Assembly (NCBI GenBank): GCA_018303405.1
Contig: JAGVYD010000011.1
Coordinates: 15,257-79,256, forward strand
DNA from: Candidatus Woesearchaeota archaeon
GTDB taxonomy: Archaea; Nanobdellota; Nanobdellia; Woesearchaeales; JABMPP01
Reading direction: 5' to 3'
DNA length: 64,000 nucleotides
Made by a program: the position numbers and the translations under genes. Under the pieces are notes generated by a model that saw nothing but the letters and a program-made list of their open reading frames with translations, did no database searches and was not told the DNA's origin. How positions within the stretch are numbered: position 1 is the first letter of the stretch; the number at the start of each line of letters is the position of its first letter. Of this stretch, positions 1 through 64,000 are shown in pieces.

Positions 1-567
1 ATGGAAAACATCTTTTCCACATCAAGGTCATATAAAATTGTTCCATGCTGGAGCAAAATGCCGTCCCTTCGCGTCTGTGCATTGCCTGAGATTTTCTTAA
101 AGTCAGTTATAATGTCATTTATCGGCTTGAATTCGCTTTTTATTCCCAACAAGTCCAGGGATTTAACAATCCATCCGCAAATAAGGTGATAGGATTCAGT
201 GATGCCCTTTGGCATCATCTTTTCAGGCGCAATTACGCTGTAGGTTATTTCTCCACTGGAATCATGGTATACAGCGCCTCCGCCTGTCCTGCGCCTGACA
301 ACATCCACTCCAAGCTCCCTGCACTTATTGAGGTTGACCTCTTCATGAATACCCTGGAAAAAGCCTATGCTCACAGCACTTGGCTCCCAGGTGTAAAATC
401 TAATGGTTGGCACGGATTTGCTCTCAGCAACGGACTTGGAGATAGCCTCATCCAAAGCCATGTTAATAAAAGCATCATTTGCCTGAAGCCTAAGCATTCT
501 CCATTTTGCCATACTAAAACCCCCCTATGAATTACCCTGGTATTTTACTTTGGTGAATTATCCTGTC

Positions 568-909
568 TCAACTGTTTTCCTTTTTCTTTTTTTCTGCCTC
601 ATCCTGCATGCTCTTTTCTGTGCCTGCTGCAATTGCATCCTTGGCAATTTTAACAATATATTCTGGCGTGATTCCCACAAGCTTCATGTCATGCTTTTCA
701 ACAATGCCCTCAAGAAGCTTGAGCATGTCTGCTTTTTCGAAGAAAATGCTTTTTCCAATGAAAATTTCCTCCAGCTCATTGATTTTATCTTCAGGATGTA
801 TGAAGAAATCCCCTGTTATTGCAGCTGAGAATATTTTGCCATTGTCAAAATTAAGCTTTACCCTAACCAATTTTCCGCCCGGGACCTTTTCGCTTGCCGT
901 GCCTATCAT
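568..909 (-). CDS. Lipoate-protein ligase C-terminal domain protein (LplB-like)
   Basis: 113 aa. Motif pattern GKLVRVKLNFDNGKI...ITGDFF..PED matches the C-terminal accessory domain of bipartite archaeal lipoate-protein ligases. Recognised by family similarity from memory only. Confidence 0.4.
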   Translation of the reverse strand: MIGTASEKVPGGKLVRVKLNFDNGKIFSAAITGDFFIHPEDKINELEEIFIGKSIFFEKADMLKLLEGIVEKHDMKLVGITPEYIVKIAKDAIAAGTEKSMQDEAEKKKKENS

Positions 910-1034
910 AAGTCAAAATCCCCCCTATAATATCACAATATCCTACTACTAACTACTTCTGGCGGCTGATATTATAATAAGCTTTGCACTGGCCTGCCTC
1001 TTTATTATGCATCCCTGGCCATGCTGCTTAAGCC

Positions 1035-1339
1035 CAGTTGAAAATCTCGCTCACAAAGTTCGCTCGGTCAGCATCGGCTTCGTGCTTTATGATTTATGAA
1101 TGATGTCGTATCCCCGCAACGGTTTCGCCCCTTGACGACGAAATTAGCCTTGAGGGGATTTTCGTTACACTCAATCCCCTGAACTCCATGCTGATTAAAA
1201 TGCGGTTCGGGAGACTTCCAAAGGAATGTCTCCCCGGCTTCCGTGCGAACTGAGGCCGGCTTAGGGACGACCCCCTCCGGCATTGACATGCCTATGCGAG
1301 GAGCACTGCGCAACTTGATGCTGACACTATTTTCAACTG
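1035..1339. ncRNA. GC-rich highly structured intergenic element, candidate ncRNA of unknown class
   Basis: About 300 nt, much more GC-rich than its flanks. Termini are complementary (1035-1045 cagttgaaaat with 1329-1339 attttcaactg; 1067-1075 gtcagcatc with 1317-1325 gatgctgac). Multiple internal perfect hairpins, e.g. AGGGGATT...AATCCCCT, GGGAGAC...GTCTCCC and GCCGGC...GCCGGC. Contains one copy of the ~50-nt hairpin repeat also found near tRNA-Ser. The overlapping 131-aa minus-strand ORF is probably a shadow ORF. Confidence 0.3.
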
Positions 1340-1440
1340 AGCACATGCTGCTTAATAACCAATAAAAACATTTATAATGCTGAATGTTAAATACCTTCTT
1401 ATAGATATTTGTATACAACATAAAGGGAAAAAGAGGCCAC

Positions 1441-2409
1441 ATGCCAGTCTTTGAAATAACCAAGGCAGATTTCAGCAGGTTCTTGCAGGATATTATGAAA
1501 AACTATGAGCTTATAGCCCCTGTTAAGACTGACCTTGTAAGATTTCAGCCAATAAAGGACATCTCTCTCATCCACCTTGCAGAAAATTCATTTTTTCCAG
1601 TCAAAGAATTTTTTTTCAGGAAGCAGGAAACACTGTTCACTTTTAATGGCGGGAAAATTGAAGTAAAGCTTGATGCTCCAAAGAAAAGGGCTTTTTTTGG
1701 GCTGAGAAGATGCGACCTGAACGCCATAATGCACCAGGACAGGGCATTCCTGTCAAATACCCCTGACCCATATTACAAAGCGCAGCGCGATGGAGCCCTG
1801 CTTTTAGGCTATCACTGCAACGAAGCGCCAAGCATCTACTGCTTCTGCGGCAGCATGGACCTAAAGGATTTCTTTGACATCATGTTCTTTGACAGGGGGC
1901 GCTGCTACCTGGCCGAGACTGGCAGTGAAAAAGGCGAAGCAGTGATTGCGAAGTCAAAAAAAATGTTCAAGCCAAGCAATTACAGCATTACCGAGTCTGA
2001 CAAGAAAATTGAGGGCACGGACCGGCTGCTCAACAAGGATATTTCTGAACTGTACGACCACCCGGACTGGAAAAAGGGAGTGGACATGTGCATAAGCTGC
2101 GGAGCATGCACAAGCCTTTGCCCGACCTGCTACTGCTTTGAGGTGCACGACCAGACGGAGTTAAAAGACCCAAAAAAATCAAAGCGGGAAAGAACATGGT
2201 CATCATGCCAGGTGAAGGAATTTACCAAGGTTGCAGGCGGCCATGTATTCAGGGACAAGCGGGAGGACAGGTTTAAGCACCGCATCTATCACCAGCTGGA
2301 GTATTTCAGGGAACAGCACGGCATTGACTTATGCGTTGGCTGCGGAAGATGCATAACAGCATGCCCGACCAAGATTGATTTTGTAAAAATAATCAATGAG
2401 ATGAAATGA
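1441..2409 (+). CDS. hydB: Sulfhydrogenase-type [NiFe]-hydrogenase beta subunit (Fe-S protein)
   Basis: 322 aa with two ferredoxin-like Cys clusters (CISCGACTSLCPTCYC and CVGCGRCITACP). First gene of a B-G-D-A subunit order typical of group 3b sulfhydrogenase. Confidence 0.75.
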   Translation: MPVFEITKADFSRFLQDIMKNYELIAPVKTDLVRFQPIKDISLIHLAENSFFPVKEFFFRKQETLFTFNGGKIEVKLDAPKKRAFFGLRRCDLNAIMHQDRAFLSNTPDPYYKAQRDGALLLGYHCNEAPSIYCFCGSMDLKDFFDIMFFDRGRCYLAETGSEKGEAVIAKSKKMFKPSNYSITESDKKIEGTDRLLNKDISELYDHPDWKKGVDMCISCGACTSLCPTCYCFEVHDQTELKDPKKSKRERTWSSCQVKEFTKVAGGHVFRDKREDRFKHRIYHQLEYFREQHGIDLCVGCGRCITACPTKIDFVKIINEMK

Positions 2410-2481
2410 CATTTTAATTGCATATAACTGCATACTAATAAAACCCATTTTGAATGGCCAGACCAAAAAAGACCCCTAAGA

Positions 2482-3342
2482 ATGGCACCAAAAAACCAGC
2501 AAAGCCGGACTGAGCAATTCACAACAGCAATAAATGAAAACCCTTACATCCCGATTGCTGCCAAAGTAGCTGAAACCTTCAGGGAATCCCACGACAATTT
2601 CACATTGACACTTGACATTAAGATTCGGCATGGCCCCGGGCAGTTTGTCCAAATAAGCCTGCCCGGCATCGGGGAATGTCCCATCTCCATTTGCTCCCAT
2701 GAAGGAGAGGACTTGAAGCTCAATGTCCGCGAAGTCGGCAACATGACAAGGGCATTGGCTAAATTGCAGGCAGGAGACCGGGTGTTTATCAGGGGGCCTT
2801 ATGGCACGGGATATCCCATGAAATTGCTGGAAGGCAATAGCATCCTTCTGGTCGGCGGCGGGTGTGGCGTTGCACCTCTGAAAGGGATTATTGAATATCT
2901 TGAGCATAACCGGAAAAGCTACAAGGATGTGCATTTGGTATTTGGCTTCAGGAGCCCCGATGATATTCTTTTCAAAAGGGAATCGGCCAAGTGGGCAAGC
3001 AAGTATAACGTGGTTGTAAGTGTTGACAATGACCCGTACAAAGGCGATGTCGCAGCATGCTATACCGGGCCTGTTGGCTTTGTGACTGATGTGCTGAAAA
3101 AGCAGGATGTATCCCCCAATCAGACTGTTGCCTTCATCTGCGGCCCGCCAATCATGATGAAGTTCGTTATTGACATCCTCAAGTCAAAGGGCTTCCATGA
3201 CGACCAGATTTTCATATCCGCAGAGCGCCTGATGTACTGCGCAATTGGCAAGTGCTGCCATTGCATGATCCGCGGCAAATTCACCTGCATGGACGGGCCG
3301 GTTTTCAGGTATGACCGGGTAAATAAATTTACAAATGACTAG
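2482..3342 (+). CDS. hydG: Sulfhydrogenase gamma subunit (FAD/NAD(P)-binding oxidoreductase with 2Fe-2S)
   Basis: 286 aa. GGGCGVAPL nucleotide-binding motif of PyrK-like oxidoreductases. C-terminal Cys cluster CAIGKCCHCMIRGKFTCMDGP. Confidence 0.75.
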   Translation: MAPKNQQSRTEQFTTAINENPYIPIAAKVAETFRESHDNFTLTLDIKIRHGPGQFVQISLPGIGECPISICSHEGEDLKLNVREVGNMTRALAKLQAGDRVFIRGPYGTGYPMKLLEGNSILLVGGGCGVAPLKGIIEYLEHNRKSYKDVHLVFGFRSPDDILFKRESAKWASKYNVVVSVDNDPYKGDVAACYTGPVGFVTDVLKKQDVSPNQTVAFICGPPIMMKFVIDILKSKGFHDDQIFISAERLMYCAIGKCCHCMIRGKFTCMDGPVFRYDRVNKFTND

Positions 3343-3366
3343 GCAAAATGCCTGCTGAGCGAAACC

Positions 3367-4158
3367 ATGAAAAAAGAAAATAATCCAAAGCAAAAATTGA
3401 AAATAGGATTTTATGGAATTACCAGCTGCGCAGGATGCCAGCTCAGCGTGCTTTTCAATGAGGATGAAATCCTGGACCTGTTCGAGATAATTGATGTGAC
3501 TGCCTTTCCATTTGTCAGGGAAAAGAACATAGACCAGGAGTTTGACTTTGTGTTTCTGGAGGGACTTGTAGCGTCAGTTGCAGACCTGGAAGTGGCCAAG
3601 AAGCTCAGGGAAAGGGCAAAATGCCTTGTTGCCCTGGGGGCATGCGCACATACGGGCTGTGTCCCTGCCTACAGAAATTTCACCCTCAAGGAAAACTATG
3701 AGCACCTTCTTTATACCAAAAACAAAAGCATTGAAGACCTGGACCCTTCGCCGGTTGACGCGCATGTCAAAGTGGATTACACCATACCCGGCTGTCCGCC
3801 GGACAAGAAGGAGATATTGACTTTCATAAAGGACATTGTTGCAGGCAAGGAGCCAAAGGCATACAACAACCCCGTTTGCATTGAATGCAGGCGAAACAAC
3901 AACCTTTGCCTCCTGGAAATTGGGAGGCCATGCCTTGGCCCAATCACGCGCGGCGGATGCAATGCAGTCTGCATAAATGGAGGCTTTGAATGCTGGGGAT
4001 GCAGGGGCCACACCGATGATGCAAACATCCCGACAATGGTAAAGCTATTGGAAAGCAAAGGATTTGACAAGAAATTTATCCACAACAGGATGAGGAGCTT
4101 TGTAGGCTTGAAAATTTCAAAGGAAACAGAGGCGCTGCTGAATGACGGAAACCATTAG
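3367..4158 (+). CDS. hydD: [NiFe]-hydrogenase small (delta) subunit
   Basis: 263 aa. N-terminal GITSCAGCQLS motif plus further Cys ligands (GACAHTGC, PGCPP, CIEC) typical of hydrogenase small subunits. Confidence 0.8.
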   Translation: MKKENNPKQKLKIGFYGITSCAGCQLSVLFNEDEILDLFEIIDVTAFPFVREKNIDQEFDFVFLEGLVASVADLEVAKKLRERAKCLVALGACAHTGCVPAYRNFTLKENYEHLLYTKNKSIEDLDPSPVDAHVKVDYTIPGCPPDKKEILTFIKDIVAGKEPKAYNNPVCIECRRNNNLCLLEIGRPCLGPITRGGCNAVCINGGFECWGCRGHTDDANIPTMVKLLESKGFDKKFIHNRMRSFVGLKISKETEALLNDGNH

Positions 4159-5464
4159 CCTTAACCATCTGACAAAAATCGAGGGCCATGCAACATTGGC
4201 GCTTCAAATCGATGGCATGCAAATCAAGAAATGCGAGCTGAGCTCAGTCGAAGGCTCGCGCTATTTTGAGGGAATTCTGAAAGGGCATTACTATTATGAG
4301 GCCAGCGAGATTTCCTCGCGGATCTGCGGAATATGCAGCTGCGCCCATACAGTGGCTGCCATAATTGCGATCGAAAGGGCACTTGACGTGACCCCGAGCC
4401 CACAAACTGTGGCGCTGCGAAAGCTTTTGACAATAGGGGAGCGCATCAGAAGCCATGCCACGCACCTTTATTTTCTTGCCCTGCCTGATTACCTTGGCTA
4501 TGAATCAGCGCTCTCGATGCTGCCAAAGTACAAAAAAGAAATCCAGCGCGCTCTGAAAATGATGAAAGTCGGCAATGAAATCATCAAGGTTGTCGGTGGC
4601 CGCGACCTGCATCCGGTCAGCGCAACAGTCGGCGGATTCCTGAAATTCCCACCGCCTGAGCAAATTCTGGACCTCAAGACAAAGCTTGGCTCAATTGCAG
4701 GAGACGTGGAAGAGACAGCCAAATTCATAGGCTCCCTGAAAAATCCGGATTATTCGCACAAGACTGAGTATTTTTCACTTTATAACGGCAGGACATACTC
4801 AATCTTCATGGGACACATCAGGTCAAAAAGCAATGATTTCACGCAGAAGGAATACCACAAGTACATAAAGGAATACCATGAGCCATATTCAACTGCCAAC
4901 TTTGTGGTAAAAGAAGGCAAAAGCTACATGGTCGGGGCGCTGGCAAGGCTGAACAACAACCACAGCCACCTGAATCAGCCGGCAAAAAAACTGGTAAAAA
5001 GCCTTGGATTAAAATTCCCCGTCACCAACCCGTTCATGAACAACCTGGCGCAGGCAATAGAGCTGGTGCATTATGTTGACCGGGGCATGGAGATTTGTGC
5101 CAGCCTGAAGAATGTGGCGTCCGAGCCATTGAAAAAGATCCAGGTGAAGGAAGGGCACGGCATATCAGCAATAGAAGTCCCGCGCGGGACGCTCTGGCAC
5201 GAATATGTGCTCGACAAAGAGGGCAAAATCACTTATGCAAATATTGTCACACCGACTGCGCAAAACCTCAGGAACATGCAGGATGACATAAGGGACCTGC
5301 TGCCGGGCATACTCCATCTGCCCAACAACCAGCTTGTTGTGGAAATTGAGAAGCTGATAAGGAGTTATGACCCATGCTTTTCATGCTCAACTCATTTTCT
5401 GAAAGTAAAGTGGCTCAAGGGCAGCAAGAACAGGAAGATTCCAAGCCAAAAAAGTAATAAATAA
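4142..5464 (+). CDS. hydA: [NiFe]-hydrogenase large (alpha) subunit
   Basis: 440 aa. N-terminal RICGICSCAH (RxCGxCxxxH) and C-terminal DPCFSCSTH (DPCxxCxxH) Ni-Fe ligand motifs. A short tail after the His is the expected substrate for a maturation endopeptidase. Confidence 0.9.
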   Translation: MTETISLNHLTKIEGHATLALQIDGMQIKKCELSSVEGSRYFEGILKGHYYYEASEISSRICGICSCAHTVAAIIAIERALDVTPSPQTVALRKLLTIGERIRSHATHLYFLALPDYLGYESALSMLPKYKKEIQRALKMMKVGNEIIKVVGGRDLHPVSATVGGFLKFPPPEQILDLKTKLGSIAGDVEETAKFIGSLKNPDYSHKTEYFSLYNGRTYSIFMGHIRSKSNDFTQKEYHKYIKEYHEPYSTANFVVKEGKSYMVGALARLNNNHSHLNQPAKKLVKSLGLKFPVTNPFMNNLAQAIELVHYVDRGMEICASLKNVASEPLKKIQVKEGHGISAIEVPRGTLWHEYVLDKEGKITYANIVTPTAQNLRNMQDDIRDLLPGILHLPNNQLVVEIEKLIRSYDPCFSCSTHFLKVKWLKGSKNRKIPSQKSNK

Positions 5465-5478
5465 AAAAAATAATATTC

Positions 5479-6210
5479 TTATGCCAGCTTCCTGTAAACA
5501 TCGCCGTACAGGGAATAGCTGAACACTCCAACCACAAAAAACATCACTGCCAGGCCTATGAACAGCACCAGGTTGAGCAAGGCGGCAATTATGGCTGAGC
5601 ATATCAGCACAATTATCCATGTCAGGAAATAGTCTCCAGAAAAGGCCATGCCGAGCACTTTCCTGAACTGGAACGCGCTGCCAAATTTATTGGTTGCAAC
5701 GTAGTTCAGGACAGCCATCGGCAACATGTACCATGCCAAAAGCGCAAACAGGAATGCCAGCAACAGGATTGGCGCAAATGCCATTACCGCAGGAACTGCC
5801 TGGTACCAATTTTGCCTCAGGATAGCTTCAAGCGCCGCAGCATCGCCACCACCGGCAGCGAACTCCTTAACCATGTCAATCGGCACAATTGTCCCAACAT
5901 AGGTCCTGAAAAGCGAAACCAGGAAGGTTGCCGAGCCAATCATTGCGATGATCAATGCGGGAAGCATGTAAATTACAGTAATAACTGTTGAGGCAAGCCC
6001 CTTCACAAACATTTCACCCCAGTTTTCCCATTCCTGCAATTTGGCCGATGCCTTAACTTTTCCAACACCTGATGATTCCAGGATGTAACCCTTTGTAAAC
6101 CATTTAACAATTGGTATGAGGCTCAGGAGAACCCCTATAATGAACGCTTTCCAATTTGTAAATGGCTTCTTTATAGCTTTCGCAAAATCTACCATCTTTT
6201 CACCACCCAC
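5479..6210 (-). CDS. Hypothetical polytopic membrane protein
   Basis: 243 aa with several hydrophobic helices (e.g. FIIGVLLSLIPIV, LAFLFALLAWYMLPMAVL). No recognisable catalytic motif. Confidence 0.4.
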   Translation of the reverse strand: MGGEKMVDFAKAIKKPFTNWKAFIIGVLLSLIPIVKWFTKGYILESSGVGKVKASAKLQEWENWGEMFVKGLASTVITVIYMLPALIIAMIGSATFLVSLFRTYVGTIVPIDMVKEFAAGGGDAAALEAILRQNWYQAVPAVMAFAPILLLAFLFALLAWYMLPMAVLNYVATNKFGSAFQFRKVLGMAFSGDYFLTWIIVLICSAIIAALLNLVLFIGLAVMFFVVGVFSYSLYGDVYRKLA

Positions 6211-6293
6211 CTCTTTATTATCCGAATTTTATAGCCAACATGGCTATTCCTATGTGCATGCCAGGGATTTTACACTTTAAATAATTAACTATT

Positions 6294-6662
6294 TTATAGT
6301 AGTTCAAGCTTGAGGCGCTTTTCCAGCTTATCCATGGGATATTTGGCCGGTACAGCAATAAGCCTGACTTTGGACTTTGTGTTGAGCTTTTTCAGCAGCT
6401 TAAGGAAAAAAGCAAGGTCAAAGTCATGCAGGCTGACCATTTTGGAGGATTCAAGCTGTGCAAGATCGCTTATCACCTGAGCCTCCTTGATTCCCGTGGC
6501 CACATCAAGGATGGCAAAATCCTTGTCCATGTAGAACATAATCTCTTCCGGGGAGTTGCAGCTGACCATCTCAATCCCGTCCAGCTTGAGCCTTTTGGCT
6601 GTCTGCTGGGCAAGACTGTCATCCTTAACATAAGGGTTTCCGAAACATAAGACATATTTCAT
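6294..6662 (-). CDS. Hydrogenase maturation endopeptidase (HycI/FrhD-like)
   Basis: 122 aa. N-terminal VLCFGNPYVKDDSLA resembles the GNxxxxDDGxG signature of hydrogenase maturation proteases. Located immediately downstream of the hydrogenase structural genes. Confidence 0.55.
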   Translation of the reverse strand: MKYVLCFGNPYVKDDSLAQQTAKRLKLDGIEMVSCNSPEEIMFYMDKDFAILDVATGIKEAQVISDLAQLESSKMVSLHDFDLAFFLKLLKKLNTKSKVRLIAVPAKYPMDKLEKRLKLELL

Positions 6663-6668
6663 GGCTGA

Positions 6669-7637
6669 ATGGCTTCAAATGTGATAAAATATATAAATAA
6701 TGCCCTGCTTTTGGATGGCATGAAAAAAGAGATGGCACTGGCTTCTGTTCTGGCTACAGCTGTTATCAGCGGCTTTGCCATATTTGCCAATAAATTTGGA
6801 GTTACAGGAATCAATAGTTCAGTTTATACCTTTGCCAGGCTAATCATTGTGGCTGCCTTTATGTTTGCAACCATCTTTTTTTTGGGCAATTTCTCACAAT
6901 TGAAAAAGCTTTCACGTAAGCAATGGCTGTCATTGGCCGCGGTCGGGCTGGTCGGCGGGTCCATCCCATTTTTACTGTTCTTTCGCGGGCTTCAGCTTGT
7001 ATCAGGCCCTGCAGGGTCGTTTATCCAGAAGACAATGTTCATTTTTGTGGCAATTGTTGCAGTGGCATTCCTCAAGGAAAAATTAAACCTTGGTATGATA
7101 GTCGGCGGGATTCTGCTTCTCGCTGGCAATTTCATCTTCCTGCAATTATGGACACAGGATTTTGCATGGGGCACAGGCCACACCTTGGTCCTGATTGCCA
7201 CTCTGTTCTGGGCAGTCGAGAACACCTATTCAAAGTATTTGCTCAGAAACATGCCTGGCAATGTGCTTGCATTCGGGCGAATGTCCTTTGGCTCACTATT
7301 CATATTGGTTTATCTGGCCTTTACTGGCGAGATTGCCCTTATGGCATCCTTAACCCAAGACCAAATGTTGTGGATTCTTGCAACTTCAGTCATATTGTTT
7401 GGCTATGTCCTAACCTGGTACAATGGATTAAAAGACCTAAGCGTCACAGCCGCGACCAGCATACTATTGCTGGGCTCGCCAATCACAACAGCACTAAATC
7501 ATTTTTTTTCAGATGCAGCTATTATTCCCGCACAAATCCTGGGCACGGTCATGATCCTGGCAGGGATTATTATAATGCTGGTCATTGCGGAAAAAATCAC
7601 TCTGCCATTTCAACAGCAAAGCCGTGATGTATCCTGA
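6669..7637 (+). CDS. EamA/DMT-superfamily transporter
   Basis: 322 aa with about 10 TM helices in two homologous halves, typical of drug/metabolite transporter family proteins. Confidence 0.65.
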   Translation: MASNVIKYINNALLLDGMKKEMALASVLATAVISGFAIFANKFGVTGINSSVYTFARLIIVAAFMFATIFFLGNFSQLKKLSRKQWLSLAAVGLVGGSIPFLLFFRGLQLVSGPAGSFIQKTMFIFVAIVAVAFLKEKLNLGMIVGGILLLAGNFIFLQLWTQDFAWGTGHTLVLIATLFWAVENTYSKYLLRNMPGNVLAFGRMSFGSLFILVYLAFTGEIALMASLTQDQMLWILATSVILFGYVLTWYNGLKDLSVTAATSILLLGSPITTALNHFFSDAAIIPAQILGTVMILAGIIIMLVIAEKITLPFQQQSRDVS

Positions 7638-8106
7638 CCTTGTCGCCTTTCTTGGCGCCAGGCACATAGAATGAACCTACAACCCTTGTTTTTCCCCTGC
7701 CGTATTTCACAATGAAGAAATCATCCCTTTTCTCGATTATCTCTGCCGTGTGCACCTTGCACAGTTCCCTGAAAACATTTGGCGCGATTGCATAAGAGCC
7801 ATCGCCCGCTTCAATCATGGCGTTGTGCCTGTTGTGAAAATATTCTCTGATTACCTTCAAATCCCAATGGCTCCTGATGCCCATGCTTTCAGCCACGCGA
7901 TCCATCCTTTCAAATGCCTTCCTATATGTGCTTTCCAGAAGCTTCCTTCCAACTTTTCTGTTGTGCATGGCAGCGTTTTCCAGCGCCCTGAATGTCCTGT
8001 CATTTATCTCCCCGCGCTGCTTAATAACATAGGTGCACGGGAATGCGTACCTAAGAAAATAGCTTTCAACTGACACTGCCTTGGGCAGCTTAGCAGGCTT
8101 TGCCAC
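7597..8106 (-). CDS. Hypothetical protein adjacent to hypC
   Basis: 169 aa with no recognised domain. The C-terminal segment GDKVRIHHGFAVEM is reminiscent of the HypC OB-fold tail (GDYVLVHVGFAIE), but there is no MC N-terminus. Convergent overlap of 41 nt with the EamA gene. Confidence 0.3.
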   Translation of the reverse strand: MAKPAKLPKAVSVESYFLRYAFPCTYVIKQRGEINDRTFRALENAAMHNRKVGRKLLESTYRKAFERMDRVAESMGIRSHWDLKVIREYFHNRHNAMIEAGDGSYAIAPNVFRELCKVHTAEIIEKRDDFFIVKYGRGKTRVVGSFYVPGAKKGDKVRIHHGFAVEMAE

Positions 8107-8302
8107 TATGGATCATCTCCAGCCATCTCTCAGCTGCTTTTTTGTTGACTTTCTCAATCACGATTCGGCCCTGCACAATAACATAATCGCCTGGCCTGTA
8201 TTTCCTCTCCACAATTTTTGCCTTTCTTTTTTCAGTGTCGTAATCTATGGTTGCCATGTCTTTGCTGATCTTCAGGATTTTTCCAGGATAGGCCAGGCAC
8301 AT
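8090..8302 (-). CDS. hypC: Hydrogenase maturation factor HypC
   Basis: 70 aa starting MCLAYPGKI, the MCLAIP signature of HypC/HupF. Confidence 0.85.
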   Translation of the reverse strand: MCLAYPGKILKISKDMATIDYDTEKRKAKIVERKYRPGDYVIVQGRIVIEKVNKKAAERWLEMIHSGKAC

Positions 8303-8655
8303 CAGTTTTTCACCTTTTTTGCTTTTTTTACGGTTACCTGCCTTATCCTTATATCCCCACCTTCATAAAGTTTTGGGACTTTTCCGCATTTTTCGCAGAC
8401 ATAAAGGCAGAATTCATGCCCCCTTTCAAGCACTTTTGGATGGCCTGAATGGCCACAGTTGCATTTTGCCTTTGCTTTTATCTCCTTTATCTTTATTTTC
8501 CACTTTGTAAGCGTTTCAAGAATTTCCCTTAGTTCATGGTCATGTATCGGGCCAAGTTCTCCAACGTCGAGGATGATTGACTCTATTTCCCCACCTTTTC
8601 CGGCTTTTTTCTGCGCATCATCAATTATTCTTCTTGCAATGACAGTTTCGTGCAT
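8302..8655 (-). CDS. hypA: Hydrogenase nickel-incorporation protein HypA
   Basis: 117 aa starting MHE. Two CxxC pairs (CNCGH...CEKCG) forming the HypA zinc site. Confidence 0.85.
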   Translation of the reverse strand: MHETVIARRIIDDAQKKAGKGGEIESIILDVGELGPIHDHELREILETLTKWKIKIKEIKAKAKCNCGHSGHPKVLERGHEFCLYVCEKCGKVPKLYEGGDIRIRQVTVKKAKKVKN

Positions 8656-8671
8656 TTTCTTTTGCCTCTTT

Positions 8672-8950
8672 TTATATTATCTCTTTACTTGATTTTAATT
8701 GTAACGTGCCAACGATGAGAATGAGTTGTTGCCAATTTCTAAGCTCTTTTGGAATGACAAGTTCTTTTCCAATTGTTGATTTATCAATCTTATTTAATAA
8801 GCCTAATCTTCTAGTTTCTAAATCTAGCTCTTTTTCTGTTTTAGCTTTCCTAACTCTATCTGCAGTTTCTATCCTGCCATGAGAAACCTTTGTTTTTGTA
8901 ACAGAGTCACTTAGGTTTTTGTCTTTGATGTATTTCTGTTCATTTGACAT
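8672..8950 (-). CDS. Small hypothetical protein (possible AbrB/MazE-like DNA-binding fold)
   Basis: 92 aa encoded in a markedly AT-rich stretch. The C-terminal VIPKELRNW weakly resembles the swapped-hairpin IPKEIR motif. Weak call. Confidence 0.2.
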   Translation of the reverse strand: MSNEQKYIKDKNLSDSVTKTKVSHGRIETADRVRKAKTEKELDLETRRLGLLNKIDKSTIGKELVIPKELRNWQQLILIVGTLQLKSSKEII

Positions 8951-9143
8951 GATTCACTCTCCACTGGACATGTCGTCGTGAAGTATTTAAAGCTTTTCTC
9001 TCTATATTTGTCAAAAAGAGAACACGCAAAACTGCCAAATTAATCTTTTCGATTTCATCGAAAATCTTTTACGCAGTTTCGCTATACATTCCTTTTTTTC
9101 AGGCTCCAAAGTTTAAAAAAATGAAAACTTTGGAGGTGTAAAA

Positions 9144-10058
9144 GTGCCAACAACAAACGAAATAGTGAAAATTTATACAAAAATACACTCTATTAGGGCA
9201 GTTTCCCGGCAGACTCACATTTCGAGGACAAAAATTAGGAAAATTCTTATTGAAACCGGAATCAGAATTCCAGATAGCAGAACGGCCCAACTGGCTGTAG
9301 GTTATATCCAAGAAAAGAAGAAGTTCTGCCTTTCTCCTCAAGAAAAAGCCTATTTATACGGGTTAGTGATGGGTGATCTAACTCCTATCCTGAAATCTAA
9401 ATATACTTTAAAACTTATCACAACTTCTACTCATAAAACTTTCATGGAAATGCTATGTAAAACTTTTAAAAAATACGGGATAACTAATCATAAGGAAACT
9501 AAAAATAAAAATACGTTTAGGTTTCAAAGTCACATTGATCTGGAAAGTTTTTTATTTCTATTGGATACAAAAAACAAATGTATGCCTACTTGGATAAAGG
9601 CTCATAACTTTTACAATTTCCTTGGCGGGTTTATAGACTCTGATGGCAGTATTATTGTTAGGAAATCTGGCAATTACTTTCAATATGTTATTAGATTTTT
9701 TAGTCAGAATCTGGACCTTCTGCTTGAAATAAAAAGTAAACTGAAATCCATTGGATATCATCTTTCCATACACAAAAGTCATTCTAAGGGCCACATTAGT
9801 TATCATAAAAACGTAAAGTTTCAATACAACAGGAATTATTATACTCTTGAAACCTACAAAAAGGAAGAAACTTTAGATTTACTGGGAAAGATACCTATTA
9901 GACACCCCGAAAAAATTGCAAAAAAGAACCTGATATTTGATATTTATCGTCGAAAACTTGTATTGTGGAAAGATATTGAAAATCAAGTCAAAGAATTAAG
10001 AGAAAAAATAAGACAATCAGTAATACAAAGAAAGGCACTATCATCCCCAATATGTTAA
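9144..10058 (+). CDS. Free-standing LAGLIDADG homing endonuclease with N-terminal HTH domain
   Basis: 304 aa with two LAGLIDADG motifs (LYGLVMGDLTP and FLGGFIDSDGSIIV). N-terminal about 45 aa looks like a helix-turn-helix. Encoded in AT-rich DNA. The 3' end overlaps the 3' end of rtcB by 71 nt on the opposite strand. Confidence 0.8.
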   Translation: MPTTNEIVKIYTKIHSIRAVSRQTHISRTKIRKILIETGIRIPDSRTAQLAVGYIQEKKKFCLSPQEKAYLYGLVMGDLTPILKSKYTLKLITTSTHKTFMEMLCKTFKKYGITNHKETKNKNTFRFQSHIDLESFLFLLDTKNKCMPTWIKAHNFYNFLGGFIDSDGSIIVRKSGNYFQYVIRFFSQNLDLLLEIKSKLKSIGYHLSIHKSHSKGHISYHKNVKFQYNRNYYTLETYKKEETLDLLGKIPIRHPEKIAKKNLIFDIYRRKLVLWKDIENQVKELREKIRQSVIQRKALSSPIC

Positions 10059-11511
10059 CGGTGCCTTTAATATTCCCAATCGGCTTCAACCCAACTACAG
10101 CCTTGGAAATCCCGCTTTCTTCAACTGCCTCAACAACATCAGAAATATTCTTGTAGGCGAATCCTGCTTCCTCGGCCAGGCCTGACATTGAGGCAGCCTT
10201 AACATAAATCCCCCTTGCTTCCATGTCTTTCTGCAGCTTGTCTCCGCGGATGTCATGCTTTGCCTTTGCCCTGGACATTGTCCTGCCTGACCCGTGGCAT
10301 GTGCTGCCGAAAGTCTCTTCCATTGCCTTGTCGGTCCCGACAAGAAGGTATGAGCCTGTTTCCATGCTTCCTCCTATGATGACGGGCTGGCCTACTTTCC
10401 TGTAAGCAGGAATCAGTTCGGCATTTCCCGGCCCGAAGCTCCTGGTCGAGCCTTTCCTGTGTATAACCAACTTTTTCTTTTTTCCATCAACCTTGTATTC
10501 CTCAACTTTTGCAATGTTATGCGCGACATCATAGACAAGGTTCATTCCCATTTCCTCGTCTGACCTTCCAAAAACCTGGGAAAACCCCTTCCTGACCTGG
10601 TGCATTATTATCTGCCTGTTCGCAAACGCCATGTTTGCTGCGCAAGTCATGGCTGCAAAATAATCCTTGCCTTCCTTGCTGTTGAATGGCGCGCATGCAA
10701 GCTGCCTGTCCTTGACGGTTATATCATATTTTTTCATTGCATCCTCAAAAGTGTGCAAATAATCTGTCGCAACCTGATGCCCAAATCCCCTGCTGCCGCA
10801 ATGAATCATTATCACAACCTGGCCATCCTGGTCAATGCCAAAAGCCTTGGCTGTTTTTAAGTCGTAGATGCTGTTCTTATATGCCACCTGGATTTCCAGG
10901 TAATGGTTGCCGCTCCCCAATGTGCCAAGCTGGTTCATTCCTCTTGAATATGCCTTATCGCTGATTTTAGCCGGGTCAGCGCCCTTAATCGCGCCCTTCT
11001 CCTCTATCCTGTCTGTGTCCTCTTTCCAGCCGTAGCCATTGTCGACGCACCATTTTGCGCCGTCCACAATGACTTCCTTGAACTGCTGCTTGTTCAATCT
11101 CAAAAAACCCTTGCCGCCCACTCCCACTGGAACGATTTTGAACAATGTATCAACCAGCAGCTTTAATTTTGGCTTGACTTCATCATATGTCAAATTCGTG
11201 CGGATTAAGCGCATGCCACAATTTATGTCAAAGCCAATCCCTCCCGGGGATATTATCCCCTCATCCAGGTCAAATGCCGCAACACCGCCTATCGGGAAGC
11301 CATAGCCCCAGTGGCCGTCAGGCATGCACAAAGCAGCTTTCTGTATTCCTGGAAGGCATGCAACATTTGTAATCTGGTCATACACTCCCTCATCCATGCC
11401 TTTCATCAATTTGTCTGTCGCATAGATCCGGGCAGGAACATTCATGCCCTCTTTGTATGTTACCGGTATTTCCCAGACGCCCTTTCCAATGTTTTTAATG
11501 CCAGTTGCCAT
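9988..11511 (-). CDS. rtcB: tRNA-splicing ligase RtcB
   Basis: 507 aa with conserved RtcB blocks (CLPDGHWGYGFPIGG, GFDINCGMRL, HNHA-like region). Carries an unusual 24-aa hydrophobic C-terminal extension encoded antisense to the homing endonuclease. Confidence 0.9.
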   Translation of the reverse strand: MATGIKNIGKGVWEIPVTYKEGMNVPARIYATDKLMKGMDEGVYDQITNVACLPGIQKAALCMPDGHWGYGFPIGGVAAFDLDEGIISPGGIGFDINCGMRLIRTNLTYDEVKPKLKLLVDTLFKIVPVGVGGKGFLRLNKQQFKEVIVDGAKWCVDNGYGWKEDTDRIEEKGAIKGADPAKISDKAYSRGMNQLGTLGSGNHYLEIQVAYKNSIYDLKTAKAFGIDQDGQVVIMIHCGSRGFGHQVATDYLHTFEDAMKKYDITVKDRQLACAPFNSKEGKDYFAAMTCAANMAFANRQIIMHQVRKGFSQVFGRSDEEMGMNLVYDVAHNIAKVEEYKVDGKKKKLVIHRKGSTRSFGPGNAELIPAYRKVGQPVIIGGSMETGSYLLVGTDKAMEETFGSTCHGSGRTMSRAKAKHDIRGDKLQKDMEARGIYVKAASMSGLAEEAGFAYKNISDVVEAVEESGISKAVVGLKPIGNIKGTVNILGMIVPFFVLLIVLFFLLIL

Positions 11512-11558
11512 CTTGTATTTTCATTTCCTCAAAATCGTATCCTAAAAATTTTATTCCA

Positions 11559-11984
11559 TCAAATATCCAAGACAAATTTGGCTTCCCAGCCATTTTTCTT
11601 CTTCTGGAGCCTGAACATGTGCAGGGTAACTGCCTTTACATCCAGCTTTAATTTATGCTTTTTTGGGTCGATGTTTTCCCCGAGAAGCTGTGCGCGCAAA
11701 ATCATGGCATGGCCCTGCGCCAGGCTGATTTCAACAGATGAAAACACCATGTTATCAGCGTCCTTGATGTAGACAATCTCCTCCAGAAATTTCAAGAGCA
11801 GCTTTTCCGGGTCTGTTTCTTCCAAATACAGTTCTTTTACAATGGTTTTTCCCACGCTTTTTGTTTCTACAAGTGTATTGAAGACTGCTTTGGCAGAAGT
11901 CTGGAAAATATCCTTGAGATTCTTCTCCTGGACCACAAATGCAACATCTGCAGTTGCCTCGTCCTTTAGTATCATGTATGGCAT
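11559..11984 (-). CDS. Archease (RtcB activator)
   Basis: 141 aa with the N-terminal ATADVAF motif of archease. Adjacent to rtcB, as in many archaea. Confidence 0.75.
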   Translation of the reverse strand: MPYMILKDEATADVAFVVQEKNLKDIFQTSAKAVFNTLVETKSVGKTIVKELYLEETDPEKLLLKFLEEIVYIKDADNMVFSSVEISLAQGHAMILRAQLLGENIDPKKHKLKLDVKAVTLHMFRLQKKKNGWEAKFVLDI

Positions 11985-12056
11985 GTGAATAAGGCAGAAT
12001 ATCCCATTTATAACATTTATTGTACGAAATGCCCCCGCAGCCAGGCGTAGCTGAAG

Positions 12057-12746
12057 CTAAGCATCAAACTCTATTTCGCCGTCAAGGTAAACCCCTTTAT
12101 GCAGCTTGACCGGGCGCCAGTCATCCTCAACAAGCTGTGCGCCGAGCCATTCAGCAAGCTCCTTTGGATTGCCTATTGTCGCGGACAGGCCGACAATCTG
12201 GACATTTTTCAAGATCTCCTTCAGCAATGTGATTATTATTTCAAGAGTGGGCCCTCTTCCGGGGTCATTGAGAAGGTGGATTTCGTCTATGATCACTACC
12301 CTGACATATTTCAGCCAGGGCGCATGATGCCTCATAAGGGAATCCAATTTTTCGCTAGTGGTTATAATAAAGTCATAATCCAGGAGGTATTCATCTGCTG
12401 AATCCATGTCGCCAATTGAAATTGCAATCTTGAAAAGCTTGCCATACTTGCGCCTGAATTCCTTGTGTTTTTCGCTGGCCAATGCCTTGAGGGGCACAAT
12501 ATAGATAACCTTGCCTTTCCCTTCCATGATGGATTTTACTCCTGCAAGCTCTGCTATCAGGGTTTTCCCTGAAGCAGTGGGGGTGCAAACCAGCAGGCTT
12601 TTACCGTCGAGAAGTCCCTTTTTTATAGCTTTTTCCTGGGCAGGCCTTAACTCCCTGATCTCCTCCCTTTGCAATACTTCAAAAAAATCCTTGGGCAGGT
12701 TTTTTTCAAGGGCTTCCAGCTTCATAGGGTTGAGATTGGGCAACAT
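12057..12746 (-). CDS. Hel308/Ski2-like helicase N-terminal RecA1 domain fragment (truncated, possibly pseudogene or split gene)
   Basis: 229 aa with helicase motifs Q, I (TASGKT), Ia, II (DEIH) and III (SAT), then a stop. No second RecA domain, WH or ratchet domain follows; archease begins 72 bp downstream. Confidence 0.55.
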   Translation of the reverse strand: MLPNLNPMKLEALEKNLPKDFFEVLQREEIRELRPAQEKAIKKGLLDGKSLLVCTPTASGKTLIAELAGVKSIMEGKGKVIYIVPLKALASEKHKEFRRKYGKLFKIAISIGDMDSADEYLLDYDFIITTSEKLDSLMRHHAPWLKYVRVVIIDEIHLLNDPGRGPTLEIIITLLKEILKNVQIVGLSATIGNPKELAEWLGAQLVEDDWRPVKLHKGVYLDGEIEFDA

Positions 12747-12749
12747 AAT

Positions 12750-14288
12750 TTAAATGTTTACAATAAGCCCTTTGCGGTCCATTTCTTTTGGCTTTTTAAT
12801 GCTGAGAAGCCTGAGGATTGTAGGCGCTATGTCTGAAAGAATGCCGTTTCTCAGCTGATAATTGCCACTTGCAGCAAGAATAAACGGGACCTGGCTTGTT
12901 GTGTGGGCGGTGTTCGGGCTTCCGTTCTTTTCCTTCATTTTTTCGCAATTTCCATGGTCTGCAGTTATGATTAATGCGGCGCCAGCGGACTGAGCTGCCC
13001 TGTAAACGCTGCCAATGCATTTGTCAACGTGCTCGCATGCCTGTATGCCTGCCTTGAATACTCCTGTGTGGCCTACCATGTCGCCATTTGCAAAATTCGC
13101 CACAATAAGCCCATATTTTGTTGTGTCCAGTTTTTCAATAACCTTTTTTGCAATCTCATAGGCTCTCATCCTCGGCGCCAAATCATAAGTGGCAACCTTT
13201 AGGGATGGGATAAGAATCCTGTCTTCACCCCTGTTTGGCTTCTCCTGCAGGCCGTTGAAGAAATATGTCACATGGGCGTATTTTTCAGTCTCGGCAACCC
13301 TCAACTGCTTCATCCCGTGCCTGCTTATGACTTCACCCAAGGTATTTTTCAATTTCAGCGGCTGGAAAGCAATCCTTGCGCGCATGCCTTTGTAGTAATC
13401 AGTCATGCCCACAAAAAATATTTCCTTCATTTTTCTTTTGAATCCAGCAAAGCCCGGCTCAACCATTGCCATTGTTATCTGCCTTGCCCTGTCATACCTG
13501 AAGTTGTAGAATATTACCGCATCATTGTTTTTCAGTCCTTCATAACTGCCAATGGCAGTCGGCAGGATGAATTCATCTGTCTCATCTCTTCCATACGCCT
13601 GAGATACGGCGCTGTCTATGCTTTTTGCCCTCAATCCCTTTCCATTGGCAATGCACTCATATGCCTTTCTTGTCCGGTGCCACCTTTTGTCGCGGTCCAT
13701 TGAATAGTACCTTCCGGACAATGTGGCAATATTCCCAAGGCCAAGTTTCCTTATTTGCCTCTTCAGCGCAGAAATATATCGCATGCAAGATTTTGGCAGG
13801 GTGTCCCTTCCGTCGGAAAAGACATGTATTGCGACATCTTTGAATCTCCTCATTTTGCAGAGCCTCATCAGGGCGAAAAGGTGCTCCTGGCTTGCATGGA
13901 CTCCCTGGTCCTGCAGCAGGCCCATGAGGTGCAAAGTGCGCCTGTATTTCTTGCAGTGGTCTATTGCACTTACTAATCCCTTTATCCTAAAGAAAGATTT
14001 GTCCTTGAGGCTCTTGTTAATCCTGACAAGCGACTGGTCAACAATCCTGCCTGCGCCGATATTGAGGTGGCCGACCTCGCTTGTTCCCTGGTTGCCCGGC
14101 GGAAGGCCGACTGCCTCGCCAGCAGCCCTCAGGATTGCATGCGGATATCTTTTGCTGAGAAAATCAAGATTCGGCGTTTTTGCATTGGCAATTGCATTCC
14201 CTTTTTTCCCCTTAGCAATCCCCCACCCGTCAAGAATCAGCAGTACCACAGCTTGCCTTTGAAATCTTTTTCTGCTGGTATTTTTCAT
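12750..14288 (-). CDS. gpmI: 2,3-bisphosphoglycerate-independent phosphoglycerate mutase (bacterial iPGM type)
   Basis: 512 aa with metal-binding/phosphoserine region motifs, including ADHGN and the SDGRDT-like region. Adjacent to enolase. Confidence 0.85.
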   Translation of the reverse strand: MKNTSRKRFQRQAVVLLILDGWGIAKGKKGNAIANAKTPNLDFLSKRYPHAILRAAGEAVGLPPGNQGTSEVGHLNIGAGRIVDQSLVRINKSLKDKSFFRIKGLVSAIDHCKKYRRTLHLMGLLQDQGVHASQEHLFALMRLCKMRRFKDVAIHVFSDGRDTLPKSCMRYISALKRQIRKLGLGNIATLSGRYYSMDRDKRWHRTRKAYECIANGKGLRAKSIDSAVSQAYGRDETDEFILPTAIGSYEGLKNNDAVIFYNFRYDRARQITMAMVEPGFAGFKRKMKEIFFVGMTDYYKGMRARIAFQPLKLKNTLGEVISRHGMKQLRVAETEKYAHVTYFFNGLQEKPNRGEDRILIPSLKVATYDLAPRMRAYEIAKKVIEKLDTTKYGLIVANFANGDMVGHTGVFKAGIQACEHVDKCIGSVYRAAQSAGAALIITADHGNCEKMKEKNGSPNTAHTTSQVPFILAASGNYQLRNGILSDIAPTILRLLSIKKPKEMDRKGLIVNI

Positions 14289-15568
14289 ATTATCTTTCCC
14301 TGGTATATTGCCCTGCTGCCAAGCTCCTCTTCAATCCTCAAAAGCTGGTTGTATTTTGCGGTCCTTTCCCCTCTTGCAGGCGCGCCTGTTTTTATCTGCC
14401 CGCAGCCAAGCGCAACAGCCAAATCAGCAATAAAGCTGTCTTCAGTCTCCCCGCTTCTGTGGCTTACCATCACATTCCATCCGCTTTTCATGGCAAGATT
14501 TGCCGCATTAATTGCTTCTGTTACTGTCCCAATTTGGTTTACTTTTAGCAGGAGGCAGCTGCAGGATGATTTTTCAATTGCTGTGGCTATCCTTCTGGCA
14601 TTCGTAACAAGCAAATCATCGCCGACAACCTGTGCCTTTCCCCTTAACCCAGCGTTTAGGCTTGCAAATGCTTCAAACTCTTCCTGATTAAATGGATCTT
14701 CGATTGACACAAAATTGTGTTTGTCAACCAGATCTTGGTAAATCTCTATCAATCCTTTTTTGCTGACCTCTTTTCCTGCTAGCCTGTACGAAAAATTATT
14801 GTAAAATTCGCTTGCAGCGCAATCAATGCCCAATTGCACCTTATCACTGTATCCGGAATCACGCAGCGCTTCCTCAATCAGGGAAACAGCCTCGGATATT
14901 TTTTTCAATGGAGGGGCAAATCCACCCTCATCCCCTACATTAGTGGCATTCTTGCCATATTTTCCCTTTATCACATCCTTGAGCACATGGTATGTTTCAG
15001 CGCCAATCTGGACTGCCTCAGAAAAACTTGCAGCTCCAGTCGGCATTATCAAGAATTCCTGGACATCCAGGCTGTTGCCGGCATGCCTGCCGCCATTGAT
15101 GATATTCATGCACGGGACAGGCATGACCAGCTTCTTGGATTTCGATAGCTTTTGAAGGTACCTGTACAACGGGATTCCTTCAGAAACTGCCGCGGCGCGG
15201 CTTATAGCCATGCTCACGCCCAGAATTGCATTGGCGCCGAGCCTTGACTTGTCTGGCGTGCCATCAAGATTCAGCATTTCTGAGTCAATTTTTTCCTGGT
15301 CAGTCACCTTTTTGCCAGCCAATTTTTTTGCAATTACATCATTCACGTTTTTCACTGCATTAAGGACGCCCTTGCCGCCAAATCTAGCGCCGCCATCCCT
15401 CAATTCAAGCGCCTCATGGGCCCCTGTGCTCGCACCGCTCGGGACACTTGCCCTGCCAATGCCAGAATGCGTTTCAACATCAACCTCAATAGTTGGATTG
15501 CCACGTGAATCCAGAACTTCCCTGGCCCTGATCCTTCTTATCCTTGACATTGCCAGCCTCTTTTCCAA
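14285..15568 (-). CDS. eno: Enolase
   Basis: 427 aa. N-terminal IRAREVLDSRGNPTIEVDV and active-site regions (SHRSGETED, KVNQIGT) match enolase. Confidence 0.95.
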   Translation of the reverse strand: MEKRLAMSRIRRIRAREVLDSRGNPTIEVDVETHSGIGRASVPSGASTGAHEALELRDGGARFGGKGVLNAVKNVNDVIAKKLAGKKVTDQEKIDSEMLNLDGTPDKSRLGANAILGVSMAISRAAAVSEGIPLYRYLQKLSKSKKLVMPVPCMNIINGGRHAGNSLDVQEFLIMPTGAASFSEAVQIGAETYHVLKDVIKGKYGKNATNVGDEGGFAPPLKKISEAVSLIEEALRDSGYSDKVQLGIDCAASEFYNNFSYRLAGKEVSKKGLIEIYQDLVDKHNFVSIEDPFNQEEFEAFASLNAGLRGKAQVVGDDLLVTNARRIATAIEKSSCSCLLLKVNQIGTVTEAINAANLAMKSGWNVMVSHRSGETEDSFIADLAVALGCGQIKTGAPARGERTAKYNQLLRIEEELGSRAIYQGKII

Positions 15569-15613
15569 ATTGCAATGGCACCCGGGCCATTATTTATCTC
15601 AGATTATGCACAA

Positions 15614-16450
15614 TCATCCAATATAGCTTGTTTCCTTTTTTGTGAAGCTTTTCATTTTCCTGGATGCCTTCTCCAGTTCACCGCCTTTCATTATATCGGA
15701 TTCCATGTCCTTGATGTCCCTCTCCAGCTTCTTTACATCAACGCCAAGCTTCAGCTTCCTGTCAAGGACCTTGATAATTTCCTTTGCCCCCCTGATCCCA
15801 AGATACATAGGGTGGGCAAGGGTTTCAGCGAGCATTGCAATCCCGCTTATCTTCTGCCTTTCGGCCAGCCCCACAAGCAGGCCTGAAACGCCGACGATTG
15901 GCCCGACAACTCCATAGAGCTTGGGGCTTGCACCTGTGCCATCTGTGTATTTCCTGACAATTTCCTTGCTGTTTCCGGTGCAATAGACCTTTGGCGTCTT
16001 GGATATTGTTGAAAGGCCTATGCCTCCAAGAGTTATGATTTCCCTGCATTTCATCTGCCTGCACATCCCAATAACAGTCTCGCAGAATTCATATGATGAT
16101 TCCTCATTGGTTGGCTGAATGTCTCCGGCAAGCAAAAGCAGATCCCTTTTGCCTTTCCCCATTTTTTTATAATAGAGCTCTATAGTCGGAAGCTCAATAA
16201 GGCTTTCCTCATTGACAAATACAGAATTTGGAAGCCCATGGGAAAAAAACCTGCAAATTTTCACAGTCTTGGACTCTGCAATAACAAAATCAACAGCAAC
16301 TTTGCCGACATTCCCTATGCCGGGCAGTCCTTCAACCAGTATTGGGTTGTTTAGGACAGGGAATTTTTTCACAAATTTTTCGATTTTCCAGGCCATGCAA
16401 TGCAAAAAGTCATGGGCATTTAAATAACTTATTATCCCAGGATTCCACAA
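15614..16450 (-). CDS. Proteasome assembly chaperone (PAC2) family protein
   Basis: 278 aa. LVEGLPGIGNVGKVA motif of the archaeal PAC2/DUF75 family. Conserved position downstream of nop10/aIF2-alpha. The true start is probably an internal Met near 16396. Confidence 0.6.
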   Translation of the reverse strand: MWNPGIISYLNAHDFLHCMAWKIEKFVKKFPVLNNPILVEGLPGIGNVGKVAVDFVIAESKTVKICRFFSHGLPNSVFVNEESLIELPTIELYYKKMGKGKRDLLLLAGDIQPTNEESSYEFCETVIGMCRQMKCREIITLGGIGLSTISKTPKVYCTGNSKEIVRKYTDGTGASPKLYGVVGPIVGVSGLLVGLAERQKISGIAMLAETLAHPMYLGIRGAKEIIKVLDRKLKLGVDVKKLERDIKDMESDIMKGGELEKASRKMKSFTKKETSYIG

Positions 16451-16501
16451 TTCCCTCTGGCCCCAAATCCAGATGATATTAATTCGAATCCCGGCACAGA
16501 A

Positions 16502-16684
16502 TTAAAGCAGCCCTTCAGACTGCCACTTTTCCAGCTTGGCCTTTCTCCTGTATTCGCCATAATGGTCGTCGGGAGAGTATTTTGCAGGCTTTGGGTTTGC
16601 TGTTGGCACGGGCGCATGGCCGTTGCTGCAAGCATCTTCCATGGAATAATTTCCACATTCAGGGCATTTCAGGATGTGCCTCAT
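16502..16684 (-). CDS. nop10: H/ACA RNP protein Nop10
   Basis: 60 aa. CPECG...C zinc ribbon followed by the DDHYGEYRRK motif characteristic of Nop10. Confidence 0.8.
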   Translation of the reverse strand: MRHILKCPECGNYSMEDACSNGHAPVPTANPKPAKYSPDDHYGEYRRKAKLEKWQSEGLL

Positions 16685-17463
16685 TTTTCATCCCTAAAAA
16701 ATTCACCGATTCCGCCTTTTTTCTGCATCCCTTCAACAGCTGTCTCAATTGCCTTGCCCAGTATCCTTTCAGCAGTCTTGTAATCAGGCGCCTTTACAAC
16801 CAGATTGTACTTTCCGCCCCCGGCATAGCTCATGGTAATCCTATCAATATCAGTGTTTCTTGTCTCAATCAGGACTTTTTTTACAATTTCAATGCCGTTG
16901 CCTTCGAAGCTGGCCAGGCTGAGCTTTCCGCTTATCTGGACTTCAGATGGCTTTATCCTTGTTTTTACGGTTTCCACCAAGGCCAGCGCAACATCTGCCG
17001 GCAGCTCAAAAGCCCTTACAAGGCTTTCATTTTCCGAGAGATCCTCCAAAAACGCATAAAGGTTAGCGTATTTGAGGAGTATTTTCTTGCTGATAAAATC
17101 ATACAGGTCCTCTGTTTTCTTGCCAAGCCGCTTTGCAACATGCTCAACGATTTTCTCTGCCTTCTGCATCTGCTTTATCTGGTTTATCTTTGCCCTTTTT
17201 TGCGTCTCTGTAACCCTTCGCAGGGACAAGTCAATGTTTCCCCGCTCAAGATAAACCCTGAGAACCTTGCAGACTACAACCTTGCCTTCCTTGACATAGT
17301 CCCTTATATTCCTAATCCTTCCGGGCGATACTTCAGAAATATGGATCATTCCGGTCTTGCCGTATTCATCCAAATTTGCAAATACAGAATGGTGCTGAAC
17401 ACTGGTAACAGTGCAAAGGACAAGTTCGTCCTCCTGCGGGTAACCCTGCTTCTTGTACAGCAT
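16681..17463 (-). CDS. eif2a: Translation initiation factor 2 alpha subunit (aIF2-alpha)
   Basis: 260 aa with an N-terminal S1 domain (GMIHISEVSPGRIRNIRDYVKEGKVV) and eIF2-alpha helical/C-terminal domains. Confidence 0.9.
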   Translation of the reverse strand: MLYKKQGYPQEDELVLCTVTSVQHHSVFANLDEYGKTGMIHISEVSPGRIRNIRDYVKEGKVVVCKVLRVYLERGNIDLSLRRVTETQKRAKINQIKQMQKAEKIVEHVAKRLGKKTEDLYDFISKKILLKYANLYAFLEDLSENESLVRAFELPADVALALVETVKTRIKPSEVQISGKLSLASFEGNGIEIVKKVLIETRNTDIDRITMSYAGGGKYNLVVKAPDYKTAERILGKAIETAVEGMQKKGGIGEFFRDEK

Positions 17464-17700
17464 TTACTCAAGGACCTCCAGAATTCTGGCGTCAATCGAA
17501 GCCTTGCCTCCTGTTGGCCTGGCCAAAACCTTGCCACAGACCAGGCATTTTACTTCCATTGACGCTTTTCCAAACACCACTTGCTCGTTCTTGCACTTGG
17601 TGCACCTGACCTTGATGAATTTTGAGTAATGCTCCTTGATTTTCATTTTGGCACCTTCATATTTTTTTGTTTTGTCCGGCGGCGGGATGGTCGCTTCCAC
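17464..17700 (-). CDS. rps27e: Ribosomal protein S27e
   Basis: 78 aa with C4 zinc finger (CTKCKNEQVVF...CLVCG) typical of S27e. Confidence 0.9.
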   Translation of the reverse strand: MEATIPPPDKTKKYEGAKMKIKEHYSKFIKVRCTKCKNEQVVFGKASMEVKCLVCGKVLARPTGGKASIDARILEVLE

Positions 17701-17705
17701 TGGAT

Positions 17706-18014
17706 TTACTTGAACTCAACCCTTTTGGCCCTAATCCCATACCTTTGGTTGTGCATCTTGTTGCACTTAGTGCACGTGTATCTCAAATCTGTCTTCTTTG
17801 TGACTTTTTTCCCAGTCATTTTCCAGCTTGTAACTGCCGGCTTTGAATACCTTCCGAGGTTGCCAGTGCCCCTGGCCCTTCCCCTCAACCTGGCCCTCAC
17901 CTTGGAGCCATAGCTCATGCTTCTCGGGCTTTTTTTCTTTGTCAGGGTTATTTTATGCTCGGTATGCTTCTTGCAATACGGGCAGTATTTTTTCCTGGTC
18001 TTGGGCAATTTCAT
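17706..18014 (-). CDS. rpl44e: Ribosomal protein L44e
   Basis: 102 aa with CPYCKKHTEH...CTKCNK zinc ribbon. Basic composition typical of L44e. Confidence 0.9.
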   Translation of the reverse strand: MKLPKTRKKYCPYCKKHTEHKITLTKKKSPRSMSYGSKVRARLRGRARGTGNLGRYSKPAVTSWKMTGKKVTKKTDLRYTCTKCNKMHNQRYGIRAKRVEFK

Positions 18015-18098
18015 GCCCCTATGGAAAAGATGCCCATTTAAAAGCCTTTTCTTTGCTTATGCAGGGCGGAAGCCCCCCGCGGGCTGCTGTTAGAATGA

Positions 18099-18872
18099 CT
18101 AGCTATTGGACTCTATGTTCTCTGCCCTGCCTTTCCTGACAAGAATATCAGCAATTGCCTTTGGCAGGTGGGCAATATCCTCTGGCTCAAAAGGGCCATA
18201 AACTTCAAGCTCCTTTCCCACAAACTTGGGCACATGGCTTGTGAACCTGATTGTGGCCTTGATGCTTTCTATAAGCATTGCATCATTTGCCTGGCCCGGC
18301 TTTGAAATTTCAACAACATGGGTGGCTTTTATGGCTGTTTCATTAGCCTCTGCTTTGGGCATAGCTTCTTTCCTCTCGCTGGCCATTTCCTGGCCGCCCT
18401 TGCTTGCAGCCCGGGATTCAGATTGCTTTTCCACAGCAGCCGCCCTGGTCATGACCGGATAGCTCAGGCTCAGCACATTGTTCAAAACCCCGTTCCTGAA
18501 CATGTTGAACTCGCCTACCAATGAGTCAAAAAGCAGTCTTTCCTCTTTCAGCACATTTGCGGTGTTTATCAGGCTTGACCCTGTCCTGGACTTGAACATG
18601 GACATTTCGACCAGCTTTCTTTCCCGCCTTTCGTACAATTCCTTGATTATTTTCCTGACATTTTCCAGCTGGGACTTTGTCTTATCCTTTTCATCTGAGA
18701 AAAACACATTGCCGTCATCCGGCTTTTTCATGATTGCTTCCTTTTCGCGCAGGTAATTCACAATGTCCTGGTAGAAAGTCTCCTGCAACGGCTGAAGCTC
18801 TTCCCTGTTCTTTTCCCGCCTGAGAAGCTCAAAAAGCGTGTCATATGTAATATTAATTTCCTTGTCAGCCAT
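18099..18872 (-). CDS. GINS complex subunit (Gins51/Psf1-Sld5 family), putative
   Basis: 257 aa. N-terminal LQPLQETFYQDIVNYL matches the GINS A-domain LQPLPxDFY signature. Has a C-terminal B-domain-like segment and a low-complexity insert in the middle. Confidence 0.45.
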   Translation of the reverse strand: MADKEINITYDTLFELLRREKNREELQPLQETFYQDIVNYLREKEAIMKKPDDGNVFFSDEKDKTKSQLENVRKIIKELYERRERKLVEMSMFKSRTGSSLINTANVLKEERLLFDSLVGEFNMFRNGVLNNVLSLSYPVMTRAAAVEKQSESRAASKGGQEMASERKEAMPKAEANETAIKATHVVEISKPGQANDAMLIESIKATIRFTSHVPKFVGKELEVYGPFEPEDIAHLPKAIADILVRKGRAENIESNS

Positions 18873-19095
18873 TCCATAACCCCCTGATTCGAATAAACCC
18901 CTGATATATTTAAATCTTAGCTAGATGCAGGCAGCATGCCTGCCGCAATTGAATTCGCGCCCTGATTTGCCCATGTCAAATCAGGGTTTATTTTTCTCCC
19001 CCTCAGCTAGAGCATGGGAGAAAAATAAAGTCGTTGGAACAACGACCGCGAATTGCCCCAGGAATTGTCATGGCAAACTCCCATAATCCTATCTT

Positions 19096-20352
19096 TTGTC
19101 GGAAAAACTAACCTTTTTAATTGCACCTAGCCTTGTGCAACACATGGCAGAATTAAGCTTTGAAACATTGACATTCAGCGGGTCAGGGGAAAACATCGAA
19201 TGCACATTCCTCAAGCTATTTTCATTTGAAATTGCCAAAGACGATTTGAAAAGGATAGGGGATTTTTCCTTAACATCCAGCAGGTCCATCTTATTTCCCA
19301 AAACAAGCCAGGAACAGGCTGACCGAAAATTCGGGCTATTGCTGTCTGCAGGGTTTTCCAGGCTTAGGAACAAGCTTTCCAAAAAGCCGGCTGTTTACCT
19401 GCACCGGAATTCAGGCATTCCGCTGATCGGGAGCTTATTTATTGGAATATCTGACAAGAATGTGTCAACAATAGAAGTCAAGCCAATCACAAGCTGCAAC
19501 ACTGACTGCATTTTCTGTTCTGTTGACCTCACAAGGAGGGCTACAGATTTCGTGGTTGAAAAGGAATACATGCTGCAGGAAGTCAAAAAGCTGGTGGATT
19601 ACAAAGGGAGTGATTATATCGAGATAAATGTCAATCCCCATGGCGAGCCAACATTGTATGCTGACTTACCGGGCCTTGTCAAGGGCCTTCGCGCAATCCC
19701 TCAAATAAAGGACGTTTCCATGAATACCAATGCCACCCTGCTTACACAAAAGCTGATGGACGACCTAATTGATGCCGGCATGACGCGGTTCAATGTGTCT
19801 TTGCACTCCCTTAACCCTGAAAAGAGCAAATTCCTGTTCAATTCCAAGACCTATAACATCGAAAGGGTAAAGGAAAGCTGCAAATACCTTGCCAGGAGAG
19901 GCGTTTTACTATTGGCGCCAGTCTGGGTGCCCGGCCACAATGACGCAGACATGGATGAGCTTATTGAGTTTGCCAAGGTAATAAATGCGCCCATAAGGAT
20001 CCAGAACTACCAAATCCACACGTTGGGGAAAAAGGTCAAAAAGACCAAGGAAAAGCACTGGGACCAGTTTTTTGAGGAAATCAAGGCCATGGAGCAAAAG
20101 CACGGGGTTTCAATCAGCGGAGTCTTTCCTGGATTTGTCCTGAAGCCAACGAAGAAGCTTGAAATGCCGTTCAAGCTCGGGGACATTGCCACGGCAAGGC
20201 TGGCGTGCCCGGCTGAATTTAAGGGCGATATGCTGGCGGTCTGCAAGGACAGGGTCATATCTGTCCAAGGCTGCGGAAGGGCGTCAGGCACGGTTAAATT
20301 AAGGATTACAAGGGCAAAGAACAATACTTTTTTCGGTGAGCTCGTCAAATAG
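19096..20352 (+). CDS. Radical SAM domain protein
   Basis: CxxxCxxC motif SCNTDCIFC followed by radical-SAM core elements (GEPTLY, NTNATLL). C-terminal about 90 aa extra domain. The true start may be an internal Met. Subfamily not assignable. Confidence 0.55.
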   Translation: MSEKLTFLIAPSLVQHMAELSFETLTFSGSGENIECTFLKLFSFEIAKDDLKRIGDFSLTSSRSILFPKTSQEQADRKFGLLLSAGFSRLRNKLSKKPAVYLHRNSGIPLIGSLFIGISDKNVSTIEVKPITSCNTDCIFCSVDLTRRATDFVVEKEYMLQEVKKLVDYKGSDYIEINVNPHGEPTLYADLPGLVKGLRAIPQIKDVSMNTNATLLTQKLMDDLIDAGMTRFNVSLHSLNPEKSKFLFNSKTYNIERVKESCKYLARRGVLLLAPVWVPGHNDADMDELIEFAKVINAPIRIQNYQIHTLGKKVKKTKEKHWDQFFEEIKAMEQKHGVSISGVFPGFVLKPTKKLEMPFKLGDIATARLACPAEFKGDMLAVCKDRVISVQGCGRASGTVKLRITRAKNNTFFGELVK

Positions 20353-20429
20353 ATTTCTAAATAAGCTGTTTAGAATCGAGAAGAATAAGATAAAAAAAAT
20401 AAAAAATAAAGGAAATTTCATTCCCTTAT

Positions 20430-22997
20430 TTATGCGGTCTCCGTCTCGTCAACCATTGTTGTGTCTTCAGCAACAGCTTCAGGCATAGCAACAGTTGGAG
20501 TGCTGGTGACTGTTGTCACAACTACCTCTGCTCCCTTCAGGTCAGCAGCATAGTCCTTGTAATTTGCGACTACCTGTGATGCCCTTCTGGTATCAACTGC
20601 AGTTGCTCCAGCTACAACCATTGCAACCTTGCCAGGTGCATGCTCGTAAAGCTTAATCATTGCTTTACCGGGTTCGAAGCCTTCAGCGCAATTCGCTGAT
20701 GTGACTCCCATGACCTGCCTGGCCGCGCTGTTTGCGCATGGCCCACCAACCAAGATCAAATTGCTTGCGCTTGGCGTGGTGATTTCGGATGCAAGCTTAA
20801 CTGCACCGACGTCGATTTTCTGTACGACTTCTGTTACGAGGCCGCCAGAGCTTCCTTCGGTGGAGGTTGTTGCTCCGCTTGTTATGTAGACCAACACTTC
20901 AGCCTGGTTGTCCGGATATGTGAACTCGAAGGTAGGCTGGTCTGAGTTTGTGTAGTCATACTGACCCCAAACACCAAAGTAAGACCATCCTTCATAGATG
21001 TCCTTACCATCCAGCTTCTCCATGTTCGTATCCAAACTGCCAAACCTGACACCTGCTGTAATTGTGTCCAACCCATTTGTGGTCGGGGAGTTCAATTTCA
21101 GCTTATCGTTGGCTGCATCCCAAGTCAGGGTCCAGTTGATTGACTCCTGCCATGTGTTGGCACTTGATCCAGGCGGCATATTCTCTGACTTCTCTGTTAC
21201 GAAGTTTGAGAAGTTTGCTGACTGGTTCACTGTTGTGCCGTTTGGCTGAAGTTGGAGATATCCATCTGAACCAGAATATCTGGTATAGATCCTGTTGGCA
21301 ACATCTGTGCTTGTGGCAAGTGCTGACGCGGAATCTCCGTCTCCATTCAAGTCTGCCCTCATTGTGGCAGTTGAACCTGACCCGACGAAATACATTGTGT
21401 ATGCAGTTCCGTCAATGGTGACCTGTGTAGCGTTGTTGATCTCCCATGTGCTGCCGCCTGACATCATGTCCTTGACTTTCAGGGTGTTATCGTTTGTGTT
21501 AACACTCTTGAACTGCATGATGTGCGTCTTCTGCGTTGCTGATGGGCTTAACAAGAAGTAATCCTCGTCAGCAATTGTTTCTGACTCGTTGACGTGCAGC
21601 TGCTTGTAGGTTGATCCGTCCCAGTCGCCCAATAAGACATTTGGTGCTGTGTCTGACATCGCACTCCAGATTGGTATGTTATAAGCGTCACCATTCCTGT
21701 TGGTGAATCTTAAGTTGTACCTTGTTGTGCTGTCTGGCTCAACTTTCAATGTCTCTGTGGTGCCTGTTGACAGTCCCTTGAACTCAAGGTCAAAGCCATT
21801 GAAGATCACGTTTCCAGTTTCGCCTTCCTCTTCATCAGCGCTTGCTGAGAGAGAACCGCCCACTGGCACGTAAAGGTTGCTTGATGGCTCGTACTTGAAC
21901 CTCAATTCACTGACCTTTACGGTTGTGTCTCCTGTTGCAATGATGTCTGCATTGACGTTGTTCAGGTCCTCATTTCCAACCTGGACTGTTGCTCCCCAGT
22001 TTGAAGTTGTTGCAGATGCATCCACAATCTTCACTTTCTGTGCACCGAGTGAGAACTGGACCTTGTCGCCTCCAGTTGTTTCTCCTGCATAGTTCTGTGA
22101 CAGGATGTCCCTTACACCAACCTCTGTTCCATCGGCAAGCCTGTAGGTTTCGCCTTCCAGGAGCTTGTCTGTGGTTTCACCATTTACGGTGAAGAGGGCT
22201 TCAGTTGTTGAAATGTATGTCACAGTGACATCATAGTCCTTACCCTTGATGGTGTAGGTCTTTGAAGAACCTTCAGCAAGGATGTCTGTGACTGCGCCAG
22301 AGAACAGTGTCAAGGTTATTCCCGCGCTTCCGTTTGTGGCGGTTACAATGGAATAGTCCTTGCCAAACAGCTGTATGGCTTTGTCCCTGAAGTCTTTTAG
22401 ATTGTTGCTTGAGTCGTGCTCGCTTTCCATTCCAGGTGTGAATGAAACCCTGTATGTATAGGCAGGCTGGCCGCTGAAAAATTTCAGATAAAGGGCCGGA
22501 TCCTCTGACTGGTCGCTGTCCTTGTAATATACAATGGATGCGTTGTCAGCCAAGTCTACGCTCTGCGTATATGTAAAGGTTCCTCTGCTGTTCTGGAATG
22601 ATCCGTCTGCCAGAGCTGCCAAATCACCGGAATCGACTGTTGTCATTCCTGCGTCATTCAGGCCTTCTCCGAACTCCAAGAAGTTGGATGATGTGCCAAT
22701 CTTCTTAGCATCGCCTTCGACATCGACTACTACGCCGCCTGTCTCAACGACCTTTTTCTTGACGGATGCTGCCTGCAGGCTGGTTGCAATATTGGTAATA
22801 CCAATAATGTCCTCTGCGGCTGCATTGTCGCCGACACCCAACACACCATCAAATACGCCGTCCTTGATGAACAACGGACTTGGGTAGTTAGCCAAATCGG
22901 CGGCTGCCATGGCTCCGAACATTGTAGCGCCCAACATTGCAGCGCCTGTGCTCAAGGCCATGATTCGCTTTATTGCCTTTCTTACTTTCATTTGCAT
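20430..22997 (-). CDS. S-layer protein (Methanococcales-type S_layer_N / S_layer_C architecture)
   Basis: 855 aa with an N-terminal signal peptide. N-domain motif VLGVGDNAAAEDIIGITNIATSL and C-terminal LILVGGPCANSAARQV match archaeal S-layer N and C domains. Middle region is Thr/Ser/Asn/Gly-rich. Confidence 0.65.
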   Translation of the reverse strand: MQMKVRKAIKRIMALSTGAAMLGATMFGAMAAADLANYPSPLFIKDGVFDGVLGVGDNAAAEDIIGITNIATSLQAASVKKKVVETGGVVVDVEGDAKKIGTSSNFLEFGEGLNDAGMTTVDSGDLAALADGSFQNSRGTFTYTQSVDLADNASIVYYKDSDQSEDPALYLKFFSGQPAYTYRVSFTPGMESEHDSSNNLKDFRDKAIQLFGKDYSIVTATNGSAGITLTLFSGAVTDILAEGSSKTYTIKGKDYDVTVTYISTTEALFTVNGETTDKLLEGETYRLADGTEVGVRDILSQNYAGETTGGDKVQFSLGAQKVKIVDASATTSNWGATVQVGNEDLNNVNADIIATGDTTVKVSELRFKYEPSSNLYVPVGGSLSASADEEEGETGNVIFNGFDLEFKGLSTGTTETLKVEPDSTTRYNLRFTNRNGDAYNIPIWSAMSDTAPNVLLGDWDGSTYKQLHVNESETIADEDYFLLSPSATQKTHIMQFKSVNTNDNTLKVKDMMSGGSTWEINNATQVTIDGTAYTMYFVGSGSTATMRADLNGDGDSASALATSTDVANRIYTRYSGSDGYLQLQPNGTTVNQSANFSNFVTEKSENMPPGSSANTWQESINWTLTWDAANDKLKLNSPTTNGLDTITAGVRFGSLDTNMEKLDGKDIYEGWSYFGVWGQYDYTNSDQPTFEFTYPDNQAEVLVYITSGATTSTEGSSGGLVTEVVQKIDVGAVKLASEITTPSASNLILVGGPCANSAARQVMGVTSANCAEGFEPGKAMIKLYEHAPGKVAMVVAGATAVDTRRASQVVANYKDYAADLKGAEVVVTTVTSTPTVAMPEAVAEDTTMVDETETA

Positions 22998-23385
22998 AAC
23001 ACCTCCGTGTTATATCTCTTAGGCTATCCTTTTTTAGGCTATTTTTCTTATTTGGGTAGCGAACCTCTGTTCGTTCCAAATCATGTCTTTCATTCGTTAC
23101 TGCTTCAGCTCTATTGTTATCTCTAGTGACATAGCTACGTTTAGCTACGTCTTAGCACATAAATCAGATTGGGTTTATAAATGTTTCGACCGGCCATGCG
23201 TTGAATTGGCAATCCCATGTGTAGAATTGGCAAGCTGGCGCCTCCCTGGCTCAATCATGGCGCCTATCACTCCTAAATAATAAATCCAGCTATGGCATTT
23301 CTTCATATATCCCCTTCTTGTTTTTATGTATGAATATTAAGTTATATGGCAATCCAGCCCATTTGAATACTGTTTCCATATATGC

Positions 23386-24906
23386 TTATTGGGCATCTTT
23401 GGGCCCTTCCCCACACCTCAACAGGAAAAGCCTGTCTGTTGCCAGCTGTTTTGCAAAATAGCTGGGCAGGTAATATTCAAAGTTCTCAAGGATTGTGCAA
23501 TTGGCAGCATCCAGGTAATCTGCACCCGCCTGGTTGTTAAGCATGAACTCATTGCTTTTCCGCAATACAATATATACTACACCGGCCTCTTTAAGCGCTT
23601 GCATTTCCTTGGCCATTTCTATATTACCTGTTTCAAACCTCAATGGATTGGTATCAACATTGTTTCCTACGATGCGGCTGCCTTGCCGCAAGGCCAGAAT
23701 GGGGGCAAAAAGGTAATCCCCATATATTGCATCTTCTGATGAAACATGCTGTTCAAGCCTGGCCAGATCCCCCTGCCCCTTTCCGCCAAATGTATTATCC
23801 ATGGACCAATTATATTGGGATGCTGCAAACGCAATGTTTGCCAGAAACAGGATAGCCATTGCCCAAAATGCAATTTTCATGCCAGCCTTAAGCCTACTGG
23901 CAATAGCCGCAATTCCTGCCGCGCCCAGCAGTGCAAGGAACGGGAATGCACCAAAGAAGTAATATGGGAACCAGCGCTTGAGCAAAAGCAAGTAAACGGC
24001 ATATACGGCAATGAGGGTTACATATGGAAACAATCCTCTGTTTTGACTTGAGTCTGCTGATGTTTTTCTATCCCTTATGGCAATCCCCAGAGCCGCACCT
24101 ATGAAAACCAGGAAGTTGAACTTTGCCATCATCCAAAACAAGCCGAGCTTAATCCCGCTTACAGGAGCAGCTGCTTTCTGCAGGTGATAGGCAATTACCT
24201 GGTCATAGTATGAGCTTCCTGGCATTGCCAGGAAAAGCAATGAAATAAGCCCGAAAGTCGCAAGGAACCCGATTAAATAAAAGGCAAATCTCCTGACTTT
24301 CAACCTTAATTTTGAAAAAGAAATTTCTATCATGGCAACCACTGCCAGGCCAATTGCCACTGGAATGGCATGCATTGTGAAAAGAGCTGCAAGCCCAGCC
24401 AGAATCCCGGAAAGCAATGCCATATAATTGTTGCCATCAATTTTTCCCTGCAGCAGATAGTATAATCCTGCAACGCTTAGCATAACTGTCCAGGCCATGC
24501 CAATATTTCCAGCAGAAATCCTAAGGGTCTCATATGTCATCAGGAACAGGCCAGAACCCAATAGGCCAATGCCATCTCCAATATGCTTTTCCCCTATTTT
24601 GTAGATGTACCATGCACTGGCAAGCACAGCAAATAACGATAACAGCTTGAATGCCCATAACCTGAACCCAAATATGGCATAAATCAATGCATCAAGATAA
24701 ACTTCGCCAGGCGGATGCGAAAAGAAAAAATCCCTGTAAGGCATGCTGCCTTCTGTTATTAAGCGCCCCATATAAATATATATGTTCTGGTCGCTGAACT
24801 CAAGGCCAAAACCATTGATGGAAACAATAGAAAATATAAGCCCGAACACTATGAATATGTAGAATGCCAATTGATTGCCAGCCTTTCTGCCATTCCCTTT
24901 TGCCAT
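23386..24906 (-). CDS. Polytopic membrane glycosyltransferase (GT39/ArnT/PMT-like), putative
   Basis: 506 aa with about 11 N-terminal TM helices, then a soluble C-terminal domain. An early loop carries acidic residues. Sits between the S-layer gene and a GT2 gene. Confidence 0.4.
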   Translation of the reverse strand: MAKGNGRKAGNQLAFYIFIVFGLIFSIVSINGFGLEFSDQNIYIYMGRLITEGSMPYRDFFFSHPPGEVYLDALIYAIFGFRLWAFKLLSLFAVLASAWYIYKIGEKHIGDGIGLLGSGLFLMTYETLRISAGNIGMAWTVMLSVAGLYYLLQGKIDGNNYMALLSGILAGLAALFTMHAIPVAIGLAVVAMIEISFSKLRLKVRRFAFYLIGFLATFGLISLLFLAMPGSSYYDQVIAYHLQKAAAPVSGIKLGLFWMMAKFNFLVFIGAALGIAIRDRKTSADSSQNRGLFPYVTLIAVYAVYLLLLKRWFPYYFFGAFPFLALLGAAGIAAIASRLKAGMKIAFWAMAILFLANIAFAASQYNWSMDNTFGGKGQGDLARLEQHVSSEDAIYGDYLFAPILALRQGSRIVGNNVDTNPLRFETGNIEMAKEMQALKEAGVVYIVLRKSNEFMLNNQAGADYLDAANCTILENFEYYLPSYFAKQLATDRLFLLRCGEGPKDAQ

Positions 24907-24914
24907 TGCCGCGC

Positions 24915-25982
24915 CTAGCTGAATTCGATCTCATCCTTATACTTTGGATTGAGCTTGATGGCTGTTGCAAAGCACAAAGCTGCTTCTTCCTTCCTGTCAA
25001 GCTTGTCCAGGGTCAGGCCTAAATTCTTGTAAGCAGCAGCATAATCCTGCTTGAGCTCTATGGCTTTCATAAAAAGCAATATTGCATCCTCATGCTTCCC
25101 AAGCTTCCCATATATCACGCCCAGGTTATTGAAAGCATCGCAGCTTTGCGTGTTGAGGTTCACTGCCTTGGACAAAAACTTCTTGGCTTCAGCTGCCCTG
25201 CCAAGGTTTAAGAACAATGTCCCGAGGTCTGCATAAGCATCTGCATAGTCTGGCCTGGCCTTGATTGCCTGGGCAAAGCTTTCAATTGCCTTCTCATACT
25301 GCCTGTTCTGCACAAGCTGCTTCCCCAGCTCATAATGCGCTTTTGCATCTCCTTTCTTTATTTTAGCCTTGCCCAATTTTTCGTAAAGCTCAGCCTTGCC
25401 TTGTTTTCTGTCTGACCTTTCCATGCCATAATGGTGTATTGGGATTTTTGAAGGCCTGACTTTGCCCTTTATCTTTTCAATGCTGGGAAGCACTGTCTCA
25501 TGCACCTCGCCTTCAAATGCAATGCCCCTGTTGTTCCTGAACATCCTGATTATTTGGGCAGGAACCCAGCCGGAATAGCCTTTTGTTTCCTTGGTGCTTT
25601 TCTTTACTGGCGTCCAGTCCTTTAGCTTTGAATCATTTGTGTAAGTCTGCTGGGTGAAAATATACGCATCTGTTTCGCTGTCATCAGCAAGCTTCCTGAG
25701 CTTCTCCAGGTCAGGCTCTGCAATCGCCTCATCTGCGTCAAGGATTAAAATCCAGTCACCTGCAGCATGCTTAATTGACTCATTTCTTGCTTTTGAGAAA
25801 TCATCCTGCCATTTTACATCTATAACTTTGGCGCCAAGCTCTTCTGCCAGCTTTTTTGTGTTGTCTTTTGAGCCGGTGTCAGCTACAATGGCGTCGTCAA
25901 CTGCCCCAAGAACGCTGGAAATTGCTGACTCTATATATTTTTCTTCATCCTTGGCTATCATGCATAAAGATATTGATGCCAT
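24915..25982 (-). CDS. Family-2 glycosyltransferase with C-terminal TPR repeats
   Basis: 355 aa. N-terminal GT2 fold (ISLCMIAKDEE...DTGSKDNT...ILDADE) followed by at least 4 TPR-like repeats (AHYELG..., ADAYADLG..., AFNNLG..., AYKNLG...). Confidence 0.75.
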   Translation of the reverse strand: MASISLCMIAKDEEKYIESAISSVLGAVDDAIVADTGSKDNTKKLAEELGAKVIDVKWQDDFSKARNESIKHAAGDWILILDADEAIAEPDLEKLRKLADDSETDAYIFTQQTYTNDSKLKDWTPVKKSTKETKGYSGWVPAQIIRMFRNNRGIAFEGEVHETVLPSIEKIKGKVRPSKIPIHHYGMERSDRKQGKAELYEKLGKAKIKKGDAKAHYELGKQLVQNRQYEKAIESFAQAIKARPDYADAYADLGTLFLNLGRAAEAKKFLSKAVNLNTQSCDAFNNLGVIYGKLGKHEDAILLFMKAIELKQDYAAAYKNLGLTLDKLDRKEEAALCFATAIKLNPKYKDEIEFS

Positions 25983-26098
25983 GCTGCAAAAAGATTTTAC
26001 TGATATTTATAACAGTTTGCGTTGAATTTATATATGCCCAAATCATGCAATTGTAATAATTAGTCACTATAGAGTAATAAAAATACTAAGATTTATAA

Positions 26099-27895
26099 AT
26101 GGGTCTTTGGTATATCCCCAATATGGGAGAACAACGATTAGGGAATGCACTCGATGCCGGATTTCTAAAATTTGCCGAGCTAGTTGATTCCCTGGCAGTG
26201 GATCTCACCGGAAAAAGAAAAATTGTCCAAATTAAAACAGGAAAAAGCCTCAGGGAAATAGTAGGTGAGTATTTCGAGGGAACTGACAGGAACTTTGGGC
26301 CTCTGGAACTGGATCCCAATGAATACAGGACTCTACTGGATGAACTTACCAAAACAGCAGCGCACCCATTAAATGTTGTTCAAAAATCAAAAGGCAATTT
26401 TCAGGCATGGATGGCATATGAGGATAAGCATAGAGAAAAATCTGAAATGCTCAGAAGGGGAACGAAAAGAGTTGCCAAAATTACAGATGCTGTGATGGGG
26501 GGCGTTAATGCAATACAGGCAGTTTACACACTTGAATCATCTCACGGGGTAGAATTTGCGGCACCTCTTGCAATATCTGCGTATCTTCATGCCCGTGATT
26601 TTTTTAATAACCAAGGAAAGTTGTCTACAGCGGAAAGAAATTTAGGACTATTCTTTGCATCCCTGCCAGCTCTCGGGCAGGGAGTATATTATATGATAAC
26701 TGGAGATCAGCAATTCGGTGATTCTGCTCTTTTATACTCTGCCGCGCCGGTAATGATGTTGATTAATGGCACACTTATTCCATTCTTTAAGAGAAATGAA
26801 TTACTCCCGGATCATTTGTACAACAAATCAAAAAGAATAGCAAGGGCATTGATGATGCCAAAGGATATCAGGGTTCAGTCAAAGAAGTTAGAGAATGTGC
26901 TCAAGGAAATTGAAAATTTCAGAGGCATTGAAGAAATCAATTCTGTAATTTATCAGGATCATGTGGCTGATTTTGAAGCCGAGGTAATAAAATACCTGGA
27001 AGGTCGATCAGGAATTTCGGATGTCAGGAGGGTTGCAGAAAATATTCACGATGAAAAGACCATTAAGCGAATTAACGCTGCAAGAGGGCACTTTGAATAC
27101 GCGGTTGCGGAACCAGAGCCAGTGGAAAAAAAGCCAGAAGTGATTATGCATCCAGCTACCTACCAGCTTGCTTTAAATCTCGGTGCTGATGAACAACTTG
27201 CCAGAAAAATTGGAAATTCTATTCAGCAGGAAAATGCAGAGCTAACTCGCAACAAATTGCAGGGAATTGTACAATCAAGTTATGAGGCTGTGCTGCAGGC
27301 AAATCCAGCTATTCTTCTGCTGAGCGGCAAAGACAGAAAAGCATATTTCAGCTTGCTTTCTGACACATTAGGGAGGGTTCGTTCAGAATTTGGGGATTCT
27401 CCATTGGGCATATTTACCCCGGAACAAAATCCAACTGCATTTTCTACTATTGCAGGACTGGGATATCTGAATTCAAGACTAGATGACGTCAAAAGAGAAG
27501 GGCGCAGCGATGCAATTGCATCCCCTCCTGACGCAGAATGGATACAAAAACTTGCCAATGATGGCTATACAAACTTTGAATTGGTCAAGGCAATACTGAC
27601 AGAAGGGTTCAGGCTTGGGCAAAGCAGGCCGAGGATTGGGATGCAGTATTCTGACTTCATCACAATTCGCAGGCAAACAGCCAAGGCAGTAAGTTCAAGG
27701 GATATGCAAGAATACAATAATTATTTCAGAAGGTTGATATCTGATGGCGTCATTCTCATGGACAAAGATTACAAGAGTGGCGGCGGGAAGTTCGGTGCAT
27801 GCCACAGCCTTAATCCGCAGGTCAATGAAATCTTAAGGCCCGGACTGAGGGAATATGTTGCACAGCAGCTTTATGCCAAGGGCACGGCTGCATAA
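26099..27895 (+). CDS. Large hypothetical protein (598 aa), no recognisable domain
   Basis: Long uninterrupted ORF with normal composition and no motifs I can assign. One hydrophobic segment (LGLFFASLPALGQGVYYMI). Monocistronic, immediately upstream of tRNA-Leu. Confidence 0.4.
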   Translation: MGLWYIPNMGEQRLGNALDAGFLKFAELVDSLAVDLTGKRKIVQIKTGKSLREIVGEYFEGTDRNFGPLELDPNEYRTLLDELTKTAAHPLNVVQKSKGNFQAWMAYEDKHREKSEMLRRGTKRVAKITDAVMGGVNAIQAVYTLESSHGVEFAAPLAISAYLHARDFFNNQGKLSTAERNLGLFFASLPALGQGVYYMITGDQQFGDSALLYSAAPVMMLINGTLIPFFKRNELLPDHLYNKSKRIARALMMPKDIRVQSKKLENVLKEIENFRGIEEINSVIYQDHVADFEAEVIKYLEGRSGISDVRRVAENIHDEKTIKRINAARGHFEYAVAEPEPVEKKPEVIMHPATYQLALNLGADEQLARKIGNSIQQENAELTRNKLQGIVQSSYEAVLQANPAILLLSGKDRKAYFSLLSDTLGRVRSEFGDSPLGIFTPEQNPTAFSTIAGLGYLNSRLDDVKREGRSDAIASPPDAEWIQKLANDGYTNFELVKAILTEGFRLGQSRPRIGMQYSDFITIRRQTAKAVSSRDMQEYNNYFRRLISDGVILMDKDYKSGGGKFGACHSLNPQVNEILRPGLREYVAQQLYAKGTAA

Positions 27896-27994
27896 TGCAC
27901 GGGATGGATTAAGTTTTTATAGTGGCTGAATCTTTTTGCTTCTATCAATCTCGAATTGTCCCAGTTCGTACGATTGAGTGAGCTCACTGCATTC

Positions 27995-28078
27995 GCGGAG
28001 GTGCCGGAGCGGCCAAACGGGATGGGCTTAGGACCCATTGGCTTAGTGCCTACGCAGGTTCGAATCCTGTCCTCCGCA
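27995..28078 (+). tRNA. tRNA-Leu (anticodon UAG), type II with long variable arm
   Basis: Folds manually: acceptor GCGGAGG/CCTCCGC, 3-bp D-stem, anticodon stem ATGGG/CCCAT with loop CTTAGGA (anticodon TAG), about 15-nt variable arm, T-loop TTCGAAT, discriminator A. Confidence 0.8.
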
Positions 28079-28167
28079 TTCTTAATTCTCAGTTTATAGA
28101 CGAGAAAATCCAAAAGTCAGACATTAATTGACAAAGCTTTTTAAACTTTGAAGTAGTTACTTTACCG

Positions 28168-28626
28168 ATGAACCAACCTAAGTTTATTTACAAATTTGAA
28201 AATCATTTCTCACCAGTTCATCTTATCGATAGTCATGAAACTAAAATGAGATTTGACATATTTGGTTTAAGTGGCATCTGGGATTCAACGGAGTTAAGTA
28301 ACTTTATTATGGTTGATACGCCAGGACAATCAAGTCATATTGAACCTGCAAGTTTAGAATTGATTGGTTCGGTTTACCTTGGCCCAAGAAAATTTATTAT
28401 GAAACGAGCGGCCGAATATGGTAATCGGGAAGTTGTTCAGATTTCAGATTATCGTGAGATTTTATCAGAACTTATCAATGAAACATCAGAAATAGCTACA
28501 AATGGCAATTATGCTTATTACAGTTTAATGACCACTACTCAAAGATTAGGTAAAACATCAGAACAGGAAAGTCAGTTTCTTTTGCACCCTACAGCGCAGT
28601 TATATATTCAAAAAACCAATTCTTGA
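28168..28626 (+). CDS. Hypothetical protein (152 aa) in AT-rich island
   Basis: ORF in about 33 percent GC DNA immediately 3' of tRNA-Leu. No recognisable motif. Confidence 0.3.
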   Translation: MNQPKFIYKFENHFSPVHLIDSHETKMRFDIFGLSGIWDSTELSNFIMVDTPGQSSHIEPASLELIGSVYLGPRKFIMKRAAEYGNREVVQISDYREILSELINETSEIATNGNYAYYSLMTTTQRLGKTSEQESQFLLHPTAQLYIQKTNS

Positions 28627-28689
28627 TTTCATGGAGATTTCAATTCCCTTTCAGAAACATTTAAATATCAAGCTGCCTAAGAGAATAAT

Positions 28690-28827
28690 ATGTCAGACAC
28701 AATAACAATACCAAGAACTGAATATGACAATCTCAGGAAGAAGGCCGAAATAGCAGATGATATTATCTTGCAGCTTGAAAGCAGTTTAAGAGACGCTGAA
28801 GCCGGAAGAGTAAAAAGAGTTGCCTAA
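28690..28827 (+). CDS. Small ORF (45 aa), possible antitoxin-like protein
   Basis: MSDTITIPRTEYDNLRKKAEIADD... Short, charged, helical-looking peptide. Convergent with the RelE-like gene and overlapping it by 4 nt. Weak call. Confidence 0.2.
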   Translation: MSDTITIPRTEYDNLRKKAEIADDIILQLESSLRDAEAGRVKRVA

Positions 28828-29207
28828 ACAGATTCAATTATTTTTCTGTATCTATCTTTATTGGCAATTATATGATTAATAATCTGCTGCTGTTCCTTCT
28901 TTGAGCCGAAAGAGACAAGCAAGATTTTGGAGATATCTGTGTATATCAGGTAATACATTCTTTTGTTTCCAAATTTCTTCTCCCTAAACCAGTCAAACCT
29001 GAGAGGCTTCCCAGTTTTTGGATTTTCAATCAGCTGCTGCTTGATTTTATCAACCCACTCCTGCTCAGCAGTTTCCATGGCTTCATATAGCTTGGAGAAA
29101 GTCTCTGTTTCGAATATCTGATGTGCCATAAGCAAATTGTGTAAAAGGAGGTTTATTAAATTATTCATTCGCCTCTCCTTGGAGGTTACCAAACATTTTA
29201 TACTCAC
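28824..29207 (-). CDS. RelE/ParE-family toxin-like protein
   Basis: C-terminal GKPLRFDWFREKKFGNKRMYYLIYTDISKILLVSFGSKKE matches the RelE/ParE core (conserved R...R...Y, beta strand LIY). A likely real start is the internal Met near 29129 (MAHQIFETETF...). No cognate antitoxin on the same strand upstream. Confidence 0.45.
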   Translation of the reverse strand: MSIKCLVTSKERRMNNLINLLLHNLLMAHQIFETETFSKLYEAMETAEQEWVDKIKQQLIENPKTGKPLRFDWFREKKFGNKRMYYLIYTDISKILLVSFGSKKEQQQIINHIIANKDRYRKIIESV

Positions 29208-29265
29208 TATCTACTGAGTTAAGCATAAAGCTAACACAAAGTGTGTGCATAAATGAAACAACGAG

Positions 29266-29439
29266 TTAGGGATTGCTCCTAACTTTGATTTTGTTTCTTA
29301 ATGGATGACTGAAAGGTAGAACATCATAAGGGGGTAGCATATCTTGAGCATCAAATCCACATTCAGGACAAATCATGTATGCCTTTTCATCGTCTGCTTT
29401 TTGTTCCCAGCCACACTTTGGGCAAAATTGATTTGTCAT
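29266..29439 (-). CDS. Small zinc-ribbon protein (57 aa)
   Basis: Hand-translated: MTNQFCPKCGWEQKADDEKAYMICPECGFDAQ... Two CPxCG pairs. Below the ORF-track length cut-off. Confidence 0.3.
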   Translation of the reverse strand: MTNQFCPKCGWEQKADDEKAYMICPECGFDAQDMLPPYDVLPFSHPLRNKIKVRSNP

Positions 29440-29638
29440 ATGCCGTAATAAAAAGATGTCTTATTTAACTTTTTGCCCAAAAAGTCCTCATCCTGCCCAA
29501 ATAGTCGGACTTTTTATAGATTTCTTGGGCAAAGCCTATTTTTAGATAAAAAGTAACTGTATACCAACAGTGTACGCAATTGAAGAAAACAGTCAATGAC
29601 AAGCTAACCATAAACCTATACGACTTGGATTGATGCAT

Positions 29639-30274
29639 TCAATCCTTCTGACGCTTATGCTCTTCGCCCTTTTCTTCCTTTTGTTTCCTTTTCCTTGATT
29701 TTCTCCTGTAAATCAGATAGCCAATGCCTGCGAGAATGGCAATCAGGATGACCCAGTCCCATGGGATTGGGTGGGTTGTAAAGAATGAAAGCCCTTCAGG
29801 CGGGACCAGCTCTTTTTCATACGGGGCTTCGACCACGCTTGGCGTTGCCGCGAAATCAAGCGTTGCATAAAGCTTCTGCATCTCTGACTTTCCCTCAGCC
29901 AGTCTGCTTATCGGGCCGTACATTGTAAGAAGATAAGTGTGGTCCTTGTACGGGTAGCGGCTGAAAATGAAAAAGACTTCTTTGTTCGCAATGACTGCCT
30001 CCTCAATATCGCCAATCTTTCCAGTGCTTTCAATCTTGCCTTCGATCGACAGGGCGAATTCCTCAGTCCCAACCAATTGGCTCTGGCTGGCCTTTATATC
30101 CAGATACAAGTCATTTCCTTTCACAAATTGCTGGCTCGCGCTGTTCTGCTCATAGATATCCCAGCCCGGCAGCTCAAAAATAAGGTACGCCTGCTGGTAG
30201 GCTGAGGCAGGCGCCATCAGCATAACCATTGCAATTATCAGGATGTGTATTTTGCAACCCATTTTCCCACCCAC
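29639..30274 (-). CDS. Secreted, C-terminally membrane-anchored hypothetical protein
   Basis: 211 aa. Signal peptide (ILIIAMVMLMAPASA), extracellular domain, C-terminal TM helix (WVILIAILAGIGYLIY) and a lysine-rich tail. Confidence 0.4.
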   Translation of the reverse strand: MGGKMGCKIHILIIAMVMLMAPASAYQQAYLIFELPGWDIYEQNSASQQFVKGNDLYLDIKASQSQLVGTEEFALSIEGKIESTGKIGDIEEAVIANKEVFFIFSRYPYKDHTYLLTMYGPISRLAEGKSEMQKLYATLDFAATPSVVEAPYEKELVPPEGLSFFTTHPIPWDWVILIAILAGIGYLIYRRKSRKRKQKEEKGEEHKRQKD

Positions 30275-32082
30275 AGGAGCAAGTTTTCCTTTAGTCCCCC
30301 GCTCACCTCTATCTTGCCGTTGTTCCAGGCTTCCTTCAATCTCATCTCGCCTGAAGCGAGCTTAAGGAATGTTTCCTTGTCAATTGTGACTTTGTATGTC
30401 GCAGGCTTTGCTGTGCCGATATTCACGTCTGTCAAAGCGTAGCTTTCCAATGCGAAGTATGCCTTAAAGTCTGTATCCTTGTCATTGTAATTTCCAAGGC
30501 CCGGCACGATTATCTGCACTGTATTATATTTTCCATCAATCAATTTATCGAAAAAAACATATGCCCCCCTGCCCCGCAGGTCCTGCAGAAGGGTGGATAT
30601 CCAACCCTCATCCTTTGCCTCCTTTTCATTTTCCGCTTTGATTGCCTGGCCGTATGCTTCCGACTGGCCAACGGCGATATCAGCGCTCATCTGCTCAGCG
30701 CTCTTCAGGTTTTCAATGGCTATTGATTTGATTGCCTTGAGCCACTCGCCGTCCCTCTTGTCATGGTTTATCTCTTCCACAATTGCCATGAGCTTGTCCA
30801 TTGTCTCAGGCTGGCTGGCCATGTCCATGTGGCCATAATTCACAGATTCTGTGCTTGTTGCCCTGTCCCATTGGAAGCCTTTCTTGTGCACGGTCTCGTC
30901 GCCTTCAAGGGAATCGACCCTGACAAATCTCCTGGCAGTGAACTGGAATGGAAAGGCCAATGGCATGCTTAATCCATCAGGCCCTGTTATCATCTGGTCG
31001 GTGTCATAAGTCTCGTAAGATGTGAAAATCTCGTCCTTGACAACAAACTGCTGGGTCGTATTCTTATTGTCGCCATGAATTATCGCAATCCTTATGGAAT
31101 CATCAACCTTAAGATTGTCGAATTTCTGGCGAAATGCCTTTGTCTGTGCATAGATTCCCTTGCTCAGCCCTGAATATTTTTGCTCGAGGAATTTTGTGAC
31201 CTCCCCCTGGCTTGTTATTCCTGCATCCCTCATCTCAGCAAAATCCTGGCTCGGTATGTGCCTTGCCTGCTGGTAATTTATCCCTTTAAGGAATGTTTCA
31301 TCAAGCGAGACCAGGCTGCCGTCTTTTGTTGTGAACTCGTGGTTAGGCGAAAGATGGAACACACCTGGCCAGTTGTGGCCAATTTCCCAGACATGGTTGA
31401 TTGTAATTAATGCCGTTGCATCGAAATTATACCCCTCTGTCAATGACTGGAAGCCGCGGGGCGCGCCATTAAGCGGGCTTGACAGGAAAATAACACCTGC
31501 AACCTTGTCGGGATTTTCAGCTGCATACATCTTTGCCTGCAGCCCCCCCATGCTGTGCGCAACAAGAATCACCTTGTCTGATTTTGTCTCCTTCAATACC
31601 TCCTTCACTTTTTTATCAAGGCTTTTTTCAATCTTGTAGAGCTGGTCATCAGTAGGGAGCCTGAAATCATAGGGGTGGTCAAAATATGCCTTGCCCTGGT
31701 AGGTCAGGCCGCCCACGTAGCCGTTGAAAGTGTAGGGGGTCTTGGTGTTCATGTAATCGTAGAATCCTGTATAAATTTTTTTGAAGCCCCAAACAGTCCT
31801 CAGGACATACTTGGGCTCAATGTCAGAGCCCTCTATCACTGGCGTTTTCCCATCATCCTTCAATGCCAGCTCCATCCTGTCTTCCTGGGGATTTCCTGGC
31901 CAGAGATTGTCTGCCATGGTCCAGCGGTTGTTGTCATCCAGTGCTGACCCCATAATGCCAGGAACGAAAATTATCGGGGAATGGTAAGGAGCTTTTGCCT
32001 CATAGCCAAAGCCCTGCACATAGAGTGCACTGGCTCCTTGCACCATAAGAAGAAATAACACAACTAAAATTATCCCCCTCAT
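30238..32082 (-). CDS. Secreted LCAT-like alpha/beta-hydrolase lipase with C-terminal SCP2-like domain
   Basis: 614 aa with signal peptide. VPGIMGSAL and AHSMGG (GxSxG nucleophile elbow) fit the lecithin:cholesterol-acyltransferase/lipase family. The C-terminal about 100 aa (...LKLASGEMRLKEAWNNGKIEVSGGLKENLLLW) resembles the SCP2 sterol-carrier fold. Confidence 0.55.
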   Translation of the reverse strand: MRGIILVVLFLLMVQGASALYVQGFGYEAKAPYHSPIIFVPGIMGSALDDNNRWTMADNLWPGNPQEDRMELALKDDGKTPVIEGSDIEPKYVLRTVWGFKKIYTGFYDYMNTKTPYTFNGYVGGLTYQGKAYFDHPYDFRLPTDDQLYKIEKSLDKKVKEVLKETKSDKVILVAHSMGGLQAKMYAAENPDKVAGVIFLSSPLNGAPRGFQSLTEGYNFDATALITINHVWEIGHNWPGVFHLSPNHEFTTKDGSLVSLDETFLKGINYQQARHIPSQDFAEMRDAGITSQGEVTKFLEQKYSGLSKGIYAQTKAFRQKFDNLKVDDSIRIAIIHGDNKNTTQQFVVKDEIFTSYETYDTDQMITGPDGLSMPLAFPFQFTARRFVRVDSLEGDETVHKKGFQWDRATSTESVNYGHMDMASQPETMDKLMAIVEEINHDKRDGEWLKAIKSIAIENLKSAEQMSADIAVGQSEAYGQAIKAENEKEAKDEGWISTLLQDLRGRGAYVFFDKLIDGKYNTVQIIVPGLGNYNDKDTDFKAYFALESYALTDVNIGTAKPATYKVTIDKETFLKLASGEMRLKEAWNNGKIEVSGGLKENLLLWVGKWVAKYTS

Positions 32083-32166
32083 TTCAAAATCCTATACCTA
32101 ATCCTATTTAAATATTGGTTTTTCAAGAAGAGGATTTACATATATTTTGAAACATCCCCAGAAATT

Positions 32167-32352
32167 CTATTTCTGCCTGCTCCTGATTGACTTTCCTGTC
32201 TGCCAGCCCCAGCTTCTTACCCTGGCCGAATTCCCATAGCCGCAGCTTGCGCAGGTCTTCCTGTTCACATGGTAGGAATGCCTTCCGCATCTCCTGCAGC
32301 GTATATGGCTGCCAGACTTGTTGTGCTTACCCTTTGAAGGCGTTCCTTTCAT
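32167..32352 (-). CDS. rpl37e: Ribosomal protein L37e
   Basis: 61 aa with C4 zinc ribbon [20 protein letters not shown], diagnostic for L37e. Confidence 0.9.
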
Positions 32353-32398
32353 GCTTCATCACATCACGCGTAGCAGGCTGCATTTTTATAACGGCTGC

Positions 32399-32635
32399 TT
32401 AATCGGAAGATATCACTGTTATTGTGTCTCCCCTTAAGAAGACTGAGTTGAGCTTGCGTTTTATCTCGCCGTCAATTCTCTCTTCACAATCCTCAAGAAC
32501 CACATTGATATGGATGTCAAAAGCTTTTAGCTTCCCAACATACTGCCTGCCGTTCTTCAATTCAACCAATACTCTTTTGTCTCTCGCTCTGTTCAATGTG
32601 TCCAAAGGCCTTGATAATTCTGGCATATAAAACAC
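32399..32635 (-). CDS. Sm-like archaeal protein (SmAP/LSm)
   Basis: 78 aa with Sm1 (VLVELKNGRQYVGKLKAFDIHINVVL) and Sm2 (VFLRGDTITVI) motifs. Classic L37e-LSm gene pair. Confidence 0.85.
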   Translation of the reverse strand: MFYMPELSRPLDTLNRARDKRVLVELKNGRQYVGKLKAFDIHINVVLEDCEERIDGEIKRKLNSVFLRGDTITVISSD

Positions 32636-32780
32636 CCCTCATCAAATCAAAAATTTTGAATATTTCCAAGTTATTATATTTGCTTTATAAAGTTTAGCTT
32701 TCAATATTCTTCGGATTCAGGCGGACGCCCGGTGCCTCCAATCACAAACCTTTAAAAATACCCTATTTTTCCAATAGGCT

Positions 32781-33161
32781 ATGGTTATTACACAGACAAA
32801 AAGCAGGAGAACGCCGAGCGGCGGAATCTATCAAAATTATCGAAAGCTGCGGCAGTATGAAACAGGCAGCATGCCGACCCTGACCAAGATTGGAAAGACA
32901 AAGCTCAAGCAGGAAAAGACAACTGGCGGGAATGTCAGGACAAAACTGCTGACAGCAGACATTGCGAATGTCCTCGACCCAAAGACAAAGAAATTCCACA
33001 AGGCAAAGATTGAGACTGTGGTTGAGAACCCGGCGAACAGGCATTACGTCAGGCGAAACATAATCACCAAAGGCACAATTATCCAGACAGACAAGGGCAA
33101 GGCAAGGGTCACATCAAGGCCTGGCCAGACCGGGACTGTAAATGCTGTTCTTATGCAATAG
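32781..33161 (+). CDS. rps8e: Ribosomal protein S8e
   Basis: 126 aa, basic. C-terminal KARVTSRPGQTG motif typical of S8e. Confidence 0.8.
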   Translation: MVITQTKSRRTPSGGIYQNYRKLRQYETGSMPTLTKIGKTKLKQEKTTGGNVRTKLLTADIANVLDPKTKKFHKAKIETVVENPANRHYVRRNIITKGTIIQTDKGKARVTSRPGQTGTVNAVLMQ

Positions 33162-33258
33162 CCGTTCTTATGCATAAATAGGGGGCTGGGCATTCTATCA
33201 ATTTTCTATAATTTTTTCTCGACATAAGCCTGATTTCCATTCAATCCCCCCATAACTT

Positions 33259-34719
33259 TTGTCACTTTGGAATAGCTATTTAAATCAGGAACCATGGCTA
33301 CTGCCCGTGGAAGACACTCTGACCAGAAGCCATATCAGGAACTTAATTAACGGCGATAGTTTCAGGCCCATACCCATTTTTCCCATCAGCCCGCGCTATT
33401 ATGCAATGGTGTTCCCGAATCGTGCTTACCTGCTTCTATCCCATGAACTCATTTCAGATTGGCAAATTCAGTTCCCAAGCGAAAAAAAACGGCGCATTGG
33501 GCAATGGTCGCGGGGCATGACTGAGCAGGAGCATGAGCCGCTTTTCCCAATACCTGATGAGCATCTGGAAATTTTGGGCAGCCCAAAAGCCCTTGAGGAG
33601 AAAATCAGGCAGGGAATAAGGAATATGCACGGCAGCTACAAGATGTGGGACAATGCCTGGCACCAGGTTGTTTCCGAAGCCACCATCAATGGGCCCAATG
33701 TCTACGGCGTGGTGGATTCCAAGAGAAGCAGGAGCATGCGAGCAAGGAAGGAAATGAGGGGGCATATGCATGACCCTGGGTTTGCCAACGCATTCATCGA
33801 GCATGGAAAATTTCCTGACAACCTCAAGTCATTCTCAACTTCGCCTGATTTCGCATTTACAACCAGGAAAACAGGCACGACCCTGGATTACAAGGATGCC
33901 ACCCTATGCACGCTCCTGCATTATGTTGAAAAAGTGACGCAGGGCGATCCGCGCGATTATGCCCGGAACGGATTGCTGATTTCGCATCCCCCTCCAAAAA
34001 ATTCAGAGCTGGCCATACTTTATGACAACCAGAATCCTGGCAATTCTGCCTTGGCGCAGGAAGCCATTTATGCCCGGTTTGGACTCGACAAATCATTGTA
34101 CGCCCTGGACAGGAGACTGTTCAGGCACAGGGAAGCGCTGAGGGCATGGGCGCAACACTATCTGGATAACGACCCAAGCATTCATTTTGCTGTTGTCCGG
34201 CAGGCGCTGAAGGAGCGCGATGCTGTTGCACTGGCCAGGCCAGACGCAGCCAAAAAAATAGCAGAAAGGAAATACGCCTCAAGGCTGATCCACCAGCACC
34301 TTTCGGGCATGGACATGAGAAAAGTCGGCAATGTTGTGATGTTTGCCGGCACGCCGTATGAAACAGTGGGGGTAAGGTTTGAAAACAGGCTTGAATATGC
34401 AGAAGTGGCCCTTCTTGGCGCAATGGAGGACGATGTGTACCTTGTTGTCCAGGGGCAAAGGACATTTGCCAGGAGAAATCTCACTGATGACGGCCATGAG
34501 GTGTATGACGGGAAGCATCCAATTGCCTTCCTCTCCACCAGGAATTCCGATATGCCGCTCAATATCATGAATGACAGCACAAAAACAAGGTCGCCGGCGC
34601 GCATCCAGATCGTCGGCAATTTCAACTATACCACGGAACATAAAAGAATGTACAGGCAGCTTCTTGAGAAGCATGCAGGCGACAGGAAGGAACGGCTGAT
34701 TAGGGATTTAAGGCTTTGA
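33259..34719 (+). CDS. Hypothetical protein (486 aa), unknown function
   Basis: Long ORF with noticeably higher GC than its neighbours (many antisense shadow ORFs). No recognisable motif. The true start may be internal. Confidence 0.35.
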   Translation: MSLWNSYLNQEPWLLPVEDTLTRSHIRNLINGDSFRPIPIFPISPRYYAMVFPNRAYLLLSHELISDWQIQFPSEKKRRIGQWSRGMTEQEHEPLFPIPDEHLEILGSPKALEEKIRQGIRNMHGSYKMWDNAWHQVVSEATINGPNVYGVVDSKRSRSMRARKEMRGHMHDPGFANAFIEHGKFPDNLKSFSTSPDFAFTTRKTGTTLDYKDATLCTLLHYVEKVTQGDPRDYARNGLLISHPPPKNSELAILYDNQNPGNSALAQEAIYARFGLDKSLYALDRRLFRHREALRAWAQHYLDNDPSIHFAVVRQALKERDAVALARPDAAKKIAERKYASRLIHQHLSGMDMRKVGNVVMFAGTPYETVGVRFENRLEYAEVALLGAMEDDVYLVVQGQRTFARRNLTDDGHEVYDGKHPIAFLSTRNSDMPLNIMNDSTKTRSPARIQIVGNFNYTTEHKRMYRQLLEKHAGDRKERLIRDLRL

Positions 34720-35439
34720 AACAGCATTTTCTTTGGCTGAATTATTTTTCTCATCCATCATTTCCTTGAGCCTGACCTCGCCAAGCGGCTCATCATCCCT
34801 GGCAATCCTGAAGCTGGCTTTCATCTCCGGCCAAAACTCCCTGTTGTAAACCATATTTATTATTGCAATGGTCACCATCGCAATCAAGGCGCCTATGCCT
34901 GCAGCAAGCATATCCTTTTGCGCATCCCAGATGTCGCCCTGCGCGCCCAGAAACGCAATGCCTGCTGCTGAGCCAACGCTTGACGCTGCAAGCCATTCCA
35001 CGATTTCATAAATCGCTGAGAATGAAAGGGTAAGGTCAAGCGGCAGATAATACCCCCAAAATCCCCTTGCCCTTGCCAGCCTCACAAAAACTTCACGGAC
35101 TGGATAGGCCAGCAGAAAACCAAATGAGAAATGCACAAGGCGGTCATACATGTTTCTTGTTGCGCCAAACCAATTTTGCAGGACATAGCCAAAGGGCACT
35201 TCAGCATAGGTGTAATGCGAGCCAATGACGTGCAAAACCATGAAGACAGTAATCACTGTGTAGGAAACATTGGAGAGCCTGAAATATATCCCAGTAAGGA
35301 TGATTATCGGCACAAAAAAGAAAACAAGGTAATTTTCAAGGAGCCAGTCATCCGGATAAATAGGGTTGACAGCTGCCCACAGCCAAAAGCCAAAGAATAC
35401 GACAAAAAGAAATATCCTGTAGATTGTCCCTTTTTTCAT
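34708..35439 (-). CDS. Membrane protein (DUF2238/YjdF-like), putative
   Basis: 243 aa with about 5 TM helices. Overall architecture recalls DUF2238 inner-membrane proteins. Assignment from memory, not verified. Confidence 0.4.
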   Translation of the reverse strand: MKKGTIYRIFLFVVFFGFWLWAAVNPIYPDDWLLENYLVFFFVPIIILTGIYFRLSNVSYTVITVFMVLHVIGSHYTYAEVPFGYVLQNWFGATRNMYDRLVHFSFGFLLAYPVREVFVRLARARGFWGYYLPLDLTLSFSAIYEIVEWLAASSVGSAAGIAFLGAQGDIWDAQKDMLAAGIGALIAMVTIAIINMVYNREFWPEMKASFRIARDDEPLGEVRLKEMMDEKNNSAKENAVSKP

Positions 35440-35484
35440 GCCAGCAGCCTTGCCGTGGAATTTGCATAGATTATTATAAATATT

Positions 35485-36120
35485 TTGTTATTTACGCTCA
35501 TGAGGAGCAAAAGTGGCAAAATCATTGCACTATACAACTCTTTGCTGAAAAGGCATGGCAGGCAGGGCTGGTGGCCAATCAATGGAAAATACCATCCAAA
35601 TAATTATTCTCAGCCGCGAAATGAACAGGAAAGGCTGGAAATTTGCGTCGGTGCAATACTCACGCAAAATACTTCATGGAAAAATGTGGAAAAGGCGCTG
35701 AATGAGCTCAGAAAAAATAAGATTTTGTCAAGAAAGGGAATTTTGAAAGCCCCGACCAGGAAACTCGCGAAAATAATCAGGTCATCAGGATACCACAACC
35801 AAAAAGCCAGGAAATTGAAAATTTTTGCGGCATACATTGGTAGCATTAACAGGGAGAATCTTCTTTCACTGTGGGGAATTGGCCCGGAAACTGCTGATTC
35901 AATCCTGCTCTACGCATACAAGAAGCCTTTCTTTGTGATTGACAGCTACACAAAAAGGGTCATGGCTGCGCGTGGCCTGTGCAACCCGCATGCAACGTAC
36001 GATGAGATGCAGAAAATATTCCACGCCAGCCTGCCAAAGGACTACAAACTCTACAATGAGTTCCATGCATTGATTGTGGAGGAAGCGAAACTGGCAAAAA
36101 AGGCAGGCATAAAGGATTAG
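35485..36120 (+). CDS. HhH-GPD superfamily DNA glycosylase (endonuclease III-like, no Fe-S cluster)
   Basis: 211 aa. Helix-hairpin-helix LWGIGPETADSILLYA and catalytic Asp region (VIDSYTKRV). Lacks the C-terminal 4-Cys cluster, so resembles MagIII/AlkA-like members. Confidence 0.65.
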   Translation: MLFTLMRSKSGKIIALYNSLLKRHGRQGWWPINGKYHPNNYSQPRNEQERLEICVGAILTQNTSWKNVEKALNELRKNKILSRKGILKAPTRKLAKIIRSSGYHNQKARKLKIFAAYIGSINRENLLSLWGIGPETADSILLYAYKKPFFVIDSYTKRVMAARGLCNPHATYDEMQKIFHASLPKDYKLYNEFHALIVEEAKLAKKAGIKD

Positions 36121-36182
36121 TCTGAAACATAAGCATAAACCACAAGCAAAAAACATAAATAGCCAGGATTCGCCGTAATCCT

Positions 36183-37097
36183 ATGACAATTATCTTTAAA
36201 TTTTTCAAATCCCCCCGCAGGAAATTAGTGATCGAAGTTGAAAAGAAATTGATAAGCCTCGAGACTCTGCTGCACACCATTTCTGAGGAGGAGGAAGAAC
36301 TCTTTAGCCTTCGGATAATGTCTGAGCTCCCCGAGCATAACCTGAGAAAAAGAAGCCTGATTTTTCACAGGGTTCAGGCGCTGTCAAATGAAATAATAGC
36401 CTCCATCTCAAAATTGCTGATAGTGGAAACTGAATTCAAGGAAGCATTGCGGGACGAAATCAAAAAAAGCGTGTACCAGCCGTCGACCATGGAAAAATGC
36501 GAGGAGGTCTTAAGAAAGCTCTTCTTGAAGCTGCACCGGCTTAATGATATCCTAATCAAGCAGAATGAGGATCTTGGGGCGGAGGCCAAAAATTCAAAAG
36601 GCAAAAAATCACCAATAATGCCTTCTTTTCAGCTTGCGGGGAAGGATGAGCAGGGGGAATTGTACAAAGACCTGCAGGACACCTTCGAGAAAATACTTCT
36701 GAGGATAGTAATCCTGAAATCCCTCGAGGTGGAACACGAGCGCCTCATGGAAACCTGGGACTTGATCAAGAATGGGCATAAGGATGTGAAATGTTCGGCT
36801 GAGTTCAGGGCATGCCGCCTGGTCAATCATAACAATGAAAGGGAAATTGAAAAACTGCTCATAAGGGCAAGCAACAACCTGAATGACGCAAGCACCATGG
36901 GGGAATTTTTGGTATACCCTGCCAAATTAGGGGGCTATAATGCAGTTTATTATGTGGATAGAAAAATTGTGCATTTTTGTGACATTTTTCACCATAGTGA
37001 CAACTGGACAATTGCCCTGGCAATGCAGCGGGGAGACAAGCTTAGGAGGAATTACCACGATTTCAACCAGCTTAGGCTGCCCTTAGTTGAATTGTAG
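36183..37097 (+). CDS. Hypothetical protein (304 aa)
   Basis: Charged, probably helical/coiled-coil N-terminal half. No recognisable motif. Confidence 0.3.
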   Translation: MTIIFKFFKSPRRKLVIEVEKKLISLETLLHTISEEEEELFSLRIMSELPEHNLRKRSLIFHRVQALSNEIIASISKLLIVETEFKEALRDEIKKSVYQPSTMEKCEEVLRKLFLKLHRLNDILIKQNEDLGAEAKNSKGKKSPIMPSFQLAGKDEQGELYKDLQDTFEKILLRIVILKSLEVEHERLMETWDLIKNGHKDVKCSAEFRACRLVNHNNEREIEKLLIRASNNLNDASTMGEFLVYPAKLGGYNAVYYVDRKIVHFCDIFHHSDNWTIALAMQRGDKLRRNYHDFNQLRLPLVEL

Positions 37098-37137
37098 GAA
37101 AATAAGCTGAATAAGTTCCATGCCAATCATTATCCAC

Positions 37138-38457
37138 TTAATTTTGTATGATCTTAGAAATCCTGTTCTGCATCTTAAGCATCAAGTCCTTTGTGTCGGC
37201 CTCAAGATTCAGCCTCAGCAGCGGCTCTGTGTTTGACGGCCTGACATTGAACCACCAGTCACCATACTCAATCTTGATCCCGTCAAGGCGGCTAACATTC
37301 CCGTCGTAAAAAATCTTCTCCAGCTCCTTCATCTTGGCTTCCTTGTCCTTGACCTTGAAATTGATTTCGTCTGTCTTGTGGTATTTCCTGAGCGGCGCAA
37401 CAAGCTCGGAGAGCTTTTTGCCGGACTCTGACATCATCTTCATAATAATCAATGTAGACATGATGGAGCTTTCGCAATACGAATTTTCCCTGTAGTAGAA
37501 ATGGGCGCTGACTTCGCCTGCAAAGATGGCATTCTCCTTTCTCATCCTTTCCTTGATGTAGGAATGCCCAACCCTGCTCATGATTGCCCTGCCGCCTTCT
37601 GCCTCGATGACCTCCTTGACAACCCTGGATGCCCGCAGGTCGTAAAGCACTGCGCTTTTGGGATTGTCCTTGATAAGCCGTTGCGCTATGAGGGCAGTGA
37701 TAAGGTCGCCTGGCACAGTATTGCCTTTCTCGTCAAGGAACATGCACCTGTCAGCATCGCCGTCCGGCGCAACGCCCAGGTCTGCCTTCTTGATGATAAC
37801 CTCATCCCTCAAATCCTTCAGGTTTTGCGGAATAAGGGGGTTTGCCTCATGATTTGGAAAATTGCCGTCAAGCTCAGGGTAAAGGCACTGAAAATCACAG
37901 TTAATCCTGGAAAAAACAGCGGGAAAGGTAAGGCCGCCCATGCCATTGGCAGTGTCTGCAACAACCTTGAGCCTTTTGAGGCCTTTTGCATATTTTAAGT
38001 TAAATTCAATGAAAGCGTCCATAAAGTCCTTTTTGACAATCCTCCCTTTTTTTGCAGAAGGCTTGGCGAAATTATTCTTGGCCACCATCTCGCCCATTTT
38101 CTCCAGGCCATTTTCATAGGTGATTGGGCTGGCATTCCTGCCGCAGCATTTCATGCCATTGTATACTCCTGGATTGTGGGAGGCGGTTACCATAAGGGCT
38201 GCAGGGTAATCCTTTGCGCAGAAATAAAACATCGGCGTGTCTACAAGGCCGGCATGGACCACATCCGCGCCTTCGTCTGTTATGCCTTTTGCAACTGACT
38301 CAAAGAGCGACGGGGAGCTGCTGCGCATGTCGTTCCCCACAAGAACTTCCTTTGCCTTGAGCAGCTTCACAAAGGCACGGCCTATTTTATAGGCAGTTTC
38401 CTCATTAAGCTCATTTGGATATATTCCCCTGATGTCATAAGCCTTGAAAATCCCCAT
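37138..38457 (-). CDS. Phosphomannomutase/phosphoglucomutase family protein
   Basis: 439 aa. Active-site TASHNPGVYNG (phosphoserine loop) and metal-binding DGDADR motif of alpha-D-phosphohexomutases. Confidence 0.8.
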   Translation of the reverse strand: MGIFKAYDIRGIYPNELNEETAYKIGRAFVKLLKAKEVLVGNDMRSSSPSLFESVAKGITDEGADVVHAGLVDTPMFYFCAKDYPAALMVTASHNPGVYNGMKCCGRNASPITYENGLEKMGEMVAKNNFAKPSAKKGRIVKKDFMDAFIEFNLKYAKGLKRLKVVADTANGMGGLTFPAVFSRINCDFQCLYPELDGNFPNHEANPLIPQNLKDLRDEVIIKKADLGVAPDGDADRCMFLDEKGNTVPGDLITALIAQRLIKDNPKSAVLYDLRASRVVKEVIEAEGGRAIMSRVGHSYIKERMRKENAIFAGEVSAHFYYRENSYCESSIMSTLIIMKMMSESGKKLSELVAPLRKYHKTDEINFKVKDKEAKMKELEKIFYDGNVSRLDGIKIEYGDWWFNVRPSNTEPLLRLNLEADTKDLMLKMQNRISKIIQN

Positions 38458-38466
38458 GATTAAGCC

Positions 38467-39303
38467 TCACCCAATATCTTTCCATTCCTTCAGGGCTCTT
38501 TCATACCTTTCGATATTGCCAGTATCAAACCATTGCCCAGAAAACGGGTAGCCGTACAATTTTCCCTTTTGCGCCAATTTTGGAAACACATCCTTTTCCA
38601 GCATTGTAAAGCCCCTCTTGATCATGCTGATAACCTCTGGCTCAATAATGTAAAATCCTGAGTTGATAAGGTTGCTCGGCGCCTCGTGCTTTTTTGGCTT
38701 CTCCACAAACTCAAGAATCCTGGAGCCTGACAATTTCGCCACCCCGTACTGGGTGGGGTCAACCACTGTTGTCAGCGCTATTGTCACCAATGCCTTGTTC
38801 TCCTTGTGCACCTTGTACATCTCTTCGATGTTAAGGTCCTTGAGCTCATCGCCATTAGAGACAATAAACGATTCATTGAGGAGATTTTTTGCCAGCCTCA
38901 ATGGCCCTGCTGTCCCCAGCGGCCTGGTTTCCTCGACATAAGTCAGCCTTATTCCGAATTTCGAGCCGTCGCCATAATGGCTCTTGATCTTGTCCCTCAT
39001 ATGGCCAACTGCCATAACAATGTCCCTGATGTCATATTTCTTGAACAAGTCAAAAAGATGCTCAGTCAGCGTCTTGTTGTGCACCGGAATCAGGGCTTTC
39101 GGGATTTCATAAGTTATGGGCCTTAGCCTTGTTCCCTGGCCGCCAGCCAGTATAACCGCCCTGCGCGGGACATTTGCCTTCAGCGCCTTGAGTATCAAAA
39201 GCTCCACTGCATGGCTCCTGTTTTTTATCTCAAAGCCATCAACTTTTGCGTCCACATCCTTGAGGACATTCTTGTCCAGGGTAAGCGTGACTCTTTCCTT
39301 CAT
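38467..39303 (-). CDS. Sugar-1-phosphate nucleotidyltransferase with N-terminal RHH-like extension
   Basis: 278 aa. Core ILAGGQGTRLRPIT...LGTAGPL matches G1P thymidylyl-/M1P guanylyl-transferases. About 45 aa precede the usual MKAVILAGG start and look like a ribbon-helix-helix (RVTLTLDKNVLKDVD...HAVELLILKALK). Confidence 0.7.
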   Translation of the reverse strand: MKERVTLTLDKNVLKDVDAKVDGFEIKNRSHAVELLILKALKANVPRRAVILAGGQGTRLRPITYEIPKALIPVHNKTLTEHLFDLFKKYDIRDIVMAVGHMRDKIKSHYGDGSKFGIRLTYVEETRPLGTAGPLRLAKNLLNESFIVSNGDELKDLNIEEMYKVHKENKALVTIALTTVVDPTQYGVAKLSGSRILEFVEKPKKHEAPSNLINSGFYIIEPEVISMIKRGFTMLEKDVFPKLAQKGKLYGYPFSGQWFDTGNIERYERALKEWKDIG

Positions 39304-39434
39304 TTTCCTGGCGTTTCAAGAAAGCCGGGTGATATATAAAGATTTCCATTTGTATGATGATGTATGATAATGGAAAGGTATTTAAAGAAGTATCATATTT
39401 CGTGTGATATTTTGCATAGTGCCTGGAATTTAAA

Positions 39435-40409
39435 ATGGACAGAAATCTCGCGCTGGAATTTGTAAGGGTGACTGAGGAGGCTGCAATAGCCGCAGCAAGG
39501 TGGGTCGGCAAGGGCGACAAGCATTCTGCAGACCAGGCAGCGGTCAACCTGATGAGAAAAAGGTTTGATGGCATTGACATCTCGGGCAAGGTGGTCATTG
39601 GCGAAGGGGAAAGGGACGAGGCGCCTATGCTTTTTATCGGGGAGAAAGTCGGCACGGGAAATGGCCCCGGATTTGACATTGCCGTTGACCCGCTTGAATG
39701 CACGAACAGCGTTGCGTACGGAAGGCCGAATGCGATTTCAGTCCTGGCCGCAGCGCCGTCTGGAAACCTTCTTGGCGCGCCTGACACCTACATGAACAAG
39801 ATCGCAGTCGGGCCGCTGGCTGCGGGGAAAGTTGACCTGGATGCAAGGCCGTCAGAAAATATACAGGCGGTTGCCGATGCTCTTGGAAAAGATGCTGATG
39901 AGGTGACAGTTGTTGTACTGGACCGCGAAAGGCATGAAAAATTAATCAAGGACATACGCGAGACAGGGGCAAGGATTATCCTGATCCCAGATGGGGACAT
40001 CAGCGGGGCAATAGCGCCGAGCCTTGAAACGAACAATGCTGACCTTCTGCTTGGCACAGGAGCCGCGCCTGAAGGCGTGATTGCAGCTGCAGCAATAAAA
40101 TGCCTTGGCGGGGAAATCCAGGGGCGGCTTTCCTTCAGGAACGAGGATGAAAAGAGGCGCGCAAAGGAAATGGGCATCAAGGACCTGGAAAAAAAGTATT
40201 CAACAAATGAGCTGGTAAGGGGCGACAATGTCATATTTTCAGCAACGGGCATCTTATCCGGGCTGCTGCTGGACGGGGTTCAATTCACGAGCACCGGAGT
40301 CATAACGCATAGCCTTGTCACGCGCTCCAAGTCCGGGACCATAAGATTCATTAAGGCAAACCACAGGATGGACCACAAGGAGCACAAGAAAATAGCAATG
40401 CCCAGGTAA
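39435..40409 (+). CDS. glpX: Fructose-1,6-bisphosphatase class II (GlpX-type)
   Basis: 324 aa. N-terminal LALEFVRVTEEAAIAAARWVGKGDK and downstream metal-binding blocks match GlpX. Confidence 0.75.
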   Translation: MDRNLALEFVRVTEEAAIAAARWVGKGDKHSADQAAVNLMRKRFDGIDISGKVVIGEGERDEAPMLFIGEKVGTGNGPGFDIAVDPLECTNSVAYGRPNAISVLAAAPSGNLLGAPDTYMNKIAVGPLAAGKVDLDARPSENIQAVADALGKDADEVTVVVLDRERHEKLIKDIRETGARIILIPDGDISGAIAPSLETNNADLLLGTGAAPEGVIAAAAIKCLGGEIQGRLSFRNEDEKRRAKEMGIKDLEKKYSTNELVRGDNVIFSATGILSGLLLDGVQFTSTGVITHSLVTRSKSGTIRFIKANHRMDHKEHKKIAMPR

Positions 40410-40442
40410 AATTATTATACTCCCTCAAAAACTTATTGTCAG

Positions 40443-41414
40443 GTGATGATAATGGAGAAACCTACACTTGCAAGAAACGAAATAAATGTGCCAGCTGATG
40501 TTCCGGCAAAAAGCAAAAAGACATATGTGGACAATTATTATAATGCGACGCACGGCACCGGAAGGCTGATGCTGTTTGCGGGCGACCAAAAAATCGAGCA
40601 CCTGAATGATGATTTCTACGGTACAGCCGATACTGGCCAGATTCCCCCGGACGACGCGGACCCAGAGCACCTTTTCAGGATAGCATCCAGGGCCACAATA
40701 GGGATCTTTGCAAGCCAGCTCGGCCTGATTGCAAAATACGGCCCGGAATACAAGGACATCAATTACATTGTCAAGCTCAATTCAAAATCACATATGGTGA
40801 AAACTGACCAGAAGGACCCAAGAAGCATGTCAATGTGGACTGTGCAGGATGCGGTTGACCTAAGGGAAAATGCCGGGCTGAAAATTGTCGGCATTGGCTA
40901 CACCATCTACCTGGGCAGCGAATATGAAGGCGAAATGCTCAGGGAGGCAGCGCAGGCAATCAAGGCTGCGCATGAAAACGGCATGTTCTCAGTCATATGG
41001 ATGTACCCGCGCGGCAAGGCCGTGAAGGATGAAAAGGACCCGCACCTTATTGCAGGTGCAACAGGAGTGGCTGCATGCATTGGCGCTGATTTTGTCAAGG
41101 TCAATCCTCCAAAAAAAGATGGTGCTGATTCTGCGGAGCTGCTAAAGGAGGCAACACTTTCAGCAGGAAACAGGACAAGGGTTATCTGTGCAGGCGGAAG
41201 CAGCGTTGACCCCACCAAATTCCTGGAAACACTTCACAGGCAGATACATATAGGCGGCGTTATGGGCAATGCAACCGGCCGGAACATCCACCAAAAGCCC
41301 TTACTGGAGGCAATCCGGCTTTGCAATGCAATCTCGTCAATAACCCTTGGCAATTTCACAGTGGAAAAAGCAATCCAAGTTTATGAAGGCAAGGAAAAAT
41401 TCGCAATTAAATAG
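40443..41414 (+). CDS. Class I fructose-bisphosphate aldolase, DhnA/FbaB type
   Basis: 323 aa. Blocks LGSEYEGEMLREAAQAIKAAHENGMFSVIWMYPRG and IGADFVKVNPP parallel E. coli FbaB (DhnA), including the Schiff-base lysine region. Confidence 0.7.
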   Translation: MMIMEKPTLARNEINVPADVPAKSKKTYVDNYYNATHGTGRLMLFAGDQKIEHLNDDFYGTADTGQIPPDDADPEHLFRIASRATIGIFASQLGLIAKYGPEYKDINYIVKLNSKSHMVKTDQKDPRSMSMWTVQDAVDLRENAGLKIVGIGYTIYLGSEYEGEMLREAAQAIKAAHENGMFSVIWMYPRGKAVKDEKDPHLIAGATGVAACIGADFVKVNPPKKDGADSAELLKEATLSAGNRTRVICAGGSSVDPTKFLETLHRQIHIGGVMGNATGRNIHQKPLLEAIRLCNAISSITLGNFTVEKAIQVYEGKEKFAIK

Positions 41415-41477
41415 CACAACAAGTGCAACACTGCAGCGCGCAACACTGCAGCGAAAAATTCCAAACCTAGCCTGGCC

Positions 41478-42629
41478 ATGCCGGGATTTCTTTTTAACCA
41501 TGAGGGCACAATGAGAATCGGCGTAATAAAGGAAATCAAGGACAATGAGAACAGGGTAGGCCTGTCTCCCGAGGGAGCAGCCAGGCTTGTTGCAGAAAAT
41601 CATGAAGTCCTTGTCCAAGGAAGCGCTGGCGAGGGAAGCGGCTTCTCCGATGAGGATTACGAAAAGGCAGGCGCCAGGATTGCCACAGCTGACGAAGCCT
41701 GGTCTTCGGACATTATTGTCAAGGTAAAGGAGCCGATGAATTCGGAATACAAATTTTTCAGGGATGGGCTTGTAATCTACACCTATTTCCATCTTGCGGG
41801 CGTTGACCATGGGCTGAGCAACCACCTGCTCGAAAAAAAAGTCACAGCTGTTGCCTATGAGACTGTTGAAGACCACAATGGAAAATTGCCGCTGCTGGCC
41901 CCAATGAGCTCAGTCGCTGGCAGGGTCGCTGTCCAGACTGCCGCATACTATCTTGCAAAATTCAACAATGGCTCAGGAAAGCTGATTGGCGGAGTCCCTG
42001 GCGTAGACCCTGCGACTGTTGTCATAATTGGAGGCGGCGTTGTTGGCTATAATGCCGCACAAATCGCCATTGGCATGGGCGCTGAAACAATCCTGCTCGA
42101 TGTCAGTGATGAAAAACTGTATCACCTGAAGCATTCACTGCAAGGCAAGCCGCACATCCTCATCTCCAACAGGCATAACATTTCAGAGGCTGTGAAAAAG
42201 GCTGACATCCTGGTTGGGGCGGTTTTGCTTGCTGGCGCAAAGGCTCCGTTCCTGGTGACCGAGGAAATGGTCAAGTCCATGCGGCCAGGCAGTGTTATTG
42301 TCGATGTCGCAATTGACCAGGGCGGGTGCATCGAGACAATGAAGCCAACAAGCCACAGCCACCCTGTTTTCATGAAGCATGGCGTCATACACTATGGCGT
42401 CACAAACATGCCTGGCGCATTTCCAAGGACTGCGACACAGGCACTGACACATGCAACCTTGCCTTATCTTCTCAAGATAGCCAAGCACGGCCTTGCGGAA
42501 ACAGCAAGGCATGACCCCGGGTTTGCAAAAGGCATAAACACTTACCGGGGCTATTTTACTTGCAAGCCTGTGGCTGAATCCCTGGGGCAAATGGACAAAT
42601 TTATGGAGCTCAAGGACTTGCTGGAATAA
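41478..42629 (+). CDS. ald: Alanine dehydrogenase
   Basis: MRIGVIKEIKDNENRVGLSPEG... and Rossmann GGGVVGYNAA match AlaDH. The true start is likely the Met at about 41511. Confidence 0.8.
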   Translation: MPGFLFNHEGTMRIGVIKEIKDNENRVGLSPEGAARLVAENHEVLVQGSAGEGSGFSDEDYEKAGARIATADEAWSSDIIVKVKEPMNSEYKFFRDGLVIYTYFHLAGVDHGLSNHLLEKKVTAVAYETVEDHNGKLPLLAPMSSVAGRVAVQTAAYYLAKFNNGSGKLIGGVPGVDPATVVIIGGGVVGYNAAQIAIGMGAETILLDVSDEKLYHLKHSLQGKPHILISNRHNISEAVKKADILVGAVLLAGAKAPFLVTEEMVKSMRPGSVIVDVAIDQGGCIETMKPTSHSHPVFMKHGVIHYGVTNMPGAFPRTATQALTHATLPYLLKIAKHGLAETARHDPGFAKGINTYRGYFTCKPVAESLGQMDKFMELKDLLE

Positions 42630-42722
42630 TCCACTCCATCCATTAATGATAAGCTCCCGAAAGAGACAAGTGAGTTAAGATATTCTAAAAGAAATAAAAT
42701 AATAAAAACATAATAAAAATAT

Positions 42723-42980
42723 TTAGCCTACAATGTCCAATTCCTGCAATGAATCGTCCAGGCCAGTGTCGTCACTAAGTTCGGGAGGCGGAGTTGATGT
42801 GTCCCCTGTCTGGTCACTTGCTGTATCTTCAGCATTGCCAGTTGTTTGTTCCTGTGCTGAGTCTGTTGCCTGTTTTGCGCAGGCGCCCATTACAAGCAAT
42901 CCCACCAATATGGCAATCAAGATTATCCTTTTCATTGTGCGCTCACCTGTGTTCTGGCCTGTTCCTTGAATGCTTCCCAT
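42723..42980 (-). CDS. Small secreted/lipoprotein-like acidic protein
   Basis: Signal peptide MKRIILIAILVGLLVMGACA, then an acidic Thr/Asp-rich low-complexity region. Overlaps the next gene by 49 nt. Confidence 0.3.
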   Translation of the reverse strand: MGSIQGTGQNTGERTMKRIILIAILVGLLVMGACAKQATDSAQEQTTGNAEDTASDQTGDTSTPPPELSDDTGLDDSLQELDIVG

Positions 42981-43687
42981 TCATCCTTGACATCCATGAT
43001 AACCTGCCTTCTTGCTGCCAAAGATGCGGCATTGTTGAACTCCAGCTTTTTCTGCTCCAAAACAGCTATGAAATCTATCACAAGATCTTCACTGACACCC
43101 ATTTCCTTGAGCCTTTCAGCCCTCTCTTCCAAATTATAGAACCTGAATTTTATCACGCCATAGGCCTTGGCCTTCAAATTGTTAAGGCATGCATCCTTTT
43201 CGCTGTCGAGCTTTTCATCGCACGACACTTTTTCTTTTTGCAGGTCTTCAGGAGCTCCCAGGTTCTGCCGCACACAGGCAACCCTGTCCCTGGTTCCCCT
43301 CAGGTCCCAGCATGACCTGACTTTCCTGTAGTCCTCAACGCAATGGCCCCTGTCATCCCCTTCCATGGCCCTGCATTCTTCAGGCAGGTAATCATTCTCA
43401 TTTTCAGCAGCAAGCCTTGTCCTGCATCTAACCCTGTCTCTCATTGTCGCTTCTTCGCTGCACATGAAACCTGCGGGGTTTGCAGAGATAAGCATGGGCT
43501 CGCCTGGGCTGTCCCCTTGGGACGATTCCATTTCACCAGTGCCTGTGGATTCTGCACCGCCTTCTGTTGTGCCAGTGCCCCTGGTTGATGCTGTTGCTGT
43601 GTCCTCTCTTGGTCCAACTGCTGCCAAAGCCGCGCCAATAATGGCAAATGTTATTAACATTATCAAGAAATAATTTTTCGCTTTCAT
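42932..43687 (-). CDS. Secreted cysteine-rich hypothetical protein
   Basis: 251 aa. Signal peptide (LIMLITFAIIGAALAAV), Gly/Thr-rich linker, then a domain with about 10 Cys. Confidence 0.4.
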   Translation of the reverse strand: MKAKNYFLIMLITFAIIGAALAAVGPREDTATASTRGTGTTEGGAESTGTGEMESSQGDSPGEPMLISANPAGFMCSEEATMRDRVRCRTRLAAENENDYLPEECRAMEGDDRGHCVEDYRKVRSCWDLRGTRDRVACVRQNLGAPEDLQKEKVSCDEKLDSEKDACLNNLKAKAYGVIKFRFYNLEERAERLKEMGVSEDLVIDFIAVLEQKKLEFNNAASLAARRQVIMDVKDEWEAFKEQARTQVSAQ

Positions 43688-43743
43688 GCATCATGTCAAT
43701 TGAGCTGTGTATAAATATTTTTCCCCATATTTTCCCCTTATAA

Positions 43744-45024
43744 TCAGGCCATTTCTCCGATAAGATAAAAGGTAGAAGCCCCAACAATCCTGACTTTAAT
43801 CCTGCTGCCCATCTTGAAACTATCATGCTTCTTGATTATGATTTGCCTGTAAGCATAATTTCTTCCCACAAGGTCATTGTTTTTCCCGATGCTGTCAACA
43901 AGAATCTCACCTTTCCATCCAATCCATCGGTTGTTGTTTTCCCGCGCAATCCTCCTGAACAGCCTTGTCAGCTCTGTTGTCCTGGCTTTCTTTTCATTGC
44001 CGTGCACCTGCCCTTCCATCCTGAAGGCAGATGTGCCATCCCTTGCAACAAATCTTGCAATATTCACAATATCCGGCCTTGTCTGGCGCACCAGTTCCAG
44101 AGTATCATTGAACTGTCCCCTCGTTTCCCCGGGAAAGCCGCATATGATGTCAGTGCTCAAGGTAATGTCCGGGATTGCTTTCCTGAATTTTTCAACCAAC
44201 TCCACATAATCCTCGACTTTGTACCTTCGCGCCATCCTCCTAAGCACGTCATTGTTTCCCGCCTGCACTGGAATGTGTATGAATTTGTACACCTTTTCAG
44301 ACTTGAAGGCTTCAACAAGCTCATCAGCGCACTTCATTACGCCGATTGGATTGGTCATGCCCACCCTGACAAAAAAATCACCGGGAATTTCAGCAATGCG
44401 GTTTATCAGCTCGGGCAAATGGCTTTTTTTGTCCCATTCAAACCCATAGTCCCCATTGTCCTGGCTCGTCAGCCAGATTTCCTTGCATCCTTCTTCAACG
44501 CTTTGCCTGGCTTCCAGCAGGATTTTTTCCAGGGGATAGGAGAAGATATTGCCTTTCACAAGCTTGGTTGAGCAGTATGTGCAGAATGAGGTGCAGCCCT
44601 GGCTTATTGGAATAATGCTGATTATGGATTTGTGCCTGATTTTTGGCAGACTCACCTTAATCTCTTTCTTCCTGTCCATTATCTCAAGGTAAGCCGGGCT
44701 TTCCACTGCCTGAGCAACATTTTTGATATTGTCAGTGTTGATTATCGATGTATCCGGGCTTATTTGCCCAATCTTCGGCACCATGGCTTTTGTGACGCAC
44801 CCGCCGACCACAATCTTCTTTCCCGGGTTATCCCTGCTCACCCTGCTTATTTCAGCCAAGGCCTTTTTTTCACCCTTGACTGTGCAGACATTTACCAGGA
44901 TCACATCTGATTCGGTTTCGCGGCTGGCTATGCTGTTTCCCGACTCTGCCAGTATGCCGGCCATTATCTCGCTTTCTGCCAGGTTTGCCGAGCATCCAAA
45001 TGTCTTGATATAGACTGATTTCAT
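43744..45024 (-). CDS. mtaB: MiaB-like tRNA methylthiotransferase (archaeal MtaB/CDKAL1 type)
   Basis: 426 aa. N-terminal MTTase domain (KTFGCSANLAESE), radical-SAM CTSFCTYC, and C-terminal TRAM domain. Confidence 0.8.
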   Translation of the reverse strand: MKSVYIKTFGCSANLAESEIMAGILAESGNSIASRETESDVILVNVCTVKGEKKALAEISRVSRDNPGKKIVVGGCVTKAMVPKIGQISPDTSIINTDNIKNVAQAVESPAYLEIMDRKKEIKVSLPKIRHKSIISIIPISQGCTSFCTYCSTKLVKGNIFSYPLEKILLEARQSVEEGCKEIWLTSQDNGDYGFEWDKKSHLPELINRIAEIPGDFFVRVGMTNPIGVMKCADELVEAFKSEKVYKFIHIPVQAGNNDVLRRMARRYKVEDYVELVEKFRKAIPDITLSTDIICGFPGETRGQFNDTLELVRQTRPDIVNIARFVARDGTSAFRMEGQVHGNEKKARTTELTRLFRRIARENNNRWIGWKGEILVDSIGKNNDLVGRNYAYRQIIIKKHDSFKMGSRIKVRIVGASTFYLIGEMA

Positions 45025-45105
45025 GCAGATGAGCCAAATCCTGCGCTATAAAAAACTTGACATAAATTTTATATATCCAGCCAACTGATTCCAGCCTAAA
45101 AGAGG

Positions 45106-46842
45106 TTGCGCATGGAACAGATTTTTCTTGAATTGGCTGTAGCCATTATCATAGCAACGCTTCTTGCAATCCTGCTATCGCTGATAAAGCAGCCGACCAT
45201 CATCAGCTATCTCATTGCCGGAATAGTGGTGGGCCCTTTCATCCTGGATTTTGTCCATGAAAGCGCAACATTGGATGCCCTGGCAGAGATAGGCATTGCA
45301 TTCCTTTTGTTTATAGTTGGCCTGAACCTGAACATGAACACGCTGCGGGAAGTGGGCACAGTCTCGCTTATCACGGGAATTGGGCAGATTTTTTTGACTA
45401 CTGCCTTTGGCTTTTTGATTTGCCATTTCCTTTTCGGATTCTCCGTCATTGTTTCCCTCTATGTGGCGCTGGCCATATCGTTCAGCTCAACAATCATCAT
45501 TGTAAAACTGCTTTCAGACAAGAAAGACCTTGACACACTGTATGGCAAGGTGGCAGTAGGATTCCTGATAGTCCAGGACATTGTGGCGATTTTTGCCCTT
45601 ATGGCAGTATCATCCCTTGGAGGGGAAGGAGCACCGGCTCAGGTGATTGTCGCAACAATATTGAAATTGGCAGGCGTTATCTTCCTGCTTTATGTCATCA
45701 GCCAATATGTCTTTCCAAAGCTTATACACTTCCTTGCCAGGACGCAGGAATTGCTGTTCCTTTTCAGCATCAGCTGGGCCTTTCTCCTCTCGCTTCTGAC
45801 TGCTGCGGCTGGATTTTCCATTGAAATCGGCGCATTGTTCGCAGGAATAACCCTCGCGAGCACCAATTTCCATCACGAAATTTCGGGAAAGATACGCAGC
45901 CTAAGGGACTTTTTTATTGTCCTTTTTTTCATTTCGCTCGGCGCAAAGCTCACATTTTCGTCCCTGGGCACAGCCATCTTCCCTGCCTTGACGCTTTCAG
46001 CATTCATTCTGGTAGGCAATCCCCTCATAGTCATGGCACTCATGGGATTTCTGGGATATAAAAAAAGGACTGGCTTCCTGGCAGGCACTGCAGTGGCCCA
46101 AATCAGCGAATTTTCCCTTATCCTCGTAGTGCTTGGGGCAAAAGTGGGGCACCTTTCCCATGACACAATATCATTTATTACACTGGTCGGCATCTTAACC
46201 TTGGCCGGCTCAACCTATTTTATCATCTATAACCACCAGATTTACAACTTCCTCAGGAAGCACCTGGGGTCCTTTGAAAAAAAGCTGGCTTTCAGGGAGG
46301 AGCAATACAAGTTCCATGACAAGGCAACCAACTACGAAGTAATACTTTTTGGCTATAACCGGATCGGCTACAGCCTTTTGAACTCGCTTCATAAGATGCA
46401 GAAAAAATACCTTATAGTTGATTTTGACCCCGACACTATCAAGGCACTGGCCAAGCAGGGAGTCAACAGCATCTATGGCGATGCATCTGACGCTGAATTC
46501 CTGGATGACCTTGGGCTGGACCGGGCCCAGCTTGTCATCTCAACCATCCCTGACATGGAAACAAACATGATTATCCTGGAAAAGGCCAAAAACCTCAATC
46601 CGAAAATAGGGGTTATTGCCACTGCACACCAGATTGACGAAGCATTAAAGCTGTATGAGTCAGGCGCAGATTACATCATCATGCCCCATTTCCTTGGCGG
46701 CCAGCATGCTTCAATGATAATTGAGCAATCGGGTGTGGATGTCGAGAACTTTGTTGAACACAAAATCAGGCACCTGAATGAGCTGCAGCAAAGAAGGGAG
46801 CAAGGCCATGAGCATCCTGCCATGCACAGCCATGGGAGATGA
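45106..46842 (+). CDS. CPA2-family cation:proton antiporter with C-terminal TrkA-N (RCK) domain
   Basis: 578 aa. About 12 TM helices (Kef-type), then a Rossmann motif (VILFGYNRIGYSL) of the RCK/TrkA-N regulatory domain. Confidence 0.8.
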   Translation: MRMEQIFLELAVAIIIATLLAILLSLIKQPTIISYLIAGIVVGPFILDFVHESATLDALAEIGIAFLLFIVGLNLNMNTLREVGTVSLITGIGQIFLTTAFGFLICHFLFGFSVIVSLYVALAISFSSTIIIVKLLSDKKDLDTLYGKVAVGFLIVQDIVAIFALMAVSSLGGEGAPAQVIVATILKLAGVIFLLYVISQYVFPKLIHFLARTQELLFLFSISWAFLLSLLTAAAGFSIEIGALFAGITLASTNFHHEISGKIRSLRDFFIVLFFISLGAKLTFSSLGTAIFPALTLSAFILVGNPLIVMALMGFLGYKKRTGFLAGTAVAQISEFSLILVVLGAKVGHLSHDTISFITLVGILTLAGSTYFIIYNHQIYNFLRKHLGSFEKKLAFREEQYKFHDKATNYEVILFGYNRIGYSLLNSLHKMQKKYLIVDFDPDTIKALAKQGVNSIYGDASDAEFLDDLGLDRAQLVISTIPDMETNMIILEKAKNLNPKIGVIATAHQIDEALKLYESGADYIIMPHFLGGQHASMIIEQSGVDVENFVEHKIRHLNELQQRREQGHEHPAMHSHGR

Positions 46843-47982
46843 TTGGATACCCAAGCAAGCGCAAATTTTATATTGTTGGCAAAACAAGGTTTCTGGATGC
46901 TTTATATTGAAAAAAAATTCGAGTACGAGTTTGGGAAACGAAAACTGCTCATAACCTTTGACAGTGGCATGTACGGATTCATCTCCGGCATTATTGAACC
47001 AACCAACTTTCTTGAGTTCCTTCACGCTGCCTGGAGGAAATGCAAAGCTGCTGGCATGTTCCCCGCAATGGAATTTATGATAAGACGGAAAAGAAAAACG
47101 TTTATTGGCCGCGGCTCAAAAGCCGACATGAAGCCCAGTGAAACGTTCCGCGGAATTTACAGGATTTACCTTTACCCTGAGTCCATTTTTCCACTTGAGC
47201 AAAATCCAGGATTTGCATGGGCAGTTTCAAGCACACTCAACAAGTTGAGCCGATTCAAGGCCATTGGCGCATTGCTAAGGAAAACAGTGGAGCATGAAAT
47301 TGCGCATGTGAAGCATTATGCGACGGGCAAGGCCGTGAGGGCAAGAATTCTTGTGCTGGACCGGCAACGGGAAAAAATGAACAAATTCCACGAGCATCTA
47401 AATCAGCTTGCTTACAGTGGCACGGGGATATCTTGGAAGCAATCTGGATTGGCTGATGAATTCATATCCTTGAGGATGGATTTGTTTTTCTTCATTGAAA
47501 ATTTTCAAGCCGAGGGCATTGCCATGTATGCAGAGCTCTGCGTTGAAAAAAGCTCATTTGACATGTACTCAGAAGTGAAAAAGACATATCGCAAAGGCAA
47601 AAGATACGTTAAGTCCCTGAAGCTTCGCTTTGAGCCAACCAGTTCCCTTACAGAAGACAGGAAATTCATTCAGGAAATCAAGGAAGGCAGGTCAAGGAGC
47701 GCCCCCTACAGAATAGGCCTGCACATGGTTCTGGCAGTCATGCAGCATTTCCGCCTGGACATCGACAGAATAATGCAGCTTTCACCAATTGCATTCATAA
47801 AACACTATGAAACTGCTGCCATGGCATTGGATTTGAAGCCATTGGTCAGCGTCAATGGCGGGGCCGGGATTTTTGATTATGCAGAGACTCTCAGGAAAAT
47901 CATGAAATATTACAAGTCACAGGGCCTGGATGATGTTTATGAGGTATACAGGAAATGGAAACTGGATGACGGATTATCCTGA
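46843..47982 (+). CDS. Hypothetical protein with HExxH motif (possible Zn-dependent peptidase)
   Basis: 379 aa containing VEHEIAHVKHY, an HExxH signature. No other recognisable features. Confidence 0.3.
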   Translation: MDTQASANFILLAKQGFWMLYIEKKFEYEFGKRKLLITFDSGMYGFISGIIEPTNFLEFLHAAWRKCKAAGMFPAMEFMIRRKRKTFIGRGSKADMKPSETFRGIYRIYLYPESIFPLEQNPGFAWAVSSTLNKLSRFKAIGALLRKTVEHEIAHVKHYATGKAVRARILVLDRQREKMNKFHEHLNQLAYSGTGISWKQSGLADEFISLRMDLFFFIENFQAEGIAMYAELCVEKSSFDMYSEVKKTYRKGKRYVKSLKLRFEPTSSLTEDRKFIQEIKEGRSRSAPYRIGLHMVLAVMQHFRLDIDRIMQLSPIAFIKHYETAAMALDLKPLVSVNGGAGIFDYAETLRKIMKYYKSQGLDDVYEVYRKWKLDDGLS

Positions 47983-48026
47983 CTCCTTGCTAAATCTTTT
48001 TAATGCCATAACAGATTCACCTTATC

Positions 48027-50144
48027 ATGTGCGGCCTTATTGGGATATTCAACATTGAGAATGCAGCTGGCCTGGCAGCCAAAGCCCTGGAAGCCATAAG
48101 GAACAGGGGCACAGAGGCCTATGGCATTGCAACAGAGTCATGGATTGAAGTGAAAAAAAGGCCCGAGGACCTTGTCCCTATCAAATCCAGGAACGCAGTT
48201 GCCCACTGCCTGCATTCTGTTGTCTCCTATCTCCCCCAGCCACTGAAAGGCAAGGGAATTCTCATTGCCAATTGCGAGATTTACAATTGGAGGGAACTTT
48301 CGGCAAGGCACAGGATAAATGCCCAAAACGATGCAGACCTGCTCCTCCAGATGCTTGACAAGCTTGGCGTCGCCAAAACTGTGCCAGAGATTGACGGGGT
48401 ATTTGCATTCGCATACTGGCGGAATGGCAAGGTCATCCTGGCGCGGGACATTATAGGTGAAAAGCCATTGTGGTACCATTTTGGGGATTCATTCTCATTT
48501 TGCTCTGAGAAAAAGGCCCTGGAAAGCCTTGGCTTCTTGGCTTGCTTTGAGCTGAACCCAAGGCAAATCCTGACATATGACATCGGGCAAAACAGAATCT
48601 CATTTGCACAGCGAAAATTCTTTTCAATCAAGCCTGAGTCAAGGCTCAAGCCTGGCCGGATTGAAAAAGAAGTCTGCGGGCTGCTGATTAATTCTGTGGC
48701 CAAGAGGCTGCCTGACAAGAAATTCGGGCTGCTTTTTTCAGGCGGGGTTGATTCCTCGGCAATTGCGCAAATCCTGAAAAGCCTTGGCATGGACTTTACA
48801 TGCTATCTGGCAGTCCTGGACGAGCCGGGCCTGAAAACAGGAGATGACCTTGCGTCAGCAGAATATGCTGCCAAGAAAATTGGGCTCAGGCTAAAGGTCA
48901 GGCGCCTTTCACTTGATGATGTGCAAAAATACCTTAAAAAAGTTGTTCCGCTGATTGAGGACACCAATGTGACAAAAGCCGGAGTGGCTGTAACTTTTTT
49001 CGCAGCCTGTGAAATGGCAAAGGCAGATGGCATCAAGGTCATTTTTTCCGGATTAGGAAGCGAGGAAATATTTGCAGGCTATGACAGGCACAGGAAAAGC
49101 CAGAATGTGAACAATGAATGCCTTTCCGGGCTCCTCAAAATGTATGAACGGGACACTTACAGGGATGATGTCATAACCATGGCCAACAGCCTTGAGCTGA
49201 GGCTGCCGTTCCTTGACAAAAGGCTGGTTGAATATTCATTGAAGATTCCCGGCCATCTTAAGCTGAATGAGCAGGCGAACAAGATAATTCTGAGAAGAGC
49301 GATGATCAGCCTGGGAATGCCGCAGGAAATCGCTTCCAGGAAAAAAAGGGCTGCCCAGTACGGCAGCAGGGTTGATTCCGCAATTGAAAAGCTGGCAAGG
49401 AGAAACAGAATAAAGACAAAATCAGAATACCTCCGGCAATTCTATCCACAGAAAAACCTCAGGCTGGGAGTCCTGTTTTCCTCGGGCAAGGACAGCTGCT
49501 TTGCAATGCATACAATGCAGAAGCAAAATTATGGAATTTCCTGCCTTATTACAATGAAAAGCGAAAACAAGGATTCATACATGTTCCACACGCCGAATGT
49601 GCACATGGCAAGAATGCAGGCAGAGGCAATTGGGCTTCCACTGGTCGAGACGGTGACCTATGGAGAAAAAGAGGCTGAGCTTGAGGACCTTGAAAAAGCG
49701 CTTAAAATTGCGCAAAAAAACCATGCCATAGAAGGGGTTGTCACAGGCGCATTGTTCTCCAATTACCAGCGGGAAAGGATTGAGAGGGTGGCTGATTCGC
49801 TGGGGCTGAAGATTTTTTCGCCATTATGGCACATGGACCAGGAACTGGAAATGGGCGTCCTGCTGGATGCAGGATTCAAGTTCATATTCAGCAGCGTCGC
49901 CGCATTTGGCCTGGACAAGTCTTGGCTCGGCAGGGAAATAGGCCATAAGGACATCAAGAGGCTCGTGGAACTGAACAAAAGGACAGGCCTGAACATCGCC
50001 GGAGAAGGGGGAGAATTCGAGTCACTTGTCCTGGACGGCCCGATGTTTCGCAAGGCAATCCAGGTAACCGATTCTGAAATAATTGTGGAAGGGGAGCACA
50101 ATGCCAGATTTATCGTGAAGGATGCTGTGCTGGCTGAGAAATAG
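48027..50144 (+). CDS. Asparagine synthetase (glutamine-hydrolysing)-like protein fused to a Dph6/MJ0570-type ATP pyrophosphatase (diphthine-ammonia ligase-like) domain
   Basis: 705 aa. Starts MCGLIG (Ntn class-II glutamine amidotransferase). AsnB PP-loop LLFSGGVDSSAIA at about residue 235. C-terminal about 220 aa has a second PP-loop (VLFSSGKDSCFAM) and blocks (YMFHTPNVH, GALFSNYQRERIERVA, GEGGEFESLVLDGP) closely matching archaeal Dph6 (diphthamide synthase) proteins. Confidence 0.75.
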   Translation: MCGLIGIFNIENAAGLAAKALEAIRNRGTEAYGIATESWIEVKKRPEDLVPIKSRNAVAHCLHSVVSYLPQPLKGKGILIANCEIYNWRELSARHRINAQNDADLLLQMLDKLGVAKTVPEIDGVFAFAYWRNGKVILARDIIGEKPLWYHFGDSFSFCSEKKALESLGFLACFELNPRQILTYDIGQNRISFAQRKFFSIKPESRLKPGRIEKEVCGLLINSVAKRLPDKKFGLLFSGGVDSSAIAQILKSLGMDFTCYLAVLDEPGLKTGDDLASAEYAAKKIGLRLKVRRLSLDDVQKYLKKVVPLIEDTNVTKAGVAVTFFAACEMAKADGIKVIFSGLGSEEIFAGYDRHRKSQNVNNECLSGLLKMYERDTYRDDVITMANSLELRLPFLDKRLVEYSLKIPGHLKLNEQANKIILRRAMISLGMPQEIASRKKRAAQYGSRVDSAIEKLARRNRIKTKSEYLRQFYPQKNLRLGVLFSSGKDSCFAMHTMQKQNYGISCLITMKSENKDSYMFHTPNVHMARMQAEAIGLPLVETVTYGEKEAELEDLEKALKIAQKNHAIEGVVTGALFSNYQRERIERVADSLGLKIFSPLWHMDQELEMGVLLDAGFKFIFSSVAAFGLDKSWLGREIGHKDIKRLVELNKRTGLNIAGEGGEFESLVLDGPMFRKAIQVTDSEIIVEGEHNARFIVKDAVLAEK

Positions 50145-50868
50145 CATGGCCTGGCCTTTCAGGCTGGTCAAACATGAACATCCTCTGAAGGGCAAAAACA
50201 AGCTGCTCGCTGGTGAGGCTGCGGGGCAAGGTCTTTGCGGCAAGGCTGGCTATTGCGGGTGACAAATCCTGGAGCGCATGGATTTTAATATCCACTTTGC
50301 CTCCATATTTGGGGTCCGGGAAATTCATTTCTGCTGTAACGCCATATGGCAAAATCAATTCGAAATCAGCATCGCCAAAATACCCGTTCTTAGACGGGTC
50401 CCATCCCATCTCAGCTATCTTGTCAAGCGGATGGTGGCTTTTTACCTTTCGCCGCCAGTATCCGCCTTCATCCTCAAGCACAGTGTAGCTCAGGCCAGGC
50501 CTTCTGTCCCTGTCATACTTTTCCATGGCGTCTCCAAGCCACTGGTGCTCGTAAATCAGTCCAACGCTCATCTCTGAGGGCTCCAGGCTGCGCACCTCAT
50601 TTGCAAATGCAAGCAACTGCTGCAGCATTCCCTGCTTTTCCCTATTTTCAGCTTCCCATTCTAAAATAACCAGTTTTTGGCCAGGCCCTCTCCAGGCATT
50701 AATCAGGACTGCCTGGTCCCCGGGAGAATCTGCATATCTTCCGCTGGAAATCCTGACATCTTCGGCACTGCCTGGCCTGCTGTTGTAGAAGGTCATAAGA
50801 TAAATCCCATTGTCGATATCCCTTTCCCACCTGGCAATTTCATTGCTATGGTCAGTCACTATTGGCAT
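50110..50868 (-). CDS. Hypothetical protein (252 aa)
   Basis: No recognisable motifs. Overlaps the 3' end of the AsnB-Dph6 gene by 35 nt, convergent. Confidence 0.3.
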   Translation of the reverse strand: MPIVTDHSNEIARWERDIDNGIYLMTFYNSRPGSAEDVRISSGRYADSPGDQAVLINAWRGPGQKLVILEWEAENREKQGMLQQLLAFANEVRSLEPSEMSVGLIYEHQWLGDAMEKYDRDRRPGLSYTVLEDEGGYWRRKVKSHHPLDKIAEMGWDPSKNGYFGDADFELILPYGVTAEMNFPDPKYGGKVDIKIHALQDLSPAIASLAAKTLPRSLTSEQLVFALQRMFMFDQPERPGHAISQPAQHPSR

Positions 50869-50933
50869 TTTGCCTTGTTAAATCCCGATATTATTATAGC
50901 TTTGCATGAGAAATTGGAAGATTTTACTGAGAA

Positions 50934-52418
50934 TCAGCAAACATTCGTACCAATGCCCAGCGCCTTTCTTCCCAGGATAATCAGCTCATTGGATTTCTCC
51001 TCTGATTTTGAGTCTGCTATTATTCTTACGACGCCAGGCTCTGTCTTTGAGTCCCTGAACCATATCCATGAAGAATCATCGGCCCACACTTTTATTCCGC
51101 CTGTCTCGTCGCCGGTTTCTGTAACCTTGTAGCCCTTGAAATATTCCCTTATTGAATGTTTCAGGTCCTGCATCCGCTCCTTTGACAGCAGGGCCTTTGT
51201 CTGCAGGGTATAGTATTGCGGCAACTTTTCAATTATCTTTGACAGGCTTTTCTTTCCTGTTGCCATTATGCCCAATAGCATGGCCATGCCAAGAATGCCG
51301 TCCCTGGATGTCGACGGCGGCACAATCCCGCCTGAGGAGCTTCCCTCCCCTCCGAGGCAGGCCTTTCTTTTTTTCATCTCTTCCATAACATTGGCCTCTC
51401 CAACCTCGACCTCATAAATCCTGCCTTTGTGCTTTTTGACGATTTCGCCGACAACCTGGCTTGTCGCGTCATTTGTCACAACAACCCTGTTCTTTGCGCC
51501 CGGCAGCATGTAATCAGCCAAAATTGCAAGAAGGTAGTGCCCGGAAATGACCTTCCCTATATTTTCCCCGAATGGGAGCACAAATTCAGCCCTGTCCGCA
51601 TCGCAGTCAAAGCCAATGCCAAAATCCGCCTTTTCCTCCCTCACAATTTTTCCCATGTACGAAAGCGAATTTTCATTTGGCTCGATTCTCCTGTGGAACT
51701 CGCCTGGCTTTGCAGCCACAAGCCTGCCAGTGATTTTCAGGTCAGAGAGGACATCCGCTATGATTTTCCAGGAGCTTCCGCCATTGGGGTCAACAACAAG
51801 CCTGAATCCCGCCGACCTTATCCTTTTTACCATCTCCTTGCCAAGCGTGCCGAGAACAAATTCCCTGTATTTCTGCCCAATGTCCATGCTTTTGTTGACG
51901 AAATTGCAATTTCCGGCTTTTTTTGCCGGAACTTTTGCCTTTTTTGCTTTTTTGATAATCGCATGCATGGATTCAGCTTTCAGCGCAGCGCCATTGCTGC
52001 CCAGGAATTTCCAGCCATTGAACTCAGGCTCATTGTGCGAGGCAGTAATTATGATTCCCCCGTCAGCCTTGTACTTCCGCACGGCCAGCTGTATCATGGG
52101 CGTTGTGGCAATCTCCACATCAATTATTTCCTTTGCTGTTTTGCAGCAAACCTCAATCATTGCTTTTTTCAGCGCAGGCCCTGATGCCCTCGTATCCATG
52201 CCCACAACAATCCGCGGAGCGTGCTTTGACTGCTTTTTCAGCCAGCTTGCATATGCATGGGCATATCTCCTTGCAATTTCCTCTGTCAAGGCAGCGCCAT
52301 AAATCCCCCTTATCCCTGAGAATGATTCAACCAGATAGCTCATGGGGCTAATCCTTGTTTCGGGCTTTATATAATTTATCCTCTCCATTGTCTTGATCTG
52401 CCTTATTACTGGCATCAC
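50934..52418 (-). CDS. Phosphoglucosamine/phosphomannomutase family protein (second copy)
   Basis: TASHNEPEFNGWKF phosphoserine loop, FDCDADRAEF metal-binding motif and FSGIRGIYG N-terminal motif of alpha-D-phosphohexomutases. The true start is probably an internal Met at about 52340. Confidence 0.75.
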   Translation of the reverse strand: MMPVIRQIKTMERINYIKPETRISPMSYLVESFSGIRGIYGAALTEEIARRYAHAYASWLKKQSKHAPRIVVGMDTRASGPALKKAMIEVCCKTAKEIIDVEIATTPMIQLAVRKYKADGGIIITASHNEPEFNGWKFLGSNGAALKAESMHAIIKKAKKAKVPAKKAGNCNFVNKSMDIGQKYREFVLGTLGKEMVKRIRSAGFRLVVDPNGGSSWKIIADVLSDLKITGRLVAAKPGEFHRRIEPNENSLSYMGKIVREEKADFGIGFDCDADRAEFVLPFGENIGKVISGHYLLAILADYMLPGAKNRVVVTNDATSQVVGEIVKKHKGRIYEVEVGEANVMEEMKKRKACLGGEGSSSGGIVPPSTSRDGILGMAMLLGIMATGKKSLSKIIEKLPQYYTLQTKALLSKERMQDLKHSIREYFKGYKVTETGDETGGIKVWADDSSWIWFRDSKTEPGVVRIIADSKSEEKSNELIILGRKALGIGTNVC

Positions 52419-52528
52419 TGCAAAATTTATCTCTCATGGCTCGTAGCAAAGCTTTTTATACATAGAAAACAAAAGAATAAGCAGCCATATTTGCCTTTAG
52501 GTTTAAGGGCAGGCATATCGCATATCAA

Positions 52529-52864
52529 TTGAGAGGGGTGGGCGCATTGCAGGAAGAAACACAGGAACTTGGCGGCAGCATTGAGCTTACTGGCTTTAAG
52601 GACATGGATGGAGCAACCATGGTGGTTCTGAAGAAGATTGTTGGCACATATGCAAGGAAATTCAGCGAACTGTGCAGGAACTTCGAGAAGCTTTCCGTCA
52701 CCATGAAAAAGGTGCACGAGAGGGAAAAATCTGAAAAGTATGAAGTCCATGCCAAGGTGCTGGACAACGGCAAGCCGATTGTATCGGCGGTAACGGATTT
52801 CAACCTCTTTTTTGCAATTGACAGCGCCCTCAAGAAGGTCGAAAAGGAAATCCACAGCTCATGA
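52529..52864 (+). CDS. Ribosome hibernation factor-like protein (HPF/YfiA, S30AE family), putative
   Basis: 111 aa. The pattern IELTGFKDMD...KYEVHAKVLDNGKPIVSAVTDFNLFFAIDSALKKVEKEI parallels bacterial HPF (ITGHN...AEATVH..G..I.A.A...DMYAAIDLLVDKLERQL). Confidence 0.4.
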   Translation: MRGVGALQEETQELGGSIELTGFKDMDGATMVVLKKIVGTYARKFSELCRNFEKLSVTMKKVHEREKSEKYEVHAKVLDNGKPIVSAVTDFNLFFAIDSALKKVEKEIHSS

Positions 52865-53127
52865 AGAGACAATCCCCTCATCATGGAATCAAAATGGACT
52901 TTTTGCAGGATAAGGCAATCAGTGTAATAGTGCACCCGAATTCTCCAAGGAATGAGATCAAGGCCCAGGACCCTGAAACCGGAGCTTACAGGGTCAATAT
53001 ATCAGCGCCGGCAGAGAAAGGCAGGGCCAACAAAGAGCTGCTGAAATTCCTCAAGAAGGAGACAGGGAGGGAATGCAGGATAATCTCCGGGGCAGGCTCG
53101 CGGAAAAAACTACTTAGATTTCTTTAG
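52861..53127 (+). CDS. DUF167/YggU-family (UPF0235) protein
   Basis: 88 aa. ISVIVHPNSPRNEI...RVNISAPAEKGRANKELLKFL...ECRIISGAGSRKK matches the YggU signature (PxxxGKANxxL...G..SR.K). Confidence 0.6.
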   Translation: MKRQSPHHGIKMDFLQDKAISVIVHPNSPRNEIKAQDPETGAYRVNISAPAEKGRANKELLKFLKKETGRECRIISGAGSRKKLLRFL

Positions 53128-53394
53128 CTTCCAGAATTTCAATTTCGCCTTGAATGCCACGTATTCACCTGCAAACCAGCCTACACTCCTTTTTATGAAT
53201 TCGAACAAAAAGGCAAATGCCTTGGGCATAACGGACATGAAAAAGTCATAGACCCCTGTAAATAAAGTTGTAAAAAGCTTTGCAATGCCTGCCCAAAGCA
53301 CGGATATCAGCTCAATTGCCATATGGCGATGTGATTCAATGGAATTTTTAAAGCTATCCCCTTGCCAATCTTTCAGGAATTTCCTGGCTGGCAA
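53110..53394 (-). CDS. Small hypothetical membrane protein
   Basis: 94 aa with two hydrophobic helices. Weak call. Confidence 0.25.
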   Translation of the reverse strand: MPARKFLKDWQGDSFKNSIESHRHMAIELISVLWAGIAKLFTTLFTGVYDFFMSVMPKAFAFLFEFIKRSVGWFAGEYVAFKAKLKFWKLKKSK

Positions 53395-53442
53395 GTGGGT
53401 CCCAGCAAAACATATTTAAAGGAGAAGAAATGAGGCTTATTC

Positions 53443-53982
53443 ATGGCTTTGTCAGATCCTGTCCCAATGTCAAAGGTTGTGCTTTATGTGCTAGTCTACG
53501 GCACATTGATTGGCCTGGTCGGGTTTTTTGGAGGCTGGATAGCGGGCAACCTGAATGCAGAAAAGCCACTTGAATGCGCTGCCAACAATGCATCCTCAAT
53601 TTCAGATGCACTGAACGGTGCGCAAACAGCCGAATCCAGCTGCCCCCGATATGGCTGCTATCAGGTGACAAGAGAGGCTGTGTTTGAATTATTGTCAAAT
53701 GAGTCATCCGGCACTGGCAATTTATTTGGCGGCGATGCCAGCATCAGCATCCCGGTCAAAAACATGGATCCTGAAGGGGGATATTTTATTATAACCATAG
53801 GCTGCCAGACCCTGAACAAGCAAAGCGCAGACATTACATCGGAACCGATTTACATTGGGCCAAACCAGACTGGCACCTTCAGCCTTGTGTATGGCATTGA
53901 GGCAAGGGAAAACTGGAAATGCGATAATTACAGGGTAAACTCAAGCGTTGTAAAAACGTGCGAACTGACGCAGTTGCCATAA
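53443..53982 (+). CDS. Membrane-anchored extracellular hypothetical protein
   Basis: 179 aa. N-terminal TM/signal anchor (VVLYVLVYGTLIGLVGFFGGWIAG) and a Cys-containing ectodomain. Confidence 0.3.
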   Translation: MALSDPVPMSKVVLYVLVYGTLIGLVGFFGGWIAGNLNAEKPLECAANNASSISDALNGAQTAESSCPRYGCYQVTREAVFELLSNESSGTGNLFGGDASISIPVKNMDPEGGYFIITIGCQTLNKQSADITSEPIYIGPNQTGTFSLVYGIEARENWKCDNYRVNSSVVKTCELTQLP

Positions 53983-54047
53983 TCGCTTCTTATCATACTG
54001 GCCGGGGTTTTGACCTTCTCCATCCCTGCATTTGCGGCTCTGCTGCG

Positions 54048-56585
54048 TTATATCCAAAGCCACGCCAGAAGATACAACCCAAGAATTGCAAGTGCAGAAA
54101 CCATGGCAGAAACCTTTTCAAGTGCATTCAGCTCAACCTTCAAAATTATCTCATTCCCTGCCCTGGCTTTCATCAATATCAGGTACTCTGTGGATGACAG
54201 CACAGGAATCTCTTCCCCTCCCATGTACGCATGCCACCTCGGGAAATAATGTTCCTTAAACACAACCCAGTCCCCATCCTTAAAGTTGCCGGTGATTACA
54301 ATTTCGTCCTGCTTAATGCGCTTCCATGGCAATGGTTCATATGCAAAGCTTTCCGGCATTTGCTGATAGCCTCCTATGTCATACCACCCCTCTTTTGGCA
54401 GCAGGCTCACAGCCACAAAGCCGCCTTCCAGTTTTCTTAAGTCTTCAAGCATTGCCTCAGGCGCCACAATGACTTTTTCAGAATAAAAACTGTAGTTCAT
54501 CTTAAGTATGACATCACAAAGGTATTCCTTGTTCTGGTAAATCGGATAGGCCTGGCCCTGCATAAGAACCTGGACAACAGACCTGCCAAGCGGCTCGCAG
54601 GCATTGACAAAGACGTACTGGTAGCCTCCTGCCCGGAGATAATTCCCGAACTCTATGCTTGTCAAATTTTGCAGGGCAGGGGTAAACCCCCATGAATGGG
54701 AGCTGTGAATTTTCGTGTAAACTGTTTTTGACTCATCGAACTGGTTGAATTCGTACCTGGCAGTATACCTGTCTGTCAGTATGTGCACAGCTGGGTCAAA
54801 GGCGTTTGAGAATATTGCATAAGTAATCATCCTGCCATCCATCGACAGCTTGCTGATAAAATCCAGCTCAGATGAATACCTTTCACCATTTATGACACTT
54901 TCCTTATGTATCCCCGTGAAATTCTCAATCTCAAATGGCACAGTGGCAATGATTCCAATGAGCAGGATGGCCGCAAGCAAAATCCTCAGCCATTTTGATT
55001 CCTCATTGATTACAATGGCAATGACTGCTGCAAAAAATACCAGCTGGTGGAACATCAGTATCCTGTCCCCATACTCAATATTGCCAACTGTCGGGAACAG
55101 GTTTGCAAATGATGAGACAACCATGGCAATCACGAAGGTTGCCGCCAGGATGCGCGCCATTGTGAAGGAGCCTTTTTTCCAGCGCAGCAATGCCCAGAGA
55201 ATCGCAAGGGCGCCAAGGGCTGACAGGAATGGCCCCATCTTCTTGTCATCATTTCTCAGCGGGTCAGGGTGCCTGAATGAGAACGGCGTGTCGTCGACGA
55301 AAAAATGCCTGAAATATTCCACTATTTCATGGGTGTCAAACCTGACGCTCTGCCCCGCTCCCCTGTTGAAATCACGATAATACAGATTTGGCGCAAGATA
55401 GAACAGCAGGACCATGAAAGCAATCACAACCAAAAAAATTTTGATGCGCTCTTGTTTTATATGCCTGGCAAGCTCCTTTCTTCGTGACCATAAGCTGTCT
55501 TTCTGCGTCTGCAGCAGCAGCAAAATTGTCCCGGAAAAAATAATAATGCCGAGCGTATTCGCAGGGTGCGTGACTATCATAAGTGCGCCATAAAGAAACA
55601 TGAGCCCGAACTCATCAAGGCCCCTTGGATTATCCAATGCCATTGACAAGATAAGAAGGCCGATTGGCACAGAAAACATCATCTTATAGCTTTCCAGGAA
55701 CTGCAGGGACACGAAATTAATGCCAACAGCAGCCGAGGCAAGGCCGAAAATGTATGGCGTGGCAAAAGATTCCTTTTTTGTGCAGCTTGCAATGATGAGG
55801 TAAGTGCCCAGCATGATCATGAAAAGGATGAACAGCTGGAATGAATTCCAGAAAAGCACTGGCTCAATCCCGCCAAGGAACATGTACACCAGCCCGATAT
55901 GGCTGTAAGATGCAGGGGAATCTGCCAAATACGCAAACTCCCCATTTGCCATGTAAGGCTGGTAATGCGGAAATTCGCCAAACTTGCCAATGTCCTTCGG
56001 GATAACATAAAATTTCGAATACAGCCAGGTCCCGTTCGAATTGAACAGGTTTCCATCTTCAAGTATGTAGTGGCCGACTGTGAAAATTGCCAGGAAACAT
56101 ATTATCAGGGCCTTTGCTTCCTTCCCATCAACCTTTATGAGGGTTGAATATTTTTTCTGGAAAATGGCCTTGCTAAGCAGCAATGCAGCTGGAAAGAAAA
56201 ATGTGGCCAGGATAGTCCAGGATGTCAGGGGGATGCGCGCAAAAATTGTAGTAATGTAAACCAGCAGGGTCGCGAACACGGCCAAGCCCCATCCCATCAA
56301 GTACCTCTTTATGAATCCAGACTTATTCAGCAAAAGCCCAATGGCAGAAAAGGGAAGGTAGATGGCAAAAAATACAAAGAAGCTGAACACTGCTGAGCCC
56401 GCTGCCAGAACATAAAGGAAGTTGCTGATTTCCCTGTCGAGCCTGTTCCTCAAAAAAAATAATACAACCCAAGCTATTGTGGCAGGGATCAATACCGTCT
56501 TCAGAACAAAAGACAAAACAACAATATATATGGCCAATAGCCACAATGTTGCATGCTCTGTTGCCCGAATCTTGATAACTTTCAT
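54048..56585 (-). CDS. Large polytopic membrane protein (845 aa), candidate glycosyl/oligosaccharyl-transferase
   Basis: About 15 TM helices over 520 aa, then an about 300-aa C-terminal soluble domain. Lies in a cluster with two SDR epimerases and a DPM1-like GT2. No canonical STT3 WWDYG motif found. Confidence 0.45.
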   Translation of the reverse strand: MKVIKIRATEHATLWLLAIYIVVLSFVLKTVLIPATIAWVVLFFLRNRLDREISNFLYVLAAGSAVFSFFVFFAIYLPFSAIGLLLNKSGFIKRYLMGWGLAVFATLLVYITTIFARIPLTSWTILATFFFPAALLLSKAIFQKKYSTLIKVDGKEAKALIICFLAIFTVGHYILEDGNLFNSNGTWLYSKFYVIPKDIGKFGEFPHYQPYMANGEFAYLADSPASYSHIGLVYMFLGGIEPVLFWNSFQLFILFMIMLGTYLIIASCTKKESFATPYIFGLASAAVGINFVSLQFLESYKMMFSVPIGLLILSMALDNPRGLDEFGLMFLYGALMIVTHPANTLGIIIFSGTILLLLQTQKDSLWSRRKELARHIKQERIKIFLVVIAFMVLLFYLAPNLYYRDFNRGAGQSVRFDTHEIVEYFRHFFVDDTPFSFRHPDPLRNDDKKMGPFLSALGALAILWALLRWKKGSFTMARILAATFVIAMVVSSFANLFPTVGNIEYGDRILMFHQLVFFAAVIAIVINEESKWLRILLAAILLIGIIATVPFEIENFTGIHKESVINGERYSSELDFISKLSMDGRMITYAIFSNAFDPAVHILTDRYTARYEFNQFDESKTVYTKIHSSHSWGFTPALQNLTSIEFGNYLRAGGYQYVFVNACEPLGRSVVQVLMQGQAYPIYQNKEYLCDVILKMNYSFYSEKVIVAPEAMLEDLRKLEGGFVAVSLLPKEGWYDIGGYQQMPESFAYEPLPWKRIKQDEIVITGNFKDGDWVVFKEHYFPRWHAYMGGEEIPVLSSTEYLILMKARAGNEIILKVELNALEKVSAMVSALAILGLYLLAWLWI

Positions 56586-56743
56586 TTTTTAGCAGCAGCC
56601 TTCAATTTTATCCTAAGCTATCCCCTGAAAAGCCTTTGCGCAGCTAATTTTTATATCTATTCTTTTGGCGGGCTGCGAATTCAGGCAGTTTAGGCCAATT
56701 TTCGAAATATATATAAATTCGTTGCACAACCTGTCAATATTGG

Positions 56744-57874
56744 TTGGTGGGTTTAATGAAAGTTTTAGTGACCGGTGGCCTTGGACTTATTGGAAGCGCA
56801 TGCGCAAGCCTATTCCTCTCAAAAAAATGGGAGGTTGTGATTGTGGACAATGACATGCGCGGAAACATTTTCGGCAAGGACGGGAGCACCGCGAAAAACA
56901 GGCAGGAGGAATTCTCATCCGGCAAGACGCCCAGAATTGTAAGCGGTGACATCAGGGACAAGGAACTGATGTCCAAGATAATACCTGAAGTGGATGCAAT
57001 TGCGCACTGCGCGGCCCAGCCATCCCACCCGAAAAGCCTGGAGATGCCTTTGGACGACTTCAGCATCAATGCCTTTGGCACTTTGCAGCTTCTTGAACTG
57101 GCAAGGCAGCTTAATCCCAAAATACCCTTTGCATTCCTGTCCTCAAACAAGGTCTACGGGGACCAGCCCAATAATTTCAAGTACAAGGTGTGGAACAAGC
57201 GCTTTGAAAACACTGCCTTGAAAAGCTTTGATGAGACATTGTCAATAGACCACTGCGGGCACACGCCCTTTGGCGTCTCCAAAGTTGCAGCTGACCTGTA
57301 CTGCCAGGAATATGCGCACAATTACGGCCTGAAAACTGCCACTTTCCGGGGCGGCTGCCTGACCGGGAAAAATTCAAGGGCAGTTGAGATGCACGGCTAT
57401 CTTCCTTACATCATAAAATGCATTCTCTCTGGCCAGAAATACACAATCTATGGAGGGGGGCACAGGGTAAGGGACCAGATACATTCATCAGATGTCGCCA
57501 AGGCTGTTTTCCAGTTCATCGACAGCCCAAAAAAAGGCAAGAACGGCAAATACGGCCAGGCCTACAATCTTGGAGGCTGCCGGGAAAACTCAATCTCAAT
57601 CTTTGAAACAATAGATGCTGTTGAGGCAAAAACAGGCAAGAAGGCAATAACAGCTGAAGGGCCTGAAAGGGAATCTGACCATATCTGGTGGATTTCAGAC
57701 ATGTCCAAGTTCAGGTCGCATTATCCAGGCTGGAAACTGACAAAGGGCCTGGATTTTATTTTCGGGGAGATAATTGACTATTATGCTGATGCGCTTGGCA
57801 TAAAGAACAAGATCAAGCCAGGTGAGCCTGATTTTTTCAAGAGCAATTTTACTGATGAAAGGTTTCTCGCGTGA
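56744..57874 (+). CDS. NAD-dependent sugar epimerase/dehydratase (SDR family)
   Basis: MKVLVTGGLGLIGS Rossmann motif. Catalytic S...YxxxK arrangement consistent with CDP/UDP-sugar epimerases. The true start is likely the Met at 56756. Confidence 0.75.
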   Translation: MVGLMKVLVTGGLGLIGSACASLFLSKKWEVVIVDNDMRGNIFGKDGSTAKNRQEEFSSGKTPRIVSGDIRDKELMSKIIPEVDAIAHCAAQPSHPKSLEMPLDDFSINAFGTLQLLELARQLNPKIPFAFLSSNKVYGDQPNNFKYKVWNKRFENTALKSFDETLSIDHCGHTPFGVSKVAADLYCQEYAHNYGLKTATFRGGCLTGKNSRAVEMHGYLPYIIKCILSGQKYTIYGGGHRVRDQIHSSDVAKAVFQFIDSPKKGKNGKYGQAYNLGGCRENSISIFETIDAVEAKTGKKAITAEGPERESDHIWWISDMSKFRSHYPGWKLTKGLDFIFGEIIDYYADALGIKNKIKPGEPDFFKSNFTDERFLA

Positions 57875-57927
57875 AAAGGCAATGCTTTAAATATTTCAGC
57901 CCGTGGACGCATATAATCAAATAATAC

Positions 57928-59049
57928 TTGGGTCGGGGAATGAAAATACTTGTGACAGGCGGTGCAGGATTCATTGGCTCATTTCTTGTAGATTCCCTTG
58001 TCAATGCAGGCCATGATGTTGTGATTGTTGACAGCCTTGAGCCCCAGGTGCACAATGGCAAGGCACCAGAGTACCTGAACAAAAAAGCAAAATTCATGCA
58101 GGGCAATGTCAAGGACAGGAAATTCATGCTAAAGGCAATGGAAGGCGTGGAATTCATCTATCACCACGCGTCTGTTGTTGGAATAGGGCAGTCCAATTAT
58201 GAGATTGCCAGGTTTGTCAATGACAATAGCCACGGCACAGCTGTAATCCTGGATATCCTGGCAAATGAGAGGCACAATGTCAAAAAAATGGTGATACCAA
58301 GCTCGAATACATGCTATGGCGAAGGCATGTACAAATGCGAAAAATGCGGGGAGTTCAAAGGAAGGCTGAGAGCGCAGGAAGACATTACCGGCAATTCCTG
58401 GGATGTAAAATGCCCCTCGTGCCATGAGGCCGCTGGCCCAATCCCTGTGCAGGAGGACACGCCTCTTGACTGCAATTCCATCTACTCATACACCAAGCGC
58501 GACCAGGAGAACATGGCAATGCACATCGGCAGGATGTACGGCATTCCAATAACAGTTTTCCGGTACTTCAATGTCTATGGGCCAAGGCAAAGCCTGTCCA
58601 ATCCATACACTGGCGTGAGCGCAATTTTTATCTCGAGGCTCATGGCTGGAAAAGCCCCGGTCATTTATGAGGATGGATTGCAGACGCGGGATTTCATCAG
58701 CGTCCATGATGTTGTTGATGCAAGCATGCTGGCAATGAATTCCAGGGCTTCTGACTATGGGATTTTCAATGTGGGGACAGGACAGCCAATCACAATAACC
58801 CAGGTCGCCCTTGAGGCTGCAAAGCTGCTGGGGAAAAAAATCAAGCCGGAAATAAGCGGCAAGTTCAGGAAGGGGGATATCAGGCACTGCATCGCAGATA
58901 TCTCGAAAATCAAGGCCAGGCTGGGCTGGTCGCCTAAAACAGGATTCTCAAGAGGATTTGCGAGCCTGGTCAAGGGCAGTTCCGAAGCAGGGCACCATGA
59001 CAATTTCGACAAGGCAAGCAGTGAGCTTGAAAAGCGCGGGTTGGCATGA
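57928..59049 (+). CDS. NAD-dependent sugar epimerase/dehydratase with internal zinc-ribbon insertion
   Basis: MKILVTGGAGFIGS Rossmann motif and SDR catalytic YxxxK. An about 40-aa insert (YKCEKCGEFKG...DVKCPSCHEA) has two CxxC pairs. Confidence 0.75.
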   Translation: MGRGMKILVTGGAGFIGSFLVDSLVNAGHDVVIVDSLEPQVHNGKAPEYLNKKAKFMQGNVKDRKFMLKAMEGVEFIYHHASVVGIGQSNYEIARFVNDNSHGTAVILDILANERHNVKKMVIPSSNTCYGEGMYKCEKCGEFKGRLRAQEDITGNSWDVKCPSCHEAAGPIPVQEDTPLDCNSIYSYTKRDQENMAMHIGRMYGIPITVFRYFNVYGPRQSLSNPYTGVSAIFISRLMAGKAPVIYEDGLQTRDFISVHDVVDASMLAMNSRASDYGIFNVGTGQPITITQVALEAAKLLGKKIKPEISGKFRKGDIRHCIADISKIKARLGWSPKTGFSRGFASLVKGSSEAGHHDNFDKASSELEKRGLA

Positions 59050-59789
59050 TGGCTGGAAAAATCCAATTGTCGATTGTAATCCCTGCGCACAATGAGCACA
59101 GCAATCTCCCATTCCTTCTTGAGGACCTGGTAAATCTCAGGGCAAAACTGCCTGAAGCTGAAATAATAGTTGTGGATGACAATAGCCAGGACACCACGCT
59201 GAAAATCGCAACGGCATTCTCCCGCAAGCATGATTTCATCAGGGCAATACACCGTGGCAAGGGCGACAATGGCATGGGCGCTGCGCTTAAGGAAGGGACG
59301 AAAGCAGCAAAAGGAAAATACGTTGTCTGGCTCATGGGCGACAGGTCGGACAACCTTTCCGCGCTGCCGCAATTTGTAAAAAAGCTTGAGTCAGGCTTTG
59401 ACATGGTTTTTGGCTCAAGGCACATGAAAGGCGGCTCAAGGGGCGACCTTGCGGTATCCAAGGCAATCCTAAGCCATGGCTACACACTCTGCACCAGGAT
59501 TTTATTCGGGATAAGGGTGCATGACATCACAAATGCTTTCAGGGCGTTCAGGAAAGAATTATTTGACAGGATTGCGCTGGAATCAGACAACTTTGCGATA
59601 TCTCCTGAATTTGCAATCAAGGCGCAGCTTGCGGGGTATAAGCTGTGCGAGGTGCCTACAGGTTACAGGGACAGGCAGTCAGGGGTCAGCAAGTTCAAGC
59701 TGGTAAGGATGGGAGTGGATTATGTCAGCCTGTTCAAGTACAGGATAACCGGGTACAAGGCTGGAAAGGGAAAAATCAGGGTTAGGTAA
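59046..59789 (+). CDS. Family-2 glycosyltransferase, dolichyl-phosphate mannose/glucose synthase-like
   Basis: 247 aa. LSIVIPAHNE...IIVVDDNSQD...DxD-like and acceptor-loop motifs of DPM1-type GT2 enzymes. Confidence 0.8.
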   Translation: MMAGKIQLSIVIPAHNEHSNLPFLLEDLVNLRAKLPEAEIIVVDDNSQDTTLKIATAFSRKHDFIRAIHRGKGDNGMGAALKEGTKAAKGKYVVWLMGDRSDNLSALPQFVKKLESGFDMVFGSRHMKGGSRGDLAVSKAILSHGYTLCTRILFGIRVHDITNAFRAFRKELFDRIALESDNFAISPEFAIKAQLAGYKLCEVPTGYRDRQSGVSKFKLVRMGVDYVSLFKYRITGYKAGKGKIRVR

Positions 59790-59836
59790 ACTTTAGGGCA
59801 ATAGCAGCATTCTGGCTTTATTGTCCTGGAAGATAT

Positions 59837-59886
59837 TTGGCACGGAAGGCAGGGAGACGCTCGCTTTGCTCGGTCTCCCGAACTGC
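59837..59886 (+). repeat. 50-bp hairpin repeat, copy 1
   Basis: ttggcacggaaggcagggagacgctcgctttgctcggtctcccgaactgc. Identical to copy 2 and contains the GGGAGAC...GTCTCCC inverted repeat. Confidence 0.8.
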
Positions 59887-59933
59887 ATTTCTTAGGTAAG
59901 ATTTATAATGCGTCATTAAATCCAATATACTGT

Positions 59934-59950
59934 GCCGCGGTCGCTTAGCC
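59934..59950 (+). other. Duplicated 5' fragment of tRNA-Ser (17-19 nt) with its own TATA-like box
   Basis: GCCGCGGTCGCTTAGCC is identical to positions 1-17 of the tRNA-Ser at 60124. Preceded by gatttataatg at about -30, which looks like an archaeal TATA box. The sequence diverges after TAGCC. Confidence 0.6.
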
Positions 59951-59964
59951 ACAACTGGCCTCAG

Positions 59965-60014
59965 TTGGCACGGAAGGCAGGGAGACGCTCGCTTTGCTCG
60001 GTCTCCCGAACTGC
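59965..60014 (+). repeat. 50-bp hairpin repeat, copy 2
   Basis: Perfect 50/50 identity with 59837-59886. A third, diverged copy (GCACGGAAGcCgGGGAGAC...GTCTCCCGAACcGC) lies on the minus strand at 1202-1250. Confidence 0.8.
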
Positions 60015-60123
60015 GACTATCGGCAATAGGGACGGGAATCAATAGCGATTATAACTTTAAAATTACATCGCGTCGGGGAATTTTATGTTCCCCCCGTTTT
60101 TACCAGATTTTTGTTAAAAATCT

Positions 60124-60253
60124 GCCGCGGTCGCTTAGCCCGGTATAGCGCTGGATTGCTAGATACTGTATAACTAGTGTCTTAGAAACCTACTATACCA
60201 TGCAGACATCCAGTGTCCGCAAGGACTCGGGAGTTCAAATCTCCCCCGCGGCG
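60124..60253 (+). tRNA. tRNA-Ser (anticodon GCU) with 46-nt intron at canonical 37/38 position
   Basis: Manual fold: acceptor GCCGCGG/CCGCGGC, D-arm, anticodon stem CTGGA/TCCAG with loop TTGCTA-[intron 60162-60207]-A, long variable arm (GTCC GCAA GGAC), T-arm GGGAG TTCAAAT CTCCC, discriminator G. Oligo-T tract follows. Confidence 0.8.
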
Positions 60254-60290
60254 CTTTTCTTATTTTATAAGGAAGTGAAACGCCAAAAAA

Positions 60291-60560
60291 TTAGTCCTTT
60301 CCCATAAATTTACCAATATACTCCATTATTTTCTCTTTCTTTTCAATATTTATTGAAACATGCTTTCCATAGCCTGTCTTTTTCAAGTACAAAATCCCCT
60401 CTTTAATCAATTCTTCAGAGATTTCCTTAACTCTCCCTTTCAAATCGGGAGGAAAGCTCTTTGCAAGATTCTCAAAGGCAGTGTGGCTATGTTCAAACTT
60501 CCCTTTGCGCGTAAGCTTGTGCAAAATCTTTCCTTTAATCTGTGAATCATTCCACGTCAT
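60291..60560 (-). CDS. Small hypothetical protein (possible winged-helix)
   Basis: 89 aa in AT-rich DNA just 3' of tRNA-Ser. Weak wH-like pattern (GILYLKKTGYGKHVSIN). Confidence 0.25.
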   Translation of the reverse strand: MTWNDSQIKGKILHKLTRKGKFEHSHTAFENLAKSFPPDLKGRVKEISEELIKEGILYLKKTGYGKHVSINIEKKEKIMEYIGKFMGKD

Positions 60561-60632
60561 AAGTCCACCAGAATAGACTTTGAAAGGTTAAATTTATATA
60601 CTTTTCTGTTTATTCAATATCAAGGTAAAAAA

Positions 60633-60962
60633 ATGGAAGAAAAATCGTTATTGCTTAATTTGACGGGAGACTTGCCTTTATTTAGAATAATTGATTTTCT
60701 GCTTGAAAACAAAGGGATGGACTACAGCAAGACAGACATCGCCAAGGGTGCAGGGATTTCAAGGGCATCTTTGTTCAATTACTGGATAGAATTGGAAAAA
60801 CACAGGCTGATAAAAACAACAAGAAGCTTTGGCAAGACAAAGCTGTATACCCTAAACGTTAGCAATCCAATTACACAAAGGATTATTGAGCTTGAGAAAA
60901 CATTGATAAGCGAAGCCATGAACAAAGCTGTGAAGAAAAAAGAAATTTTGGTTGAAAATTGA
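60633..60962 (+). CDS. Winged helix-turn-helix transcriptional regulator, putative
   Basis: 109 aa. DIAKGAGISRASLFNYWIELEKHRLIKTTRSFGKTKLYTL is a typical HTH recognition helix plus wing. Confidence 0.5.
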   Translation: MEEKSLLLNLTGDLPLFRIIDFLLENKGMDYSKTDIAKGAGISRASLFNYWIELEKHRLIKTTRSFGKTKLYTLNVSNPITQRIIELEKTLISEAMNKAVKKKEILVEN

Positions 60963-60996
60963 GTTATTTTTCTGAAACCTTTATTTTTATATATCT

Positions 60997-61587
60997 CTAT
61001 TCTTGTTTGTCAATTTCCCATTCAATTTCTGGATAATGCCTTGGCTTAATTTTCTTGATATTTTTTAATACATACTTTTTGAGTTCTTCCCCATTTTCCT
61101 TTGAATAAGCCCGTACGTTTCCATAAAAGAAATAACTTCCTTTTTGACTCTTGACAATAAGTGCACTGATATAATCATTTACCTTCAGCAAGTTTGGAAA
61201 ATCAATTGTTTTAATTAAGTACTTTTTACTATCTATTACATTCTTAATTAGATAATCTTTTCTGTTAATATGCACAACTTGAAAAAGCGAGTCATTGTAT
61301 TCAACAAAGTTTCTTATAATCTTTCGGTCATTTTTTGTAAAGAAGTCAAGAGGGAATAGCAGTGCATATTCCATTGGCGTTGCGCCCTTAATTTTTCTTT
61401 GAAGCAGAAAATATGATAAGAATCCACTATAATAGGTTGTATCATCTTTTGCTGACTGTGCCTCTTGTGTTGCCTGAAACTCTTTGTTCGCTTTTTGTAA
61501 CTCTTTAGGGTGCAGATTGTTTATGAAACCAAGCACTTTTCTAATCACTTTTGTTTCTGGCTGTATTTTACCCCTTGTCATAATCAA
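60997..61587 (-). CDS. Hypothetical protein (196 aa), third gene of AT-rich cassette
   Basis: About 30 percent GC. Overlaps the upstream gene by 20 nt. No motif recognised. Confidence 0.3.
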   Translation of the reverse strand: MIMTRGKIQPETKVIRKVLGFINNLHPKELQKANKEFQATQEAQSAKDDTTYYSGFLSYFLLQRKIKGATPMEYALLFPLDFFTKNDRKIIRNFVEYNDSLFQVVHINRKDYLIKNVIDSKKYLIKTIDFPNLLKVNDYISALIVKSQKGSYFFYGNVRAYSKENGEELKKYVLKNIKKIKPRHYPEIEWEIDKQE

Positions 61588-61951
61588 AGCCCATTTTCTC
61601 CAAATCTATTCTCAAATACTTTTCCTGCAGGTCATAAACAGTATTATACAAATAATCATTATCCCATTTTGTAAAAATCCCGATATTTTTATGAATACTT
61701 TCTATTAGTTCCATTGGTTTGAGTGATGGCATTGTCATAAAGAAAAAGAAGAAAATTTTATCGTATATCTTTATTGTCACATCAATAAGCTTATATTTTA
61801 CAGAAATAGCTTTTAAAGCATTTCTTAGCCCTTCTTTTTCCTGTATTGTTTCATCATTCATAGTTTTATGACAGTAGAAATATCCTCCTTGGTGCACTGA
61901 GTGGCTGAATTTGTATAATTTTCTTCCTCTTTTATCAACTTCAATCTTCAT
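61568..61951 (-). CDS. Hypothetical protein (127 aa), second gene of AT-rich cassette
   Basis: Translationally coupled to flanking genes (4-nt and 20-nt overlaps). No motif recognised. Confidence 0.3.
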   Translation of the reverse strand: MKIEVDKRGRKLYKFSHSVHQGGYFYCHKTMNDETIQEKEGLRNALKAISVKYKLIDVTIKIYDKIFFFFFMTMPSLKPMELIESIHKNIGIFTKWDNDYLYNTVYDLQEKYLRIDLEKMGFDYDKG

Positions 61952-62229
61952 CTTACATCCAGCCCTTTCATTTTCTTCAGCTTGCTCTGGGGGTTAAATG
62001 TCCAGAGCACTTTATCATCGGAGAAGACTATTTTTCCGCTATATGCCAGATAATCCAATATTGCAATCACTGTCTGATGCATCACCTGCTTTGGCAGCTT
62101 TCTTTTCAATTCAGCAACCGATATCAGACTATCAGCTTTTTGCAGAGTATCCTCTACCATAAGAACTGTATTTAAGGTGGGGCTTCTTTGTTCTGCATAG
62201 TTCCTTGTCTTTAAGGTTATTGTTTGCAT
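61948..62229 (-). CDS. Hypothetical protein (93 aa), first gene of AT-rich cassette, possible wH domain
   Basis: ISVAELKRKLPKQVMHQTVIAILDYLAYSGKIV resembles a winged-helix recognition helix. Weak call. Confidence 0.3.
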   Translation of the reverse strand: MQTITLKTRNYAEQRSPTLNTVLMVEDTLQKADSLISVAELKRKLPKQVMHQTVIAILDYLAYSGKIVFSDDKVLWTFNPQSKLKKMKGLDVR

Positions 62230-62336
62230 ATCAACTGATATAATATCAACTGATATATAAACTTTTCTATTTTTATGTTAATTAAATCAGTGAGTTTAAT
62301 AAACAACTAGGCATTCTCAAGTAAAAAAGTGGTAAG

Positions 62337-62404
62337 AAAAGGGGGGGGGGCGTTATCATTGTTTATAAAGGAAAAAGATGATACCCCCCCGGCGTTCTAA
62401 CTCC
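62337..62404. other. Homopolymer G10 / C7 inverted repeat hairpin
   Basis: aaaaGGGGGGGGGGcg...43 nt...ataCCCCCCCggcg. The G-run at 62341-62350 and the C-run at 62394-62400 can pair. Intergenic between the AT-rich cassette and hicB. Confidence 0.6.
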
Positions 62405-62476
62405 AAGTCAGAAGACTACCACACTGCCTTTTCATCTTGAAATATGCAAAAATATATAAATTCATGAGCTATTTGG

Positions 62477-62707
62477 GTGACCATGCCAAAAACATTTCAC
62501 GTCCTTATCGAGCAAGACGAAGATGGAGTTTACACAGGCAAGGTGCCAGAGCTCCGGGGCTGCCTCAGCCAGGGAGACACCCTAGATGAGCTCATGAAAA
62601 ACATCAAGGAAGCGATTGAGCTATGCCTCGAGGTCCAATCTGAGAAAAACCAGAAGCTTAGCCAGGACAATATCAGATTTGTGGGTGTGCAGCAGCTCGA
62701 GGTGTGA
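62477..62707 (+). CDS. hicB: HicB-family antitoxin
   Basis: 76 aa. FHVLIEQDEDGVYTGKVPELRGCLSQGDTLDELMKNIKEAIELCLE matches the HicB/UPF0150 consensus. Confidence 0.75.
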   Translation: MTMPKTFHVLIEQDEDGVYTGKVPELRGCLSQGDTLDELMKNIKEAIELCLEVQSEKNQKLSQDNIRFVGVQQLEV

Positions 62708-62710
62708 GCC

Positions 62711-62935
62711 TTGAAGCTGCCGCTGCTTTCTTCCAGGGAACTCTGCAAATTCCTTGAAAAAGAAGGATTCAAGGCGGAAAGACAGAAGGGCAGCCACAGA
62801 TTTTACAAGCATGCGGACGGAAGAAGCACAGTTGTCCCTGTTCATGCAAACAAGGATATCAGCAGGGGATTGCTTAAGGCAATCCTTGAAGAAATTGGGA
62901 TGGAAAGGGAAGAATTCTTCAGAAAACTAAAATAG
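62711..62935 (+). CDS. hicA: HicA-family toxin (mRNA interferase)
   Basis: 74 aa. LLSSRELCKFLEKEGFKAERQKGSHRFYKH...TVVPVH matches HicA/YcfA with the catalytic GSH motif. Confidence 0.75.
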   Translation: MKLPLLSSRELCKFLEKEGFKAERQKGSHRFYKHADGRSTVVPVHANKDISRGLLKAILEEIGMEREEFFRKLK

Positions 62936-63062
62936 GAATCTGCGCCTTCATGGCCTGATGTCCCCCCCTGGCGCTTTTATTTCTTCTTTTTGCCATAGGG
63001 ATTGCTTTTCCAAAATTGGGCTGTTGTTTTTGGTTATAGGAGCCTTTATATAAGATGTTCAC

Positions 63063-63620
63063 TTGGGTTTTATCATGGACATGCCCGACCCAAACTTCCC
63101 AAAATTGACAAGGAATGAGAAAACAGTCCTAAAAAAAATCATAGAGCAGGCCAAGGTGCCGGATATGGAAATCGCCCAGAAAATGGGGCTCTCGCAGCAG
63201 GCGATCTTTAGGATAAGGCACAAGCTCGAAAAGGTCGGGATAATAAAGGGTTATATGCCAATAATAGATTTCAAGAAAATAGGTATTGAGACATTGGTTG
63301 TTCTCGGCATAAAATTCAAGGATCCCGTCTGGGAAAAATACTCCGAAGAGCAAATTGCAGAGAAGATACGAAAGATCCCGCAAGTGATAATATGCTACAG
63401 GATTCCAGAGTCGGGCGTATCACACCTTCTTATCATGGGGTTCAGGAACATGGACCACAAGGACAGGTACCTCATGTCCTTGCAGACAAAATACTCCAAG
63501 GAAATTGAAATAGTAAGCGTCTATCCATTCTCAGTGGACAGAATCATCAAGACAAACAACGTCGGGCTATTGAACATAATCCTTGACAAGGACGAGTTCG
63601 GCAGGAATGATTTTTTCTAG
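63063..63620 (+). CDS. Lrp/AsnC-family transcriptional regulator
   Basis: 185 aa. N-terminal HTH (MEIAQKMGLSQQAIFRIRHKLEKVGIIKGY) and C-terminal RAM domain. Confidence 0.75.
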   Translation: MGFIMDMPDPNFPKLTRNEKTVLKKIIEQAKVPDMEIAQKMGLSQQAIFRIRHKLEKVGIIKGYMPIIDFKKIGIETLVVLGIKFKDPVWEKYSEEQIAEKIRKIPQVIICYRIPESGVSHLLIMGFRNMDHKDRYLMSLQTKYSKEIEIVSVYPFSVDRIIKTNNVGLLNIILDKDEFGRNDFF

Positions 63621-63699
63621 GGTAATCAACAATCACCTGACCTGTTGAAGTTGATTTTTACTACCACAGTATATTATACCTTCCCTACTTAATACTGCT

Positions 63700-63960
63700 A
63701 TGGTTAAGCCAATTAAGGCATTCAGGTGTAGGCACTGCATGAGGCAGAGCAAGGGCAAGGTCAAACTTGTCGGGCTTACAATGGTATGCCCTTATTGCGG
63801 AAAACCAAGTGAGGAGATCAGTTTGGTGAGCAAACTTAGAGCAGCTGAAATCAAAAAGCCGCACAAGGCGGCCGAAATCAAAGAGCTGCTTGTAGATAAT
63901 CTCGGGGCAGGGATGGATTATCAGAAATCTGCCCTGAGGCTCTACTTTGAGGTGAATTGA
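63700..63960 (+). CDS. Small zinc-ribbon protein
   Basis: 86 aa with CRHC...CPYCG (two CxxC pairs). Confidence 0.35.
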   Translation: MVKPIKAFRCRHCMRQSKGKVKLVGLTMVCPYCGKPSEEISLVSKLRAAEIKKPHKAAEIKELLVDNLGAGMDYQKSALRLYFEVN

Positions 63961-64000
63961 GATGTGGCAGACAGATCTGGATTTTATGTACGAAAGTGAG

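Follow-up and report, generated by a model that had tools for sequence, protein, structure and literature searches.

Several groups of MITEs are known in prokaryotes, including the Correia elements of Neisseria, the ERIC/IRU elements of enterobacteria and the SM1-SM4 elements of Sulfolobus. In uncultivated archaea, MITE-like elements have rarely been annotated. The IS elements IS1634 and IS1549 make long duplications of variable length. REPs form another type of dispersed repeat, and we know of none that are bracketed by duplicated pieces of genes or tRNAs. Here, we describe an element of 312 bp, for which an initial annotation from the sequence had suggested a single-copy stable RNA of archaea, for example an SRP RNA, an RNase P RNA or an sRNA that is processed and closed by a stem. 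Our analysis indicates that this element (1032-1343) is probably a MITE-type mobile DNA element, both non-coding and non-autonomous, which was inserted into a divergent promoter spacer of ~207 bp. A candidate novel stable RNA of a DPANN genome is thereby replaced by a better supported MITE-like insertion.

The element was found in a 64,000-nt stretch of DNA, which was analyzed as a whole and is referred to as the window. It sits in the spacer between two divergent genes, lplB (568-909, minus strand), which encodes a lipoate-protein-ligase C-terminal-domain protein, and a hydB-like gene (1441-2409, plus strand), which encodes a ferredoxin subunit and opens a group-3-type NiFe hydrogenase cluster. 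The initial annotation had named the same two neighbors, although the spacer was measured to be 531 bp (910-1440) rather than about 490 bp. The hydB-like protein of the window matches QS98_C0011G0086 at 100% identity, a protein of archaeon GW2011_AR3. This DPANN archaeon comes from Rifle aquifer groundwater and is assigned to the Woesearchaeota by the names of related assemblies. The window spacer is covered by 16 metagenome contigs, each of which is 100% identical over its own portion. The next hydB homologue with a retrievable contig shares only 64% amino-acid identity, and therefore a comparison of orthologous spacers is impossible. The nearest hydB relatives, at this level of identity, have different neighboring genes and short upstream spacers (142 bp and 219 bp), from both of which a homologue of the element is absent. 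When the element and one copy of its flanking direct repeat are subtracted from the window spacer, a divergent, AT-rich promoter spacer of 207 bp remains, which is similar in length to the spacers of these relatives. In the reconstructed empty site, ...CCCTGGCCATGCTGCTTAA is joined straight to TAACCAATAAAAAC.

The features of the element are compiled in Table 1. In agreement with the initial annotation, its ends are complementary over 11 and 9 nt, and both stems proved to be perfect: CAGTTGAAAAT at 1035-1045 pairs with ATTTTCAACTG at 1329-1339, and GTCAGCATC at 1067-1075 pairs with GATGCTGAC at 1317-1325. The terminal inverted repeats of the window element, GCCCAGTTGAAAAT and TGCTCAGTTGAAAAT, match at 13 of 14 positions by hand count after a shift of 1 nt, which was needed because the printed 24-nt comparison of the ends was out of register. 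We found two perfect local hairpins of at least 7 bp, GGGAGAC/GTCTCCC (1209-1215/1228-1234) and AGGGGATT/AATCCCCT (1153-1160/1173-1180), compared to a mean of 0.3 in shuffled sequence. At least four perfect hairpins of 7-10 bp had been proposed; two local ones are indeed present, but a count of four is reached only if the two long-range stems are added. Similarly, the GC content of the element (51.5%) had been described as far above that of the surrounding genome. This holds with respect to its own spacer flanks (41% and 29%), but not to the window, which has a GC content of 45.7% (sd 4.9% in 305-nt windows) and in which 8.7% of the 305-nt windows equal or exceed the element. The direct repeat that flanks the element in the window is also identical at 12 of 13 positions to an internal segment at 1186-1198. 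When the reconstructed empty site was compared to the repeat modules, no similarity beyond this 13-mer was detected.

Table 1. Positions of the element, its parts and the module B copies in the window.
Feature	Position	Strand	Remark
Left flanking direct repeat CATGCTGCTTAA, target-site-duplication-like	1020-1031	.	12/12 match to 1344-1355
Left terminal inverted repeat GCCCAGTTGAAAAT, perfect core 1035-1045	1032-1045	.	Homology to L022 copy starts here
Element body, MITE-like, non-coding, 312 bp	1032-1343	.	Aligned to L022:1231-1542, about 83% identity
Second long-range stem, 5' arm GTCAGCATC	1067-1075	.	Partner 1317-1325; invariant in both copies
Third long-range stem, 5' arm GTGC	1082-1085	.	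Partner GCAC 1303-1306; GGCC/GGCC in second copy
Module A, hairpin AGGGGATT/AATCCCCT (1153-1160/1173-1180) and flanks	1143-1198	.	
Near-copy of flanking repeat, CCATGCTGATTAA, within module A	1186-1198	.	
Module B (the hairpin repeat of the initial annotation)	1199-1270	+	Covariance model R1, 79.9 bits
Module B part: hairpin with internal loop	1202-1246		
Module B part: small hairpin hp2	1247-1262		
Second long-range stem, 3' arm GATGCTGAC	1317-1325	.	
Right terminal inverted repeat ATTTTCAACTGAGCA	1329-1343	.	Homology to second copy stops here
Right flanking direct repeat CATGCTGCTTAA	1344-1355	.	
Second window module B, without hp2	59816-59889	-	54.8 bits
Third window module B with hp2 (59944-60017), fused to tRNA-Ser 5'-end duplicate	59932-60017	-	78.2 bits

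When metagenome contigs were searched for the hairpin pattern, nine loci were hit, with the window's own contig not among them. Two of these, L017 and L022, are one locus in two samples, and they carry a full-length homologue that is about 83% identical to the element (nhmmer E value of 6e-54 for the L022 copy). This second copy measures 308 bp between its direct repeats in L022, versus 312 bp in the window, and indels of 6, 1 and 4 nt separate the two copies. The NAD-dependent epimerase encoded beside it is 100% identical to QS98_C0002G0019 of GW2011_AR3, and therefore the second copy is a paralogue that this organism carries on a different contig. The setting of this copy is an extremely AT-rich spacer that extends from a 116-aa ORF to the epimerase gene and is unrelated to the lplB/hydB locus. 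In pairwise alignment, the similarity between the copies was bounded by the inverted-repeat ends, and the flanks could not be aligned. A perfect direct repeat brackets each copy and differs between the two, with CATGCTGCTTAA (12 nt) in the window and AGCAATTTC (9 nt) in L022. A shared repeat of at least 9 nt occurred in a fraction of 0.0005 of random 20-mer flank pairs, and one of 12 nt occurred in 0 of 20,000. The terminal inverted repeats of L022, GGCTCTGTAGAAAAT and GGTTCTGCAGAAAAT, match at 13 of 15 positions; the terminal arms differ between the window and L022, and within each copy both arms have changed in concert.

Among the loci that were retrieved, two full-length copies were found, on different GW2011_AR3 contigs. 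One metagenome contig (L033) begins within the second copy, as would be expected if the assembly had been broken by a repeat. No empty-site allele was observed, as 16 of the 16 contigs for the window site and all contigs spanning the second site carry the insertion. The window and the related loci L017-L026 (about 80 kb) contained no further inverted-repeat core, and neither a transposase nor an autonomous IS whose ends match those of the element turned up in the window and about 130 kb of related loci. In addition, no similarity to the element was detected in plasmid and phage DNA, and neither search pattern matched viral contigs.

Because the element has exact boundaries, repeats that are specific to each copy, unrelated genomic loci, no shared promoter and no coding capacity, we favor its interpretation as a MITE-like insertion. 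It is non-coding and, at 312 bp, below the MITE limit of about 600 bp, its terminal inverted repeats lie at the exact limits of homology, and the apparent target-site duplication differs by copy, though with lengths of 12 and 9 nt. Several observations weaken this interpretation: the DNA that was searched yielded only two full-length copies, no empty site and no partner transposase, the flanking repeat of the window has its near-copy inside the element at 1186-1198, and flanking repeats of unequal length are unusual for a single DDE transposase. The closing stem of the initial annotation has the properties of a terminal inverted repeat. We infer that DDE-type transposition in trans took place, with insertion at the window site. 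According to this model, a transposase encoded elsewhere would bind the terminal inverted repeats of ~14-15 bp, the element would be inserted at a staggered cut and repair would yield the direct repeats of 9-12 bp. The interior would represent a mosaic of the hairpin modules A, B and hp2, which are also found as shorter repeats in the same genome. Because the ends and the sub-terminal segments are inverted repeats, each of the two strands would be predicted to fold into a closed multi-branch shape, whether it is present as single-stranded DNA or in a read-through RNA.

The only long ORF across the element encodes 131 aa (1068-1463, minus strand) and was called as a gene in one JGI annotation (L003), which would speak for the remnant of a decayed protein-coding gene. 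However, this ORF overlaps the start codon of hydB, it has no Pfam hit and its sole homologue among 5.8 billion proteins was itself. Furthermore, the paralogue contains frame-breaking indels, and no ORF of at least 80 aa crosses the element in the second copy. A protein-coding gene or pseudogene was rejected on the basis of the missing Pfam hit, the missing homologue and the indels in the paralogue. A decayed gene is thus highly improbable, and this explanation is effectively refuted.

A comparison with known RNA families (Rfam cmscan, all 4227 models) assigned no family to the element. The whole window yielded two tRNAs and nothing else at the gathering score, and the region 800-1600 yielded chance-level hits only at E <= 10 (E about 1-9), among them pieces of snoRNAs and lncRNAs that fell within the AT-rich flanks. 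Likewise, only tRNAs and chance hits were obtained for the nine related loci at the gathering score and for the L024 unit at E <= 10, and ARAGORN predicted no tRNA-like gene within the element. The initial annotation itself had recognized no match to SRP helix 8 or RNase P CR-I, which we confirmed by eye and with cmscan. The Archaea_SRP covariance model (helix 5/8, Alu domain) had no match at E <= 10 over 800-1600. RNaseP_arch (P4 formed from CR-I/CR-V) had no model match either, and GAGGAAAGUCC was absent by eye; a CR-V-like string, CCGGCUUA at 1256-1263, is CCAGCUCA in the second copy, i.e., it is not conserved. Self-cleaving ribozymes, tRNA, tmRNA and other Rfam families were rejected for want of a covariance-model or ARAGORN match. 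By eye, none of the motifs of SRP helix 8, CR-I/CR-V, 5S rRNA, the K-turn, the sarcin-ricin loop, hammerhead and HDV-like folds, group II domain V and integron attC boxes fit the element, and the partial motif strings that were seen are not conserved among the other copies. With no Rfam assignment at E <= 10 and with insertion signatures at a second copy, the proposal of an SRP RNA, RNase P RNA or processed sRNA found no support.

The predicted fold of the element was significantly stable on both strands. Relative to dinucleotide shuffles, a 306-nt stretch gave -105.4 kcal/mol (z -3.30) for the plus strand and -111.9 kcal/mol (z -4.35) for the minus strand, and in both cases 0 of 100 shuffles were as stable. 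For a test of pairing conservation, each copy was folded alone, the substitutions of the other copy were mapped on this fold and the outcome was compared with permutation. Between the two copies, 16-20 pairs were broken versus 27-30 expected (P <0.0005 to 0.013), and 4-7 two-sided compensatory changes were observed versus about 1.9 expected (P 0.0015-0.09), with a similar outcome for both strands. RNAalifold yielded three long-range helices, one nested within the other, and both the first and the third contain compensatory changes. In the third helix, GTGC/GCAC of the window corresponds to GGCC/GGCC of L022, which represents two compensatory pairs, and several local stems also stay paired via two-sided changes when the two copies are compared. 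The initial annotation had suggested a comparative alignment in search of compensatory changes, and these were found here between paralogous copies. Its description of a discrete, structured and non-coding element was also correct, in that the paralogue retains pairing with compensatory changes. Pairing is maintained beyond the needs of two transposase-binding ends. Judged from the sequence, the molecule that folds may be RNA or single-stranded DNA, and it may be either strand; equal structure on both strands is as expected, because this is inverted-repeat DNA.

These pairing results raise the alternative that the element is a structured non-coding RNA gene with at least two diverged copies. 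In that case, the terminal helices would close a multi-branch RNA, the hairpins would be sites of protein binding or tertiary contacts, and either the flanking repeats would be coincidental or a mobile unit would carry the RNA gene. The significantly stable fold of both strands, the fewer broken pairs and more compensatory changes than in permutations, and the two-sided changes that keep long-range stems 1 and 3 and several local stems all argue for this alternative. Pairing kept beyond the terminal repeats is not required of a decaying selfish element and would also fit a functional RNA. In contrast, no Rfam family was assigned at E <= 10, and structure is kept about equally on both strands. 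The copies have no flanking sequence in common and hence no conserved external promoter or terminator, and the locus-specific direct repeats at both copies are insertion signatures that an RNA gene leaves unexplained. We consider an RNA gene possible but distinctly less probable than a MITE-like insertion. The two readings are not mutually exclusive, because MITEs are often transcribed.

The hairpin repeat within the element, for which the initial annotation had reported one copy, was recovered there by both a pattern search and a covariance model. The pattern identified this repeat, module B, at 1199-1270 on the plus strand and at two places on the minus strand of the window (59816-59889 and 59944-60017), versus 0.00 occurrences expected by chance. 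Module B consists of a GCA/TGC stem, an internal loop, a GGGAGAC/GTCTCCC stem and a variable apical part, followed by hp2. Covariance model R1 detected the three window copies and 12 strong hits in other loci, which correspond to 11 distinct positions because L017 and L022 are the same locus. Exact protein look-ups identified L018, L021 and L025 as GW2011_AR3, and L019 and L024 as Woesearchaeota assembly J4227, which has proteins in common with AR3. The GW2011_AR3 genome or its re-assembly contains 12 module B copies at 8 loci. Beyond AR3, module B was present in L023 (36% GC) and in L026, a MAG labelled Methanosarcinales. In the genome collection, the first pattern found none, and the second found one distant module B by a tRNA-Glu gene in the Methanosarcinales-labelled MAG.

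Among 13 distinct copies of module B, standard pairs were formed in 90.4% of cells, versus 33-50% when the partners were slid. Two-sided changes were seen in 8 of the 20 pairs of module B and hp2, e.g., TTCC/GGAA versus TTGC/GCAA, and GAC/GTC versus GAT/ATC versus GGT/ACC. The covariation score of module B and hp2 was reached by 0 of 500 shuffles; the invariant loop strands of module B were preset by the search pattern and are uninformative in this respect. While covariation over 13 copies is consistent with an RNA gene, the G.U cells (7) and A.C cells (8) of module B are balanced, favoring neither strand, and these counts point to no transcribed strand.

Most of the module B copies adjoin tRNA genes or duplicated gene ends. 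In the window, 59932-59949 is an 18-nt duplicate of 60122-60139, the 5' end of an intron-containing tRNA-Ser(GCU) gene, and a low-GC island lies beyond this tRNA gene. In L024, a tRNA promoter module (~60 nt) and the first 7 nt (GCCGCGG) are present twice. The first promoter copy is followed by hp2-B-A-hp2-B and then by a hairpin with a T-run, and the second by the intact tRNA-Ser(UGA) gene, directly 3' of which is a tyrosine integrase gene. L021 contains nested orphan 5' fragments of tRNA-Glu, with module A located ~25-75 nt upstream of both tRNA-Glu and the orphan fragment. Inserts of the B type are also found between two copies of the 5' end of a RIO-kinase gene (41 nt, 4 mismatches; L025), between perfect 28-nt copies of a gene's 3' end (L019) and between diverged ~75-nt copies of the 5' end of a ribbon-helix-helix (RHH) gene (L018). 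At every such insert at a gene end or tRNA, hp2 abuts the orphan copy. The interior of the element is therefore built of material that circulates around tRNA loci. Candidate mechanisms for the module B inserts are mini-elements mobilized by an integrase, a transposase with long variable duplications, or recombination of shared tRNA promoter modules.

On the minus strand of the element, GGGGGTCGTCCCTAAGCC, which lies next to hp2-B, resembles the tRNA-Ser 5' end GCCGCGGTCGCTTAGCC.

The L024 unit, in which B-A-B stands behind a duplicated tRNA promoter and ends with a hairpin and T-run, resembles a transcription unit, which is in keeping with an RNA gene. The same loci bear on a further explanation, namely that the element is a relic that was left when a larger mobile element, for example an integrase-borne plasmid or virus, integrated or recombined in a site-specific manner, with A, B and hp2 forming the arm beside an attachment site. 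Duplicated gene ends flank the module B inserts (18 nt for tRNA-Ser, ~60 + 7 nt in L024, and 28, 41 and ~75 nt), a tyrosine integrase gene is located directly 3' of tRNA-Ser(UGA) in L024, the window has a low-GC island behind tRNA-Ser(GCU), and the tRNA-Ser-like string is found beside hp2-B, as in the tRNA-linked copy. However, the element has symmetric terminal inverted repeats and duplications of 9-12 nt instead of a gene-end repeat of the attachment-site type. Moreover, neither full copy adjoins a tRNA or integrase gene, and identical boundaries would not be expected for two independent relics. An integration relic fits the tRNA-linked copies better than the window element, for which we regard it as improbable.

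A more speculative proposal, to which we assign a rather low likelihood, is that the window element and the inserts of modules B, A and hp2 belong together in an undescribed class of mobile units of Woesearchaeota (DPANN), which are small, oriented and structured by hairpins. Insertion of such a unit would take place at the 5' or 3' end of a tRNA or protein gene, and 18-75 nt of the target would be duplicated, up to a whole tRNA promoter, with the gene being kept intact. The orphan promoter might then drive a structured RNA of ~150-270 nt, and the 312-bp inverted-repeat form would be a packaged derivative. The covarying stems suggest that a single-stranded fold, of RNA or single-stranded DNA, is the recognition target of the machinery of such units. 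Candidates for this machinery would be an integrase that works on mini-elements and a different mechanism with long, variable target duplication.

MITE-like elements such as that of the window cause assembly breaks and spurious ORFs, of which the 131-aa "gene" is an example. More curious than the element itself is the family of repeats found beside tRNA genes and at the ends of genes. Its hairpins covary among paralogues of one small genome, beside duplicated tRNA promoters and gene ends, and the family could reveal an interplay of mobile DNA with tRNA loci in DPANN archaea.

Compared to known systems, the element resembles MITEs in being small (312 bp) and non-coding, and in having terminal inverted repeats with short direct repeats on either side. 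Further similarities are its location in an intergenic promoter region, its strong predicted folding and the presence of copies in which homology ends at the repeat ends. In contrast to MITEs, no partner IS or transposase was found for it in the DNA searched, two full copies were seen, its flanking repeats measure 9 and 12 nt instead of having a single fixed length, and its interior hairpin modules also stand alone at tRNA genes and gene ends. It is similar to SRP RNA and RNase P RNA in its length of ~300 nt, paired ends, several hairpins and GC content above that of AT-rich flanks, but it lacks a model match and a helix-8 or CR-I/CR-V arrangement, and it occurs as two diverged copies with insertion signatures. 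Module B with hp2 is similar to REP/BIME sequences, as a dispersed intergenic hairpin repeat of 70 nt in one genome with covarying stems. It differs from these in being bracketed by duplicated pieces of neighboring genes or tRNAs, and no RAYT or IS200-type gene was seen. Finally, the module B inserts resemble tRNA integrative elements and IS1634/IS1549, in that they are flanked by duplicated tRNA 5' ends or gene ends of 18-75 nt and one of the tRNAs has an integrase beside it. In contrast to those elements, the inserts are ~110-300 bp long, with one conserved end (hp2) and no inverted repeats, whereas the window element has short duplications and clear inverted repeats.

Different tRNA genes were found to share an upstream module, in which a covarying hairpin is followed by a T-run and then by TTTTTACCAGATTTTTNTTAAAAATCT. 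The arms of the hairpin vary among copies (GGGGAA/TTCCCC, GAGAGGC/GCCTCTC and GAAGGAC/GTCCTTC). The tRNA-Leu gene at position 27995 of the window lacks this module.

In the window, the region preceding the intact tRNA-Ser(GCU) gene (59816-60123) contains two hairpins of module B, the 70-nt hairpin repeat of the element, together with an orphan duplicate of 18 nt from the 5' end of tRNA-Ser, which has its own TATA-like box, TTTATAAT, approximately 30 nt upstream. Directly 3' of the same tRNA gene lies a low-GC island (60250-62250; 31-35% GC versus 46%), whose small ORFs either have no Pfam match or show helix-turn-helix matches that are weak and fall below threshold. This island is probably what remains of a mobile element that had integrated.

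Module B was also observed at other tRNA loci. In L024 (5590-7343), a contig from the same species as the window, the tRNA promoter module and GCCGCGG are present twice. The first promoter copy leads into an approximately 270-nt unit of the order hp2-B-A-hp2-B, where hp2 is the small hairpin adjoining module B and A is the element's other hairpin module, and this unit ends in a hairpin and a T-run; the second precedes tRNA-Ser(UGA). Next after this tRNA gene comes a gene for a tyrosine integrase (PF00589, E 3e-13). In GW2011_AR3 (L021, 7570-8440), nested and repeated orphan 5' fragments of tRNA-Glu, consisting of GCTCCGCTAGTGCAGTC joined to unrelated hairpins, are interleaved with promoter modules and B-A-B, and an intact tRNA-Glu(CUC) gene lies downstream. 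Modules B-A are likewise carried by an AT-rich contig (L026, 6600-7000) of a MAG labelled 'uncultured Methanosarcinales'; the contig also has a tRNA promoter module of the Woesearchaeota type and a tRNA-Glu gene with an intron. The bin label of this MAG may be wrong.

Module B was also seen as an insert at the ends of protein genes. At three loci, it lies between two copies of a gene end, with one gene copy intact per locus.

Coordinates of the tRNA gene, tRNA upstream modules and module-B inserts
Feature	Contig	Positions	Detail
tRNA-Ser(GCU)	window	60124-60253	intact, intron-containing
tRNA upstream module	window	60066-60123	
tRNA upstream module	L024	5610-5652, 5900-5947	
tRNA upstream module	L026	6705-6760	
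Module-B insert	L025	2586-2860	duplicated 41 nt of RIO-kinase 5' end
Module-B insert	L019	9530-9690	duplicated 28 nt of gene 3' end, perfect
Module-B insert	L018	10580-10830	duplicated ~75 nt of RHH-gene 5' end, diverged

Just upstream of the second copy of the element (L031) are a gene with a faint match to the RepB-primase C-terminus (7960-8838) and a stretch of approximately 150 nt that is extremely AT-rich (9500-9650); this DNA could be a plasmid-derived or origin-like region. At the first copy, the flanking direct repeat (CCATGCTGCTTAA, window 1019-1031) is identical at 12 of 13 positions to a conserved internal segment (CCATGCTGATTAA, 1186-1198), a likeness absent in the second copy. The match could reflect chance or provide a hint on target choice.

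Follow-up and report, generated by a model that had tools for sequence, protein, structure and literature searches.

A signal peptide-bearing LCAT/LPLA2-like hydrolase with a C-terminal SCP2-fold domain and a conserved partner gene in a woesearchaeotal archaeon

What use would an archaeon expected to have ether lipids make of an exported acyl-ester enzyme that carries its own lipid-carrier module? The question is raised by the gene at positions 30238..32082 (minus strand) of the window, i.e. the whole analysed stretch of 64,000 nucleotides, for which the original prediction had proposed a secreted lipase/acyltransferase of the LCAT family fused to an SCP2-like domain. The open reading frame is intact, begins with ATG and encodes 614 amino acid residues; since full-length homologues are found at E-values from 0 to 1e-45, it is not a chance reading frame. 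The protein matches exactly GenBank KHO45361.1 of the archaeon GW2011_AR3, annotated as a 'hypothetical protein'. The archaeal host assumed in the prediction is thus confirmed by this match and by the S8e and L37e ribosomal proteins and LSm encoded on the flanks of the hydrolase gene. GW2011_AR3 has been assigned to the Woesearchaeota (DPANN), described as having small genomes and limited metabolism (PMC5006420). The organism is a tiny groundwater archaeon that probably depends on a host. With a DPANN archaeon as the source, the idea of an action on the membranes of a host or partner gains in relevance.

Concerning export, the only hydrophobic segment of the protein covers residues 1-23, as expected of a Sec signal peptide; a membrane anchor is not seen in the hydrophobicity windows, in agreement with the predicted secretion. 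The signal peptide itself—residues 1-19, 32026..32082 (minus strand), MRGIILVVLFLLMVQGASA followed by LY—ends in ASA, the cleavage site being placed by the AxA rule; the alanine at position -1 (A19) is at least 90% conserved and the AlphaFold2 model has low pLDDT over the signal peptide. An equivalent N-terminus is present in 36 of 37 homologues, the exception, P0005, being an N-terminally truncated entry. A TATA-box-like element read from the sequence, TTTAAATA (32105..32112, minus strand), lies 23 nucleotides upstream of the ATG; its putative promoter role is based on the usual position of the archaeal TATA box and suggests that the cassette of the hydrolase and its partner gene (see below) may be transcribed from a separate promoter into an mRNA that is leaderless or has a short leader.

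The N-terminal approximately 400 residues are an α/β-hydrolase of the LCAT/LPLA2 type (residues ~20-424; 30811..32025, minus strand), with accessory elements as in LPLA2, LCAT and Tle4. The Pfam LCAT model (PF02450) matches residues 131-398 with E=7e-12 and a score of 45.7 bits, the cut-off being 21; the scores among relatives reach 100 bits, and PGAP1 is matched with 33.7 bits against 24.3, so that the LCAT/PGAP1-like assignment holds. Both motifs on which it had been based, VPGIMGS (residues 40-46) and AHSMGG (residues 175-180), occupy columns that are invariant or nearly so in the 37 homologues, the stretch H176-S177-M178-G179 being identical in 37/37 sequences. Down to approximately 28% identity, S177, D395 and H418 are invariant in the same alignment, as is the N-terminal PxxxxPGxxGxxL strand; G394 and T397 are invariant, too. 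Ser177 (codon 31552..31554, minus strand) is the predicted nucleophile, located in a GxSxG-type elbow (AHSMG) within the stretch AHSMGG that aligns with the nucleophile elbow of solved lipases. The order Ser-Asp-His is that of LCAT and LPLA2 and, from this order and the invariance, Asp395 in GD(E/G)TV (codon 30898..30900, minus strand) and His418 (codon 30829..30831, minus strand) are predicted to be the acid and the base of the triad. The invariance of the elbow, the aspartate and the histidine in both clades argues for retained catalysis, and a protein with an inactive hydrolase domain that just binds or transfers lipids—a reading considered since transport alone can be the task of an SCP2 fusion, with nothing specific in its favour—seems hardly credible.

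The structural likeness to LCAT and LPLA2 extends past the α/β core into the cap and the membrane-binding accessory regions. The matches to PGAP1 and to palmitoyl-protein thioesterases, on the other hand, span the generic core only and score far below those to LPLA2 and Tle4. This speaks against a self-directed role, in which the enzyme, like PGAP1 or palmitoyl-protein thioesterases, would transacylate or deacylate the cell's own scavenged lipids, lipid-anchored proteins or glycolipids, with the partner as a membrane adaptor; moreover, the surface genes neighbouring the cassette in the window are not conserved beside it at other loci, and we know of no acylated archaeal surface substrate in the woesearchaeotal lineage, so that such envelope remodelling appears quite improbable. 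As for further features of the family, the protein from the window contains no cysteine, nor do 12 of the 14 other archaeal-clade sequences; the two cysteine-bearing exceptions, P0011 and P0012, have a long extra C-terminal extension. Some proteins related through the catalytic domain alone, P0043 and P0048, carry a Zn-dependent phospholipase C (PF00882) as fusion partner.

The AlphaFold2 model of the whole protein (pLDDT 90, pTM 0.87) contains two further elements. The first is a long two-stranded β-hairpin arm at residues 342-391 (30910..31059, minus strand), with strands 342-366 and 372-391 according to DSSP; it is longer in the archaeal clade, corresponding to an insertion with respect to the bacterial clade at alignment columns ~455-490. 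The second is a helical stalk that joins the two domains (residues 425-515; 30538..30810, minus strand), modelled as helices 425-439, 441-463, 467-485 and 492-515 at a pLDDT of ~81-96; its NHDKRD motif is conserved, N439 at a level of at least 90% in the 37-sequence alignment. The pTM of the whole protein suggests that the catalytic and C-terminal domains may be held in a fixed arrangement.

The last approximately 100 residues (~516-614; 30241..30537, minus strand) form the SCP2-fold domain, putatively lipid-binding, an assignment supported by profile and fold evidence with sequence scores below the thresholds. Of the Pfam assignments named in the original prediction, the LCAT one (PF02450) thus lies above its cut-off and the SCP2 one (PF02036) does not. 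The isolated domain gives three weak Pfam matches, all from the SCP2 clan (PF02036, PF14864 and PF17844) and all below cut-off: Alkyl_sulf_C with 25.0 bits against 27, SCP2 with 19.6 against 21.3 and SCP_3 with 17.8 against 38. Within the family, 14 of 27 members match SCP2 at E≤1, the best at 9e-6, and the family profile pairs its 'AyksgkvkvsG' with the human SCP2 stretch 'AFFQGKLKITG' (E 1.4e-3). The domain has the helix and the Gly-rich strand motif (..A(F/Y)..GK(L/I)k(I/V).G..) characteristic of SCP2 as well as its α/β fold, i.e. it is not a generic β-sandwich, which had been named as the finding that would speak against the proposal. No full-length member of either clade lacks it.

It should be noted here that the SCP2-like C-terminal domain of alkylsulfatases is a proposed substrate-recruiting module. 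As Alkyl_sulf_C is the Pfam model that the C-terminal domain matches best, this fits an ordinary nutritional extracellular lipase or esterase that would find its substrates in groundwater sediment, be they free neutral lipids, wax esters, sterol esters or polyesters, the SCP2 domain recruiting the substrate without any symbiosis. The profile of the nucleophile region, with its strongest matches to secreted bacterial triacylglycerol lipases (E 8e-11), also favours this reading, as do the TCA-cycle genes in the genomes of some bacterial members, which may be free-living; on balance, we regard it as rather unlikely.

Two observations go beyond the original prediction: the same architecture occurs in Patescibacteria and Dehalococcoidia, and a conserved partner gene lies downstream of the hydrolase gene. 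The partner (29639..30274, minus strand), recognized from its open reading frame, hydrophobic windows and synteny, overlaps the hydrolase gene at the latter's 3' end, has its probable ATG start at 30262 and encodes an orphan protein of 211 residues. It consists of a signal peptide (..APASA followed by YQQ), an ectodomain of ~145 residues, an HPIPW motif, a transmembrane helix at ~170-190 and a Lys/Arg-rich tail; from this layout, we infer a type-I membrane protein whose ectodomain would lie at the external surface of the cell membrane. An archaeosortase-type sorting signal was not called in its transmembrane tail, the matches to sorting-signal models being weak (E>0.06). A homologue directly downstream of, and overlapping, the hydrolase gene is found in 9/9 archaeal loci, and in none of the five bacterial gene neighbourhoods; one homologue was retrieved by word-indexed search and the others were identified by reading the loci. 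In the explanation preferred below, the partner is translationally coupled to the hydrolase gene. It has no match in Pfam, NCBIfam or the PDB, its profile finding nothing at E<0.7 in the PDB, the chains of 4r1d included.

A secreted hydrolase followed by a membrane-anchored protein could also be a toxin-immunity pair, i.e. a membrane-attacking effector, directed at bacteria or at the host like the T6SS phospholipase Tle4 is at its targets, with an anchored inhibitor that would shield the producer in the manner of Tli4, any lipid harvesting being incidental. This reading overlaps with the explanation preferred below and is possible, albeit at a fairly low probability: an archaeon with ether lipids should need no immunity against an acyl hydrolase; the partner is missing from the bacterial clade, where immunity would be needed most; it resembles neither Tli4 nor any solved protein; and the SCP2 domain is left unexplained. 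In addition, no secretion-system genes adjoin the cassette in the window, and the scanned open reading frames of the window include no T6SS genes (VgrG, Hcp, PAAR). At two other loci, L016 and L017, a T4SS-like cluster adjoins the cassette; it was looked for in the window and is absent there, and it is treated as lineage-specific. A horizontally acquired island has also been considered and is unsupported, the gene having a GC content of 0.48, which matches that of the window, and a position between LSm/L37e and S8e.

With regard to the distribution, the fused architecture is rare, with approximately 13 full-length clusters at 50% identity in 1.84 billion proteins, so that the family cannot be a general route of lipid uptake in DPANN and CPR. 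Only a minority of the ~55 members have been given a taxonomic name; the named archaeal ones belong mostly to Woesearchaeota/Nanoarchaeia and the named bacterial ones to Patescibacteria and Dehalococcoidia, the latter with two members. In the neighbour-joining tree, the archaeal and bacterial clades are reciprocally separate and no direction of transfer is indicated. The bacterial clade is not regarded as exclusively CPR: besides the two Dehalococcoidia, there is the bacterial locus L015, where genes for aconitase and isocitrate dehydrogenase adjoin the hydrolase gene. The LCAT/LPLA2 family is rare in Archaea—no PF02450 homologues are found in 427 archaeal reference proteomes surveyed (PMC6355812)—and KHO45361.1 is one such case. 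No description of an SCP2 and LCAT combination in archaea has been found in the literature. The fused design and the orphan partner family are an addition to the known catalogue, even if the enzyme is an ordinary scavenging lipase.

For an organism in which ether lipids are to be expected, the export of an acyl-ester enzyme points to some interaction with lipids of the bacterial type. The best explanation, to which we give an about even chance, is that the two genes form a surface cassette in which a surface-associated phospholipase A or acyltransferase acts on the ester lipids of other organisms, the lipid being handled by the SCP2 domain. The gene, its export signal, both folds, the conserved triad, the conserved fusion and partner and the identity of the host are the observations behind it; the substrate, the direction of lipid flow, the function of the partner and the ecological role are what we infer. 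Once exported, the enzyme would be retained at the cell surface, or controlled there, by the partner and would bind a foreign surface of ester-linked, bacterial-type glycerolipids, be it a host, a neighbouring cell or debris. An acyl chain would then be cleaved or transferred via an acyl-Ser177 intermediate with the participation of Asp395 and His418, and the SCP2 domain, presumably linked rigidly to the catalytic domain by the helical stalk, may shield the hydrophobic substrate or product—a fatty acid or a lysolipid—and hand it on. The role could be lipid harvesting, the breaching of another cell's membrane, or both. GW2011_AR3 is probably episymbiotic or host-dependent; a bacterial partner for it is hypothetical. 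To our knowledge, all hosts so far known for DPANN are archaea, with ether lipids that are not cleavable by an acyl hydrolase, and this counts against the explanation together with the rarity of the family, the bacterial members that do not look like CPR, the absence of genes for lipid metabolism around the cassette in the window and the sub-threshold SCP2 scores.

A bolder version, which we consider unlikely, sees the cassette as specialized for the harvesting of lipids by ultra-small prokaryotes that live as episymbionts (Woesearchaeota/Nanoarchaeia and Patescibacteria). From the membrane of a bacterial host, acyl chains would be stripped, or lysolipids made, by the LPLA2-like domain; the SCP2 domain would ferry them over the gap, and in archaea the complex would be received or docked by the membrane-anchored partner. 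If true, some DPANN archaea would exploit bacterial hosts with ester lipids, and a molecular source would be at hand for the lysolipid-rich membranes reported in CPR bacteria. We know of no protein so far assigned to the acquisition of membrane lipids in DPANN or CPR. Both groups are often devoid of lipid synthesis, which raises the question of how their lipids are acquired (PMC7414124, PMC7242380, PMC11035636). Within DPANN cluster 2, the synthesis of lipids is commonly incomplete, and a supply from outside, of archaeal or bacterial origin, may be needed (PMC7414124), by a recruitment mechanism not known in DPANN (PMC11035636); CPR bacteria are thought to draw lipids, including lysolipids, from other cells, phospholipase A being a cited route to lysolipids (PMC7242380). 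With a design common to an archaeal clade, mostly of Woesearchaeota/Nanoarchaeia, and a bacterial one including Patescibacteria, KHO45361.1, an exported enzyme of the phospholipase/acyltransferase type with a built-in lipid carrier, offers a clonable and testable candidate for the way in which such cells acquire or attack foreign lipids.

Among the known systems, lysosomal phospholipase A2 (LPLA2/PLA2G15) and LCAT (PF02450) share only ~15-18% identity with the protein, which occurs in prokaryotes, unlike its animal counterparts. A disulfide-stapled lid and cap is a trait of animal LCAT and LPLA2 outside the Pfam definition; for want of cysteines, these disulfides are absent from the archaeal clade, its two exceptions aside, and the hairpin arm of 50 residues, the stalk of ~90 residues and the SCP2 domain are added. 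The Tle4 (PA1510)/Tli4 pair (PDB 4r1d) is analogous in gene arrangement alone, the present system having a Sec signal peptide, no T6SS, an archaeal host, an SCP2 domain that Tle4 lacks and a transmembrane-anchored partner without sequence kinship to Tli4. In bacterial lipases of families I.1 and I.2 with their Lif foldase (Burkholderia LipA-Lif, PDB 2es4), a secreted lipase is likewise followed by the gene of a membrane-anchored helper, and the local profile match to family I lipases near the nucleophile is strong (E ~1e-10); the partner, however, has the opposite membrane topology to Lif, and with its lack of matches in Pfam, NCBIfam and the PDB, no gene for a Lif-family foldase is present downstream of the hydrolase. 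Finally, the SCPx thiolase-SCP2 fusion, MFE-2/HSD17B4 and the alkylsulfatases SdsA1, YjcS and Pisa1 (PF02036, PF14864) also have a C-terminal SCP2-fold module on an enzyme for hydrophobic substrates, where it binds lipid chains or presents them to the catalytic domain; what distinguishes the present fusion from all of them is its catalytic part, an LCAT-type serine hydrolase, and its predicted location, extracellular rather than peroxisomal or cytosolic.

The hydrolase is encoded by an intact ORF (30238..32082, -) starting with ATG, and its 614 residues include no cysteine. The original prediction of a secreted LCAT-type enzyme fused to an SCP2-like domain is well borne out in the N-terminal part: the single hydrophobic segment is N-terminal and ends ASA|LY, in agreement with a signal peptide, the motifs VPGIMGS and AHSMGG occupy residues 40-46 and 175-180, respectively, and Pfam LCAT (PF02450) matches residues 131-398 with 45.7 bits (E 7e-12; cut-off 21 bits). 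The PGAP1 and generic alpha/beta-hydrolase models of Pfam are above threshold, too, NCBIfam giving only nucleophile-elbow matches far under the cut-off. The SCP2 assignment, by contrast, was not recovered by Pfam above its cut-offs, the C-terminus showing just weak matches to Alkyl_sulf_C, SCP2 and SCP_3, all from the SCP2 clan. When a profile of this domain was compared with the PDB sequences, SCP2 proteins nevertheless ranked first (E 1.4e-3)—GKIEVSG of the hydrolase pairing with GKLKITG of an SCP2 protein—which argues against the generic beta-sandwich considered beforehand as the alternative.

The AlphaFold2 model of the hydrolase is of high confidence (pLDDT 90, pTM 0.87; input alignment of 37 homologues) and consists, in order, of the signal peptide, an alpha/beta domain (~20-424) from which a long arm, a beta-hairpin (342-391), extends, a stalk of four long helices (425-515) joining the two domains, and a small alpha/beta domain (516-614). 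In Foldseek against the PDB, LPLA2 and LCAT were on top (E 3e-13 to 1e-10), followed by the T6SS phospholipase Tle4 (4e-10) and, below it, the family I lipases (~1e-6).

A word-indexed search retrieved 39 full-length homologues, and another one, starting from the bacterial clade, added about 15 members. The stretches H176-S177-M178-G179 and G394-D395-x-T397 as well as H418 are invariant in the alignment, and so are P36, G42, G45 and L48 of the N-terminal strand. The neighbour-joining tree divides the family into an archaeal and a bacterial clade, most members being metagenomic contigs. The former covers the window protein and the homologues P0002-P0015, the named sources being two Nanoarchaeia MAGs, one Woesearchaeota archaeon, a bin labelled Methanosarcinales and a partial sequence labelled Hydrothermarchaeota; those of the latter are Candidatus Vogelbacteria, one Patescibacteria group bacterium and two Dehalococcoidia MAGs. 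Some bacterial-clade members may be free-living, since one of their contigs, L015, carries TCA-cycle genes. An exhaustive HMMER scan of 1.84 billion 50%-identity representatives yielded only about 13 full-length matches (at least 548 bits), the next scores falling to 257 bits and covering only profile positions ~40-410 within larger multidomain proteins. Some of the relatives sharing just the catalytic domain are fusions with Zn-dependent phospholipase C, class 2 lipase, beta-helix or T9SS-tail domains, all of these being strong on Pfam LCAT. A local HMM built from the C-terminal domain matched every family member and none of the ~130 such catalytic-only relatives; the hydrolase-SCP2 fusion, read as a single event, thus forms one rare and coherent family, intact down to ~28% identity.

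The adjacent partner gene (29639..30274, -), which shares 25-37 nt with the hydrolase gene at the latter's 3' end, encodes a 211-aa orphan protein with zero matches in Pfam, NCBIfam and PDB sequences. Its signal peptide, with an invariant AYQQ at the predicted mature end, is followed by an ectodomain of ~145 aa, the HPIPW motif, a single TM helix and a tail of basic residues. Its homologue lies directly downstream of the hydrolase gene, overlapping or abutting it, in all nine archaeal loci read (the window and contigs L001, L002, L003, L004, L010, L011, L012 and L016/L017), but is absent from all five neighbourhoods read in bacteria (L006, L008/L009, L013, L014, L015). The hairpin arm is longer in the archaeal than in the bacterial clade, a correlation with partner presence that is suggestive only. 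The exported protein thus described—a conserved Ser-Asp-His domain of the LPLA2/LCAT/Tle4 type plus an SCP2-fold domain—is co-encoded with a type-I membrane protein, which would tether or regulate it at the cell surface. The two could also constitute a toxin-immunity pair like Tle4/Tli4, a less likely reading that partly overlaps with the main one.

Directly upstream of the hydrolase gene are those for ribosomal protein L37e (32167..32352, -) and LSm (Sm-like; 32399..32626, -), a classic archaeal gene pair missing from the window ORF list, as both are shorter than its 80-aa minimum. The TTTAAATA box, 23 nt before the hydrolase ATG and downstream of this pair, suggests that the cassette of hydrolase and partner genes may have its own promoter. 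On its other side, the GC content falls after tRNA-Leu (27995..28078, +) to 0.386 (vs ~0.46) in a stretch with two orphan ORFs (28168..28626, +; 28824..29207, -), the second resembling RelE/ParE toxins by eye with zero Pfam matches; this region (27995..29207), at the border of the cassette, is possibly an integrated element of small size. The three nearest loci of Nanoarchaeia type (L001 9456..9869, L002 12508..12918, L016 2654..3067) share a conserved multi-pass membrane protein of ~137 aa beside the cassette, twice upstream and once downstream of it; a search of the window found no homologue. In L016, whose hydrolase is 61% identical, and at the start of L017, the cassette is directly followed by a type IV secretion/conjugation-like cluster (L016 6036..10618; TrbC/T4SS-pilin-like, DUF8186, TrbL-like, PrgI-like and VirB4/TraC-like ATPase genes), for which tblastn of the window gave no counterpart. 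L002, from a Nanoarchaeia MAG, has an ORF (4696..5649) recognised by eye only as IspH/LytB-like, unusual in archaea, which run the mevalonate pathway. Three bacterial-clade loci have small zinc-ribbon proteins (zf_Tbcl/zf_Tbcl_2) no more than a few kb away from the hydrolase gene (L013 1225..1530, L014 5078..5323, L015 2542..2904). L008 and L013 have RRM_1 RNA-binding proteins in common; both recurrences may reflect mere shared lineage of those genomes.

The hydrolase is identical to GenBank KHO45361.1 ('hypothetical protein QS98_C0011G0056') of archaeon GW2011_AR3, the neighbouring window proteins mapping to the same contig of 99 kb. NCBI lists GW2011_AR3 as an unclassified archaeon; in the literature it is placed, as an uncultivated member, in the Woesearchaeota, whose genomes are small and whose metabolism is limited (PMC5006420). 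The genes of the window, which covers 64 kb of the genome, are archaeal, among them ribosomal proteins S8e and L37e, LSm, RtcB, Gins51, diphthamide synthase and an S-layer protein. The window also contains a four-gene cluster (1441..5464, +) resembling a soluble (group 3-like) NiFe hydrogenase (4Fe-4S dicluster protein, NAD-binding/FeS subunit, Oxidored_q6 small subunit, NiFeSe_Hases large subunit), and, in a low-GC patch (0.356, 8-10 kb), an ORF (9144..10058, +) whose LAGLIDADG_3 domain is like that of homing endonucleases and whose end overlaps the RtcB gene (9988..11511, -) at the latter's 3' end. Another patch of low GC (0.344) is found towards the window end (60001..62000), and four large ORFs have zero Pfam matches: 26099..27895 (+, 598 aa), 33259..34719 (+, 486 aa), 46843..47982 (+, 379 aa) and 54048..56585 (-, 845 aa).

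The hydrolase would deacylate or transacylate ester-linked glycerolipids via an acyl-Ser177 intermediate, the SCP2 domain then shielding the lipid and handing it on. Lipid shielding and hand-over is the role proposed for the SCP2 modules of SCPx, MFE-2 and alkylsulfatases. As ether-linked lipids are expected in the archaeon itself, the enzyme would act on foreign substrates. A role in remodelling the envelope of its own cell is quite improbable. The woesearchaeal setting fits scavenging of lipids from a bacterial neighbour or an attack on its membrane; against this, known DPANN hosts are archaeal. A plain nutritional lipase, its SCP2 module recruiting the substrate, is a less likely reading that partly overlaps with the main one. 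Complete lipid synthesis is commonly missing in DPANN cluster 2, with possible reliance on lipids from outside, whether archaeal or bacterial (PMC7414124), the mechanism of recruitment being unknown (PMC11035636); CPR bacteria are thought to obtain lipids from other cells, lysolipids being abundant among them (PMC7242380), and for the CPR predator Vampirococcus a secreted phospholipase has been proposed to derive them (PMC8080830). Given its rarity, the hydrolase family cannot be a general answer to lipid acquisition. No PF02450 homologue was present among 427 archaeal reference proteomes surveyed (PMC6355812). Family members are labelled 'hypothetical protein' or 'alpha/beta fold hydrolase' in databases; literature searches combining SCP2, LCAT and archaea found no description, and those combining DPANN, lipid and SCP2 led to other proteins. 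Both domains are of known kinds, their combination being one for which no published description was found. As LPLA2, LCAT and Tle4 lead the Foldseek ranking, the modelled hydrolase shares with this group its accessory elements besides the hydrolase core.

Follow-up and report, generated by a model that had tools for sequence, protein, structure and literature searches.

The forward-strand gene described here, which lies within the 64,000-nucleotide stretch of archaeal DNA that was analysed (the window), is best explained as the Dph6 diphthamide synthetase of a DPANN archaeon, with an estimated probability of about 60%. Its product would represent a three-module form of the enzyme, in which a glutamine-amidotransferase-like domain (G), an AsnB-like PP-loop domain (S) and a Dph6 domain (D) follow one another in a single chain, and in which S is a recurrent partner of Dph6 (Table 1).

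The AsnB-DUF71 fusion was published in 2012 by de Crécy-Lagard et al. (Biol Direct 7:32, Fig. 2C; PMC3541065), who described it from “a few Archaea”, with Methanohalophilus mahii, Methanosalsum zhilinae and “Ca. Nanosalinarum” as hosts, and proposed G as the source of NH3 from glutamine. The reviewer L. Aravind asked at that time which of the two PP-loops uses the NH3 and what role the AsnB-like PP-loop plays (PMC3541065). The window protein has the identical order of GAT-II, Asn_synthase PP-loop and DUF71/Dph6 domains and belongs to the same class, and NCBI's PGAP names the fusion proteins diphthine--ammonia ligase. The original prediction regarded this architecture as uncharacterized. This holds for its biochemistry, as a literature search turned up neither biochemical work on the AsnB-Dph6 fusion nor an archaeal Dph6 reconstituted in vitro; it does not hold for the architecture and the glutamine-to-NH3 idea, both published in 2012, nor for its annotation, which is routine. 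Two features go beyond the 2012 paper, namely the remodelled positions of AsnB Arg49, Glu348 and Lys376, and the existence of S-Dph6 forms that lack the glutamine amidotransferase (GAT).

Table 1. Features of the gene and its product, in window coordinates
Feature	Residues	Coordinates	Strand	Basis or remark
Whole ORF, G-S-D tri-domain protein		48027..50144	+	stop codon 50142-50144
Domain G, class-II (Ntn) glutamine-amidotransferase-like	~1-200	48027..48626	+	Pfam GATase_7/GATase_6, residue counts, hhalign
Leu62, at the position of E. coli AsnB Arg49 (human Arg-48)	62	48210..48212	+	residue counts, hhalign
Domain S, AsnB-type PP-loop ATP-pyrophosphatase	~205-470	48639..49436	+	Pfam Asn_synthase, 1ct9/6gq3 fold, hhalign
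PP-loop 1, SGGVDSS	238-244	48738..48758	+	S, G, G, D and S in 120/120 members
Leu343 in SGLGSEE, at the position of E. coli AsnB Glu348 (human Glu-364)	343	49053..49055	+	residue counts, hhalign
S-D linker, consensus ~FYPxxNL	471-478	49437..49460	+	near-invariant alignment columns; high-confidence AF2 pLDDT
Domain D, Dph6 / diphthine--ammonia ligase (DUF71, PF01902)	479-705	49461..50141	+	Pfam, TIGR03679, fold
PP-loop 2, SSGKDS	485-490	49479..49496	+	residue counts in 120 members
EGGEFE, Dph6-specific EGG(E/D)xE188 catalytic motif	660-665	50004..50021	+	residue counts

An intact three-domain reading frame

The ORF listing and translation give one ATG-started frame of 705 aa, free of internal stops, and every motif quoted in the original prediction is found in it. 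Besides the two PP-loops, MCGLIG occupies residues 1-6, YMFHTPNVH residues 518-526, GALFSNYQRERIERVA residues 574-589 and GEGGEFESLVLDGP residues 659-672. The proposed division into three parts is confirmed by Pfam, which matches GATase_7 at residues 71-166 (4e-17; GATase_6 also matched), Asn_synthase from residue 218 (2e-49) and Diphthami_syn_2 at residues 481-689 (1e-64).

A protein of this kind could in principle arise from two ordinary neighbouring genes merged through a sequencing or assembly error. A cluster representative of 246 aa (P0152) is 99% identical to the window protein over residues 1-167 and diverges thereafter, which indicates that a truncated or frameshifted copy is present in some assembly. 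However, the 705-aa protein recurs residue for residue (P0001, archaeon GW2011_AR3) on 12 contigs from several sources. All 120 homologues listed are ~700 aa long with the same domains, and the full-length fusion is encoded at each of the best 80 loci from GTDB species genomes, with no split halves among them. The hundreds of colinear full-length homologues include those of the cultured Methanolobus bombayensis DSM 7082 and of Methanolobus sp. ZRKC2, the latter on a 2.9-Mb contig, and the linker between the domains is conserved. A merger of two genes thus has negligible probability, being ruled out by the identity across 12 contigs and the full-length GTDB loci, and the expectation that no frameshift or stop separates the halves is upheld.

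The AF2 model of the whole G-S-D protein reaches a pLDDT of 91.8 and a pTM of 0.89. Together with the conserved linker and the retention of the fusion across lineages, this confidence suggests that the three modules act as a single unit. A fold search of the PDB returned no structure spanning all three domains.

The C-terminal domain is a Dph6

On all the sequence and fold criteria examined, domain D is a genuine Dph6-type domain, in agreement with the earlier assignment. It scores 218 bits against PF01902 (cutoff 23) and 276.2 bits against the NCBIfam equivalog TIGR03679, Dph6_archaeal (cutoff 197.3), and matches PH1257 and PF0828 at 9e-60 and 2e-55, respectively. These two stand-alone Dph6 proteins (P. 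horikoshii, PDB 2D13, and P. furiosus, PDB 3RK1) are ~40% identical to domain D and share its fold, with TM scores of 0.94-0.95 and an rmsd of 1.4-1.6 Å over ~228 columns in Foldseek. They also have in common with it the PP-loop, the EGGExE188 motif and all of the predicted EF-2-contact residues. Unlike them, the Dph6 domain here forms the C-terminal third of a 705-aa chain and carries SSGKDS in place of SGGKDS as its PP-loop.

All Dph6 signature residues are present in domain D. Within PP-loop 2, S12, G14, K15, D16 and S17 are present in 120/120 members of the fusion family, and G13 of the canonical SGGKDS motif is replaced by Ser in 92 members and retained as Gly in 26 of the 120. The sequence EGG(E/D)xE188 defines Dph6, whereas ENGE(F/Y)H marks the B12-salvage subfamily of DUF71 (PMC3541065). 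Domain D has EGGEFE and is hence of the Dph6 type rather than the B12-salvage type, and E183, G184, G185, E186 and E188 are invariant in all 120 members. The window protein has each of the predicted EF-2 contacts (S44, Y45, E78, Y103, Q104 and A149); across the family, S44, E78, Y103 and Q104 are invariant (120/120), Y45 is Y or F, and A149 occurs in 113/120.

The complete genomes of Methanohalophilus mahii and Methanosalsum zhilinae each hold one DUF71 homologue, which leaves the fused gene as the sole Dph6 candidate in those genomes. The 64-kb window itself contains no further copy of any of the three modules.

A glutaminase-like domain with a rebuilt pocket

The catalytic residues of domain G are those of a class-II amidotransferase. 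The N-terminal nucleophile Cys2 (AsnB Cys1; codon 48030-48032) is kept in 118/120 members, Asn82 (AsnB Asn74) in 119/120 and Asp102 (AsnB Asp98) in 120/120; these counts indicate that the domain is under selection. Compared with E. coli AsnB, the domain contains an insertion of ~16 residues. Human ASNS Arg-48, the equivalent of E. coli Arg49, binds the alpha-carboxylate of glutamine (PMC6748925). In 119 of the 120 fusion-family members this position is Leu, within a family motif GHCLHSV that corresponds to AHERLSI in E. coli AsnB. As the canonical glutamine-binding Arg is missing, the use of glutamine by domain G is not assured.

An AsnB-like PP-loop domain unlikely to make asparagine

The N-terminal two-thirds of the protein share the Ntn-GAT and PP-loop fold of AsnB and human ASNS (PDB 1CT9, 6GQ3; TM ~0.77-0.79), and both keep Cys1, Asn74, Asp98, SGGxDS, Lys429 and Lys449. 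In the fusion family S346, G347 and Lys429 occur in 120/120 members and Lys449 in 119/120. The retention of these residues and of SGGxDS indicates that domain S is under selection for ATP chemistry. The fusion differs from AsnB in the GAT insertion and in its C-terminal end, with roughly the last 90 residues of E. coli AsnB absent from domain S and replaced by Dph6. It differs further in four substitutions: Arg49 to Leu, Glu348 to Leu, Lys376 to Gly and Asp351 to Glu. At the Glu348 position, where AsnB has the motif SGEGSDE, 115 of the 120 members have Leu, and Lys376 is replaced by Gly across the fusion family (residue counts, hhalign). Human ASNS variants E364A and E364Q, altered at the same Glu, are inactive even with ammonium (PMC6748925).

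The substitutions at Arg49, Glu348 and Lys376 together make asparagine synthesis unlikely, and the N-terminal two-thirds are probably not a working asparagine synthetase. The window protein also falls below the cutoff of the asparagine synthetase equivalog TIGR01536 (252.1 bits against 267.1) and far below that of NF006949 (194.8 bits against 499). Many invariant residues of domain S beyond those for ATP binding are specific to the family, such as R354, H355, C365, Q444 and Y445. The AsnB-like half is a distinct AsnB-derived subfamily, with Cys1 and the ATP/PP-loop residues intact and both substrate pockets remodelled. The original prediction had named this part an AsnB synthetase; its AsnB-type PP-loop is present, but the three substitutions show that it is not an ordinary AsnB.

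A truly bifunctional protein, in which one glutaminase feeds NH3 to both the PP-loop of a glutamine-dependent asparagine synthetase and that of Dph6, was the final wording of the 2012 paper (PMC3541065). The AsnB domain order and the intact PP-loop 1 are consistent with it, and the TIGR01536 cutoff of 267 is passed by some of the stand-alone relatives (P0127 with 281 bits and P0275 with 273 bits). This reading is nevertheless improbable in view of the lost Glu348, whose replacement inactivates the human enzyme, the Lys376 and Arg49 substitutions and the window protein's score under the same cutoff. Moreover, the subfamily sits on a long branch apart from E. coli AsnB in a neighbour-joining tree of S domains, and the pairs of S and dph6 genes without a GAT, described below, are hard to square with asparagine synthesis.

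Domain S persists with Dph6 where the glutaminase is gone

Several S genes lack the GAT domain. In three of four such cases dph6 is the gene directly downstream of S, twice with a 4-bp ATGA overlap, and metagenomes provide four GAT-less SD fusions as well as four S genes that have dph6 close by as an independent gene. That S stays with Dph6 where G is gone suggests that the conserved partnership is that of S and Dph6 and that the glutaminase is optional. Linkage is not universal: 17 of the 25 GAT-less S genes with adequate flanks have no dph6 nearby, nor do the two stand-alone GS genes (L082 and L085). A gene for domain S thus need not accompany dph6, and the function of S might be an unrelated one. 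In the same neighbour-joining tree, which carries no support values, Dph6-linked and unlinked S genes interleave within one clade, and this disfavours the idea that the unlinked S-only genes form a separate paralogous family.

These arrangements bear on two further explanations. Domain S might be a dead scaffold, catalytically inactive and serving only to carry an ammonia tunnel from G to D. The hydrophobic Leu that replaces the catalytic Glu348 at the end of the AsnB tunnel would suit such a role, as would the replacement of the C-terminal part of AsnB by D. An invariant PP-loop and ATP-binding lysines are not expected of a dead domain, however, and S persists with D where G is absent and there is nothing to channel, so that a mere conduit is very improbable.

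Alternatively, two independent catalysts may have been joined for co-regulation or co-localization. Here G would feed S, which would amidate or ligate another carboxylate, perhaps one on EF-2 or on some other component of translation, and D would work on free ammonium with no channelling from G. Both PP-loops are invariant, the family-specific residues of S listed above suggest a defined substrate, and S is unlinked to D at many loci. The beta-lactam and carbapenam synthetases, which have a residue other than Glu at the Glu348 position, offer a precedent, as their PP-loop domains adenylate other carboxylates. They have AsnB folds and appear as structural neighbours in the fold search. They differ from the fusion family in having lost the Cys1 nucleophile, which it keeps, and in being bacterial secondary-metabolite enzymes with no Dph6 partner. 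Against independent catalysts, no candidate for a second substrate is known, diphthine having one carboxylate only, and a GAT-less S would require free ammonia or another nucleophile. The high pTM and the conservation of the linker point to modules that are coupled tightly, not loosely. Overall, this explanation is unlikely, if less so than the other rival readings.

A possible two-PP-loop diphthamide synthetase

For the favoured reading, a Dph6 with S as its recurrent partner, a sequence of steps can be outlined. Judging by its signatures, D would adenylate the diphthine carboxylate on EF-2 and then amidate it, two reactions on EF-2 that have been shown in vitro for yeast Dph6. Where present, as in the window protein, G would most likely hydrolyse an amide donor, which is probably glutamine in a non-canonical binding mode, and the NH3 released may be delivered through S towards D. 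The linkage of S to Dph6 in lineages without G implies that S would also serve Dph6 in a glutaminase-independent role. Candidate roles include ATP-dependent coupling or activation, handling of the EF-2 substrate and a second adenylation step.

The original prediction had offered a glutamine-dependent, ammonia-channelling diphthamide synthase and an AsnB paralogue recruited to EF-2 modification as alternatives. Both are compatible with the evidence, and the data favour the recruited paralogue. Plain channelling from GAT to Dph6 fails as a full account, since lineages that have lost the GAT still pair the same S with Dph6, either in a fusion or as a neighbouring gene. A stronger version holds that S is a functionally required partner of Dph6, which would either gate Dph6 or perform a separate ATP-dependent step, on EF-2 or on diphthine, instead of making asparagine or simply relaying NH3; this is put forward tentatively, with the odds against it. 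If it were true, the diphthamide synthetase of these archaea would work with two PP-loops, and its glutaminase would be optional, with a pocket reshaped to accept a non-canonical amide donor. Aravind's 2012 question is narrowed in any case: judged by its active-site residues S is no asparagine synthetase, and it stays with Dph6 in the absence of a glutaminase.

A required S module would parallel yeast Dph6 (YLR143W), which likewise joins the Dph6 catalytic domain to an accessory module and whose DUF71 domain is non-functional without its fused RidA/YjgF-like domains (PMC3585130). The yeast module consists of two such domains, is C-terminal and is thought to be related to nitrogen supply, whereas the archaeal module is AsnB-like and N-terminal. 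The nitrogen source of the last diphthamide step and its need for accessory domains, as seen in the RidA-like domains of yeast Dph6, are poorly understood. The fusion family offers a natural setting in which to ask whether protein-bound carboxylate amidation can be coupled to a glutaminase.

Distribution, gene neighbourhood and annotation

The AsnB-Dph6 fusion family is very large and common in certain archaea. The best 80 GTDB species-genome loci show that DPANN, Methanosarcinales, ANME-1 and Syntrophoarchaeum have all retained it, and Methanolobus homologues are 53-54% identical to the window protein over the full length. Apparent extra copies in the fusion cluster proved to be single-linkage artefacts, namely a DRG-type GTPase and PurF.

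Gene context adds little. Neither the window nor the 80 genome loci show linkage to dph2, dph5 or EF-2, and even the most widely shared neighbour recurs in at most 14 of these 81 loci. Pfam finds only unrelated functions in the flanking genes of the window and of the Methanolobus bombayensis locus. Two flanking ORFs of the window, of 379 aa and 252 aa, match no Pfam family, and the compared loci contain no homologue of either.

Stand-alone members of the subfamily in DPANN genomes are annotated as “asparagine synthetase B” or “asparagine synthase C-terminal domain-containing protein”. Such annotation probably overstates the amino-acid biosynthetic capacity of their hosts.

Reality and distribution of the fusion

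The fusion gene is a single uninterrupted reading frame of 705 codons (Table), running from an ATG to a stop with zero internal stops in the ORF listing and translation, and all motifs quoted in the original prediction are found in its product. Pfam matches a class-II glutamine amidotransferase (GAT) domain (G), an AsnB-type PP-loop domain (S) and a Dph6 domain (D, DUF71), as proposed. No stop or frameshift separates the halves. Because the identical protein P0001 (DPANN 'archaeon GW2011_AR3') occurs on 12 contigs from several sources and full-length homologues exist in many archaea, an assembly or frameshift artefact is ruled out, and we give that explanation practically no weight.

All 120 homologues listed are about 700 aa long, with full-length coverage, 53-67% identity and the same domain set. 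A GTDB scan using one genome per species turned up at least 572 relatives, and the suggested survey for the same fusion found the full-length protein encoded at 80/80 of the best loci. These loci belong to Woesearchaeota, Nanoarchaeota/Nanobdellota, Iainarchaeum, Altiarchaeota, Nanohaloarchaea, Methanolobus (M. bombayensis DSM 7082, a cultured strain, among them), Methanomethylovorans, Methanohalophilus, Syntrophoarchaeum, ANME-1/Methanophagales, ANME-3 and some MAGs of Halobacteria. A confident AF2 model (pLDDT 91.8, pTM 0.89) depicts a single compact three-domain protein; the fold search matched no solved structure spanning G, S and D together. Two G-S-D variants, P0140 (1005 aa) and P0259 (899 aa), are longer by several hundred residues, located in N-terminal extensions or insertions. 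The cluster representative P0152 (246 aa) follows residues 1-167 of the window protein at 99% identity but differs thereafter, probably because it represents the fusion gene frameshifted or truncated in another assembly.

The architecture itself is not new, since an AsnB domain N-terminal to DUF71 was published for 'a few Archaea' (de Crécy-Lagard et al. 2012, Biol Direct 7:32, PMC3541065), with Methanohalophilus mahii, Methanosalsum zhilinae and 'Ca. Nanosalinarum' named as hosts, and the family has been annotated in bulk: PGAP calls many members 'diphthine--ammonia ligase', and JGI uses 'asparagine synthase (glutamine-hydrolysing)' or 'diphthine-ammonia ligase'. The observation and the main hypothesis in the original prediction are sound, though neither is novel; the functional interpretation is supported only in part. 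What retains interest is the mechanistic question raised in 2012, a GAT-independent partnership between S and Dph6, and the probable misannotation of the subfamily.

Table. Coordinates of the fusion gene, its parts and surrounding features
Feature	Location	Strand	Remarks
Fusion gene (G-S-D)	window 48027-50144	+	705 codons
GATase_7	residues 71-166		Pfam, 4e-17
Asn_synthase	from residue 218		Pfam, 2e-49
Diphthami_syn_2	residues 481-689		Pfam, 1e-64
G insertion	residues 41-56; window 48147-48194		~16 residues relative to E. coli AsnB
Arg179	window 48561-48563		ELNPR motif, invariant in family
379-aa ORF	window 46843-47982	+	no Pfam match; HExxH-like string HEIAH
252-aa ORF	window 50110-50868	-	no Pfam match; convergent, 35-nt overlap with fusion 3' end
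PGM/PMM-family mutase	window 50934-52418	-
845-aa ORF	window 54048-56585	-	no Pfam match
tRNA-Leu	window 27995-28078		only tRNA called by ARAGORN
tRNA	window 60124-60253	+	Rfam, 130 nt, 43 bits, full model length
Low-GC islands	window 8001-10000; 28001-30000; 60001-62000		36%; 39%; 34% (background ~46-49%)
S gene + dph6	L086 5001-6532; L088 5001-6538; L089 5001-6674		S of 281-292 aa, GAT-less
PGM/PMM-family mutase	L082 4628-5965	+	Woesearchaeota, unfused G-S

The Dph6 domain

The C-terminal part scores 276 bits on the equivalog TIGR03679 'Dph6_archaeal' (NCBIfam cutoff 197), and the C-terminal third of the model superposes on PF0828 (P. furiosus) and PH1257 (P. horikoshii), both stand-alone archaeal Dph6, at TM 0.94-0.95. 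Across 120 family members aligned with these two proteins, PP-loop residues S12, G14, K15, D16 and S17 are invariant, and the G13 position is Ser in 92, including the window protein (SSGKDS). S44, E78, Y103, Q104, E183, G184, G185, E186 and E188 are each conserved in 120/120; these residues lie at the modelled EF-2 interface or in the catalytic EGG(E/D)xE188 motif, which distinguishes Dph6 from the B12-salvage DUF71 subfamily with ENGE(F/Y)H (PMC3541065). Signature residues, family score and predicted fold thus identify D as a Dph6 orthologue, in keeping with the original prediction. M. mahii and M. zhilinae have one DUF71 homologue each (Supplementary Table S1, PMC3541065), which makes the fused gene the only Dph6 candidate in these complete genomes. 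The 64-kb window holds no further copy of G, S or D.

An AsnB-derived half with altered substrate pockets

The N-terminal part scores 252 bits on TIGR01536 (asparagine synthase), below the NCBIfam cutoff of 267. When the family (n = 120) was aligned to E. coli AsnB translated from NC_000913, an alignment confirmed by hhalign, residues for thioester and ATP chemistry proved to be retained (E. coli AsnB numbering): Cys1 (118/120), Asn74 and Glu76 (119/120 each), Asp98 and the PP-loop SGGxDS (120/120 each), Asp279, Ser346, Gly347, Tyr357, Arg387 and Lys429 (each 120/120), Asp384 (116/120) and Lys449 (119/120). The family is consistently substituted at three substrate or catalytic positions: Arg49 to Leu in 119/120 (GHCLHSV versus AHERLSI in E. 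coli), Glu348 to Leu in 115/120 (SGLGSEE versus SGEGSDE) and Lys376 to Gly in 116/120; a milder change, Asp351 to Glu, occurs in 116/120. In human ASNS, Arg-48 belongs to a conserved glutamine-recognition network, and neither E364A nor E364Q, which alter the counterpart of E. coli Glu348, is active, even with ammonium (PMC6748925). The fold is modelled as AsnB-like (TM to target 0.76-0.79), with beta-lactam and carbapenam synthetases as the next structural neighbours. S stops short of the AsnB C-terminus by roughly 90 residues and has the linker and D in their place.

As Cys1 and the ATP/PP-loop residues are kept while Arg49, Glu348 and Lys376 are changed and the C-terminal ~90 residues are absent, sequence and model identify this half as an AsnB-derived paralogue with nucleophile and ATP site intact and substrate pockets rebuilt. 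Judged from these residues, it probably does not work as an asparagine synthetase. A true bifunctional asparagine synthetase plus Dph6, for which the retained chemistry might speak and the altered pockets against, is improbable, and the subfamily is probably misannotated as asparagine synthetase in DPANN genomes. The insertion in G, Arg179 or His63, which adjoins Leu62 (window-protein numbering), might make up for the absent Arg49.

S and Dph6 as recurrent partners

A search of 1.84 billion cluster representatives with residues 1-470 gave 575 matches at E <= 1e-30. Sorted by module HMMs, the best 150 comprise roughly 50 G-S-D proteins, 75 G-S proteins lacking D (many stopping 2-5 residues past S) and 20 consisting of S only (260-310 aa), plus 1 S-D lacking G. 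The subfamily markers are common to all classes: Leu at Glu348, Gly at Lys376 and, where G is present, Leu at Arg49. The S-only proteins, named 'asparagine synthase C-terminal domain-containing protein' by PGAP, form a large DPANN family, many on contigs of 40-380 kb. In 3/4 genomic contexts (L086, L088, L089) a separate same-strand dph6 (220-229 aa) directly follows the S-only gene, with a 4-bp overlap (ATGA) in L086 and L088 and no GAT gene nearby; no dph6 lies near the fourth (L087). L088 and L089 additionally have NAD synthase (NadE) and CTP_transf_like genes in the vicinity. Stand-alone G-S genes at genomic loci L082 and L085 have no adjacent dph6.

A metagenome scan seeded with S-only proteins and sorted by the same HMMs yielded 24 fused G-S-D loci, 4 fused S-D loci lacking a GAT within up to 4 kb, 3 with S and a separate dph6 <=150 bp away (one in D-S order, one divergent), 1 with dph6 about 1 kb from S, 1 G-S locus with dph6 1.5 kb upstream, 17 of S with flanks >=1 kb free of dph6, 2 of G-S without dph6, and 28 with flanks too short to judge. 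The dph6 partners carry the EGGExE motif. S is linked to dph6 in 8/25 informative GAT-less metagenome cases in addition to the 3/4 genome contexts, far above chance for a single-copy gene, if not universally. In an S-domain neighbour-joining tree, drawn with no bootstrap support, a long branch separates the whole subfamily from E. coli AsnB. Forms with a GAT are arranged there as a basal grade, and those lacking one as a single derived clade, with Dph6-fused, Dph6-adjacent and unlinked members intermingled. Part of the linkage could be inherited from an ancestral fusion. S and Dph6 are recurrent partners, whether G is present or absent.

A possible mechanism

In the review published with the 2012 paper, L. 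Aravind asked which PP-loop takes the NH3 and which reaction the AsnB-like one catalyses (PMC3541065); our literature search found no later paper answering him. From sequence and modelling we favour, at a probability of about 0.6, a Dph6 that uses G-derived NH3 delivered via S, with an extra role of S independent of G. D would adenylate and amidate diphthine on EF-2, an activity demonstrated in vitro for yeast Dph6 only, with ammonium (cited in PMC3585130). G would hydrolyse an amide donor, probably glutamine, whose binding would do without the customary Arg, and the NH3 would be passed on through S. S would also give Dph6 something that does not depend on G, perhaps as an ATP-dependent coupling or gating device, an EF-2 substrate handler or a second adenylating catalyst. 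Yeast Dph6 offers a parallel, as its DUF71 domain needs accessory domains and is non-functional without the fused RidA-like domains; its authors suggested that Dph6 function in archaea may be divided between polypeptides (PMC3585130). Two independent catalysts, with G feeding S only, are a less likely alternative. S as an inert tunnel scaffold appears very unlikely: S keeps its ATP site, and it also accompanies Dph6 where G is absent.

Genomic surroundings

The named window neighbours, which also include genes for alanine dehydrogenase, a MiaB-like radical-SAM enzyme and a TrkA-domain Na+/H+ exchanger, contain no diphthamide-related gene, and tblastn found no homologues of the 379-aa and 252-aa products in any fetched locus. 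Neighbours at the M. bombayensis locus are unrelated, with no diphthamide link, and no neighbour is common to more than 14 of the 80 genome loci. With no operon link, functional inference rests on the fusion and the S/D gene pairs. At about 15/80 loci (L006, L017-L020, L023-L026, L028, L031, L032, L034, L035, L079) a same-strand gene for a DRG/Obg-type GTPase (365-366 aa) precedes the fusion by 30 bp to 4 kb; this may reflect synteny within lineages or hint weakly at a connection with translation. A PGM/PMM-family mutase adjoins the AsnB-like gene in L082 as well as in the window. The tRNA found by Rfam at 60124-60253 was not called by ARAGORN, and its extra length suggests an intron-containing archaeal tRNA. 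Two of the three low-GC islands coincide with tRNA genes.
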